From an uncultured Acidobacteriota bacterium (GTDB taxonomy: Bacteria > Acidobacteriota > Thermoanaerobaculia > Multivoradales > JAHEKO01): a stretch of 64,000 nt of DNA. Of the stretch, positions 1 through 64,000 are shown piece by piece. The DNA lies in contig CAVQNG010000003.1 of NCBI GenBank assembly GCA_963713825.1, positions 1 to 64,000 of the forward strand, given 5' to 3'. The position numbers and the translations under genes were made by a program. A model generated the notes under the pieces. The model was given only the letters and a program-made list of their open reading frames with translations, had not been told where the DNA came from and searched no databases. Within the stretch, counting starts at the first letter, position 1, and each line of letters opens with the position of its first letter.

Positions 1-1671
1 GTCCAGGAATGTCCCAACTCAAATTCCCCGGCCTCAGTGCCGTCCAGGACGCCGTATAGCTTGATCCGGCCGTCAGACCAGATCTCTATCTTGTCACACA
101 GGGCGCGGATGATCTTCTGGCGTGTTTTCAGTATGGCGTTTCGGTCGTCTTGAGACATGGCTTTCAATTCGTCGAGTGTCTGGTCGATATCCGGCAACTC
201 GGCCTGGAGCGCGGTCAGGAACTGCGTCGCGTAGTCCAACCCGGACTGCACCTTGACTGCATTATCTCTCAATTCCGTCAGCCTGTCAAGCTCCTCGCGC
301 CAGTGCTTTCGAGCCTCCTCGGTTTCGTCCATCCGGGCGTCAAACTCCGCTTCAGAGATCTTGCCTCTTGCCGCCTGCCGCTGGAAGAAGGCCCGTTCCT
401 GGTCAACCTCAGCAAGTTTCAGGCGGACGTGGGCGATTTCGCCACTCACGCTCTCTCCTTCTGCTCTGAGGGCCTCGATGTGGCCCGCGACCTGGGCCCG
501 GATCAGGTCGGGTTGCTTGATTCCATTGTCTACGATGTAGCGCCACACAACCCAGTCCAACGTCTTCCCATCCCAAGAGAAGGGGAGGGGATGCTCTTCC
601 TCGGGGAACATATTGGCGTTCACGCATTGATATCGATGCCTCGGGATCTGGCGTAGGGTTCGATTGTAGGTTCCGTCTGCCACCCGGTGGTACGAAAAGT
701 TCTGTGCATTGGTGGAGGTCAGCCGCCCACACTCGGCGCAGTGCAGGAGGCCCTGCAAGAGATACACGCCTCTGGCGTTTCGAGTCGAGAGCCGCTGGTT
801 GCGCTTCAGTTTGGCCTGCACACGCTGCCATTGCTCGAGGGTGATGATCTGTGGGATTTCTATGGTGTACTCCTCGCCATCGGCAAATCGCCACGAGAGG
901 CTGCCGGTGTATTCCTTGGAGTTCAGGATACCATAGATGCTTGCCGGGTTCCAATCGTGTAGCCGCTCCACTTCTCTCTTTTGGCCTGCCTCCCGCGCCA
1001 AGAGTCTGTTTCGCAGCCGAATCACCGAGACGCCGCTGTCGTACCAGTCAAAGACATGTTTGACGATCTGGACCTCTTGCTCATCGGCAAGCACGATTCT
1101 GCGCCCGCGCTTGCCTGGCTCGCGCACACATTCGTATCCCAATCGAATATAGTGCCCTGGCCATCGACCCTGTTGCAGAGTCGCGATCTTGCCCATTCTG
1201 GAGCGCTCCACGCGACGTTTGTTTTCCTCGCGCCAGATGGTCGCTTTGATGCTCAAGAGTGAACCGATCAATCTCGCCGCCTGTCGCGTCGAACACCTTG
1301 ATCTTGCCTTTGCCGTTTCGCCGAGCATCGCCGGCGTCGAGGGCATCTTCCAAGGCCACAGCAACGCGGGGGTGCCGCACCAAGCGGTCGTCACGCCAAC
1401 ACAGTGCGGCGTCAACCTCCCCAGTCCTCAACCGTTCAAGCATGGCCAGCAGGCCGGGTCGGTCTGCCCGTTCTCCAGAAGGATTGACGATCTTGCCTTT
1501 GTTCGGTGCTTGGGTCGCTCGATAGTTCTCGCAGTCCACAAACGTTTCCAAGACGTTCCAGTCCATACGCTCACAAAGCGCCTGCATGCCGGAAAGCTGC
1601 TGATCGATGCTGGCGCTCTCGTCCTTTGCTTGTTCTTCACTGCTCACTCTCGCGCTCAATACGACATTCAT
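1..1671 (-). CDS. Large serine recombinase (resolvase + recombinase + zinc-ribbon domains); one apparent frameshift near 1255; 3' end runs off the window
   Basis: N-terminus MNVVLSARVSSEEQ...SIDQQL, SGERADRPGL, WRDDRLVR. After a 1-nt shift near 1255 the frame stays open to nt 1 and reads SIKATIWREENKRRVER...LGY...LLQGLLHCAECG...YQC plus a coiled coil, which is typical large serine recombinase architecture. Confidence 0.88.
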
Positions 1672-2024
1672 ACTGCTATCTTCCCTTTGTGTGACGCTGA
1701 GATCTATGCTATGATCCAGCTTGGGCCGGGTGCTGCTGCTGTGGTAGGCTTGACGCCCGGCCCGCCGGTGGGTCAGTGGGTATCCGACAAATCGTCGGCT
1801 GCCGCTGGCCCGCTTCTCTATTCGCCGCTGGCGACGTGCGGCGTTCCGCTGGGCTGCGCGCCAGCCACTCGACCTGGACCACGGCCAACCCCGCTGTCTT
1901 TTCCAGAAAAGCCAAGAGCAGCTCACCGGCCTTGGTCTCGAATAACAGCCACCGTAGAAACATCGTTTCTCACCTCCTTCCCTTTGCTTTGTCTTGTACT
2001 CACTGCAGATGGTCCGCATCCACA

Positions 2025-2319
2025 TCACAGCCCCAGACCGTCGAGATTGGCTGCCACGTCCGCCGGTTCATCGTCAGATTCGGGGACTACCCCCATGCTT
2101 CCGGCCTGCACCAAACGAGGATCCGCTCCCCAGCTTGCGTTCGAGGTCCTTGACCGCCTGGTAAACATCCCCCAGAGTCACGCCCCCACTTCCGAGGTGA
2201 GCGTGAAGGGCATCCCGGATCGCTTTCGATTTCTCTCCCCTGGGCAGTCCTTCCAGATAGCGCAGGATACGCTTGTCCTTCTGGCTGTCCAGAGCGAAAG
2301 ACATCACGACTCTTGCCAT
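2025..2319 (-). CDS. ParR-like / ribbon-helix-helix partition adaptor (probable frameshift near 2115)
   Basis: Small gene directly downstream of the ParM-like gene. MARVVMSFALDSQKDKRILRYLEGLPRGEKSKAIRDAL fits a beta-strand-helix-helix fold. An alternate frame gives a plausible acidic tail VPESDDEPADVAANLDGLGL* ending at 2025. Confidence 0.55.
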
Positions 2320-2358
2320 CGTCTCCCCCTTGTAGTACCCGGTCATAACTACTGGGTA

Positions 2359-3335
2359 CTACCCGAGCCGCTGGGCAAAGCGCCAGTAGCCCAGAGCATT
2401 GGCGAAAACGGGATTGTCTACCACCCGCACATGGGGGAAGGCCCGAGTCAGGTACGGCCCCAGCAATAGGGCGCCACCGCCAGCCACGAGGATCGCCTCC
2501 AGCCCGGCCGCGCCGTTCCACAGTTGTGTGGCTTGGGCGATTACCTGGTCGCCCATCGGCTCCAGCATCGCGTCGATCACGTTCCCAGGTCCACCAGAGC
2601 CCCGAAGTACTTGACGCGGCGCTTGACGATGGCGTCGATCACCTGGTGGTCCCGCAGCTCCAGGTCAGGGCAGTGATTGGTCAGGTATTCGCGTACTGCC
2701 CGGGCCACGTCCCAGGCCCCCAGGTTTATGCTAGCCGTCTCCCGGCCGATCTCTGCCAGGCGATTGACACTCAGCAGGTTCGTGGTCTTGCCGCCAACGT
2801 CGATGACGCCCACTGCCCCGGTAGCCAGGTCGTGGTTCACGATCTTCCCATGGTCGTTTAGCGCCTCGGCTAGCAGTGTCCCGAACGGCTGGGGGATCAC
2901 CCGGCACTCACTCACTTGGAACGTTTGTGCGCGCCGCCCTTCCCTAGCCACTCTGTGGTGGCCGAGGAACCGGTCGCGCAGGGCGTCCTTGTCGGCAGAG
3001 TAGAAGGCCACCGGCAGCCCAGTCACCACCACCAAGTCACACCAGGTGGCCGCGGTAAGCTCGGTGAAACCGGCCAACATCAACCGGCGATACGCATTGC
3101 TGGCGATCCAGCCCCGATCCTCCCGCCGGTCCACGAATCGGCTCTGGGCGACGGCCCCCTCGCCGATGAGCCAGCTCCCATCGCCAGGCAGATCCAGGAT
3201 GATGTGCCCGTCTGCACTGCTGACGGCGAAACGCGCCCGGTCTGGCGTGCCCACCACGGAGGGAAAGGTCACCAGGCGGTCAGGACCAGCCACCGCCTTC
3301 ACAGAACTGTATCCAATGTCGATTCCTACGTTCAT
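2359..3335 (-). CDS. parM: ParM/StbA-family actin-like ATPase (frameshift near 2580)
   Basis: Phosphate-1 GIDIGYSSVK, VVTGLP, VIPQPFG, phosphate-2 IDVGGKTTN. The adenosine motif ILVAGGGA and FANALGY lie in the next frame (ORF 2359..2580). Confidence 0.85.
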
Positions 3336-3369
3336 CGTTCGCACTCCTTTCATCTGGTCTTGCTTGAGA

Positions 3370-3418
3370 AAACAAAAAACGGCCACCCGATCCCACTGAC
3401 AATGGATCGGGTGGCCGT
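3370..3418 (-). terminator. Intrinsic terminator / attenuator just upstream of parM
   Basis: 15-bp perfect inverted repeat ACGGCCACCCGATCC...GGATCGGGTGGCCGT (3379-3418) followed on the minus strand by a T-rich run. Confidence 0.75.
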
Positions 3419-3422
3419 CTAA

Positions 3423-3451
3423 TTGACGACATAACCAGGCTATGCTAGAAT
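3423..3451 (+). promoter_or_regulatory. Sigma70-type promoter (antisense orientation)
   Basis: TTGACG (3423-3428), 17-nt spacer, TAGAAT (3446-3451) with an extended -10 TG. No convincing plus-strand CDS follows. Confidence 0.65.
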
Positions 3452-3457
3452 AGCATC

Positions 3458-3550
3458 AGCCTGGCTCGCTGTCCTTCCTACGGGTGCGTCAGCGGGTTGG
3501 GTTAGGGCTGTGTTGGTGTTGGCGCACCAGCACGGCCCGTTTTCTTATTT
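3458..3550 (+). ncRNA. Putative ~90-nt antisense small RNA
   Basis: Bounded by the 3423-3451 promoter and a 14-bp stem (3505-3538) that pairs fully only as plus-strand RNA (two G-U pairs) and is followed by GTTTTCTTATTT. Confidence 0.5.
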
Positions 3551-3719
3551 CAGGACATCGGTCCTGTTTTTCAGGTTCCTCGGGCAGGTCTTCCTCTACC
3601 CAACGCTCCAGGTATTCCTTCACGACGGCAGTGATGGTCGTCCCTAGCAAAGCAGCTTTGGCTTTGACACGCCTGTGCAAGTCCTCCGGTAATCGTATGG
3701 TCGTCTTCCGATCTTCCAT
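3489..3719 (-). CDS. CopG/Arc/ParG-like ribbon-helix-helix regulator
   Basis: MEDRKTTIRLPEDLHRRVKAKAALLGTTITAVVKEYLERW is a classic RHH pattern. The C-terminal tail may be a frameshift extension. Confidence 0.75.
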   Translation of the reverse strand: MEDRKTTIRLPEDLHRRVKAKAALLGTTITAVVKEYLERWVEEDLPEEPEKQDRCPEIRKRAVLVRQHQHSPNPTR

Positions 3720-3768
3720 CCCTGCCTTCTTTATGTCTGCCTAGTTTCCTGGTTTGCTATCTTGCCAT

Positions 3769-3798
3769 ATTATACACCCTATTTGCGCCCGTTGTCAA
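3769..3798 (-). promoter_or_regulatory. Consensus sigma70 promoter for the RHH gene
   Basis: Minus strand TTGACA, 18 nt, TATAAT, about 50 nt upstream of the RHH start. Confidence 0.7.
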
Positions 3799-3923
3799 GT
3801 CTGACTCGGACTGTGCTGGTGACAGGCTATGCGGTTGTAAAAGTGCCAATGGTGGACGAGATCCCCGAATCGCTCGTAGGGCTATTTGTTTCCGGCGATC
3901 TGTGCTTCACCCCTCGACCACAC

Positions 3924-4778
3924 CTACCGGAGTCTCTGTTCTTCTTCAGGAAACTCGCGTTCGTAGTTCAGTAGAGTCCGGCCGGTGATGTTGTAGTTGG
4001 AATGCGCCCAGCGATCCTTGTTCTCGATCAGGCCACTGTCCCGAACGGCCCGATAGTGTTGCACGATCTCGCGGCGTTTGCGAGGCGAGTAGGCGTAGCG
4101 ATCACTCTCTGCCGCTGCATCATCCCGTCCGGGTTCTGTCCTGGATGTTTCCGGGCCTGATTCCCTTTGCTGCTCATCGGGGATCAGTTCGACTTGCACT
4201 CTTGAGTCGTGGTGAAGCTCTGGGTCCTGGTGAGCACGGCCGGGGTGATGACCATTCCTTGCCAGCCGCAGCATCTCGACCAACTCCTGCGGCGGGCAAT
4301 AGCTCAGCGCCTTGTTGGTCGCCTGGGAGAATACATCCAGGGCCAGACGCTTCTCGACCGGTCCTTGGGTGGCAACCGCCGGCGCGGAGCCTCGAATGAA
4401 GGACGCCAGGGTGTCCGGGGGCCAGTAGCGAAGCGCGAACTGGGCGGCGGACAGATACCAGTTTGCAGCCTGGATCGCATGCCGTGAGGGAGGCTGCCAG
4501 TCTGGTCTGGTGAGCCTTCGAACTGCCCCCAAGCGCTTGACTCCCAGCCCAGGGAGGGCTAGCAGCGCCCAATCCGAGACCCCATCCACCTGTTGGAGGG
4601 TGGTGTACCCTGCCTGGACCAGCTTGCGCAGAGCGATCGCCGTGGAGTGGTCATTGCCGGCGGCCAGGGTCTGGGCCAGTTCGTACAGTAGGTTTTCGCC
4701 ATGGGTACGGGCGCGCATCAGCTTGCTTTCCCTCTCCAAACAGAACACGGCCCAATGCACCTCTGATGAGGCATTCAC
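3924..4778 (-). CDS. Hypothetical protein with N-terminal RNAP alpha-CTD/HhH-like segment and possible C-terminal HTH
   Basis: ALRKLVQAGYTTLQQVDGVSDWALLALPGLGVKRL resembles the alpha-CTD/HhH pattern. The C-terminus YSPRKRREIVQHY...YNITGRTLLNY is HTH-like. Start codon uncertain. Confidence 0.5.
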   Translation of the reverse strand: MNASSEVHWAVFCLERESKLMRARTHGENLLYELAQTLAAGNDHSTAIALRKLVQAGYTTLQQVDGVSDWALLALPGLGVKRLGAVRRLTRPDWQPPSRHAIQAANWYLSAAQFALRYWPPDTLASFIRGSAPAVATQGPVEKRLALDVFSQATNKALSYCPPQELVEMLRLARNGHHPGRAHQDPELHHDSRVQVELIPDEQQRESGPETSRTEPGRDDAAAESDRYAYSPRKRREIVQHYRAVRDSGLIENKDRWAHSNYNITGRTLLNYEREFPEEEQRLR

Positions 4779-4847
4779 TGAGCCGTGTCTTGTCCCGTTG
4801 GGTGACGTGACTTGGCCTATTCGCTTGTCGCAGAGCCGGTGGTCAAG

Positions 4848-5216
4848 CTACAGCCAGTATTCCCGGTCCTTGAATCCGACGCCGGTGCCGTGGAGGAGCC
4901 GGATGGCGCGCTCGCCATGGCGCCGTTCCAGGTCCACGATCTGTATCAACGCGGGGATACCGTCCTGTAGTTCAATACAGCCTGCCCGAGAGAATTCGAC
5001 GACAAACCTGCCACTCACTCCTGGTAGGGCATGGGCCACACTGTCGGGTAGCATGTCCAGCAGATAGCGCCGGCGCCCTTTCCGGGTTTCCAGCCTTTGC
5101 CGAGCCATGGCGATGGCCGGCTCCAAACTGGGAACAACCGCAAGACCATCGGCAACCAGTTGCCCGATGACTTCCTGAGCGCGAAAGAGCGCTTTCAGAT
5201 CCTGTGTCCTAATCAC
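4848..5216 (-). CDS. Hypothetical protein
   Basis: 122-aa ORF immediately downstream of a clear leftward promoter; no recognisable motif. Confidence 0.5.
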   Translation of the reverse strand: MIRTQDLKALFRAQEVIGQLVADGLAVVPSLEPAIAMARQRLETRKGRRRYLLDMLPDSVAHALPGVSGRFVVEFSRAGCIELQDGIPALIQIVDLERRHGERAIRLLHGTGVGFKDREYWL

Positions 5217-5282
5217 CGTTTCAACCTGCCTTCGCGAGCTGCAATTCCTGCTTACTGTGCTTTCAGCGTCATCTCCTGAGCC

Positions 5283-5311
5283 AGTATACAGGGTGGAAGG
5301 CAGCCTGTCAA
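5283..5311 (-). promoter_or_regulatory. Leftward sigma70 promoter
   Basis: Minus strand TTGACA (5306-5311), 17 nt, TATACT (5283-5288). Confidence 0.7.
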
Positions 5312-5424
5312 TCGTGTGTTCCTACGATCTTGATCTCGTATGTTCTTGCGCGCGGTATCGTACCTTTCCACCGAAAGATCGTAGGAACTACGTATGCCGC
5401 TCGCGCAAGAACTACGTATGCCGC
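5312..5424. repeat. Array of direct and inverted repeats between divergent -35 elements; probable regulator binding sites
   Basis: 16-bp direct repeat GAACTACGTATGCCGC at 5385 and 5409. 14-bp inverted repeat GTTCCTACGATCTT (5318) / AAGATCGTAGGAAC (5375). 11-bp inverted repeat at 5342 / 5402. TCG-initial units at 5312, 5336, 5358, 5379, 5401. Confidence 0.7.
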
Positions 5425-5426
5425 GC

Positions 5427-5455
5427 TTGACCTGGTGCGGGATTTCTGATATGAT
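5427..5455 (+). promoter_or_regulatory. Rightward sigma70 promoter of the signalling cassette
   Basis: TTGACC (5427-5432), 17 nt, TATGAT (5450-5455) with extended -10 TG, 35 nt upstream of the regulator ATG. Confidence 0.65.
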
Positions 5456-5489
5456 AGCGCGCATATGCAACCGGCCGAGGTGGTATTTC

Positions 5490-6113
5490 ATGCTCACTGT
5501 AGCCGTGATTGATGATCACCCAGCGACCCGACTGGGGATCATCGCAGCCCTGAACAAAGTCCCTGATATCGAAGTCGTTGGAGAAGCAGGTTCCGGGCCT
5601 GAACTGGCAGCGCTGCTGAAGGGAAGCGTGCCGGATGTGTTGCTCCTGGACATCAATATGCCCGAGTTCAATGTCTTCGAGGCTGTTCCCCGGATGCAGA
5701 AGCAGTATCCCCAGATGCGGATTATCATCGTGACCATTCAGGAGGACGAGAAGCACGTCTGTGGCCTCGTGGAACTTGGGGTGGATGGCTACCTCATCAA
5801 AGAGGAGCCCATGACCGAGTACGTCAAAGCGATCCGCGCTGTTTCTGCGGGCGGGACGTACTTTAGCCAGCGCGTGGTCCCTATCATGTGGGGCCTGAAT
5901 TCTAATGAAAGTACCCCCAGCCTCACCCCTCGTGAACTGGAGGTGATGGAGCTGATGGCCACAGGCGCAAAAGCAGATGCAATTGCGGAGGAGCTGTTCA
6001 TCACTCCACGAACAGTGACAACCCATGCATCGAACATCTACCGGAAGCTGGGGGCAACCAACCGCGCCGCAGCCGTGCGCCAGGCTATCAAGTTCGGTCT
6101 CATATCTGTATAG
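5490..6113 (+). CDS. NarL/LuxR-family response regulator (ComA-like)
   Basis: VAVIDDHP, DVLLLDINMP (phospho-Asp), GYLIK, and LuxR HTH LTPRELEV...TVTTHASNIYRKLG. Confidence 0.95.
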   Translation: MLTVAVIDDHPATRLGIIAALNKVPDIEVVGEAGSGPELAALLKGSVPDVLLLDINMPEFNVFEAVPRMQKQYPQMRIIIVTIQEDEKHVCGLVELGVDGYLIKEEPMTEYVKAIRAVSAGGTYFSQRVVPIMWGLNSNESTPSLTPRELEVMELMATGAKADAIAEELFITPRTVTTHASNIYRKLGATNRAAAVRQAIKFGLISV

Positions 6114-6130
6114 AGAAGGCTACAAATGGA

Positions 6131-6994
6131 TTGTTGCGCAGGGGAAAGACAGTGAGAACACCGGGCAAGTCACCGTCAAGAGCCAAATACTTCTGGCGTG
6201 CTGCTGGCTACTTTGTGGCCCTGGCTGTCATCAATCTGGTTGCTCATGGCGAACTCGGGTACCTCCTTTCCGAATACCTGCCATCCTGGCTAGCGACTGC
6301 CCTTGAGAGCGTCGTCTATCTGGTAGGCGTCCTGGCTCTGACCTGGGCCTTCTGTCGCTTTGTGGATCACAGTTCGCTCACTGATCTGGGTTTGCAGAAA
6401 CGAGGCTGGCTCGCCAAGCTGGCTGCGGGTTGGGGGCTGGGAGCGCTCCTGATGCTCGTCGTATTCGGCATCCTGGTAGCGGGTGGCTGGCTCACGATCG
6501 AAAGCTCTGCCTGGCAACCATTGGATTTGGCCGCTGCGATCCTGGTCGCCGTTGTGGTCGGCTTCAACGAGGAGCTCGCGTTCCGCGGATACATCATGCA
6601 ACGCCTGGGCCAGGCTTGGGGGATGCCGCTCGCTGTAGCTGGGTCATCCATTCTCTTTGGCCTGGTGCACGTACTCAATCCCAACGCCACTGCTCTGGGC
6701 ATTCTGAGCGTTTGTCTCTCCGGAGTGCTGTATGCTTGTGCATATCTTGTCACCCGCTCTCTGTGGTTGCCCATGGGGCTGCACATGAGTTGGAACATCG
6801 TGCAGATGCACGTCCTGGGATTTCCGGGCTCAGGACACGTCAGACCATCAATCATGCGCTCGGTCACCCAGGGGCCAGATCTGGTGACAGGTGGCGCTTT
6901 CGGTCCCGAAGGGGGGATCGTGGTCATCGGGGTTTCGTTGGCAGCGATCGCCCTTTTGCTCCTTCGATATCGGACAACCCTTACCAAAGACTAA
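6131..6994 (+). CDS. CPBP/Abi (type II CAAX prenyl protease-like) intramembrane glutamic endopeptidase
   Basis: Motifs EELAFRGY, LFGLVH, GLHMSWN and FGPEGG; multiple TM helices. Start may be the GTG at 6152. Confidence 0.92.
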   Translation: MLRRGKTVRTPGKSPSRAKYFWRAAGYFVALAVINLVAHGELGYLLSEYLPSWLATALESVVYLVGVLALTWAFCRFVDHSSLTDLGLQKRGWLAKLAAGWGLGALLMLVVFGILVAGGWLTIESSAWQPLDLAAAILVAVVVGFNEELAFRGYIMQRLGQAWGMPLAVAGSSILFGLVHVLNPNATALGILSVCLSGVLYACAYLVTRSLWLPMGLHMSWNIVQMHVLGFPGSGHVRPSIMRSVTQGPDLVTGGAFGPEGGIVVIGVSLAAIALLLLRYRTTLTKD

Positions 6995-7015
6995 ATCATA
7001 GGAGGCAGAAAAAGT

Positions 7016-7255
7016 ATGAAAGACACAGGATTGTTGCAAATCACACATCGGCTTGTCACGGACGAAGAGTACAGAACGTGGTTTATGACCTCCCCCAAAC
7101 AGGCCTTGATAACCGAATTGGGGATTTCTCCGAGCGCCTACGACTCCCTTGTCGCTGCGCTTCCGCTCTTGCTCGCCGGTGGGTTGTTTGTCGTGGGGGG
7201 AGGAGAAGGGCCTGAGCCGCTTTCCACCGACAACGACTGGGGCAGGCGGGGCTGA
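7016..7255 (+). CDS. Putative ComX-like / RiPP precursor peptide (79 aa, Trp75)
   Basis: Strong RBS (AGGAGG near 7000). Helical leader RLVTDEEYRTWFMTSPKQALITELGIS, hydrophobic Gly-rich segment, C-terminal STDNDWGRRG. Adjacent to the prenyltransferase gene. Confidence 0.72.
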   Translation: MKDTGLLQITHRLVTDEEYRTWFMTSPKQALITELGISPSAYDSLVAALPLLLAGGLFVVGGGEGPEPLSTDNDWGRRG

Positions 7256-7310
7256 GTACTGTCTCGTGCTAGAATCGCACGGGCTAGCTCGCCTTCGTCG
7301 TACTTTGTCA

Positions 7311-7340
7311 GCCCTGCGTTGGAAAACGCAGGGCGTTTTT
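7311..7340 (+). terminator. Stem-loop / intrinsic terminator after the precursor gene
   Basis: GCCCTGCGTT-GGAA-AACGCAGGGC followed by GTTTTT. Confidence 0.7.
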
Positions 7341-7350
7341 GATACGGATC

Positions 7351-8295
7351 ATGTTGTCTATCTCTGAGCAAGTGGAGATCGTCCACGAGATCATTGGCGA
7401 AAACCTGGCGTTCTGCAGGGCTGCTCTCTTCCCCGACTTTGCAGGGCTACTGGCAACAGTGCTGAATGACAGAGCGCCTTCACCCGACAGGCCTCCCTGG
7501 TTGATGTTGCCGATTCTGACCTGCGAAGCACTTGAGGGAGACTCCGAGCGAGCCTATCACGTAGCTGCTGCCCTCGAGATAGGGCGGATTGCCGCCGGTT
7601 GCCTGGATGAATGGCAGGACCAGGACACCGATGATGCCCTATGGCGGACCGTAGGCCCAGCGCAGACGGTCAATTTGGCTACAGCCATGATTGGGCTCTC
7701 GCAGCTATCCCTCACCCGCCTCGCCGATCTTGGCATGGACCCAGCGGTCATCCTGAACCTGCAGAAGGAATTCTCGTTGACCTTGCTCTACATGTGCGAA
7801 GGACAACACGCTGATTTGAGCGATGATGGTTCCCTCAGCGACTACGAAGAGACAGTTGGAGCCAAAACCGGCTCGCTGCTGAGCCTCGGCTGTCGAGCAG
7901 GCGCTATGGTTGCCGGGGCAGATGCAGAGACTGTCGCATGCTACGGCGATTTTGGGTACAGCCTGGGCATTCTGGCCCAGGTGTGGAACGATTTCTACGG
8001 TCTGGCAGGCACCGGGGGAAAAAGAGACGTTGGTCATAGTCGCACTTTGCCCATCCTGGCTGCATTGGCTCTGGATGGAGTGCACTATCAACCCGACTCT
8101 GCTGAGGGCCAGGCAGGGCAACTGTATGCTCTGGCCCAGTTCCAGGCTTTGCATCAACGTGCTGCTGAGGCATTAGCCAGGTGCCCGGCTCCCGGACACC
8201 TGGCCAGGTTTCTGGATGTGTATTCGATCAATCATCTGCTCCAGGGGGAATCATCGCAGGTTCGTTCATCCGGCGAGGGCGATGATGCTAAGTAG
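7351..8295 (+). CDS. Polyprenyl-synthetase-fold enzyme, ComQ-like peptide (Trp) prenyltransferase
   Basis: AAALE, first acidic motif LDEWQD without the downstream RRG, GQHADL, KTGSL, second motif QVWNDFYG (ND rather than DD), RTLPIL. Confidence 0.8.
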   Translation: MLSISEQVEIVHEIIGENLAFCRAALFPDFAGLLATVLNDRAPSPDRPPWLMLPILTCEALEGDSERAYHVAAALEIGRIAAGCLDEWQDQDTDDALWRTVGPAQTVNLATAMIGLSQLSLTRLADLGMDPAVILNLQKEFSLTLLYMCEGQHADLSDDGSLSDYEETVGAKTGSLLSLGCRAGAMVAGADAETVACYGDFGYSLGILAQVWNDFYGLAGTGGKRDVGHSRTLPILAALALDGVHYQPDSAEGQAGQLYALAQFQALHQRAAEALARCPAPGHLARFLDVYSINHLLQGESSQVRSSGEGDDAK

Positions 8296-10684
8296 ACTGT
8301 TCAGCGCAGAGGGAGTCAGGCGCCTGTCGATGCAGGCCCTGCTGTTGCTGGGACTGGCCATTCTTGTCAGCGGCCTGGCAATGTTCTTCTATGACATATC
8401 GCTGCCGTACGCCGGCTTTGAGGTCGCCGGTGCCACAGGTGTTGGGGCCATCCATCCCGGGGGTCCGGCTGCATCTGCCGGACTTGGTATGGATGACCGG
8501 ATCCTGGACATCCAGGGAGAAGGATCGCCGGGAGACGCGTACCTGCATCCCGACCAGGAGGCCCTCCAACTGACCGTGTTGCGTGATGGGCAGGAAGTGT
8601 CCCTGAACATCGGCTTGACCTCACCACCGCCCAAGGTGACTTTCAACAAGGTTGGCTACTATGTCATGGCCCTGGCCTTCTGGATCATTGCCATGATCGC
8701 CCTGGTGTTCAAGCCCCGCGATCCAGTGTCGCAGCTCTTTGTCTTGGTCGCTCTGCTCGGCACATTGGGCATCGTCGTCTGGCGCATGGCGGACATTGGT
8801 GCATTCTGGGCGAATTTGACGATGCCTGCTATCGCCCTGGCCGTTGGTCCAATTTTCGTCCACTATCACACGGTCTTTCCTGAACGCATCAGCTTCAGGG
8901 GCAAAAGGGCTCTGTTGGTAGGTTTATACTGTATCAGCCTGATTCTGCTGTTGCTATCCACGGCGTCGGATCTGATCTATCTCGACAGGCAACTCCACAA
9001 TCTCGGCGGAGGGCCGCCGTCCCTTGCTGCGGTGATCAAGGTGTACTTCTGTGCTTGTTTGATCATCGGCCTGACGCTGCTGGTACGGACCTATCGCGAA
9101 TCAAGCTCCGAGACAGGCAGGCGACAGGTCGCGCTGATTATGCTCGGCACTGGTTTGGCATCGTTGCCGCTCATGCTCTTCATCATGCTGCCCCAGATTC
9201 TCCACACTCCCTACGTCGTGCCGAGCTGGATAAGCCTTTTGTTGTTGATGCTCATCCCGCTCAGCTATCTCTACGCCATGTACCGGCACAACCTGATGAA
9301 GCTGGACCGGATCGTCAATCGCTCGGTCGTGTATTTTCTCCTGTCCTTGAGTTTCATTGCCATGTACCTTGCTTTCTCTCTGGTTACCCGGTGGTTGATG
9401 CCCGATGTCTTTTCGGGGCCTGCTACTCTGGTAAACGTCGTACCCGTCCTGGTTCTCGTGTTCCTGCTCGAGCCCCTGAAGCAAAAGATCCAGGCACTCG
9501 TCGACGGCGTTTTCTATGGCGGTTGGTACGAACACAATGAGTTTGTCCATGGTGTGAGTAGTGCGCTCAAAGATGCGCTGGATAGCCAGACCGTCGCCGA
9601 TCTGTTGGTGAATGACGTGGCAGACACCATGCGTTTCAAGGAAGTCGCATTACTACTGCCGGAGGTGGGAGGTGACGAGGACACGTTTTGCGTACGAGAA
9701 CGCAATGGCTTCGATGCAATCATGCCTGTTCGCCGCGGGAGCGCTCTGGCTGCTTCCCTTTTAGAAGTCGGAGAGCCGATTCAACATGGAGTATTGCGTG
9801 ACCGATTGCGAGTTGATCCAGCCGCCCAGGAGGAGCTTGCTGTCTGGTCTGAGGTCGGGGTGCAGATGTGGGTCCCTCTGGTGCAGCGGGACAGGCTGAT
9901 GGGGATCCTGGTGCTGGGGAGCAAGGTCGCTGACGAGTTCTTTGCCAAGCAGGATCACCATGCTCTGGGTACCCTGGCTCACCAGGCTGCCGTCTCCCTT
10001 GCCCGTGCCCAGCTCGTTGACCGGCTTCAGGGCCAGATCCACGAGATCCAGGCCCTGACCAAACAGGTCATCGCCCTGCAGGAGAGAAACCAGAAGCGGT
10101 TGTCCCAGGAGCTCCACGACGACGTCGCCCAGGACCTGGCCTTCGTTCTCCGATTGCTGGAAGAACCGGTGGAGACTCACTCCCCCAGGAAGATCATCGG
10201 CGCACGCGACGTGATCCAGCAAGCCCTCGATCGTTTGCGCGACCTGATGTTTGAGCTACGCCCTCCGAACCTGGGCGACGACCTGGAAAAGGCGCTGAAG
10301 GAGTACGTCGCCTCTTTCCGGAGAAGACGGAATCTGCCCGTCGTCCTCCACACCAATGGCAACGGGGTATCGGTGCCGAAAGAGGTCAGGATCGCTCTGT
10401 TTCGCATTTGCCAGGAGAGTCTGAACAACACCTTGATGCACGCCGAGGCAAGGCAAGTTGACGTCACGCTGGACCTGCAAGACCGTAGGGTTCGCCTGGT
10501 GGTCAAAGACGACGGCGTGGGCTTTGAGGTGCCAGCCCACCTGGGCTCCCTCATCGACCAGCAGCATCTGGGCCTGGTCGGCATGCGGGAGCGGGCGGAG
10601 GGCGTCGGCGGTACTTTCAATCTGGAGTCGGAGCCCGGTCAGGGCACGCGGATCTCCGTCGACGTGCCCTTGTGCCTATCCTGA
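8282..10684 (+). CDS. ComP-like membrane sensor histidine kinase (PDZ-like + multi-TM + GAF + HisKA_3 + HATPase)
   Basis: PDZ-like GGPAASAGLGMDDRIL, about 9-10 TM segments, GAF-like VPLVQRDRLMGILVLG, H-box ELHDDVAQ, N-box QESLNN, DDGVGF, GLVGMRER. Overlaps the prenyltransferase stop by 14 nt. Confidence 0.93.
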   Translation: MMLSRLFSAEGVRRLSMQALLLLGLAILVSGLAMFFYDISLPYAGFEVAGATGVGAIHPGGPAASAGLGMDDRILDIQGEGSPGDAYLHPDQEALQLTVLRDGQEVSLNIGLTSPPPKVTFNKVGYYVMALAFWIIAMIALVFKPRDPVSQLFVLVALLGTLGIVVWRMADIGAFWANLTMPAIALAVGPIFVHYHTVFPERISFRGKRALLVGLYCISLILLLLSTASDLIYLDRQLHNLGGGPPSLAAVIKVYFCACLIIGLTLLVRTYRESSSETGRRQVALIMLGTGLASLPLMLFIMLPQILHTPYVVPSWISLLLLMLIPLSYLYAMYRHNLMKLDRIVNRSVVYFLLSLSFIAMYLAFSLVTRWLMPDVFSGPATLVNVVPVLVLVFLLEPLKQKIQALVDGVFYGGWYEHNEFVHGVSSALKDALDSQTVADLLVNDVADTMRFKEVALLLPEVGGDEDTFCVRERNGFDAIMPVRRGSALAASLLEVGEPIQHGVLRDRLRVDPAAQEELAVWSEVGVQMWVPLVQRDRLMGILVLGSKVADEFFAKQDHHALGTLAHQAAVSLARAQLVDRLQGQIHEIQALTKQVIALQERNQKRLSQELHDDVAQDLAFVLRLLEEPVETHSPRKIIGARDVIQQALDRLRDLMFELRPPNLGDDLEKALKEYVASFRRRRNLPVVLHTNGNGVSVPKEVRIALFRICQESLNNTLMHAEARQVDVTLDLQDRRVRLVVKDDGVGFEVPAHLGSLIDQQHLGLVGMRERAEGVGGTFNLESEPGQGTRISVDVPLCLS

Positions 10685-10701
10685 ATCCAAGGAAGGGTGC
10701 T

Positions 10702-11768
10702 ATGCGCATCGCCATTGTCGGAGCGGGTCCGGCCGGCTGCCACCTGGCCCATTGCCTTGCCAACACCGAGCACGAAATCCTGCTCTTTGACCATCGCGCA
10801 CGCCCGCCCCACGAGGCGGGTTACGAGAAACCGTGCGGCGGGGGCCTGGGTCCCCTCATCGGCCGGCACCTCCCCGACGTGATGGCCCTGCCGTTTTCGC
10901 GCCACTGCCCAACCCGCCTGCTGCTCCGGGCCTCGGACGGCAGCCAGGTCGAGCAGATCCTTGACCAACCTCCCTGGGCCATCGTCTCCAGGGAAGACCT
11001 TGGCCGGGCGTTGCTCGACCGCGCCCTGGCCAACGGCACGTTCGCCTCGTGCGCCAGCGGGTGGTTGACCTGGAGCAGACCGGGGACGGCTGGTGCCTGC
11101 GTACCGCAGTCGGGCCAGGTGTTCTCAGCCGACTTTTTGGTGGGTGCCGATGGTGTGCGGAGCATCGTCCGGCGGCGCGTGGTGGGGCCGATCCCCCGGC
11201 AGCACCTGGGCCTGGCCGTAGGCTACCTGGTGCGGGGCATGCCAGACGCCCTCATATTCCAGACCTTTGCCGATCTGGAGGGTTACCTCTGGTCCTTTCC
11301 CCGCCCTGACCACGCCAGCGTGGGCATCGGCAGCCGGCTGGGTGCCGTTCCTCCTCGGGACCTTTGGCAGCGGTTGGATCGGTTTCTCGACGACACGTGT
11401 CCAGGGGCCAGCAGGGATAGGCGCTGGGCTGCGCTTGCTGCCGATGGCTCGGGGATCCGACGCTGTGGGATACACCCTGCGCAGGGCCGGGATGGGCCTT
11501 GCTGGGGGACGCGGCGGGCCACGTCCATCCCATCACCGGCGAGGGCATCGCCTACGCTCTGTGGTCGGCGGAGCTGCTGGCCGAGGCATTCGGGCAGGGA
11601 GATCCACAGGTCTACGAAGGCCTGTGGCGGGAACGGTATGGGCGCGGGTTCATGGCTGCCAGCGGCATGTTGCGCCCGGTGGATCTGGACATCGGTGCCT
11701 ACGAGATCGTATTTCAGGTGGCGATGGCCGTGTTTCAGCTGACAATGGCGATGGCCCTGTCAAGCTAA
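10702..11768 (+). pseudogene. Geranylgeranyl-reductase-family FAD oxidoreductase with about 4 apparent frameshifts (errors or pseudogene)
   Basis: IVGAGPAG, EKPCGGG, LVGADG..S, GYLWSFP, LGDAAGHVHPITGEGIAYA. Frame switches near 11040, 11108, 11434 and 11452. Confidence 0.8.
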
Positions 11769-11943
11769 GACAAGATCCACGAGCTTGTCCAGTGTCCTTT
11801 GCGGCCGTGATTCTTCTTGGAGCGCCGTTCAAGCTCACTCACCTCTTGACCCTGATCCCATTCTCTCCCACCATAGCCAAGCGCAGTCTGCTTGGTCTTG
11901 TGCCGAGCACGACGGTCGAGGTACCTGCTACCAATGCAGGGAT

Positions 11944-11972
11944 TTGACGTTTGCCCCGAAATGGTGTAGTAT
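11944..11972 (+). promoter_or_regulatory. Sigma70 promoter of the HTH/BREX-like operon
   Basis: TTGACG, 17 nt, TAGTAT. Confidence 0.65.
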
Positions 11973-12017
11973 TCAAAACTGTTGAGCTACCCCGCATTTG
12001 GCAAACTGGAGCTCTCG

Positions 12018-12227
12018 ATGAACGATGAGATTCTAGAAAACTACCTCGGAATGGATGAGGTGGCTCGCTGTCTCTCCATTCATGTGGAGAGCGCCCGCCG
12101 CCTGGCCCGTCAGGGAAAGATCCCGGCTGTGCGTGTGGGAAACAAATGGCTTGTGCGTGTAGACGTCTTGAAGGAGTTTTCACGGCAATACGACCCTCGG
12201 CGTGGGCGCCGGGCACTCGAAAGCTGA
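12018..12227 (+). CDS. Excisionase-family (HTH_17, MerR-like) DNA-binding protein
   Basis: YLGMDEVARCLSIHVESARRLARQGKIPAVRVGNKWLV. Confidence 0.85.
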   Translation: MNDEILENYLGMDEVARCLSIHVESARRLARQGKIPAVRVGNKWLVRVDVLKEFSRQYDPRRGRRALES

Positions 12228-12233
12228 GCCCTT

Positions 12234-13004
12234 GTGGAGAAAACCATGACAATGCAGAACTCGAAGGGTATGGATCCACCGCGCATGATTCAGGAAGTAC
12301 CCTGGCTGCAAGCGAAGCTAGCAATCAGGGAAAGCCTTCGCTTTGACGACTTCTCTGCGTTTCGGGCCTTTCTGCAAGAGAACCTGCCATACAACTCTCC
12401 GTCTACCAGACGGCAGCACGCACAGACCATAGCACTGTACTTTTTTCCGGGCCAGTCACTGGACGTGTTGCCTCGGCGAGCTTGGGAAGCATATCGGGAT
12501 GATGACTTGCTGGAAGAGCTGATGCGCCATCAGTACCTGGCTCAGGAGCCAACCGTGGCTCACTTCGTCGCCAGCTACCTGAGCACAATGGCCCCGGGTG
12601 TCATTCTTGAGCGCTCAGTGTTGGAAACATACATCGAAGAAGTGGATCCGAAGAACCGCCCGAAAATGGTCCGTCGTCTTGGGGAAACGCTCCGCCGTCT
12701 GGGGTTCGTTGTTCGACAGCGCCAAAGAGACATTGTAGCACAGCTCAAGCCTGGCAAGACGCCTTTCTTGCTCCTGGTGCATCGCCTCTTTGCGCCTTCT
12801 CCGCGCATCGTCACCTTGCGCGACATCTTGGCCCATCGGTTCTGGCTGTATCTCGGCCTGCGTGAAGAAGGAGAGGTTCGCCGCATTCTGCACGAGGCCA
12901 GTGCCCAGAGCTTGATCGCCGGCTATGCTAGAGTGGATCAGCTTGAGCAGATCACAACGAGTTACACACTCGACCAGTGGCTTGAGAAGAGGCTGCGGCT
13001 GTGA
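12234..13004 (+). CDS. Hypothetical protein, possibly BrxA-like
   Basis: 256 aa; NLPYNSPSTRRQ and helical composition reminiscent of BrxA/DUF1819; first of three coupled genes before a P-loop ATPase. Confidence 0.45.
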   Translation: MEKTMTMQNSKGMDPPRMIQEVPWLQAKLAIRESLRFDDFSAFRAFLQENLPYNSPSTRRQHAQTIALYFFPGQSLDVLPRRAWEAYRDDDLLEELMRHQYLAQEPTVAHFVASYLSTMAPGVILERSVLETYIEEVDPKNRPKMVRRLGETLRRLGFVVRQRQRDIVAQLKPGKTPFLLLVHRLFAPSPRIVTLRDILAHRFWLYLGLREEGEVRRILHEASAQSLIAGYARVDQLEQITTSYTLDQWLEKRLRL

Positions 13005-13492
13005 GACGTGACCAATTCGCTGCCGAGATTGACTCGATTCTGGCGGGCTCCCACCCCTATCGCCACCTCTACGTCTGGCTCGGCGAGATCGATGATCTGA
13101 CCTCGCTCCTAGCTTCTCGCTGTGCTCAGCGCCTGGATGCTTTTCAGCTAGCTGCCGAGCTGAGCCACTTTCCCTCCGCAGTAGACGAAGCGGGCGACCT
13201 GCTACGCGATGCTCTGCGAGCGAGACTGAGGGTTTGGCATGCCACCAATGGGGATGCCCATCCAGTTCTCGTGATCACTGGCTGCGAGCTGTTGGCGCGG
13301 TATCGAGTGGGACTGCAACCATTCTATGAGGCGTTGACCGCTCGCTCGATTGTCATACTGGTCTGTTCGGCAGAGGATGCTGCCTACGATCCAGCCGATC
13401 GGCTGCCCAACTATGTACGTTGCGAGCCTCGGTCCACATTTGCTCATTTGGGGCGACTTGTTGAGGAAAATCACGTTATAGTAGAGAGCTAG
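13001..13492 (+). CDS. Hypothetical protein, possibly BrxB/BrxF-like degenerate P-loop protein
   Basis: GTGA overlap with the upstream gene; PVLVITGCELLARY strand-helix motif; size and position match BrxB/BrxF. Confidence 0.4.
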   Translation: MRRDQFAAEIDSILAGSHPYRHLYVWLGEIDDLTSLLASRCAQRLDAFQLAAELSHFPSAVDEAGDLLRDALRARLRVWHATNGDAHPVLVITGCELLARYRVGLQPFYEALTARSIVILVCSAEDAAYDPADRLPNYVRCEPRSTFAHLGRLVEENHVIVES

Positions 13493-13507
13493 ACAAGGAT
13501 TGCGCAT

Positions 13508-14558
13508 ATGCCCCGCGAGAAACTTCAACACTTGGTCATTCCCAAGCCGATGCCAGAAGACGTAACGCTGTCCCTGAGGCGTTCCTTCGACAATCCGCTG
13601 CAGACAGTGGACGACTACTGGTTCACTGACACCATCCGGGAGTACTTTGAGCGCATTGTCGAACTGGCAGTCCAAGGTAGAGGTCAAGGGTACTGGGTTG
13701 AGGCCGAGTATGGTGCCGGCAAGACTCACTTTCTTGCAACACTCGCCTGCCTGTTGGCCAATGCCGCCGACGATGCTCTGTGGGACCTGGTCAAGGATGA
13801 TGCCATCAGGAACTACCGGCGCCGTCTTGCGTCCCAGCGGCTGTTCCCGGTAATACTATCGCTCAAGGGGCAGAGCGGCGCTGACGAGTGGAGCGGCCGC
13901 CAGCTACTGAGCGTCCTGGAACAGGAGGGCTTTGGTGAGACACTGAAACGGATCGGCCTTAGCGGCCAGATCCAGGTCACCTCCACCGACGAACTCCTAG
14001 CATGGTTTGAGGAGCGGGATGCTGGGCTGCGGGCTGCCATAGAGCGGTATGTTGAATCTGAAACCGGTTGCACCCCTGCTGACTACCTTGCTCGCTACGG
14101 CCGGCGCGCGTTCGGCCGAGGCCCTACGTGACTATTGTGATGCCAACGATTTTCAGCCCCGCACGTCTGCGAGCGTACGAGAGCGCCTCGTTAACCTTTT
14201 CGACCAACTGACCTTGCCGGCTTTGGTCGCCAAGGGGGTTGAACCCTACACTGGCTTGCTTGTTGTCATTGACGAGTGGGAATCCTGGGATCGCCTGCAC
14301 CCGGCAGGCTCATCAGAAGCTGCCCATGACGAGGAGGTTCTGGAAACCCTTTCCTTCGTCCTGGCCAAAAATCTGGGCCTGCCAGTCCTAACTCTGGTCG
14401 GCTCCCAGACCGCGGTGCCAGCCAGGCTCCGCGGCGGCCAGGAAGGCGATCGATTCATAAACATGCCGTTGTTGAAGGGGGCCGGCGAGCGCGAGTACGA
14501 TATCATCGTCTCTCATCGCGTGCGCAAACTGGACCCTGAACGGACACCGGAGATCAAT
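13508..14558 (+). CDS. P-loop ATPase (BrxC/PglY-like), frameshift near 14110, truncated at the junction
   Basis: Walker A AEYGAGKTHFL and Walker B LLVVIDEW in the next frame. Sequence degenerates after DPERTPEIN. Confidence 0.65.
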
Positions 14559-14559
14559 C

Positions 14560-16140
14560 CTCCGCCTCCTCGCCCTGGTCGGACTCTGCCTGTTCCTCTT
14601 CTGCTTCGGGCTGCACTCCAGGGTGCTCTGGGATGTCGACGAAGGCATGCACGCCGTGATGACCAAGAACATCTTGCTGCACGGGGACTGGGTCACTCCG
14701 ACGTTCAATGGTGAGAACTTCTACGACAAACCCATCCTGTTCAACTGGCTGGGCGCGATCTGCTTCCTTCTCTTCGGCTTCAACGAATTCGCAGCCAGGC
14801 TTCCGGCTACGATCTTCGGGACGGCCGGCGTCCTGGTGACCTACTACATGGGTCGCAAGATGTTCGGGCCGCGAATCGGCTTCCTGGGAGGGATCATCCT
14901 AGCCGCCTTGGCCGAGTACATCCTGTTGTCGAGAGTCGTCGTTCACGATATTGCGCTGACCTCGTTTACGACATTGGCACTCTGCTTCTTCTATTTCGGT
15001 CTTGTCGATGAAGAGCGCAGAAGACGGTACTTCCTTCTATTCTGGGTCGCCGCCGGCTTCGCGGTCCTCGCCAAGGGTCCACTCGGGCTGGTGCTTCCCG
15101 GTCTGGTCATCGGAGTGTTCCTGCTCTCGACTCGAAGGCTCAGCCTGATCAAGGAGTTGCAGGTCGGCTGGGGCCTTCTGATCCTGCTCGCCGTAGCCGG
15201 TCCTTGGTACATCGCGATCAGCCTTCGCAACCCCGATTACCTGCGGTACTTCATCCTGGAGAAGAATCTCGGCAGCTTCTCTTCGTCCAACACCCACCAT
15301 GCGGGACCCATCTATTTCTACTTTCGGGCCCTGTCGTTCGGGTTGCTGCCCTGGGTCACCTTCGTCCCGCTGGCCACAATTGGGGCGATCCGCAATCGGG
15401 ACAGAGGGCCTGCAGACGCTGTCCTCTTCCTGCTGATCTGGGCCGGTTCTATCTTCGCCTTCTTCTCCCTGGCCACCGCCAAGCTCGAAAGCTACATCCT
15501 GCCCATCTTTCCGGCCGTCGCTCTATTGCTCGCACTGTACTGGTACGACGCCCTGAACGACCCGAGTCCCACCCGCAGGAGAGGGCTTCTCTGGTCCTGG
15601 TCGCCACTCGTCGGACTCATGGTCGCAGCGGTCCTCTACCTATGGTTGGTGCCGCCCACCTCGTTGCAGGCCAAGGCCGGACTCGACCCACCGAGGGTCT
15701 ACGGGTTCATCTGGACGGTCGCCGCGCTCGTCATCCTGGTGTTCGTGCTGCTGTGGATCAAGAAGTCGGCCGCTGCCATGGTGACGATCGTCGTGCTCAC
15801 CGGAACGGCGATGGCTCTATTCAATCTGGTCCTGGCTCCACCCGTGGGTCCCTATCGAGCCACCAAGGAACTGGGCCTGAGGCTCGACCAGAGGCTCCCT
15901 CCTGGTGACAAGTACGTCTTCTACCAACGGATTCGCGACTCGGCGATGTTCTACACAGACCGGGAGGCCATCGTCTTGGAGAAGCCGTCTGATATGCAGG
16001 AGCTCCTGCAGTCGAAGAACCGCGAGTACTGCATCCTCGACGAACGTCGCTTGCAAGAGCTCGACGGCCTGAAGGACCTGTTCTTCATCCTCGATCAGGA
16101 CGGCAACAAGTACCTGATCTCCAATCGGCCCGATCCCTGA
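14560..16140 (+). CDS. ArnT/PMT-family (GT39/GT83-like) membrane glycosyltransferase, 5'-truncated
   Basis: LWDVDEG, FYDKPILFNW, EFAARLP, LAKGPLG, YILPIFP. The frame extends upstream as a TM helix (LRLLALVGLCLFLF) to 14560 with no start codon. Confidence 0.9.
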   Translation, partial: LRLLALVGLCLFLFCFGLHSRVLWDVDEGMHAVMTKNILLHGDWVTPTFNGENFYDKPILFNWLGAICFLLFGFNEFAARLPATIFGTAGVLVTYYMGRKMFGPRIGFLGGIILAALAEYILLSRVVVHDIALTSFTTLALCFFYFGLVDEERRRRYFLLFWVAAGFAVLAKGPLGLVLPGLVIGVFLLSTRRLSLIKELQVGWGLLILLAVAGPWYIAISLRNPDYLRYFILEKNLGSFSSSNTHHAGPIYFYFRALSFGLLPWVTFVPLATIGAIRNRDRGPADAVLFLLIWAGSIFAFFSLATAKLESYILPIFPAVALLLALYWYDALNDPSPTRRRGLLWSWSPLVGLMVAAVLYLWLVPPTSLQAKAGLDPPRVYGFIWTVAALVILVFVLLWIKKSAAAMVTIVVLTGTAMALFNLVLAPPVGPYRATKELGLRLDQRLPPGDKYVFYQRIRDSAMFYTDREAIVLEKPSDMQELLQSKNREYCILDERRLQELDGLKDLFFILDQDGNKYLISNRPDP

Positions 16141-16159
16141 GGGTGTCTCCAGGCGCTGA

Positions 16160-18562
16160 CTAGGGTACGGAGGAGTTCCAGTGCGAGGTGTCACCCACCT
16201 CGAACCCATCGGCAAAGAGCACAGCAGCACCTTCCCTTCGCCATAGGTAGATGTGGTTTTCTGCGTTGCCGTCGGCGACGAAATCCAGGTCACCATCGGC
16301 ATCCACATCTGTCGGCTGGATGCGTGCACTGACACCGACGCTCCACGACAGATCTCGTCGTTCCCAGGTCGTGCCGTCAGCACCCGTTCCAAACAGCGCC
16401 AACAGATTGCTGTCCGAGTCATCGAAACCTGTGGACGTTCCCATCTCGCCACTCACGAAGTCGGTCAGCCCATCGCGGTTCAGATCCCCTGCCCAGATGT
16501 TCTCGGGCCCGTCCAGGTCCTCTGCAGCCACATGCTCGGTCCAGAGCTGGGCTTTCGGATTGAACGGAGCTTCCGCCCAGAGGATCCGCCCATTGGGATG
16601 AACGAAGCCCTCGGCCCCCACCACATCCAGTCGACCGTCGTCGTTGACGTCGAAGCAGACGACATTCTGGACCGCCTCGGAGAACAGCTGCCGGCCATTC
16701 CAGTTGGCCGTCGTCGGATCCGCAGGCTGTTCGAACCAGTTGTTGGAGATCACGACATCCAGATCCTCGTCGCCATCGAGGTCCCCGAGAGCCAAGCCGA
16801 CGAAGGGATCCGAGACCGATCCGAGAATGCGAGTTCGGGGCCAACCACTGGCCTCTGGATTGGCAGGCACGTCGTACCAATAAACGCCTCCCCCAACGTA
16901 GAGGGCCACCAGCTCGCCCTCCTCATCTCCATCGATGTCGCCGATCACCAGATCATGGTTGAAATGGCTGATGCTGCCGTCGATGATGTGCCTTGTCCAG
17001 GTTCCGGTCACGCTGCTCGGACCCGGATTCCGCCACCAGACGAGGAATGAATTGAACATTGCCGAGACGACATCGAGGGCACCGTCCCGATCCACGTCCA
17101 CGACGAGACCGCCATTGCCTCCGACGGTGGAGCTCGCCTCCAGGGGGAAGCGTGTCCACTCGGGAGCGCGATACCACTGAATCGCTCCGCCGCCGCCAGC
17201 CACCAGATCCACCAAGCCGTCACCATTCAAGTCCCCACCGACCGACCAACCCGGCTTCCCATTGCCGGGGTAGGCCGAATCCACCACGTCGAGAATGAAG
17301 TGGGGGCTGGTCATCGCGTTCTCGTAGTAGCTGATCACCGACGCGCCAGCCGACTCACTGATTACATCCCACACGCCATCTTGATTCACGTCGTCGATCT
17401 GCAGTTGGTGGCTCGGATAGGAGTTTGGAGACAGGACGGACTTGTCCCAGTTGTCGTCACCCTGGAGATTTTCGTACAGGTAGATGCTGTGAACCTCCTC
17501 GTCCCAACCCGGCTCTCCTGGAGCTTCACCGAAGAAGAGGTCGCAGGTGACGATGTCCACGTCGCCGTCCGTCGCCAGATCGACGCTCTGCAGGCACTCC
17601 GGATGATGCAGTTCCGCGTCGATGGCGTGCTCGGACCAGGCTCCGAATGGAGAGCCGTCCGGTTGCTCGTACCAGTAGACGCCTTCACCGTGATGGCCGG
17701 CGGCCATGACCAGATCGAGATCTTCGTCCTCGTCCATATCGCGTGCCAGTACGTTGGAGATGCCGTACTCGGTCGTCACCTGATGCCATGTCCACGTATC
17801 TGAAGGGTCAGCAGGCCCTTCATACCATCCGTTGGCGTAGGCCAGGTCCAGATCCCCATCGCCGTTCACATCGGCCACATCCAGACCTGCATGGCCGTGT
17901 GGAGCCCCCTCGGAACGGTCTGGTTCGATCGTGTGCTGCTCCCACAGCGAATGCGGATTCCCGCCGGGTCGAAACCACTTGATCGTGATCTTCGCGTTCG
18001 AGTAGCTGGAGTTGAGATTGGCGATGAACTCTTCGGCCATCAGGTCACCGTCGAGGTCGACCCGGATCAGGTCGTGCATGTAGCGGGTCTCGTTGCTCAG
18101 GACATGGAACGACCAAGGGGCATCGCTCAACGGCGGGTCTGGATTCTCCCACCAGCCGAGATCGTCGTAGTAGAGAGCCGAGACGACATCCAGGTCGCCG
18201 TCACCGTCCACATCGAAGAGCTCCCCGCCATTGGCACCCATCTGGTTGGTGCCGTCCAAGTTTCCATACCGCTTCCAACCATCGGCCTCACCACCATTCT
18301 CGTAAACGAAGAGGGCATACCCGCCACCCGCTACGAGATCGCGGTCGCCATCAAGGTCGATATCGCCTGCCCGCACCCATCCCGGCTTGCCGTTGCCTCC
18401 ATAGTCGAGGTCGACATAGCGCCGGTGGAAAGGGCGATTCGAGTCCGGCCCGGGGTCTGATTTAGGAACCGACTCCGTTTTGGTCGGCATGTGCGCCACG
18501 GCGAGAGTCGACAGGCACAGTGCCCATCCAAAAGAAACTACGAGGGATTTGAGACGACTCAT
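16160..18562 (-). CDS. Secreted FG-GAP/VCBS-repeat protein with two propeller-like halves
   Basis: Signal peptide, many D-x-D-G-D-G-D-L-D repeats, duplicated GNGKPGW...GNGG modules, C-terminal LFADGFEVGDTSHW. Confidence 0.88.
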   Translation of the reverse strand: MSRLKSLVVSFGWALCLSTLAVAHMPTKTESVPKSDPGPDSNRPFHRRYVDLDYGGNGKPGWVRAGDIDLDGDRDLVAGGGYALFVYENGGEADGWKRYGNLDGTNQMGANGGELFDVDGDGDLDVVSALYYDDLGWWENPDPPLSDAPWSFHVLSNETRYMHDLIRVDLDGDLMAEEFIANLNSSYSNAKITIKWFRPGGNPHSLWEQHTIEPDRSEGAPHGHAGLDVADVNGDGDLDLAYANGWYEGPADPSDTWTWHQVTTEYGISNVLARDMDEDEDLDLVMAAGHHGEGVYWYEQPDGSPFGAWSEHAIDAELHHPECLQSVDLATDGDVDIVTCDLFFGEAPGEPGWDEEVHSIYLYENLQGDDNWDKSVLSPNSYPSHQLQIDDVNQDGVWDVISESAGASVISYYENAMTSPHFILDVVDSAYPGNGKPGWSVGGDLNGDGLVDLVAGGGGAIQWYRAPEWTRFPLEASSTVGGNGGLVVDVDRDGALDVVSAMFNSFLVWWRNPGPSSVTGTWTRHIIDGSISHFNHDLVIGDIDGDEEGELVALYVGGGVYWYDVPANPEASGWPRTRILGSVSDPFVGLALGDLDGDEDLDVVISNNWFEQPADPTTANWNGRQLFSEAVQNVVCFDVNDDGRLDVVGAEGFVHPNGRILWAEAPFNPKAQLWTEHVAAEDLDGPENIWAGDLNRDGLTDFVSGEMGTSTGFDDSDSNLLALFGTGADGTTWERRDLSWSVGVSARIQPTDVDADGDLDFVADGNAENHIYLWRREGAAVLFADGFEVGDTSHWNSSVP

Positions 18563-18719
18563 CACCGCAGCTCGAGATAACACGGAAGAGTGGCTTTCGA
18601 GCCTGACAGGCCGTGCTGTGAGTCGCTGTGTCGCAATCCACAGGGCAAGAGTCGGGCCTGGCTTTGTATATACTCCTGGCCTCGAAGGACCTCCCGATAA
18701 CCCTCGGAAAGGGACATCT

Positions 18720-19952
18720 GTGGCAGTAGCCAGGCAACGCATTCACCTTCCGCCCAAAGGCTGGCGCCGAGCCATGACCGGTTTGGTCCAGGGAACCCTC
18801 TGGGACGGCGACGAAATCCGTCAATTCGAGAGGGCTTTTGCCGATTTCATCGGCGTTCCCGACGCGGTGGCAATCCCTTCGGGGCGGGGCGGCCTGCGAT
18901 TCATCTTCGAGGCCCTTGGCCTCCAGCCGGAGGCAGATGTCATCTGCTCGGCCTTCGCCTATCCGGTGGTTCCACACTTGGCCCGTTCCCTGGGCTTTTC
19001 CGTTCGCTTCGCTGACTGCGAGATGGAGACCCTGGGGATGGATCCAGAGGCGCTCGCGGCCACCATCACGGGTGACTCGAAGGTGGTGATTGCGACTCAC
19101 CTCTACGGTATACCCTGCCGAATTCGAGAAATCGCCGCGATCGCCGAAGCCCACGGCGCCACCCTGATCGAGGACTGTGCCCATTGCTACGGTGCCTCGG
19201 CAGGAGGTCGCAAGGCAGGGGCTTTCGGCCGTTTCGGATACTTCAGCTTCGAGACCTCCAAGCCAATCAACACCATGGGCGGTGGCATGGTCACGACCCA
19301 GGACCCGGAGCTCGCCGAGCGGATTCGTGAAGTGGCTCGGAAGGAGCCCGCAAAGAACCTCGCATGGTTGCGAAAGCGCCTGTTCAAGACCACCTTCGAA
19401 ACGACCGTCACCAACCCGTTGGTCTTCGATCTAGGGGTCTATCCGGCGCTGCGATTCCTGCAGAGCCGTGAGGACTCCGACGAGCGCTACGCATCCGGTT
19501 ATCAGCCGGACGAGATCACGATGCAGGGACGCATGGGGCGATACACGAACTACCAAGCTTCCCTCGGACTGGAGCAGATGCAGATCATTCTGCCGCAGCT
19601 CGAGCGGCGCGTTGCCAACGCCGAGCGCCTGATCGATCAGCTGAAGGACTCCGTGAAATTCCAGTGCCACGATGTCGACGACGTGCGCTCCAACTACATG
19701 CTGGTGACAGCATTGTTTCCCCAAATGCACGCTATGGCTCGACGACTTCTCGAGTTGGGCGTCGACACGAAGCATCACTACATGAGGGACTGCAGCGCGC
19801 TTCTCGATGGCGGTGGCTCTTTCCCCAGGGCAGCGCAGGCAGAGCGCGAGATCTTGCATTTGCCGGCCTACCCGGAGATCAGCGACTCCAAGATCGATTG
19901 GATCGCTGAGAGAGTGCGGCAAGCAGTCGACGAGCTCGGCGCCAGCAAGTAG
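18720..19952 (+). CDS. DegT/DnrJ/EryC1/StrS-family PLP aminotransferase
   Basis: FERAFA, THLYG, IEDCAH, FSFETSKPINTMGGG (PLP Lys), LHLP. GTG start after GAAAGGGA. Confidence 0.92.
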   Translation: MAVARQRIHLPPKGWRRAMTGLVQGTLWDGDEIRQFERAFADFIGVPDAVAIPSGRGGLRFIFEALGLQPEADVICSAFAYPVVPHLARSLGFSVRFADCEMETLGMDPEALAATITGDSKVVIATHLYGIPCRIREIAAIAEAHGATLIEDCAHCYGASAGGRKAGAFGRFGYFSFETSKPINTMGGGMVTTQDPELAERIREVARKEPAKNLAWLRKRLFKTTFETTVTNPLVFDLGVYPALRFLQSREDSDERYASGYQPDEITMQGRMGRYTNYQASLGLEQMQIILPQLERRVANAERLIDQLKDSVKFQCHDVDDVRSNYMLVTALFPQMHAMARRLLELGVDTKHHYMRDCSALLDGGGSFPRAAQAEREILHLPAYPEISDSKIDWIAERVRQAVDELGASK

Positions 19953-19983
19953 TTGGCGTTCTAGATCGAACAACGGTTCTGCC

Positions 19984-21669
19984 ATGAGCGAATCGAATCC
20001 GGGTTCCATTCTGGTCCGATACCGGACCCTGTTCCTCTTGCTGCTCGGCGTGCTCTTGCTCGTACCCTGGCTGGGGATGCGGGATCTCTGGTATCCCGAT
20101 GAGCCCGACATAGCCGAGGTCTGTCAATCGATGTACGTCAGCGGCGATTGGGTCGCACCGCGACGCATGGGTGTGATCTGGGTGGACTACCCGCCGATGA
20201 TCTATTGGGCAGGCACGGCGTCGGCGCACATTCTGGGCGGCATGTCCGAGATCTCACTCCGGCTTCCGAACGCCGTGACCGCGATCTGCTTGGTGCTCCT
20301 CACCTGTGGGGTCGCATCGCGCTGGTTCGACCCTCGTACTGGTCTGTGGGCCGGGTTCGTGTTGCTGACGTCTCAACAATTCGTATATGAGGCCATCAAC
20401 TACCGGCCCGACACTCTCTTCAGCTTCATGATTGCCGCCGGGATGTTCCTCTACGCGAGCGGCGTTGGCGAGCGTCAGCGACTGCTTTGGCGGATTGGTG
20501 GCTTCGTCTTCTTCGGACTGGCGATGCTCGCCAAGGGGCCCCTCGGACTGCTTCTCCCAGGTCTCGTCCTGACGCTCTGGCACGGCAGTCGTCGAGAGTG
20601 GCGACGCCTTGTCGAGCTCGCCCCATTGGCGCTGATCTCCTTTGCGGTTTACCTACCCTGGTTCATCGCCTGTGCCCACGCCATGGGCTCCGACAACATT
20701 CTCTACGAGCTCTATGCCCAGAATTTCGCCAGGTTCTTTTCGGGCTCCCGAGGTCATGGTCAACCGATCTACTACTACCTGGTCCAGATCTGGGTCGATC
20801 TGCTGCCCTGGGGACCCCTGCTGCCCTTCGCCATCTGGTGGACCGTCCGCACCGGTCGGCACAAGCAGGCCAACACCCAGCTCATGCTTTGGTGGCTCGG
20901 AACGTTTCTGATCTTCCTGTCTATGGCAGTCACCAAGCGTCAGCTCTACATGCTGCCGGCCTATCCAGCCGCGGCAATCCTCTTCGCCCCGTGGATCGCC
21001 AGACTCACCCGTCGAGGCAGCCTCGCTCCAGATACACCGTCATCGCGACCGGTCAGGATCTACATCCCGATCCTGGTCGCCATTCTGGCAATCGTCGCCG
21101 TGGCCTTTCTCGTCGTCGCGGTGGTCTTCGAACCGATCGTCGCCCAGATGGACTTGAATCCGATGCGGATGGAGGCGGCAAGGAACGAACGGTTGCCCAT
21201 GGTTGTCACAGCACTGGTCCTCCTGGCTGGGGGGTACTGGCTGATCCAGGCGTGGCGACGCGGCGATGTCCGCAGCATGCTGGTGCGGCTTGGGGTCCTG
21301 CAGATTCCCTTGTGGCTGGCCGTCATGATCGGCATCCTTCCGGCCCTGAATCCGGCCAAGACCTACGAGCCGGCGTGTCAGTGGATCCGTCAGGAGATCG
21401 GCTCCGAGACACACTTCGGCCTGGTCTACCCGGAGTACGCCATGCGTAAGATGGGGGCCTTCGGGTACTACACCGGAGCTCTTGTCGATCGGATGGAGAG
21501 CCAGGACGAGGTGGAAGCCTACCTCCGAGACCACCCGGCATCCGTGGTCCTGGTGCACGAGACCTCGACCGACGAGATCTTTGCAGGTGACGAGCCGAAG
21601 TGGCAGGAGAGGGTCGTGCGCGAGCTCAGAACGGGCCGCGACCTGTACTTCGTGATCAGCGGCCCGTAG
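19984..21669 (+). CDS. ArnT/PMT-family membrane glycosyltransferase
   Basis: LWYPDEP, DYPPMIYW, LRLP, LAKGPLG, TKRQLYMLPAYP. Confidence 0.9.
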   Translation: MSESNPGSILVRYRTLFLLLLGVLLLVPWLGMRDLWYPDEPDIAEVCQSMYVSGDWVAPRRMGVIWVDYPPMIYWAGTASAHILGGMSEISLRLPNAVTAICLVLLTCGVASRWFDPRTGLWAGFVLLTSQQFVYEAINYRPDTLFSFMIAAGMFLYASGVGERQRLLWRIGGFVFFGLAMLAKGPLGLLLPGLVLTLWHGSRREWRRLVELAPLALISFAVYLPWFIACAHAMGSDNILYELYAQNFARFFSGSRGHGQPIYYYLVQIWVDLLPWGPLLPFAIWWTVRTGRHKQANTQLMLWWLGTFLIFLSMAVTKRQLYMLPAYPAAAILFAPWIARLTRRGSLAPDTPSSRPVRIYIPILVAILAIVAVAFLVVAVVFEPIVAQMDLNPMRMEAARNERLPMVVTALVLLAGGYWLIQAWRRGDVRSMLVRLGVLQIPLWLAVMIGILPALNPAKTYEPACQWIRQEIGSETHFGLVYPEYAMRKMGAFGYYTGALVDRMESQDEVEAYLRDHPASVVLVHETSTDEIFAGDEPKWQERVVRELRTGRDLYFVISGP

Positions 21670-21686
21670 GAAGCTCCGCCCGCGCG

Positions 21687-22760
21687 CTACTTCAAGAGGT
21701 CGGAGATCAGGTCCAGGGCGCGATCGTCCTCCGATTGAGCCAGCCAGAACAGGGCTTGTTGGCGGACTGACGCCTCCTGGGACTTGTCCCGAACAATCGC
21801 CAGCAAGAGGTCGGTTCCCTGACCGTCGGGCAGCTGACTGAGGGCAAAGATCGCCTGCTCCCTGACGTCTCGACTCGCATCCGACTCGACGGCACGTTGG
21901 ATGACATCGGCGGCTCCTGCACCCCCTTCCTGGCCCAGCCAAAAGAGGGCGTTTCCGCGCACCTCGGGGTCAGGATCCTGACGAGCCAGAGTGGTAAGGC
22001 GCTCTATTGCTCCTGGCGCCGAGCTCAGGGTGAGTGCGAAGGCGATGTGGGTCTTGATGTCAGCGTCTTTCTCGTTCGCGAGCAGGCGATCCAGAACTTC
22101 TAGACCGGCCGTTCCTCTGGCCTCCCCAAGCCAGAAGATGGCCTCCTCGCGCAGCGAGTCCGACGGGCTCGAGTTGGCGATAGCGGCCAGCTCCCGGTCA
22201 GCCGCCTCTCCGTCGTGGAGGGCAATCGCCAGCAGGGCCTCGTCCGCCAGATCTACAGGGTCTCCCTGTTCCACGTCACCGCGGATCAGAGATGCCAACC
22301 AGGCAACGCTCTGGTCCGCATTCGCCAACTCCAACCAGGTGACGGTCCGCCCGGCCGCATCCAACTGGCAGGTCTCAGAATAGACGCGCACCTCTTCCAC
22401 TCGATTGCCCTCCGCCCGCACGAGGACCGCAATCCCCCGAACTTCCGGCGGGCGATCGAAAGCGTGACCGTCCGACATCACGAAATGACGATCGCGGCTT
22501 TCCAGAGAGCAGGCCCCCTTCCTCGACAGCTTGTCGCCTCGGCCCCAGCAGCAGAGGTATCGATGCCCTTCGACGGCGGCAACGCGCCAGGCGATCCAGC
22601 GAGTGTCGGAGCCCCGATTCAACAAACCATTCACGGCACTGCCCAGGTCCGCTCCAACCTCTTCGACCGCGATCTCCGCATTTACGATATCGGGTGCATC
22701 AGCCATCGCCCAGGAGGGCAGCAAGACCAAACCAACCAGCGCCAACTTTGCAATTTTCAT
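21687..22760 (-). CDS. Secreted HEAT-repeat protein
   Basis: Signal peptide; repeats such as LREEAIFWLG, VRGNALFWLG, VREQAIFALS, VRQQALFWLA. Confidence 0.85.
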   Translation of the reverse strand: MKIAKLALVGLVLLPSWAMADAPDIVNAEIAVEEVGADLGSAVNGLLNRGSDTRWIAWRVAAVEGHRYLCCWGRGDKLSRKGACSLESRDRHFVMSDGHAFDRPPEVRGIAVLVRAEGNRVEEVRVYSETCQLDAAGRTVTWLELANADQSVAWLASLIRGDVEQGDPVDLADEALLAIALHDGEAADRELAAIANSSPSDSLREEAIFWLGEARGTAGLEVLDRLLANEKDADIKTHIAFALTLSSAPGAIERLTTLARQDPDPEVRGNALFWLGQEGGAGAADVIQRAVESDASRDVREQAIFALSQLPDGQGTDLLLAIVRDKSQEASVRQQALFWLAQSEDDRALDLISDLLK

Positions 22761-22806
22761 GATCGTCTCCGATTTTCTTCGGGTTTCCAGTTCGGTCGAG
22801 CCTCGA

Positions 22807-24234
22807 CTAGTCCTCGAGCGCCGTGAGGAGGAAGTCCATCGCCTCCTCGGAGTCGATCATCGACAGGAACTCCAGGGCCTTCTTCCGCAACTCCCGATCC
22901 TCCTCATTGCGAACCACCTCGATGAGAGCCTCGTGGTTGTCCTGCAGCATGAAGGCCTGGAGAATGTTCTTCTTGATCTCCCGATCACTCTCGCTTGCGT
23001 ACAGCGCCGTCAGCGCCTCCCGAGAGCTGTCGCTGTCAACGAGGCCGAGACCTTCGATCGCCTTTGCTCTGAGCTCCGGATCCTGTTCCGTGCGGGCCAG
23101 TTTTCCCAGCGTCTCCGCATCACCCATTAGGAAGAACGCCTCCAGGATCTTCTTCTTCGTCACCATGTCGGTCTCACTGGCGTAGAGGGAAGCGAGTGCC
23201 TCACCCGACTCTCGAGAGTCCACCAGGCCCAGCCCCTCGATGGCCTTGCGGCGGAGAGCTGGATCCTGCTCCGAGCGCGCCACCTCCGAGAGAGTCGTCG
23301 CATCCCCGGCAATGAAGAGACCTTCGAGGATCTTCGCCTTGACCTCGGGATCGGTCTCTGTCCGATAGAGCTCCTGAAGCTCGGTCCTGGCATCCATGAT
23401 GCCCAGCATTTCGACCGCCTTGGAGCGCATTCTGGGGTCCGACTCTTCACGGGCCGCCGCCAGGACCGCTTGCTCGTGGTCACCCAGCATGAGCCCTTCC
23501 AGAGCCTTCGACTTCACTCTCGGGTCTGTAGCCGAGGAGTAGATCTCTTTGAGCGCCTGGCCAGTCTCGGGGCCACCTTCCAGGCCAAGGAACTCGATAG
23601 CCTTCATCGCCAGCTCTGGATGCTGCTGCCCCTTGGCAACCGACTCCAGGATTTCCTGCGCCCGCGAAGAACCGCTCTGGCTGAGAACGAAGAGCGCCTT
23701 TTCCTTCAACTGCACCGAATGATCGCCCTGCAGAAACTCTTCCAAGACAGGGATGGCTCGTTCAGAGTCCATGTGCATGATGGAGTTCAGCGCGTAGAGC
23801 TTGAGCTCTTCGTCCTCTTCATCTCCAGGGTCGACCGCTCGACCACTCCCTTGTCTGGCTTCGACTTCGAGAGCTCGAGCATCATCGATCCAGGGGCTCT
23901 CGCTATAGTCCTCCTTCAGCTGTTGTAGGCTCTCGCGAGCGAGGCTCGCGCGGCCCCTTTTGAGCTGGACGTAGGCCTTCCAATAGAGAGCCGCATCCGC
24001 ATCACCACCGCCGCCATCGGCCACCTGCGTAAACAGGGCCTCCGCTTCTTCCCAGTCTTCGTTGGTCAGCGCTCGCTGGGCCTCACGGTAGGAGTCGCTC
24101 CGCCCTCCCTCGGCCGGATCGGCGGCGTTCCACGTGACGTTCATATCCATCCAGGCCGCGAGCGGCGACGCCACCAGAAGTAGTGCGATCGAGAGATAGG
24201 TCAGATTGGACTGTAGTTTCTTCATGAGATTCAT
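22807..24234 (-). CDS. Secreted TPR + HEAT-repeat protein
   Basis: Signal peptide, TPR-like DAALYWKAY, repeated DPxLRxKAIEGLG units. Confidence 0.85.
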   Translation of the reverse strand: MNLMKKLQSNLTYLSIALLLVASPLAAWMDMNVTWNAADPAEGGRSDSYREAQRALTNEDWEEAEALFTQVADGGGGDADAALYWKAYVQLKRGRASLARESLQQLKEDYSESPWIDDARALEVEARQGSGRAVDPGDEEDEELKLYALNSIMHMDSERAIPVLEEFLQGDHSVQLKEKALFVLSQSGSSRAQEILESVAKGQQHPELAMKAIEFLGLEGGPETGQALKEIYSSATDPRVKSKALEGLMLGDHEQAVLAAAREESDPRMRSKAVEMLGIMDARTELQELYRTETDPEVKAKILEGLFIAGDATTLSEVARSEQDPALRRKAIEGLGLVDSRESGEALASLYASETDMVTKKKILEAFFLMGDAETLGKLARTEQDPELRAKAIEGLGLVDSDSSREALTALYASESDREIKKNILQAFMLQDNHEALIEVVRNEEDRELRKKALEFLSMIDSEEAMDFLLTALED

Positions 24235-24237
24235 CTC

Positions 24238-25008
24238 CTATACATCGAGAGCGGAACGCTCTTCGGAAGCAGGTTTTCGGGTGCCTCGCACTTCTTCCCG
24301 TAGGCGAGATCCCACGACACGAACCTTGAACAACAGGCCGCCTTCATCGAGGCGAACACGGAGCTCTCCGAGGTCGGAGGAGGGAATCGTCTGCGGACTG
24401 TTGGCCAGTTCCACCAGCACCCTCTCCAACTGCTCCAACAGAGCCGCCACATCGGCTTGCCCCGACTGCTGGGCCGCCTGGCGATAGAGCCTGCTGTCGG
24501 AACGGAGTCGACCTGCCAGCTGCCGTTCGGCCGAAATGTCGAACTCTCCGTTGTCCTGGGTATTGGCCAACTCCACCAGTAGCATTTCGGACTTTTCCAG
24601 ATGATCGGCGACCGTCAGGAGCAGGACCCGCTCCTGCCCGTCGTAGCCCCCCGCAGCAAGCTCTACCTGTTGCTGGGGCCAGAGTCGACCAGCGAGAAAG
24701 GCGACCACGACGAGCAGCAGGGTCGCCGCCACCAGGGCCCATTCACGGCGCGGCTTGAGAAGCTTCCAAGCCCAGAATCCGGAACGACGCTGCTCCAGCC
24801 GGGGAGCCAACCGATGCCAGACCGCCGACCCGTAGGAAGGGTGGCGCTCAGGAATCTCCGGCTCCTCGACCGCATCCAGGACACCACGCAGAGCTTCGAA
24901 ACGTCGTTGCAGCTCCGGAGAGGCCTCGATCTGTCGGCCAATCTCCTCGGCCTCCGCAGCTTCACCGTAGTAGTAGAGGATCAGTTGCTCATCCGTGATT
25001 GGTTTCAT
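24238..25008 (-). CDS. Putative membrane-anchored anti-sigma factor
   Basis: MKPITDEQLILYYYGE N-terminus, single TM, overlaps the ECF sigma gene. Confidence 0.75.
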   Translation of the reverse strand: MKPITDEQLILYYYGEAAEAEEIGRQIEASPELQRRFEALRGVLDAVEEPEIPERHPSYGSAVWHRLAPRLEQRRSGFWAWKLLKPRREWALVAATLLLVVVAFLAGRLWPQQQVELAAGGYDGQERVLLLTVADHLEKSEMLLVELANTQDNGEFDISAERQLAGRLRSDSRLYRQAAQQSGQADVAALLEQLERVLVELANSPQTIPSSDLGELRVRLDEGGLLFKVRVVGSRLREEVRGTRKPASEERSALDV

Positions 25009-25570
25009 GACTTTCCTCCACCATCGGACCGAGAGCGGCCCGTAATTTCTTGACTGCCCGAAAGACGGCGTTCCGGGACGCACCGGCCCGAATCCCCAGA
25101 ATGCGCCCGATCTCGGCGCTCGTGTGGCCCTCGAAATGGCGTAGCAAGAAGGCCGTTCTTTCTGTGGGGCTGAGCCCATTTAGCACCTGCCGTACGGCCC
25201 GACCGAGCTCACTGCTTGCCGCCACTCGATCGGGATGCGGATCGCCGTTCACCATCGCTTCGAGCTCGACTCGCTCTTCGATGGTCTCGCGCTGGGAACG
25301 GCGACCTTCTTTTCTCATCATGTCCATGGCACAGTTGACGGCGATGCGGTGCAGCCAGGTCCCGAACTGCGCCCGGCCGTCGAAAAGGTGGAGCTTGCGA
25401 TAGGCGCGTAGAAAAGCCTCCTGGACCACGTCTTCGGCGTTCTCTTCACTGCCGGTGAGACGGTAAGCTGTGCGGAAGATCCTCTGACTGTGCCCTTCGA
25501 CAAGTTGTCTGAAGGCATCCGAGTCTCCGGCGCGCGCTTGCTCCACGAGTTCAAGGTCATTTCCCTCCAT
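24989..25570 (-). CDS. ECF RNA polymerase sigma factor
   Basis: AEDVVQEAFLRAY, FGTWLHRIAVN, region 4 LSPTERTAFLLRHFEG. Start could be 25579. Confidence 0.95.
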   Translation of the reverse strand: MEGNDLELVEQARAGDSDAFRQLVEGHSQRIFRTAYRLTGSEENAEDVVQEAFLRAYRKLHLFDGRAQFGTWLHRIAVNCAMDMMRKEGRRSQRETIEERVELEAMVNGDPHPDRVAASSELGRAVRQVLNGLSPTERTAFLLRHFEGHTSAEIGRILGIRAGASRNAVFRAVKKLRAALGPMVEESHETNHG

Positions 25571-25767
25571 TCCTCTCATTAGACGCACCCTCGTCTCGTG
25601 TCGTTAGCCAGATCTGGCAACATCATCTCTCACACCTCGGGCCAGGAGAAATCGCCCTCGCGACCACAGTCGAGCCAATGCCATCCTGTCCGGCTCGATC
25701 ACCCGGGCACACGGCTTGCAAACGGTAGACTCGGTACCGCACACGAATGGTAGAGAGCTCGCCAGCC

Positions 25768-26835
25768 ATGGTCCGAACAGCCCTGATCGTCATTCTCCTC
25801 TTGACACCCCTGACCCAGGTGATGCCTCTCTGGGCACAGGGGCAGGAATCGCCTCCTCCAGAGGACGTCGAGCGGATCATCGAAGAGATTCTCCGGCTCC
25901 GCGGCGAGGCAGACGAGCTTCTCAAAGCGCTGTCACCCGAACTGAGAGATGAGGTCGAGCGTCGGTGGGAGGAGTTGCAAGCAGCTCCTCCAGAAGACCT
26001 TGGCGAAGGAGCGTCTGACCCTGTCTCCTCTATCGCGGACTCGCCGGAGCCAGACGACACGGCTCCAGTGCCGGAACCCGAGCTCGAGCCAGAGGCCGAG
26101 GACCAATCCCCTGCTGTCTCAGAAGTGGTGTCTGAACCGGAACCGGAACCAGCGAAAGAATGTGACAGCCTGGGCCCCCTCGATACCAATGGCGATGGAG
26201 TCATCTCTGCCACTGACCGCAACTGGCGCTACTTGCGCCTCCGCGCGGACATGGGGGGTCGGAGCACCAACATGGTCGAGCTCGAGTCTCTCTACGATCT
26301 GGACATTCGGGAGATCGATGTGAATCTCAGGTTCTACAAGCTGTCCGACGGGGCAGCCGGGGACATCTTCATCGATGACCGTATCCGCTTCGAGCTTCTC
26401 GGCAAGCGCAAGTCCAGCCGGCGAAGCATGATCCTCTTCATCCAGGCGAGCCGTCTGGCTCGAAGTGGGGAACTCCAACTCGTGGATTCCTCCGGCGCCC
26501 TCCTGGCCGGCGACCAACCCCTGGCTCCAGGCGTCGCGCTCCAGACCGCCGAAGGATCAGCGACTGCCCCTCCTCTGCCCCTGACATCGACCGATGTCTC
26601 GTTGGGGATCCGACGTGGGGCCTCCATCCATCGGTCCTGGGGCTTGGGCAGCCGACCACTCTCATGTAGAGGCCCGTCCGGGTGGCTTGCAGGGGGACGG
26701 CGTCGGCTACTCGGACTGCAACGGCCGGGCCGCCACCTGCGCTCTCCGGCGCGCCGGATCTGTCGTGCACTTCGACGGGTCTTACACTGCGCTTGTCGAG
26801 AGCCCCCCTGTCGAACCACCCGAACGAACCTCTAG
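25768..26835 (+). CDS. Secreted hypothetical protein with acidic Pro/Glu linker and EF-hand-like loop
   Basis: Signal peptide, PEPE-rich linker, LDTNGDGVISATD. True end may be near 26584 if there is a 1-nt frameshift near 26557. Confidence 0.6.
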   Translation: MVRTALIVILLLTPLTQVMPLWAQGQESPPPEDVERIIEEILRLRGEADELLKALSPELRDEVERRWEELQAAPPEDLGEGASDPVSSIADSPEPDDTAPVPEPELEPEAEDQSPAVSEVVSEPEPEPAKECDSLGPLDTNGDGVISATDRNWRYLRLRADMGGRSTNMVELESLYDLDIREIDVNLRFYKLSDGAAGDIFIDDRIRFELLGKRKSSRRSMILFIQASRLARSGELQLVDSSGALLAGDQPLAPGVALQTAEGSATAPPLPLTSTDVSLGIRRGASIHRSWGLGSRPLSCRGPSGWLAGGRRRLLGLQRPGRHLRSPARRICRALRRVLHCACREPPCRTTRTNL

Positions 26836-27055
26836 CACCATTGGAGGCAACAGGGTCTTGGGGTCTTGAACCACCGGCAGTAAAGAGGACATGCACTAGG
26901 GGTTCGGCGTGGGGACCTCCAGGGGGTTGGTTGCTGTGGAAGGGAGGATAGCCCCCTGGGGGCCCCGCGTCGGACCCCCTCGACAACGGCCAGATCTACT
27001 CGGCCCCAGCGCCTGCGAACCACCCGAGCGGACCGTCACGAGATCGTTGGCGAGG

Positions 27056-28006
27056 CTACGCTGCGAAGTGCTGACGTGAGAAGGCGAGACGGTTCTCGAG
27101 AGTATCGGTCGAGTCCGCGTGCTCGTCGATCAGTTCGAGGCGGGAACGGAGACCCGTGCTGTTGGCGATCTGGATGGCCAGACCGGGGCGGGCATTGAGC
27201 TCGAGGATCAGGGGACCGTGTTTCTGGTCGAGCACGAGATCTACCCCCAGGTAGCCGAGGCCTGTCATCTCGAAACACTCCGCCGACATCCTCAGAATTC
27301 GATCCCAGTGAGGGATCTCCAGGCCGGCGAGCTGGTTCCCGGTGTCGGGGTGTGACTCCACGACCTCGATACCCTGCACTCCCTGCAGCGTGACGCCTTG
27401 CGACAGATCGATGCCGACCCCGACGGCACCCAAATGCAGGTTGGCTTTGCCGTCCGACAGATGGGTCGGCAGCCGAATCATGGCCATCACTGGATAGCCA
27501 CGATAGACGATCAGCCGAATGTCCGGCACTCCACGGTAGCTGATCTTCTCCAACTCCGCCTCGCTCTGGACGAAGTACTCGACAAGCACCTTGTCCCGCT
27601 GACCGCCCAGGCTGTACAGCCCGCTGAGTGCATTGGAGATATGGTGATTGAGCTCGGCCCAGTCGATAACAGCACCGCTCGACTTGAGGTACAGATCTCC
27701 TTGCTTGCCCGTGATCACCAGGATCCCGTTGCCGCCGCTGCCATGGGCCGGCTTGACAACGAACTGCTGACGATTCTTCAGCACCTCGGGAAGATTTCGA
27801 ATATCGTGCTGTGCAGTGACCACCGCGTAGAGCTCGGGTACCGGCATCCCAGCAGCGATCGCCAACTGCTTGGTGCGCAGCTTGTCGTCCACCAAAGGGT
27901 AAAGACGACGGGGATTCCACATGCGTACGTACTCGGCGTTGCGGCGGTTGATCCCCAGAACGCCCCTTTCCCGCAGACGCCGCGGCAGCTCAAGCATCCT
28001 CGCCAC
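27056..28006 (-). CDS. Alpha-L-glutamate ligase-like ATP-grasp protein
   Basis: GVLGINRRN, VDDKLRTK, FVVKPAHGSGGNGI, GVPDIR, ANLHLGAVGVG, LELNARPGL. Confidence 0.92.
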   Translation of the reverse strand: MARMLELPRRLRERGVLGINRRNAEYVRMWNPRRLYPLVDDKLRTKQLAIAAGMPVPELYAVVTAQHDIRNLPEVLKNRQQFVVKPAHGSGGNGILVITGKQGDLYLKSSGAVIDWAELNHHISNALSGLYSLGGQRDKVLVEYFVQSEAELEKISYRGVPDIRLIVYRGYPVMAMIRLPTHLSDGKANLHLGAVGVGIDLSQGVTLQGVQGIEVVESHPDTGNQLAGLEIPHWDRILRMSAECFEMTGLGYLGVDLVLDQKHGPLILELNARPGLAIQIANSTGLRSRLELIDEHADSTDTLENRLAFSRQHFAA

Positions 28007-29516
28007 CCAGGGCCTTGAATCGGACCAATTCCAGGAGGCGATACCCCGAGTACCGACCCAAAAGAAGGATCAGGGCAAGAATCAGGAGCAGGCTCTCTGG
28101 GAAGACGAACACCATGTACTCCACCTGGTCGAGGCTCATCACCAGATAGGCCAGCGCTGACACAGCCAGGGTTCCAAGACCCTGCTTGATGGCCTCAGCG
28201 GGTCCGACTTCCTCCCAGACGATAGACATCCGCTCGATGGCGATCGTCAAAATGACGAGCGGGAAGAGCGCCACCGACAGCCCGCGCTCCAGCTCCAGTT
28301 GATGGCTCAGGATGCTGACGGCCAGCAGGCAAAGCACCACCAGAACCAGCACTGCTGCCAAGCGGGGTACCAGCAGGAGTCGCAGTCGATCCAGGAGGAA
28401 TCGCAATCCCATACCCAACGCCACAACCAACACGAAGAGAATCAAGCCAGCCACCAGCCTGGTCTCGCGAAAGGCCAACGCGACCAGAATGGGCATGAAC
28501 GTCCCGAAGGTTTTGACGCCGATGACGTTGCGAAGAAGCACCATCATGAAAGCGCCGACCGGCACCAGCAGGAGGATCTGATAGACCGCCTGGATCTGGA
28601 TTGGGAGGCGAAGCAGCGAGAAATCCAGGACTCTGGAATTCCCCGCGTCCGCCCGCTGCTCGGCGAGCTGCAAGGCGTCGACTGTATTGCGCCAGGTCGA
28701 GATCTCGACCTCTGGATTGCTGCCTCCGACGACGTCGATCAGTGGTTTGTCTCCATCCCACCAGATCAGCACATTCTCGGGCAGGCCCTCCTCTCCTGTC
28801 GCCGGATCGAACCATAGCCACGAGTCACCCTCCCAGACTTCCAGGACCGGGCTGAACTGAGCATGCCGCTCGCCCTCTTCCAGCACCAGGCCGTAGGCGG
28901 CCCGGGCCGGAATATCGCCTGCCAAGAGCAGGGAAACCGCGATCTCCACTCGTTGGCCAAGAGAGCGCCCAGAAGCCAGGAACAGCGCCGTATTCTCATC
29001 GGGCTCCGGGTCGTTGAGATGGCGCAGCAACTCAGCCGTGAACGTCGGTACGTCGGCCGATTGCGCACGCACCTGAGCGACGACTGCCTCCGCCGCCGTG
29101 GCATACGGCTCTTCGAGGCGCTCGCTGACTAGACCGATCGGTGCAGGGGCCTCCACCGCGCCTGAGAGCTCGGTCGTAACCACGGCCTGGTAGTAGAAGG
29201 TTTGCCGACCAGCCGCCCTGCGAATGGCCCATTGAGCCTCACGTGTGCCTTCCTCCTCCACGATGGTGAGACCAAAGCCTCGGGAGACGAAGTTCTCGTC
29301 CAGCACAGTAAAACCTGGAGTCGAGGAAAGAACCTGCAGGATCGCCTTGACCGGTCGGGTATGGCCGTCGACCGTGAAACGCGCCTGGACCGTCCAGATG
29401 CTGCGCTCCTTGTCTGGCTGCAGCGGAAAGCCGAGCACCAGCACCTTGTAGAGGATCAGTGACAAGCCTGCGGCAACCAGCACACCGACCGTCAGGTAGA
29501 GAGGGAGCTTTTTCAA
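27990..29516 (-). CDS. Inactive-transglutaminase / 7TM domain protein
   Basis: LRNVIGVKTFGTFMP, VALFPLVILTIAIER, LGRYSGYRLLELVRF; overlaps both neighbours. Confidence 0.9.
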   Translation of the reverse strand: MKKLPLYLTVGVLVAAGLSLILYKVLVLGFPLQPDKERSIWTVQARFTVDGHTRPVKAILQVLSSTPGFTVLDENFVSRGFGLTIVEEEGTREAQWAIRRAAGRQTFYYQAVVTTELSGAVEAPAPIGLVSERLEEPYATAAEAVVAQVRAQSADVPTFTAELLRHLNDPEPDENTALFLASGRSLGQRVEIAVSLLLAGDIPARAAYGLVLEEGERHAQFSPVLEVWEGDSWLWFDPATGEEGLPENVLIWWDGDKPLIDVVGGSNPEVEISTWRNTVDALQLAEQRADAGNSRVLDFSLLRLPIQIQAVYQILLLVPVGAFMMVLLRNVIGVKTFGTFMPILVALAFRETRLVAGLILFVLVVALGMGLRFLLDRLRLLLVPRLAAVLVLVVLCLLAVSILSHQLELERGLSVALFPLVILTIAIERMSIVWEEVGPAEAIKQGLGTLAVSALAYLVMSLDQVEYMVFVFPESLLLILALILLLGRYSGYRLLELVRFKALGGEDA

Positions 29517-30157
29517 TCCTTCTCCTCCACCGGACAGCGGGGTTCCTTGGTCATGGTCAAAGCCGGATCTACCACGGCAAGGCCTTCGAGGGCACTGCGA
29601 CCCAGAAGTACAGGATGGATGAAATCGCTACGATCCACCAGAGTGACCTCGACCTCCTGCAGGTACTCACCCAGACAGATCTCCATCAGCACGACAGAGC
29701 GCTTTTGACTAGGCCCCTTGTGTTCCTTGATATAGGCCGTCCGCACCCGTCGCTTCTTGAAGCGAACACGTCGTCCCGTCTTGTCCTCCTCGACGAGGAA
29801 CTCCACCCATCGCTCCCCATCCTCGCCTCGGAATCGCCGAATCTTGGTGGCGTCGAGTGAAGATGTATCGGCCCCGGTGTCCAATTTTGCCGTCAACTCC
29901 AGACGGCTCTTGCCGACCCGCACATGCTCGATCCAGCCCAGAATCTCCTTCTTCGCGGGCGAAGCGGGCCGGGGTAGGGCCGGAAGAGCGACCAAGCAGA
30001 CGGAAGCCCACAGGAGTAGCCTGCGCGACTTCCACCATCCTCTCTGCCGAGCCCCTCCCTGATGCAAGATTCTCTCCTCGGGTACCGATCGATCGGAGGC
30101 CTCGCGGCTCTCCTCATCGACCATCATTCGGACCGTTCGTGGATCCGACCGATTCAA
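29513..30157 (-). CDS. RimK-associated retropepsin-like ('ATP-dependent zinc') protease
   Basis: LGWIE, AKLDTGADTSS, VTLVDRS, VLLGR. Start uncertain. Confidence 0.85.
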   Translation of the reverse strand: MNRSDPRTVRMMVDEESREASDRSVPEERILHQGGARQRGWWKSRRLLLWASVCLVALPALPRPASPAKKEILGWIEHVRVGKSRLELTAKLDTGADTSSLDATKIRRFRGEDGERWVEFLVEEDKTGRRVRFKKRRVRTAYIKEHKGPSQKRSVVLMEICLGEYLQEVEVTLVDRSDFIHPVLLGRSALEGLAVVDPALTMTKEPRCPVEEKD

Positions 30158-30316
30158 TGCAACACAGAGATTCTAGCCTGGAACCGACCGGCGCCAGCAT
30201 CAGACGAGGGCTGCCGCTGGTGAAGCGCCCTGGCCGGTGGGACTCCGCTCGCGCCTGGGAGATAGAATCCGAACGTCTGCGCCGACCTACCGGGCCTTTC
30301 CAGGGGGAACCAAGCC

Positions 30317-31420
30317 ATGCAACCAACTCGTCGGTTCGTCGTGCTGTGCCTCGTCTGTTTCACATCCTCCTTCTCGGTCCAGGCGGGGGAACCGCCCGCC
30401 TTCGATAGCCCGGTTGCGCAGGCCATCGACCAGCTTCTCTCCGAGCATTTCAGGCAGGATGAGCCCGGAGCCGCCGTCATCGCTGAGCGCGAAGGGGAGA
30501 CTGTCTTCCGAGGAGCTTACGGCCTCGCGAGTATGGAATTGCAGGTGCCGATGGAACCCCAGATGGTCTTCCGGATCGCCTCCCTATCGAAGCAGTTCAC
30601 GGCAACGGCCATTCTGATCCTGGTCGAAAGAGGCGCGGTCTCCCTGGACGACAACATCAAGGAGTACCTTCCCAACTACCCCGGCCATGAGCAGCCAATC
30701 ACGATTCGGCATCTGCTGACCCATACCTCGGGCATCCCGGACACCTACGCAAATCCCAAATGGCAGGATGTCAAGCGGGACGACCTACCTCCAGAAGCGG
30801 TCATCGACCTGTTCAACAACGAGCCGCTCGAGTTCACACCGGGTTCACAGTTCAAGTACGTGAACTCCGGGTACTTCCTGCTCGGGCAGATCATCGAGAC
30901 CGTTTCGGGATTGACCTATGAGCAGTTCCTGAAGGACGTGATCTTCGAGCCGCTCGGTATGGAAGCTACCCAGACGGAGCCGGTGTACCGCATCATCCCG
31001 GGGAGAGTCTCCGGCTACAACTTCGTCGAGGGCGAGTTCATTCGATGCGGCTTCCTGAACATGGACCACATCCAGGGGCCGGGGAATCTGAGATCTACCG
31101 TCGATGACCTGGCTAAGTGGGATGCCGCTCTCTACACCGAGGGTCTACTGCCAGCGGCCGCCCTCGAACAATTGTGGACTCCAAACACCCTAGCCAACGG
31201 AGAGTCGACGAGCTACGGCTTCGGTATGGGCATCGGCGAACTCGAAGGCCACCTCATGGTCGCCCACCGGGGAAACATCAACGGCTTCGATGCCTACGGC
31301 TTGCGCCTTCCCGAATCCCGCATCTATGTCGCCTTTCTCATGAACCACGGCAACCCGGAAGTCGGATCCGGTGATCTGGCCAAGAAGGTTGCCAGAATAA
31401 TCTTGGCAGACGGGCCCTGA
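30317..31420 (+). CDS. Serine hydrolase, beta-lactamase class C / PBP family
   Basis: Signal peptide, FRIASLSK (SxxK), LLTHTSG, YVN (YxN), HRG. Confidence 0.92.
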   Translation: MQPTRRFVVLCLVCFTSSFSVQAGEPPAFDSPVAQAIDQLLSEHFRQDEPGAAVIAEREGETVFRGAYGLASMELQVPMEPQMVFRIASLSKQFTATAILILVERGAVSLDDNIKEYLPNYPGHEQPITIRHLLTHTSGIPDTYANPKWQDVKRDDLPPEAVIDLFNNEPLEFTPGSQFKYVNSGYFLLGQIIETVSGLTYEQFLKDVIFEPLGMEATQTEPVYRIIPGRVSGYNFVEGEFIRCGFLNMDHIQGPGNLRSTVDDLAKWDAALYTEGLLPAAALEQLWTPNTLANGESTSYGFGMGIGELEGHLMVAHRGNINGFDAYGLRLPESRIYVAFLMNHGNPEVGSGDLAKKVARIILADGP

Positions 31421-31563
31421 TCAGCAAGCAGCTGGCTGCACACCTCAGACCGGCTGAATTCCAAACAAACCGCGTGCTAGGGTGCGTTTGAAGCCCGACC
31501 ACAGAGCCAAGCCTAGAAGGAGGGCCGCCGCCGCGAGCAGCGTGGGACCTCGATGAGGTCCTG

Positions 31564-33930
31564 ATGAAGATCCTGGAGCGACTCGAACTGGGGGTCGGTA
31601 CCGGCTCGAGGATCCGTTTTGAAAGCAGCCCGATGACCGCTTCTCCACCGTCTCCGACAGCATTCGACCGCTGGGCGTTCGTGCTGACGATTCCGCTGCT
31701 CGGCCTGGGTGTCTTCGCCTTCGGTCTGGTGTTGCGGGCCTGGATTTCGGATTGGGGCTTTCGGTCGTTCGCACTCGGTCTCTTCTGCCTTGGCGTCGTG
31801 GCCGCGCTCGGGTTGGCGCTGCTGTCCCGGAACCGATGGTGGCCTGAGATCGAGGCGATGCTCGAGCGTCACGCCGCCCATCTCGACACCTTGTCCACCA
31901 AGAACCTGGGACGGTGGATTGCGCTGGCGGCGGGAGTGGGGCTGTTCGCCGAGCTGACCGTGATCCGCATCCACGCCTCGTTCTTTCAATTCTTCGCCTA
32001 CTACAAGAACTTGACCCTGCTGGCCTGCTTTCTCGGCCTCGGCCTGGGGTATGCCCTCGGGACCAGGAGGGGGGTGGGCACACCGCTCTTCTTGCCGCTC
32101 CTTGCGGTCCAGATCACGTTCCTCTACCTCCTGCGTTCCTTCACCCTGGCGCCCATTCTCCAGAATCCGGTGATGGAGCAGCTCACCATGGGCTACGCGC
32201 AGCTCGGGGAGTGGGTGGACGTCGTGGTTGTCTACGGCTTCTTGCTGTTCATCTTTCCCGCCACGGCCCTCACCTTCGTGCCACTCGGCCAGTTGGCCTC
32301 ACGGTTGATGGCGCGGCAGGAGAAACTGCCGGCCTATGGGGCCAACCTCCTGGGAAGCCTGGCCGGCATCCTCGCGTTCCATGCTCTGGCGGCGCTTTGG
32401 ACTCCGCCGGCCGTGTGGCTCAGCATGGTCGCTCTCGGGGTCCTGCCGTTTCTTCGTCAGAGACGAGCTCTTCTGAGCAGTGGTTTGGTGACAGTCGGAT
32501 TGGTGGCGGTGCTCAGCTGGTCTCCCAACCCCCACCACATCGATGTCTACTCGCCCTACCAGATCCTGACACTCTCCGAGGAGAGCGACGGACCACCGAT
32601 CGTCCGGGTCAACAACGTCTTCTTCCAATCGATGCTCGCCCTAGGGGAGGACGACGGCGCGGGGCGGGGCCTGCACTATGGTCTTCCGTACAGGTTCAAG
32701 GCCACCCCTAGACGGGTATTGATCGTCGGCGCCGGCACCGGCAACGACGTTGCCGCCGCACTTCGGCACGGGGCGGCTCGGGTGGACGCCGTGGAGATCG
32801 ACCCGGCCATCCTCGACTTTGGCCGCGCTCTGCACCCGGAAGAGCCCTACAGCGACCCGCGGGTTCGGGCCGTGGTCGATGATGCTCGCTCGTTCATCCG
32901 GTATTCGAAAGATCGGTACGATCTCATTGTCTATGGACTCTTGGACTCCCACACCCTGTTGGCTGGACTTTCAGGAGTACGGCTCGACAGCTATGTCTAC
33001 ACGGTCGAGGCCTTCAGGGAGGCCCGGGAGCGCCTCTCCCCTCGCGGCATTCTGAGTGTCAGCTTCCTGGTGCTCCGCCCCGAGCTGGCGCTCAAAATCT
33101 ACTTGATGATGGAAGAGGCCTTCGACGGCGAGCCGCCTCTGGTCCTGGCCGGACGCGATACCCAGATGACCTTCCTCAGCGGCGAGGGCGTCGACTGGGA
33201 AGAGGCCAGCGTTCCACCCGAATTCAAGCGTCTCGTCGCCGACAATTGGCGCAACGTGATGGCGGATCCTTCCACCGACGACTGGCCGTTTCTCTATATG
33301 CCGGTGCGACGCTATCCTCAGACCTACTTGGCACTGGTCCTTCTCCTATTGGCGATTTCTGGGCTCCTGGTGACCTCTCTGATGGGTACCGAAGGGATCG
33401 ACCTCGCGACGGGAAGAGGCTTCTCCTTGCCCTGCTTTTTTCTCGGCGCTGGTTTTATGCTGGTCGAAACCAAGGCGATTACCGAGCTGGCGTTGGCCTT
33501 CGGCTCGACCTGGCAAGTCGTCGGGTTCACGATCGCGGCGATTCTGGTTCTGGCCTTCCTGGCCAATGTTCTGGTCATGCGAGTCGGCGCCCCTCCCGCG
33601 GGCTTCACCTACATGGCCCTTGGAGGAGCGGTACTCCTGGGGCTGGTGCTGTCTCCGAGGATCCTTGGAGCGGTATCTCCGCAAGTCGATGGATTGTTGA
33701 TAACCGGACTACTGACCCTGCCGCTGTTCTTCTCGGGACTCGCTTTCTCGAGTGAGCTCGAGAGGACCCCCTCGGTGGGTGTGGCGATGGCCTCGAATCT
33801 GCTGGGGGCGATGCTCGGAGGGTTCCTCGAGTACAACTCGATGTACTTCGGCTTCCGCTCACTCTACGTGCTGGCACTCGGGCTCTATGCTCTGGCATTC
33901 CTGACCACCAGGCGCAACCGAGCTGTGTGA
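31564..33930 (+). CDS. Polytopic membrane protein with central spermidine-synthase-like SAM-binding domain
   Basis: VLIVGAGTGNDV, AVEIDP, DDARSF, STDDWPFLY, FFLGAGFMLVE, NLLGAMLGG. Confidence 0.85.
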   Translation: MKILERLELGVGTGSRIRFESSPMTASPPSPTAFDRWAFVLTIPLLGLGVFAFGLVLRAWISDWGFRSFALGLFCLGVVAALGLALLSRNRWWPEIEAMLERHAAHLDTLSTKNLGRWIALAAGVGLFAELTVIRIHASFFQFFAYYKNLTLLACFLGLGLGYALGTRRGVGTPLFLPLLAVQITFLYLLRSFTLAPILQNPVMEQLTMGYAQLGEWVDVVVVYGFLLFIFPATALTFVPLGQLASRLMARQEKLPAYGANLLGSLAGILAFHALAALWTPPAVWLSMVALGVLPFLRQRRALLSSGLVTVGLVAVLSWSPNPHHIDVYSPYQILTLSEESDGPPIVRVNNVFFQSMLALGEDDGAGRGLHYGLPYRFKATPRRVLIVGAGTGNDVAAALRHGAARVDAVEIDPAILDFGRALHPEEPYSDPRVRAVVDDARSFIRYSKDRYDLIVYGLLDSHTLLAGLSGVRLDSYVYTVEAFREARERLSPRGILSVSFLVLRPELALKIYLMMEEAFDGEPPLVLAGRDTQMTFLSGEGVDWEEASVPPEFKRLVADNWRNVMADPSTDDWPFLYMPVRRYPQTYLALVLLLLAISGLLVTSLMGTEGIDLATGRGFSLPCFFLGAGFMLVETKAITELALAFGSTWQVVGFTIAAILVLAFLANVLVMRVGAPPAGFTYMALGGAVLLGLVLSPRILGAVSPQVDGLLITGLLTLPLFFSGLAFSSELERTPSVGVAMASNLLGAMLGGFLEYNSMYFGFRSLYVLALGLYALAFLTTRRNRAV

Positions 33931-33973
33931 TCGCCCGGGCGGCAGGTGGCTTCCATGTGCCGCAAGAAACTGA

Positions 33974-36900
33974 TCAGACCTCATCGCTCTCGACTGCCCC
34001 GCCCAGCCATTGATATAGGACCGGCAAAACCAGCAACGTCAACAGGGTCGACGTAACGACTCCAGCCACCACAACAACGGCCAGAGGGCGCTGCACTTCG
34101 GAGCCAACTCCTGTGGCCCAGACGAGGGGAATCAATCCCAGGGCGGTCGTGGCAGCTGTCATGAGGACCGGGCGCAGGCGCAGATCGCCACCAATCAGGA
34201 TGGCCTCGCGCCGGGTCTCGCCTTCGCTCTCGAGTTTTCGGAAGAACTCGATCATCACTAGCCCGTTGAGAATGGCAATGCCGAACAGAGCGATGAATCC
34301 CACCGAGGCAGAGACCGAGAGATAGAGGCCCGAGACTTTCAGGGCGATGACCCCGCCGACCATTGCCAGGGGAATGTTGACGAGAATGAGGAGGACGGGG
34401 CGCACGGATCGGAAGTTGATGTACAGCAGAACGAAGATGAGTACCAGAGCCAGAGGTACCATGACTCGCAGTCGTGCCATGGCTCTTTGTTGCTGCTCGA
34501 ACTGACCTCCCCAAGTGGTGAAGTAGCCCGTCGGCAGATCCAACTCCTGGGCGAGCCTTTCGCGAGCCTCTGCCACGAAGCCACCGATGTCCCGGCCGAC
34601 GACGTTGAGCTCCGCCACGACTCGGCGCTTCCCTTCCTCACGCGAGATCTGAGCCGGTCCTTCGGTCATCTCGATGGTCGAGACCTCGCTCAGGAGGACG
34701 GTTTCGCCAGTCGGGGTCGAGAGAGGCAATCGACGCAAATTCTCGACCCTGGCGGTGTACTCCCGTGGCAGACGCACCGTGACATCGGTTCGGCGATCTC
34801 CTTCCGGAACCGTGGTCACCACCTGCCCACCCATGGCCGTCTCGATGAGGCTTCGCACACGGGCCACGCTGATACCGAGGCTGGAGAGCTGTCGGCGATG
34901 CATCTGGATCTCGAGATAGCCAAGCCCCTCGACCGCCTCCACCTTGACATCGACGGCCCCTTCTACCTTCTTGAGAATGCGCGAAGCGTCTTCACCCAGC
35001 TCAGCCAGTGTGTTGAGATCCTCACCGAAGATCTTGACCGCGATCTGGGACTTGACGCCGGAGATCAGCTCGTCGACTCGCATCTGAATGGGCTGCGTAT
35101 AGCCGAACTCGACGCCCGGAACCGAAGCCATTTTGTCGCGCAGGGCTGCCACTAGACCATCCTTGGTCGGCGCCGTCGTCCACTCACTGCGCGGTCTGAG
35201 GAGCACATAGATGTCGCTCTCACCAACCCCCATGGGATCTGAGGAGATGTCGGACCGACCCGTGCGGCTGACCACATGGATCACTTCGGGTACTTCGAGA
35301 ATTGCCTTCTCGATTGTCGTTACCGTGTCGATAGCCTGATTCAACGACACCGCCGGCAACTGAAAGGGCTGCACGACGATCGACCCCTCATCCATCGAAG
35401 GTAGGAATTCGGTGCCGAGGGTGGGAGCCAGGGCCGCCGCGACGACCACCAAGCCTATGGCCACCCCAATCACCACCCATGGATGATCCAGAGCCCACCG
35501 CAGCTGTGGCCGGTAGAGGCGCCTGACGATTTCGGCTGGATGGAACCGATGGGTCTGGCTCGGCCCGGAAGTGGATTTCAGCAGAATGGAGGCCAGCGCC
35601 GGTATCAGGGTGGCAGACAGCACCAGAGAGCAGCCGAGAGCGATGACGATCGTGTAGGCCAGGGGCGCGAACATCTTGCCCTCGATTCCCTGCAAGGTCG
35701 CGATCGGCAGGAATACGACGATGATCACCGCCACGCCGAAGATGATCGGCCGCAATACTTCGGCCGCCGAACGACGAACCTGCTCGATTCCGCTGACGTC
35801 CTGAGTCGAGCCACTCATCAGGCGCGCTGTGTTCTCTACCAGGACAATCGCACCATCCCCCAGCATGCCGATAGCGATGGCCAGGCCCGAAAGAGTCATG
35901 AGATTCGAGGAGAGACCCACCACATCCATGACGAGGAATGTAGCCAGGGCTGCCATCGGCAGCTGGATGGCAACCAGCGCCGCCGATCGAGGGCTCCCCA
36001 TGAAGAACACAAGAACAAGGAGCACCAGAAGAGCTCCCTGGATAAGTGCCTTGCGCACGGTTCCCAGAGCGGTGCTGACAAGCTCGCTGCGGTCGTAGAA
36101 GGGCACGATCTCGACCTCTTCGGGCAGGCTCAGCTTCGCGACCTCCAGCTTCTCCTTGATCGAAGCCACCACATCGCGACCCGAGGCTCCGCGCAGCATC
36201 AAAACGATTCCAGCGACCGCTTCCCCTTGGCCATCCTTCGTGATCGCTCCCTGGCGCAGCTCGGGGCCGATCTGAACCTCGGCAACCTGTCGAAGGAGCA
36301 CCGGAACGCGATTGCGGTAGGCCACCACGGTGCTCTCGAGATCACCGATGTTGCGAACCCAGCCGTCGCCTCGCACCACGTACTGCTCGCCTGATCGCTC
36401 AATGTAAGCCCCGCCCGCCACGCCGTTGTTTGCCGCCACCGCTTCCGACAGCTCGCTGATGTCGATTTCGTAGCGCCTCAAGGCCGCTGGATCCGCAACC
36501 ACCTGGAACTGCCTGACGAAGCCGCCGAAGGAGTCCACTCCAGCGATACCAGAAGCCGTCCGCAGGATCGGGCGGATCACCCAGTCTTGCAGCGTTCGCA
36601 GCTCCATCAGGTCGTGGTTCGGGCTTTCCAAGGTGTACTGAAAAACCTCCCCGAGGCCTGTCGAGATAGGGCCCAGATTCGACTCCGCGCCCTCCGGCAG
36701 CTGATCTCGTGCCGACAGCATCCGCTCCATGACCAGCTGACGGGCGAAGTAGATGTCGGTTCCGTCCTCGAAGACGACCGTGACCATGGAGAGTCCGAAC
36801 TTCGAGAGCGATCGGACTTGGGTCGAATGCGGCAGGCCTGAACAGGCCTGCTCGATGGGGTAGGTGACCAGCTGCTCGATCTCGATAGGAGACAGCGTCG

Positions 36901-60952: not shown

Positions 60953-62062
60953 ATGTCAAACAAGAAACGCATCCTCCTGATCGCTCTCAACGCGACTCTC
61001 GAACTCGAGCGCGAGGCGGTCTGTCACCTGGCGCAGAGTCTCGACGAATGGTGGAACCTGAACGACTCTCGTGCCATGCCTCGAGGCAGTCAAAGCCTCC
61101 TCCTCAACAAGAAAACCGTAACAAAAGCATGCCGTGTTGCCTGCAATCCCGATGCCGTCGCGGACCGCGAACTCCGACGGGCGCAGGAGCTCGGAGCCAC
61201 CATCGTCACCCTGGTCGATCCCGAATACCCCGAGCGACTGCGCGACCTGGACCTTCCACCGCCGGTCCTGTACTGCCGTGGCACTGTCTCTTCCGCCCCC
61301 GGCATTGCGATCGTGGGCTCCCGAAAGGCCAGCCGCGTCGGCCGTGAGATCGCCGAGCTGGCGGGCATGGAGTTGGCGTTCACCGGCCTCATCGTGGTTT
61401 CGGGATTCGCCCGTGGGATCGATGCCGCGGCGCACCGCGGCGCCTTGAGCGCCACAGGTGGAAGGACGGTGGCTGTCCTCGGTTGTGGACTGGACATCGA
61501 CTACCCACGAGGACACAAGTCGCTGTCGAGTCAGATCGCGACTCGAGGCGCTGTTGTTTCAGAATTCCCCTTCGGTACCCGACCAGCGCCGCGAAATTTT
61601 CCGGTTCGCAATCGCATCATCGCCGCCCTCGGTGTGGGCACACTTGTCGTCGAGGCCACACCTCGCTCCGGCTCTCTCATCACAGCTCGTATGGCATCGG
61701 ATCTGGGCCGCGACGTCTATGCGGTGCCCGGTGCGCTGTTCGAGGATCGATCGGTGGGCCCCAACACCTTGATCCGCGACGGCGCTCTGCTGGTGCAACA
61801 CCCGAGGGACATCCTCGAGAGCCTGCCGTGGGAGATCAAGCGGCAACTCGTTTGCGAGGAGGACAAGCCAATGCAGGCTCCTCTGAATGGGCCGAAGGGC
61901 CAACTGCTGGACCGCATGAAACCCGGTCGGATCTACCCTCCCGAGGCCCTCGCCTCGGCCACCGCCTGGCCCATCGAACGGGTTCTGGCCTTGCTTCTCG
62001 AATTGGAGCTCACCGGCTGGGTCCGACGACACCCGGGCCCTGCCTTCGGTCGTAACAGGTAG
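60953..62062 (+). CDS. dprA: DNA-processing protein DprA
   Basis: YPERL, AIVGSR, VVSGFARGIDAAAH, FPVRNRII, VVEATPRSGSLITA. Confidence 0.97.
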   Translation: MSNKKRILLIALNATLELEREAVCHLAQSLDEWWNLNDSRAMPRGSQSLLLNKKTVTKACRVACNPDAVADRELRRAQELGATIVTLVDPEYPERLRDLDLPPPVLYCRGTVSSAPGIAIVGSRKASRVGREIAELAGMELAFTGLIVVSGFARGIDAAAHRGALSATGGRTVAVLGCGLDIDYPRGHKSLSSQIATRGAVVSEFPFGTRPAPRNFPVRNRIIAALGVGTLVVEATPRSGSLITARMASDLGRDVYAVPGALFEDRSVGPNTLIRDGALLVQHPRDILESLPWEIKRQLVCEEDKPMQAPLNGPKGQLLDRMKPGRIYPPEALASATAWPIERVLALLLELELTGWVRRHPGPAFGRNR

Positions 62063-62194
62063 ACTCTTGCCACCTTGCGGCGAAATCTTGACGAGTGGTA
62101 AGGTCCCGCACCTGCTGATGCTACGGGCTGCCGAAAACCCTTCGAGCCCACATTCGGTTGGTACGTCACCAGAGATTACTTGCAGAGAAACGCC

Positions 62195-64000
62195 ATGTCT
62201 TCCCTAGTCATCGTCGAATCCCCCGCCAAGGCCAAGACCCTGGCTCGCATCCTCGGAAACAGCTACACCGTCGAGGCCAGCTACGGCCACGTGCGTGACC
62301 TGCCCGCCGGGGCAGACGCCATCCCGACCAAGTTCAAAGGGGAACCCTGGGCTCGGCTTGGCGTCAATGTGCAGAAAGAGTTCGAGCCGCTCTATGTCAT
62401 TCCCAACAACAAGAAGAAGTACATCAAACGCCTGAAGGAAGCACTGGCTGACGCGGACGAGCTGCTGCTGGCGACAGACGAAGACCGGGAGGGCGAGAGC
62501 ATCAGCTGGCATGTTGTCGAGGTGCTCAAGCCCAAGGTGCCGGTCCGCAGGATCGCCTTTCACGAGATCACCAAAGAAGCAATCCTCGCCGCCCTGGAGA
62601 ACCCGCGCGACATCGACTCCAATCTCGTCAGGGCCCAGGAGAGTCGCCGAATCCTGGATCGGCTCTTCGGGTACGAGCTCTCGCCAGTGCTGTGGAAGAA
62701 GGTACAGCGTGGTCTTTCCGCCGGTCGCGTTCAGAGTGTCGCCGTGCGCCTTTGCGTCGAGCGCGAACGAGAACGTCGAAGTTTCAGATCCGGTTGCTAC
62801 TGGGACGTCGAGGCACAGTTCGCCAAGCAAGAGCAGACCTTCACAGCGAGGCTCGTGAGGGTGGGTGAGCAGCGCCTGGCGACGGGTAAGGACTTCGATG
62901 CCGATACCGGAGAGCTCAAAGAGCGTTCCCAGGCTCTCTGGGTCCGCGACGAGCAGGCGCTGCAAGATCTGATGGACTCCTGGGAAAGCCCCTGGTCGGT
63001 CACCAGCGTCGAAGACAAGCCTCAGATCCGCCGTCCGGCGCCGCCCTTCACCACCTCTTCACTCCAACAGGAGGCGAACCGCAAGCTCCGATTCTCGGCT
63101 CGCCACACCATGAGCATCGCCCAGCGGCTGTACGAGGGCATGGACTACAACAGCGACCGGATTGGTCTCATCACCTACATGAGAACCGATTCGGTCACCC
63201 TGGCAGGCAGAGCGCTACAGGAAGCTCAAGAGGTCATCCGAGAGAAGTATGGCGAGGCCTATGCCCAAGGCCCGCGACGCTATGCCACCAAGACCAAGGG
63301 TGCCCAGGAGGCCCACGAGGCCATCCGTCCTACGAAGCTCTCGCGGACTCCCGACAAGCTCAAGAAGTACCTTTCGCACGACGAGCTCCGCCTCTACGAG
63401 TTGATTTGGAAGCGTACCGTGGCCAGCCAGATGGCGGAGGCCCGCCTGCGTCGTACGACCGTCGAGATCACCGCGCCCGCCGCGGAAATGGCGTCACAAG
63501 GAGTCTTCACTTCCACCGGCACGACCATCGAGTTCCCAGGATTTCTGCGAGCCTATGTCGAAGGATCGGACGACCCCTCGGCGGATCTGGCCGACAAGGA
63601 AGTCATCTTGCCGAACCTGGAAGCCGGAGAGGAGTGCGTGCCCGAGCACCTCGAGCCCAAAAAGCGCGACACCATGCCGCCTGCCCGCTACTCCGAAGCC
63701 AGTCTCGTCAAGAAGCTCGAAGCCGAGGGAATCGGACGACCCTCGACCTACGCCAGCATTATCGACACCATCCAGAACCGCGGCTACGTCGTCAAGCAGA
63801 ACAACGCCCTGATTCCTACTTTCACGGCTTTCGCCGTCACCGAGCTTCTCGAGAAGCACTTCACCGACCTCGTGGATACCAGCTTCACGGCTCGCATGGA
63901 GCAGCAGTTGGACGACATCGCGGCTGGAACGCTCGATTGGAAGGACCATCTACACAGCTTCTACTTTGGCGAGGGTGACGAGGACGTCGGCCTGGAAGAC
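62195..64000 (+). CDS. topA: DNA topoisomerase I (partial, runs off the window)
   Basis: Translated by eye: [55 protein letters not shown]. Confidence 0.97.

Follow-up and report, generated by a model that had tools for sequence, protein, structure and literature searches.

Divergent promoters and an operator-like repeat array conserved beside a predicted peptide-signalling cassette on mobile elements of sediment Chloroflexota

Introduction

What do two divergent promoters and the repeats that fill the space between them control, and does that control extend from a predicted peptide-signalling cassette to the mobility of the DNA that carries it? The question is raised by a locus within a 64,000-nt stretch of contig CAVQNG010000003.1 (assembly GCA_963713825.1; the stretch is called the window below, and its genome G000). 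Transfer of the integrative element ICEBs1 is set by element-encoded peptide signalling of the Rap-Phr type, and that of pLS20 is reportedly set in the same manner by a Rap-Phr peptide of its own. Rap-Phr systems use unmodified, imported peptides and cytoplasmic RRNPP receptors, with neither kinase nor prenyltransferase, unlike the cassette described here. Prenylated pheromones of the ComQ type are known as chromosomal signals of Firmicutes, and a census from 2014 detected them in no other phylum. The sole Chloroflexota enzyme studied, StheQ, has no known biological role according to the accessible text of its preprint (10.64898/2026.08.29.745113).

Results

Divergent promoters

The leftward promoter P_L (minus strand, 5283–5311; –35 at 5311–5306, –10 at 5288–5283) reads TTGACA-17-TATACT and agrees with the consensus at 11 of 12 positions. 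The rightward promoter P_R (plus strand, 5427–5455; TTGACC-17-TATGAT, 10/12, with an extended –10 TG) lies ahead of the signalling operon, and 115 bp separate the two –35 boxes. Both promoters had been proposed, at this distance, in a first-pass annotation of the sequence, and both are present and conserved. Promoter-like sites by themselves are weak evidence (8 were observed in 12 kb, with 3.1 ± 1.8 expected), and we accepted these two because of their conservation across loci. Eleven loci, the window included, have DNA upstream of the regulator gene, the remaining loci being too short, and P_R was found in all 11. P_L was found in all nine loci with an intact spacer, a count that leaves out L017, which ends too early, and L022, which has an insertion sequence in the array. 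The –10 box of P_L is identical in all nine; its –35 box is TTGACA in seven, TTGACG in one and TTGTGG in one, so that the promoter is near-consensus in 8/9. The regulators of the promoter-bearing loci have pairwise identities of 37–94%, and the promoter pair is kept even where the regulator is ~45% identical, which argues that the pair is an old and selected feature.

Repeat array

As first described, the array has five units, starting at 5312, 5336, 5358, 5379 and 5401. The repeats claimed for it, a 16-bp direct repeat (5385/5409) and perfect inverted repeats of 14 bp (5318–5331/5375–5388) and 11 bp (5342–5352/5402–5412), were all located and are exact. Among 3000 random 115-mers from the genome, one had a direct repeat of at least 16 bp, one had an inverted repeat of at least 14 bp and none had the combination; no dinucleotide shuffle out of 200 matched either repeat score of the array.

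Reading each unit as an imperfect palindrome (a hexamer, 3–4 nt and an inverted hexamer) describes the array better and places the fifth unit at 5403–5417. Unit 1 (5312–5327, 16 bp), a predicted site for a regulator dimer, abuts the –35 box of P_L and is centred at –43.5; unit 2 (5336–5351, 16 bp) is centred at –67.5 of P_L. Unit 3 (5358–5374) is degenerate, the weakest and most variable of the five. Unit 4 (5379–5393, 15 bp), the best palindrome, is centred at –76 of P_R, and unit 5 (15 bp) at –52 of P_R. These centres assume a start site set by the –10 box (taken as –12 to –7) rather than by mapping. The centre-to-centre spacings are 24, 22.5, 20 and 24 bp, or 1.9–2.3 helical turns, and the array is therefore not strictly in phase. 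Its description as phased units about 21–24 bp apart holds as to the regular units; the spacing is 20–24 bp, and the phasing is only loose.

Across loci the spacers are 90–220 bp in length and fall into mutually unrelated sequence groups, and a unit period of 23–25 bp holds in groups whose array sequences are unrelated. Compared with shuffles, the internal repeats of L008, L010 and L003 reach little or no significance, and for the L010 and L017 arrays no motif was obtained. Units are conserved above linkers only in L008 (58/79 in units and 17/36 in linkers), not in the close relatives L007 (71/79 and 34/36) and L026 (73/79 and 33/36). The half-sites of L008 are kept while the palindrome centres are changed, which is the pattern expected of a dimer site. 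Among the short-read contig variants listed, at least 17 of 79 unit positions and at least 11 of 36 linker positions are affected; unit 3 has six variable positions and unit 4 has one. In L022 (1250–2490) a transposase gene is inserted in the promoter-proximal array, with duplication of the target, and parts the array from P_R.

By inspection, the array contains no LexA-type dyad (GAAC-N4-GTTC). An RNA structure was also rejected, because the array is upstream of both promoters and would be transcribed by neither; the only Rfam match is to a SymR-like RNA elsewhere.

Predicted binding of the regulator to the array

The gene next to P_R encodes a NarL/LuxR-type response regulator (5490–6113, plus strand; Pfam Response_reg, E 1e-20, and GerE, E 3e-20), which we aligned with 10 relatives. 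The array likely consists of sites for dimers of this protein, predicted to serve both promoters. Array groups match the recognition-helix groups of the regulator, and the residues that vary between array groups are at helix positions used by NarL for base contacts; NarL specificity is set by three helix-9 residues, as given in the accessible part of PMC10853779. The same source describes, at E. coli yeaR and ogt, a NarL dyad (7-2-7) of 16 bp directly upstream of the –35 box and centred at –43.5, and unit 1 is likewise a 16-bp dyad that abuts the –35 box with its centre at –43.5, given the assumed start site. Compared with yeaR and ogt as described there, the heptamer here is different, there are 4–8 units instead of one or two, and the core promoter is near-consensus.

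Co-variation was examined over seven loci by exact Mantel tests, with L007 and L026 excluded as near-copies of the window. Spacer similarity followed the identity of the regulator (r 0.76, p 0.016), its HTH (r 0.75), the CAAX protease (r 0.75) and the kinase (r 0.71), with p values of 0.005–0.016 over the regulator, CAAX and kinase comparisons that are uncorrected over 11 tests and draw on three informative pairs. It was weakly tied to ComQ (r 0.37) and, over the same seven loci, uncorrelated with ParR (0.16), ParM (0.03), the ribbon-helix-helix (RHH) protein (–0.03), Orf284 (–0.01) and the reductase (–0.34). Within the co-varying block, no protein other than the regulator is recognisable as DNA-binding. 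The co-variation is informative owing to the mosaic make-up of the elements: between the window and L003, ParM is 85% identical (ParR/ParM 81–85%) and RHH 71%, while the arrays are unrelated and the regulators 49% identical; between L005 and L023 the array is the same and the regulators are 75% identical, with RHH at 32%. As array and regulator are neighbours, the co-variation may in part reflect inheritance as a block.

A motif search upstream of orthologous regulators, suggested as a check in the first-pass annotation, found related sites at matching offsets in held-out loci. A half-site dyad model built from three loci recovered four L008 sites at the same offsets, at ranks 1, 3, 7 and 11 of ~29,000; the unit 4 type is at rank 1 both in the window and in held-out L008, unit 3 is at rank 115, and the unit 1 offset of –43.5 recurs in L008. 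This model was used in place of a one-sided 10-nt motif model, which missed the L008 sites. With the L003 sites as query, the L011 sites took ranks 1, 2 and 5; with those of L005 as query, sites in L023 took the top seven ranks of that locus. The L005/L023 sites had their top match inside the IS-split spacer of L022, whose recognition helix has the same D-F-H residues as those of L005 and L023. Units of the L005/L023 group read CTG-N10-CAG, and a lux-box-like site in the accessible portion of PMC13705386 resembles this pattern. For the window motif, four array units take ranks 1–4, and no strong copy was found at the RHH, par or recombinase promoters.

It is very unlikely that the array is bound instead by another protein of the element, namely ParR (with the array as a parC-like centromere), RHH or Orf284. 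Centromeres typically take the form of direct repeats close to parMR, and orf284, with its predicted HTH, adjoins the array, but array similarity tracks none of these proteins, and the HTH of Orf284 is conserved over groups whose arrays are unrelated. A parMRC centromere was specifically rejected in view of the low correlation with ParR, the 2-kb distance of the array from parM and the presence of an array in L005, which has no parMR. Least probable of all are non-functional local duplications inherited with the cassette, which would fit the one 49-bp duplication that makes up the difference between the L005 and L023 arrays and the lack of extra unit conservation in close relatives, but not the arrays of L003 and L011, still alignable at 54% regulator identity, the palindrome abutting the leftward –35 box, or the period shared by unrelated groups.

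Predicted signalling cassette

The rightward operon has the order regulator, CAAX protease, peptide, comQ, kinase and reductase in the window and in its relatives. The CAAX/CPBP intramembrane protease (6131–6994, plus strand; Pfam Rce1-like, E 3.5e-21), whose gene occupies the same position in relatives, is a candidate peptide-processing enzyme. The precursor peptide that follows (7016–7255, plus strand) is 79 amino acids in length and has a Trp five residues from its C-terminus; a Trp at most five residues from the end occurs in 19/19 peptides recovered, from 23 loci tried (4 not recovered). The precursor has no ComX match in Pfam, and its leader has a weak Os1348/NHLP match, below cut-off. 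The ComQ-like prenyltransferase (7339–8295, plus strand; Pfam polyprenyl_synt, PF00348) has the motif DEWQD followed by Q-x-x-N-D. In 65 aligned relatives Q214, N217 and D218 are invariant, as are D90 and D94, and position 91 is E, A or S, not D; the protein thus has the first Asp-rich motif and the pseudo-second motif NDxxx that characterise ComQ-type enzymes. A PDB sequence search with this protein returned general prenyl synthases only and no entry named StheQ. The membrane histidine kinase (8216–10684, plus strand) comprises PDZ-like, transmembrane, GAF, HisKA_3 and HATPase regions (PF07730 and PF02518), the PDZ and GAF matches being partly below cut-off. The last gene encodes a flavoprotein of the geranylgeranyl-reductase family (10702–11768, plus strand), frameshifted here and intact in L003; short-read contigs differ from the assembly at the indels near 11036, 11432 and 11449. 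The reductase, which is 60–77% identical across all groups and independent of the signalling groups, may reduce the prenyl chain of the predicted pheromone. The cassette bears the hallmarks of tryptophan-prenylation signalling, a reading supported by these sequence features, with prenylation itself predicted. Downstream is variable cargo (11982–14558, plus strand), consisting of an HTH_17 protein, two unknown genes and a BrxC-like ATPase (E 1.5e-8) that is cut at a junction.

A PF00348 prenyltransferase with an N-D second motif is common to this cassette, Bacillus ComQXPA and Sphaerobacter StheQ/StheX. The cassette also shares with ComQXPA a short precursor with a C-terminal Trp, a HisKA_3 membrane kinase and a NarL-type regulator, and its hexamer-4-hexamer (6-4-6) palindromic geometry is that of the ComA site as given in the available part of PMC4797271. 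However, the order comQ-comX-comP-comA is absent here, and the half-sites are of the TCGTAG/GCGCAA type instead of the ComA half-site TTGCGG. Further differences from ComQXPA are two extra enzymes, a longer peptide (Bacillus precursors have 52–73 residues) with a weak NHLP-type leader, an Anaerolineae host, an integrative element and the position of the cassette behind a divergent promoter pair. By gene order and operator sequence, the cassette is not a member of ComQXPA. The main text of the preprint on StheQ/StheX of Sphaerobacter (10.64898/2026.08.29.745113), in its accessible form, does not contain the terms 'response regulator', 'kinase' or 'promoter'.

A search with the ComQ alignment found 5 loci in genomes, each labelled Anaerolineae, Anaerolineaceae or Chloroflexota, and 27 in metagenomes; the viral collection, searched with the comQ and orf284 alignments, gave no confirmed locus. 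The phylum-wide comQ search matched 21/401 genomes. Of four weaker comQ loci inspected, three consist of a more divergent comQ-like gene next to a kinase gene. More distant comQ-like genes stand beside related kinases in other Chloroflexota (L052, L053, L054, L095 and L097), in varied gene orders and in some cases with a regulator.

Mobile element

A large serine recombinase (1–1671, minus strand; Pfam Resolvase, Recombinase and Zn ribbon), in two frames in the assembly, is 87–89% identical to that of L003 and of genome G401. A serine recombinase ends the left arm in all six long loci, and the recombinases and flanks differ. The proposal that this DNA is a mobile element gains support from comparison, as the close relative in G401 is a bounded, conjugative element of 120 kb. 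Its recombinase gene ends inside a host thioesterase gene, the 5' half of which is 119,914 bp away and carries a replacement 3' half; the gene is intact in G708. The start of the window (1–13) matches the recombinase side of the G401 attachment crossover, the only side contained in the window. Because the recombinase frame crosses the attachment site, the C-terminus of the protein would differ between the integrated and excised forms. Short-read contigs in X1 and X4 end at positions 2–5 and one in X3 continues, which is only a hint that excision and transfer occur.

The G401 element contains the cassette, BREX and TerY-type defence genes, an SNF2 helicase, RadC, SSB and a candidate initiator. 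Its coupling protein (VirD4) is above the Pfam cut-off, and its VirB4-like ATPase (E 3e-42) is below the NCBIfam cut-off. The candidate relaxase, a 225-aa gene product encoded beside the coupling protein, has a His-rich motif (by inspection), an RHH neighbour and no family match. Close VirB4 relatives occur in 6/401 genomes of the class of G401, kin that are not independent, and four of these six also have comQ or orf284 relatives. G402 has the cassette and no VirB4 match; in G708 the same transfer backbone is present, and 180 kb of its sequence contained neither the cassette nor a match to orf284. A candidate control or transfer-origin sequence precedes the G401 transfer operon (L045, 15300–16300), with an antisense-type promoter and a 21-nt stretch that is nearly identical in G708.

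As judged from these comparisons, a family of integrating mobile elements from sediment Chloroflexota has kept the promoters and array, which together are a real regulatory region of a conjugative element equipped for signalling.

Assembly and host

The first 14.56 kb of the window was probably misjoined to G000 and probably comes from an Anaerolineae host. At the junction (~14,558; 14550–14565), the BrxC-like ATPase gene stops and an ArnT-like gene starts ~40 residues in, both being cut, and in three of four runs the ArnT-like gene runs into different sequence in short-read contigs. The composition of the first 14 kb is at the 99th percentile of distance within its own contig and is nearer to Chloroflexota flanks than to G000. 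LpxC is present in G000 and has no match in G401, G402 or G786. A search of 400 genomes of the class of G000 gave no comQ relative, no paralogous cassette was found in G000, the remainder of the element is absent from that genome, and the thioesterase homologue is intact there. With high probability the junction is a misjoin; that the segment is a real but decayed insertion in G000 is less likely. Positions 12001–14400 had no cover in four runs, which by itself is not evidence. Given the probable misjoin, attribution of the element to G000, with which it was assembled, should be avoided.

At several frameshifts in the window the short-read contigs read differently, and assembly errors are the probable cause. 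G000 has, on its 23-kb contig C6, a coupling protein and a VirB4-type ATPase of its own, neither of which matched the G401 counterparts. A low-GC stretch of the window with tRNA-Ala and tRNA-Ile genes (49086–49270) is probably an rRNA operon spacer of the host genome. In an expression check, a single RNA run contained 0.06 of the words.

Leftward arm

The conserved gene served by P_L is orf284 (3924–4778, minus strand), a predicted transcription regulator (model pLDDT 81.5) that is the leftward neighbour of the regulator in 8/8 relatives reaching that far. In the window the first gene after P_L is orf122 (4848–5216, minus strand), an insertion outside the conserved core that is seen in one relative (L007); its unknown protein has no match in Pfam, PHROG or NCBIfam and no usable Atlas match. 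In the structure model of Orf284, an N-terminal domain resembling polymerase αCTD (HhH-like; Z 5.7, rmsd 3.2, 58 aligned) is joined by a helical middle to a three-helix domain at the C-terminus, which is matched best by a transposase-type HTH (Z 5.6, rmsd 3.6, 58 aligned). These matches (Z 5.4–5.7) make Orf284 a predicted DNA-binding protein, fold scores below 6 being leads and not proof; its Atlas matches, all below 0.8, are likewise leads only. Orf284 has no family in Pfam, PHROG or NCBIfam, no Foldseek match at E 0.001 and no profile similarity to the regulator. Distant relatives of its HTH region number well over 100; of 61 compared with Pfam, 60 had no match, and the remaining match was below cut-off.

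A conserved motif at 3833–3846 (minus strand), located 42–48 nt upstream of the –35 box of the RHH promoter in 6/6 loci, is a candidate Orf284 site. It is the top match in 120 kb when held out, and no clear copy was found at the G401 transfer operon. The RHH gene has its own consensus promoter (3769–3798, minus strand; 12/12 in the window and 10–12/12 in all six loci) and encodes a protein of ~55 amino acids (3553–3719, minus strand; Pfam RHH_1, PHROG Arc-like) that is likely an autorepressor; an indel at 3556 differs in contigs of 4/4 runs. Opposite the RHH–parM leader are an antisense promoter, present in 6/6 loci, and a SymR-like small RNA (3423–3541, plus strand; Rfam RF01809, E 1.4e-5, 43.6 bits, below the gathering score of 61). 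An intrinsic terminator (3370–3419, minus strand) with a 17-pair stem, and with a T-run in all six loci, directly precedes parM or its replacement in each of the six long loci, and four of its stem pairs have compensatory changes on both sides. The pairing pattern at 3370–3545 suggests antisense-controlled attenuation. By inspection, base pairing between the terminator stem and the first hairpin's 5' arm seems feasible, and no SymE-like gene was recognised among the ORFs scanned.

Beyond the terminator are genes for a ParM-like actin (2359–3335, minus strand; Pfam ALP_N, E 2.8e-26; frameshift near 2586 in the assembly) and a small ParR-like protein (2074–2346, minus strand), assigned by position and conservation and with no Pfam match. 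Between parR and the recombinase gene, an ORF of ~50 codons (1800–1963, minus strand), conserved in L003, L008 and L011 and followed by a conserved hairpin, is a candidate directionality factor. An element variant without parMR (L005, 5323–6638) has two other genes behind the same terminator, one for a membrane protein with an HTH at its C-terminus and one for a 154-aa product.

The first-pass annotation had the regulator controlling its own cassette and also the leftward arm toward the partition and recombinase genes. Control of both promoters remains likely; the direct leftward path does not stand. P_L faces orf284 (plus orf122 in the window and one relative), and the RHH promoter, the SymR-like antisense RNA and the terminator intervene before the partition and recombinase genes in 6/6 loci long enough, so that any control of mobility would be indirect. 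An indirect path from P_L via Orf284 to these genes is plausible.

Discussion

On the sequence evidence we consider it probable that a prenylated peptide acts through the kinase and the phosphorylated regulator to produce autoinduction at P_R and control of orf284 at P_L. ComQ would prenylate the Trp of the precursor peptide, the CAAX protease would trim the peptide and the reductase may modify its lipid. The membrane kinase would sense the prenylated peptide and switch on the regulator, which, once phosphorylated, would fill units 4 and 5 and amplify the signalling operon. At units 1 and 2 it would control P_L, with activation somewhat the likelier direction: the geometry centred at –43.5 favours activation, and the 11/12 match of P_L to the consensus argues against a need for it. 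Orf284 would then act at the motif above the RHH promoter and, via a gate formed by RHH, antisense RNA and terminator, control partition, recombinase, excision or transfer. This passage from Orf284 through the gate to excision or transfer is the least certain step, and we regard it as possible rather than probable. Since each regulator variant has its own array, the elements would form separate signalling groups.

It is doubtful, though conceivable, that the regulator controls both promoters for an output unrelated to mobility, tuning the signalling operon and the defence cargo while Orf284 has another job. In the window, L003, L011, L017 and L023 the cassette is followed by defence systems, the partition and recombinase genes have a promoter and terminator of their own, and G708 carries the backbone for transfer with no cassette. 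Against this, the cargo differs in kind and strand between loci, and orf284 lies between the array and the RHH–antisense–terminator–recombinase arm in all six long loci, despite their differing recombinases. An unlikely alternative concerns the sign of control: the regulator would bind the array but repress P_L, perhaps activating P_R only, so that the peptide would report neighbours already carrying the element and shut mobility down, in the way that Rap-Phr peptides act on ICEBs1 and reportedly on pLS20. P_L is near-consensus in all but one of its loci, and a dimer abutting a strong –35 box can occlude polymerase contacts; however, –43.5 is a documented activating position for NarL, and L023 combines a degenerate P_L –35 box with the longest array, which suits dependence on an activator.

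Two known systems offer analogies for this circuit. In Staphylococcus agr P2/P3, a peptide quorum operon and an effector gene are likewise divergent with regulator sites between them, and the layout here may work like agr built from ComQXPA-type parts. According to the available text of PMC4227749, AgrA is a LytTR protein that uses direct repeats near –60, whereas the regulator here has a NarL-type HTH and palindromes at –43.5 and –52/–76; moreover, the signal here is predicted to be prenylated and the effector is a protein. The TraR-FseA-RdfS cascade of ICEMlSym, in which a quorum regulator acts on a second-tier activator and thereby on excision (PMC10359603, in the part available), is the best model for the step from P_L to orf284, and Orf284 is possibly an FseA-like second tier. 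ICEMlSym as described there has an AHL signal, a one-component receptor and a tyrosine recombinase, in contrast to the serine recombinase here, and Orf284 has no match to DUF2285 or DUF6499 in Pfam.

The literature search, with sparse coverage of subscription papers and with the supplement of the StheQ preprint (gene clusters) outside its scope, yielded no account of a cassette of this kind, whether in Anaerolineae or on mobile elements, and no case of a lipid-modified peptide as a mobile-element signal. The family described here has a complete predicted circuit, with operator array and effector gene, on integrative elements that bear varied anti-phage systems. We tentatively suggest a master switch, in which conjugative defence elements of Chloroflexota time excision and transfer by a prenylated, possibly lipid-reduced pheromone acting via Orf284, a new two-domain activator, and the RHH/antisense gate, and in which regulator helix, array, kinase and peptide have co-diversified into private signalling groups. 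If so, these elements would hold a natural code-book of NarL helix-to-operator pairs. With regulator helix, operator, kinase and peptide available as matched sets, orthogonality is open to direct testing in E. coli. If the circuit governs transfer, lipid-modified peptides would join the signals used by mobile elements.

Follow-up and report, generated by a model that had tools for sequence, protein, structure and literature searches.

In Bacillus subtilis, the ComQXPA system brings together a prenyltransferase, a Trp-ended precursor with a variable core, a multispanning PDZ kinase of the HisKA_3 type and a NarL-type response regulator, as laid out in the available text of earlier studies (PMC4008528, PMC9620489). 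It is not settled by what route ComX-type prenyl-Trp pheromones are processed and leave the cell: the protease that processes B. subtilis ComX lies outside the locus, and the accessible part of the PalQ paper refers to "unknown proteases" (PMC10853753). The same text describes a cluster of Paenibacillus alvei, PalX/PalQ/PalP, composed of a precursor with an NHLP leader and a terminal Trp, a Trp prenyltransferase of the IPPS fold and a kinase; PalX's NHLP domain increases prenylation, and PalX is cut by cell lysate, with no protease listed in the three-gene cluster. Trp-prenylation chemistry is also displayed by StheX and StheQ of Sphaerobacter thermophilus, a member of the Chloroflexota, and residues 1 to 59 of StheX are predicted to be ordered (available text of bioRxiv 10.64898/2026.08.29.745113). 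In the agr system of Staphylococcus aureus, MroQ, a membrane protease of the CPBP family, removes the leader of AgrD, a precursor with an N-terminal helix (available text of bioRxiv 10.1101/2021.12.29.473670 and PMC10885120); the AIP thiolactone of this system is made by AgrB, sensed by AgrC/AgrA and not prenylated.

The locus described here lies near the start of a 64,000-nucleotide stretch of DNA, hereafter the window, and consists of six genes on the forward strand in the order response regulator, CPBP protease, precursor, prenyltransferase, PDZ kinase and geranylgeranyl-reductase-family enzyme. We favor, with fair confidence, the interpretation that the precursor and its cassette constitute a ComX-type quorum-sensing system of Anaerolineae, with pherotype-like cores and a leader removed by the CPBP protein; the order of the genes, the pattern of conservation, the motifs and the selection on the coding sequence, on which this interpretation draws, were observed directly.

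What the cassette shares with the pal cluster, as described in its available text, is a histidine kinase, a prenyltransferase of the IPPS fold and a precursor of NHLP type whose C-terminal Trp is conserved. The hybrid of an NHLP-type leader and a Trp core that the original prediction had put forward is supported, but as a combination it is already known from PalX/PalQ/PalP (PMC10853753). Whereas Trp is the last residue of PalX, it is internal in the window precursor, which belongs to a family with tails of 0 to 5 residues and carries a hydrophobic AGG segment; moreover, the pal cluster as described lacks a protease, a response regulator and a flavin enzyme, all three of which are found in the window cassette. 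With StheX/StheQ, the cassette shares the phylum, the FARM (DExxD), the Lys, the pseudo-SARM Gln/Asn/Asp and a near-terminal Trp in a short precursor. However, stheX lies downstream of stheQ while the window precursor lies upstream of its enzyme, StheQ D219 is replaced by Gly, and an NHLP domain, a leader and a histidine kinase go unmentioned in the available StheX/StheQ text. PalX/PalQ and StheX were compared from their published descriptions. In common with ComQXPA, the locus encodes an IPPS-fold enzyme with a pseudo-SARM (NDxxx), an adjacent precursor with Trp at position 75 of 79 and a kinase and a regulator on the same strand. It departs from ComQXPA in gene order (A-CPBP-X-Q-P-GGR versus Q-X-P-A) and in its precursor, which is 71 to 84 residues long among family members, carries a leader with NHLP-clan matches and has no match to the ComX model (PF05952; 52 to 73 residues).

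The available text of a comQXPA census (PMC4008528) mentions neither Chloroflexi nor a peptidase, and that of a later survey (PMC8895600) notes Chloroflexi only for an HK-RR pair. In searches of mainly open literature, we found no Trp-prenylation cassette with a CPBP protein, a geranylgeranyl reductase or a hydrophobic segment, nor one in Anaerolineae. What is new here is a membrane protease of its own in the cassette, together with the flavin enzyme, a cut site that can be predicted and an apparent location on a mobile element.

Relatives of the cassette and origin of the DNA

A metagenome scan yielded 47 loci, with 28 strong near full-family matches, and 20 of the 401 Anaerolineae-class genomes sampled matched at E<=1e-35; the named homologues carry Anaerolineae labels. 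The order regulator-CPBP-precursor-prenyltransferase-kinase is repeated in the metagenome loci and in the Anaerolineae-class genomes. The precursor lies directly upstream of the prenyltransferase in 21 other distinct intact loci, counted after omission of a duplicate (L017, the same as L018), two near-duplicates (L032 and L034), a frameshifted locus (L026), a rearranged contig (L022) and loci without upstream sequence. A CPBP gene precedes the precursor in 20 of these 21, L025 beginning at the last residues of the CPBP gene. L058 encodes a prenyltransferase of the clade with no precursor or CPBP gene within 1.5 kb upstream or found in its genome, and L054 a truncated prenyltransferase after a transposase-like ORF.

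Searching prenyltransferases phylum-wide returned mostly housekeeping IPPS. Distant cassettes retain an NHLP-like precursor with Trp, the prenyltransferase and the kinase. When the window CPBP protein and FAD enzyme were used as queries against L077 to L100, matches were obtained only in L077, L078 and L079, and in a Pfam scan of 53 selected neighboring ORFs, a set without the L077 copies, L079 alone had Rce1-like and GGR domains.

Some of these relatives have peculiarities of their own. L087 (8849-9184, minus strand) and L091 (7090-7539, plus strand) encode multi-core precursors, with an NHLP leader and 3 or 5 GPxGPWxWQF repeats, next to a ComQ-like enzyme and a kinase. Two different NHLP/Trp precursors occur in one cassette in L096 (6759-7022 and 7624-7869), with an additional partial prenyltransferase-like ORF between them. 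Other tailoring-type genes, for a Trp-halogenase-like FAD enzyme and radical SAM proteins, are found near the distant cassettes L031 (1386-3158), L033 (806-2416), L090 (729-2267) and L095 (8366-9847). In L079 (6491-13563, genome G483), an MFS transporter gene, possibly for an exporter, comes right after the canonical geranylgeranyl-reductase-family gene.

Positions 1 to 14557 of the window, including the cassette, very likely stem from an Anaerolineae organism and were joined to the host contig during assembly. The junction (14556..14558) interrupts two genes mid-way, brxC to its left and arnT to its right. Same-genus genomes align to the window only from position 14556 on, and the sequence lying upstream of this point in them is found at the very beginning of host contig C25, the probable true left neighbor of the arnT region; a loose end at 14558 with this same upstream sequence recurs in three runs from two studies. 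By composition, the contig's first 14 kb stand out as outliers (ranks 15 and 17 of 758), the piece contains one-base indels not seen in other runs, and the cassette was not found in 400 genomes of the host class. The host has LpxC, which is lacking in four Anaerolineae-class genomes, and its RecA is 93% identical to that of a same-genus genome and 57 to 59% identical to those of Anaerolineae-class genomes; it is very probably an LPS-making bacterium unrelated to the piece. Genuine horizontal transfer into the host appears unlikely. With a contig start that is very likely chimeric, neither the piece nor other findings in positions 1 to 14557 ought to be assigned to the host genome, and the frameshifts in the FAD gene are probably errors. 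On the host side of the junction, an 860-residue repeat-rich protein (16160-18742, minus strand) has no NCBIfam match and ends in what we take to be a FADGFE-type motif, and positions 45000 to 51000 have a lower GC content (0.55 to 0.57) and are a tetranucleotide outlier (rank 28 of 758).

The precursor and the hairpin that follows it

Every peptide stretch quoted in the original prediction falls in a single ORF of 79 residues (7016-7255, plus strand), preceded by an AGGAGG ribosome-binding site (7000-7005) located 10 nt before the ATG. This ORF is a real, conserved gene under purifying selection, since dN/dS lies between 0.04 and 0.11 (over codons 2 to 56, 0.106 against L003, 0.056 against L004 and 0.035 against L011) and 82 homologues are found, 81 of which carry a Trp within the last 6 residues. 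Among the differences listed, 12 of the 14 inside the ORF are synonymous.

Residues 1 to 56 (7016..7183) form a predicted helical leader of the NHLP clan, whose end is the hydrophobic, double-Gly LVAALPLLLAGG, and residues 57 to 79 (7184..7255) comprise a hypervariable segment followed by NDWG, in which Trp75 (7238-7240) is expected to receive the prenyl group. Among 27 close sequences, identity to the window precursor is 0.86 over residues 1 to 44 and 0.87 over residues 45 to 56, drops to 0.38 over residues 57 to 63 and 0.31 over residues 64 to 72, and rises to 0.92 at NDWG; [AT]GG stands at the leader end in 52 of 61 precursors. The sharp fall right after LLAGG and the recovery at NDWG suggest that the hydrophobic segment straddles a double-Gly leader/core boundary, so that it likely consists of two parts, a conserved double-Gly leader end and the hydrophobic start of the variable core. 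In the 82 homologues, the last 12 residues occur in 70 distinct versions, the Trp sits within DWG in 45, GWR in 22 and GWG in 7, and 0 to 5 residues follow the last Trp; this tail is Gly/Arg-rich, variable in length and at times missing. Two leader alleles (with 1 and 23 differences) were found in run X1, both stopping at 7187, and contigs of single runs carry several leader alleles that end at 7180 to 7187, which is consistent with coexisting core variants. One close allele, P0150, is frameshifted in its 3' part, reads through the stop and lacks the DWG end, owing either to an error or to a null allele.

Of 22 family members, 21 are matched by the NHLP-clan model NF038399 (best E, 8.5e-8) and 11 by the Pfam model Frankia_peptide of the same clan; the window precursor itself stays under the NHLP-clan cut-offs (NF038399, 21 bits versus 40), and the more distant L080 precursor exceeds that of NF038399 (43 bits). 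None of the 22 matched the Pfam model of Nif11, or that of ComX (PF05952) at E<=0.1. AlphaFold models the leader as helical with pLDDT above 90, placing helices at residues 4-15, 17-25, 27-35 and 39-60 and leaving the tail disordered. With this model, Foldseek returned nothing at E<=0.001, and the Atlas matches for the precursor, all under 0.9, are leads only.

The gene and the enzyme gene behind it are separated by a conserved GC-rich stem-loop with a T run (7311..7340, plus strand). The hairpin itself (7311-7334) has 10 pairs, 7 of them G-C, and a loop of 4, is followed by T residues at 7336-7340 and lies 16 nt before the prenyltransferase ATG at 7351. When the bases of the 95-nt spacer were shuffled 2000 times, a 10-bp stem arose twice, so that chance is an unlikely source of the stem. 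The stem GCCCTGC...GCAGGGC, or a close variant, recurs in 17 of 23 spacers, mostly 10 to 30 nt before the enzyme start, with a variable loop and a T run that is variable and in several spacers weak or absent. In 11 aligned copies, picked for carrying the motif, 98% of the cells are paired; covariation is weak, with two pairs changed on both sides, both in one sequence. A REP element was considered and rejected, as five genomes contain only 0 to 4 pattern sites each. The hairpin is likely a leaky terminator or a stabilizing or processing stem, and together with the weak ribosome-binding site of the enzyme gene it would quite plausibly hold enzyme levels below those of the precursor.

The features originally described for this stretch are confirmed and their interpretation is partly borne out by these comparisons, which support the strong ribosome-binding site, the hairpin and T run before the prenyltransferase gene, and the conserved leader, conserved Trp and variable core among small ORFs beside homologous prenyltransferases. 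The NHLP/Nif11-like leader is supported in its NHLP part but not for Nif11, and the ComX-like DWG core holds for the Trp but neither for an invariant DWG nor for a ComX model match. The flavin enzyme, the promoter boxes, the mobile element and the chimeric junction had escaped the original prediction.

The hydrophobic segment and probable removal of the leader

Directly upstream of the precursor, the window encodes a CPBP/Rce1-like intramembrane glutamic protease (6131..6994, plus strand; PF02517, E 3.5e-21, 75.7 bits against a cut-off of 22.4). Its EExxxR, FxxxH and HxxxN motifs are intact, and these catalytic motifs are invariant or nearly so in 14 sequences. By analogy with MroQ and AgrD, this protein is probably the leader peptidase of the precursor and would cut at or just after AGG, giving a variable core of about 16 to 24 residues that may be trimmed further; the window protein is related to MroQ only at the family level (NF046050, E 3e-4, far below the cut-off).

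The original prediction regarded the hydrophobic segment as a membrane anchor for intramembrane cleavage. The best 19-residue Kyte-Doolittle mean is at least 1.6 in all 22 precursors of the window clade and in 81 of the 82 homologues, and such a precursor is found in 2 of 17 cassettes without an adjacent CPBP gene, 5 of these 17 having short flanks. The co-occurrence counts are not independent, since in the enzyme tree the CPBP protein and the FAD enzyme represent a single gain (with support of 0.83 for L079 as the sister of the clade) and the hydrophobic segment is assigned to one later clade; the tree, built with FastTree, is poorly resolved at its base and contains one doubtful outgroup row, L116. 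The sister cassette L079 is a natural control, in which a CPBP protein accompanies a non-hydrophobic, amphipathic precursor (0.23), and conversely L080 and L081 have hydrophobic precursors with no adjacent CPBP gene. Among genomes with a CPBP-less cassette, a possible CPBP orthologue is matched elsewhere in G542 (E 9e-56) and G673 (E 4e-34), and none in 3 others. The segment includes a helix-breaking Pro and the AGG, in favor of an anchor cut by the CPBP protein. A positive-inside test on flanking charges did not favor an N-in/C-out topology (15 versus 27 of 61). In the AlphaFold model, residues 39 to 60 are one helix that prolongs the leader fold and may simply dock on the enzyme. A complex prediction for the CPBP protein and the precursor (score 0.03, mark 0.32) was counted neither for nor against. 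The anchor idea thus retains the conserved segment and the intact CPBP gene upstream, but L079, L080 and L081, the flanking charges and the confinement of the link to one clade weigh against it; whether the helix ending in LLAGG would place the precursor at or in the membrane, as a true anchor, appears to us evenly balanced.

These data bear on an alternative that we consider unlikely, albeit the best of the alternatives. It retains quorum sensing but takes the helix as a leader docking helix or as a classical double-Gly end, the leader being cut by a host protease or transporter peptidase encoded elsewhere, while the CPBP protein would clip the 0 to 5 residues after the prenyl-Trp, much as Rce1 acts after farnesyl-Cys, or degrade excess signal. 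Double-Gly leaders are paired with C39 peptidases, yet no C39 peptidase was found in the three genomes with a full clade cassette (G449, G530 and G401, all incomplete MAGs), and the cassette itself contains neither a C39 peptidase nor a transporter. The tail, Gly/Arg-rich, variable and sometimes missing, is unlike a fixed CaaX, and the retention of hydrophobic character in nearly all homologues also speaks against mere docking. On the other hand, the conservation boundary falls exactly at AGG, L079 combines a CPBP protein with a non-hydrophobic precursor, the tails range in length down to zero, and PalX, from a three-gene cluster described without a protease, is cut by cell lysate (available text of PMC10853753). 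Cleavage by the CPBP protein is nevertheless the reading that we prefer.

Predicted prenylation and sensing, and the probable mobile element

The prenyltransferase gene (7351..8295, plus strand; PF00348), which has a weak ribosome-binding site, encodes a ComQ-like enzyme of the trans-IPPS fold with the FARM DEWQD and, replacing the second Asp-rich motif, a pseudo-SARM QxxNDxxG as in ComQ and StheQ. Residues D86, D90, D92, K172, Q210, N213, D214 and G217 are invariant in 58 homologues, and the first seven correspond to D85, D89, D91, K174, Q212, N215 and D216 of StheQ. Gly occupies the position of StheQ D219, whose mutation lost 83% of the activity according to the available text (bioRxiv 10.64898/2026.08.29.745113). 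The nearest PDB matches are polyprenyl synthases and Ord1. Judging from PalQ and StheQ and from the conserved motifs, the NHLP-clan leader would very likely dock the precursor on this enzyme for the transfer of a geranyl or farnesyl group to C3 of the Trp indole. The FAD enzyme of the geranylgeranyl-reductase superfamily (10702..11768, plus strand), frameshifted in this assembly and intact in relatives, follows the kinase in 8 of the 9 loci whose sequence extends that far, all but L018. Its best matches are TIGR02032 and the archaeal DGGR 3oz2; the intact L013 and L021 copies reach 134 and 133 bits, under the TIGR02032 cut-off of 158.8, with TIGR02032 still the best family, and the L079 enzyme exceeds it (212 bits). 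The structure model of the FAD enzyme is poor (pLDDT 46). Tentatively, we propose that this enzyme modifies the signal, the likeliest reaction being a reduction of double bonds in the prenyl group.

The kinase (8285..10684, plus strand) is ComP-like, with TM1, a PDZ domain, 8 more hydrophobic segments, and GAF, HisKA_3 and HATPase domains. This layout, nine hydrophobic segments with the PDZ domain following the first, agrees with that predicted for Bacillus ComP, modeled as TM1-PDZ-multi-TM with the PDZ domain between TM1 and TM2 (available text of PMC9620489). Compared with L016, its sensor region is 83 to 90% identical and its kinase core 92%, a sensor variability weaker than classic pherotype divergence. 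The NarL/LuxR-type response regulator (5490..6113, plus strand; PF00072 and PF00196) is predicted to have a ComA-like role.

Upstream of the regulator gene, four candidate regulator boxes are flanked by back-to-back promoters (boxes within 5318..5424). Two boxes are 21-nt direct repeats with a 24-bp spacing (5380-5400 and 5404-5424) and two are inverted copies (5318-5331 and 5342-5352). The predicted operon promoter, TTGACC-17-TATGAT (5427..5455, plus strand), comes directly after the repeats and has its pattern in 8 related loci; the divergent sigma-70-type promoter, TTGACA-17-TATACT (5283..5311, minus strand), recurs as a pattern in 6. The arms of the inverted repeats vary in concert in L022. 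The boxes vary in sequence from one subclade to another and are clear only in close relatives: L008 and L021 have other repeats, and L004, L006 and L077 yielded no clear tandem box. With 2 mismatches allowed, the 12-mer box by itself is not a rare sequence. From the divergent promoter side, a gene of unassigned function (3924..4718, minus strand; about 264 residues from its ATG), possibly for a regulator, has tblastn matches in 8 loci (43 to 82% identity), no Pfam match, weak alphaCTD/Mor-like leads and Atlas matches under 0.9; it is likely an output of the circuit. In its product, the N-terminal part resembles a helix-hairpin-helix and the C-terminal domain is conserved; the gene always diverges from the cassette.

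On the divergent side, genes for an RHH protein and a ParM-like protein occur in 5 and 4 loci, respectively, and the window, L077 and L078 encode a large serine recombinase. In the window, positions 1081-3719 (minus strand) and 11982-14557 (plus strand) together encode a frameshifted serine recombinase, a ParM-like actin, an RHH protein, an excisionase-like HTH protein and the start of a BREX system, colinear with G449. A BREX system follows the cassette in G449 as well, and that locus also contains three protein kinases, a PP2C and a TPR protein. Between the window and G449, protein identity is 81 to 87% in the flank but only 50 to 60% in the cassette, as would be expected if cassette alleles were exchanged on a shared element. 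The cassette likely resides on an integrative element, and we propose that it induces itself and controls genes of that element. In such a circuit, the PDZ kinase would sense the released peptide and phosphorylate the regulator, which would bind the repeats in front of the two promoters, so that positive feedback would set in and the element's divergent genes would be turned on; we lean slightly toward this step as a whole.

The setting is also relevant to a quite improbable alternative, in which the product is a membrane-retained lipopeptide (a contact signal, an element-exclusion tag or a bacteriocin), the CPBP protein an Abi-type immunity factor, and the kinase and regulator a feedback sensor. 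A long hydrophobic segment combined with prenylation, a cassette without a transporter and an integrative element with BREX cargo would suit such a product, and CPBP proteins act as bacteriocin immunity factors. However, a ComP-like kinase with an extracellular PDZ domain adjoins in nearly all cassettes, the short hypervariable segment by an invariant Trp suits signal specificity, and the strong ribosome-binding site, the hairpin and the tandem boxes suit autoinduction. Least probable by our estimate is that the IPPS-fold and GGR-family enzymes make a small isoprenoid (a reduced prenyl diphosphate or an Ord1-like prenyl-indole), with the small ORF as a regulatory or accessory membrane peptide, since, although the PDB matches fit and a prenyl synthase beside a prenyl reductase is a usual lipid pair, the second Asp-rich motif is replaced as in ComQ and StheQ and a Trp-ended NHLP peptide adjoins the enzyme across deep branches.

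Returning to ComX-type quorum sensing, a candidate protease in the operon and a cut site indicated by the alignment make the cleavage step testable by co-expression, and the linked flavin enzyme predicts a further, undescribed modification of the prenylated Trp. In a bolder version, to which we assign little likelihood, the pathway would be free of a transporter: the helix would carry the prenylated core across the membrane, the CPBP protein would release it at AGG, the GGR-family enzyme would saturate the isoprenoid, and the element would count its own allele group. If true, a ComX-type signal would for the first time carry a reduced prenyl-Trp, the kind of protease behind the maturation of prenyl-Trp pheromones would be identified, and an integrative element would time its own excision or spread. 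The cassette would bring full peptide quorum sensing, in many core versions and apparently on a mobile element, to the Anaerolineae, abundant and mostly uncultured bacteria of sediments.
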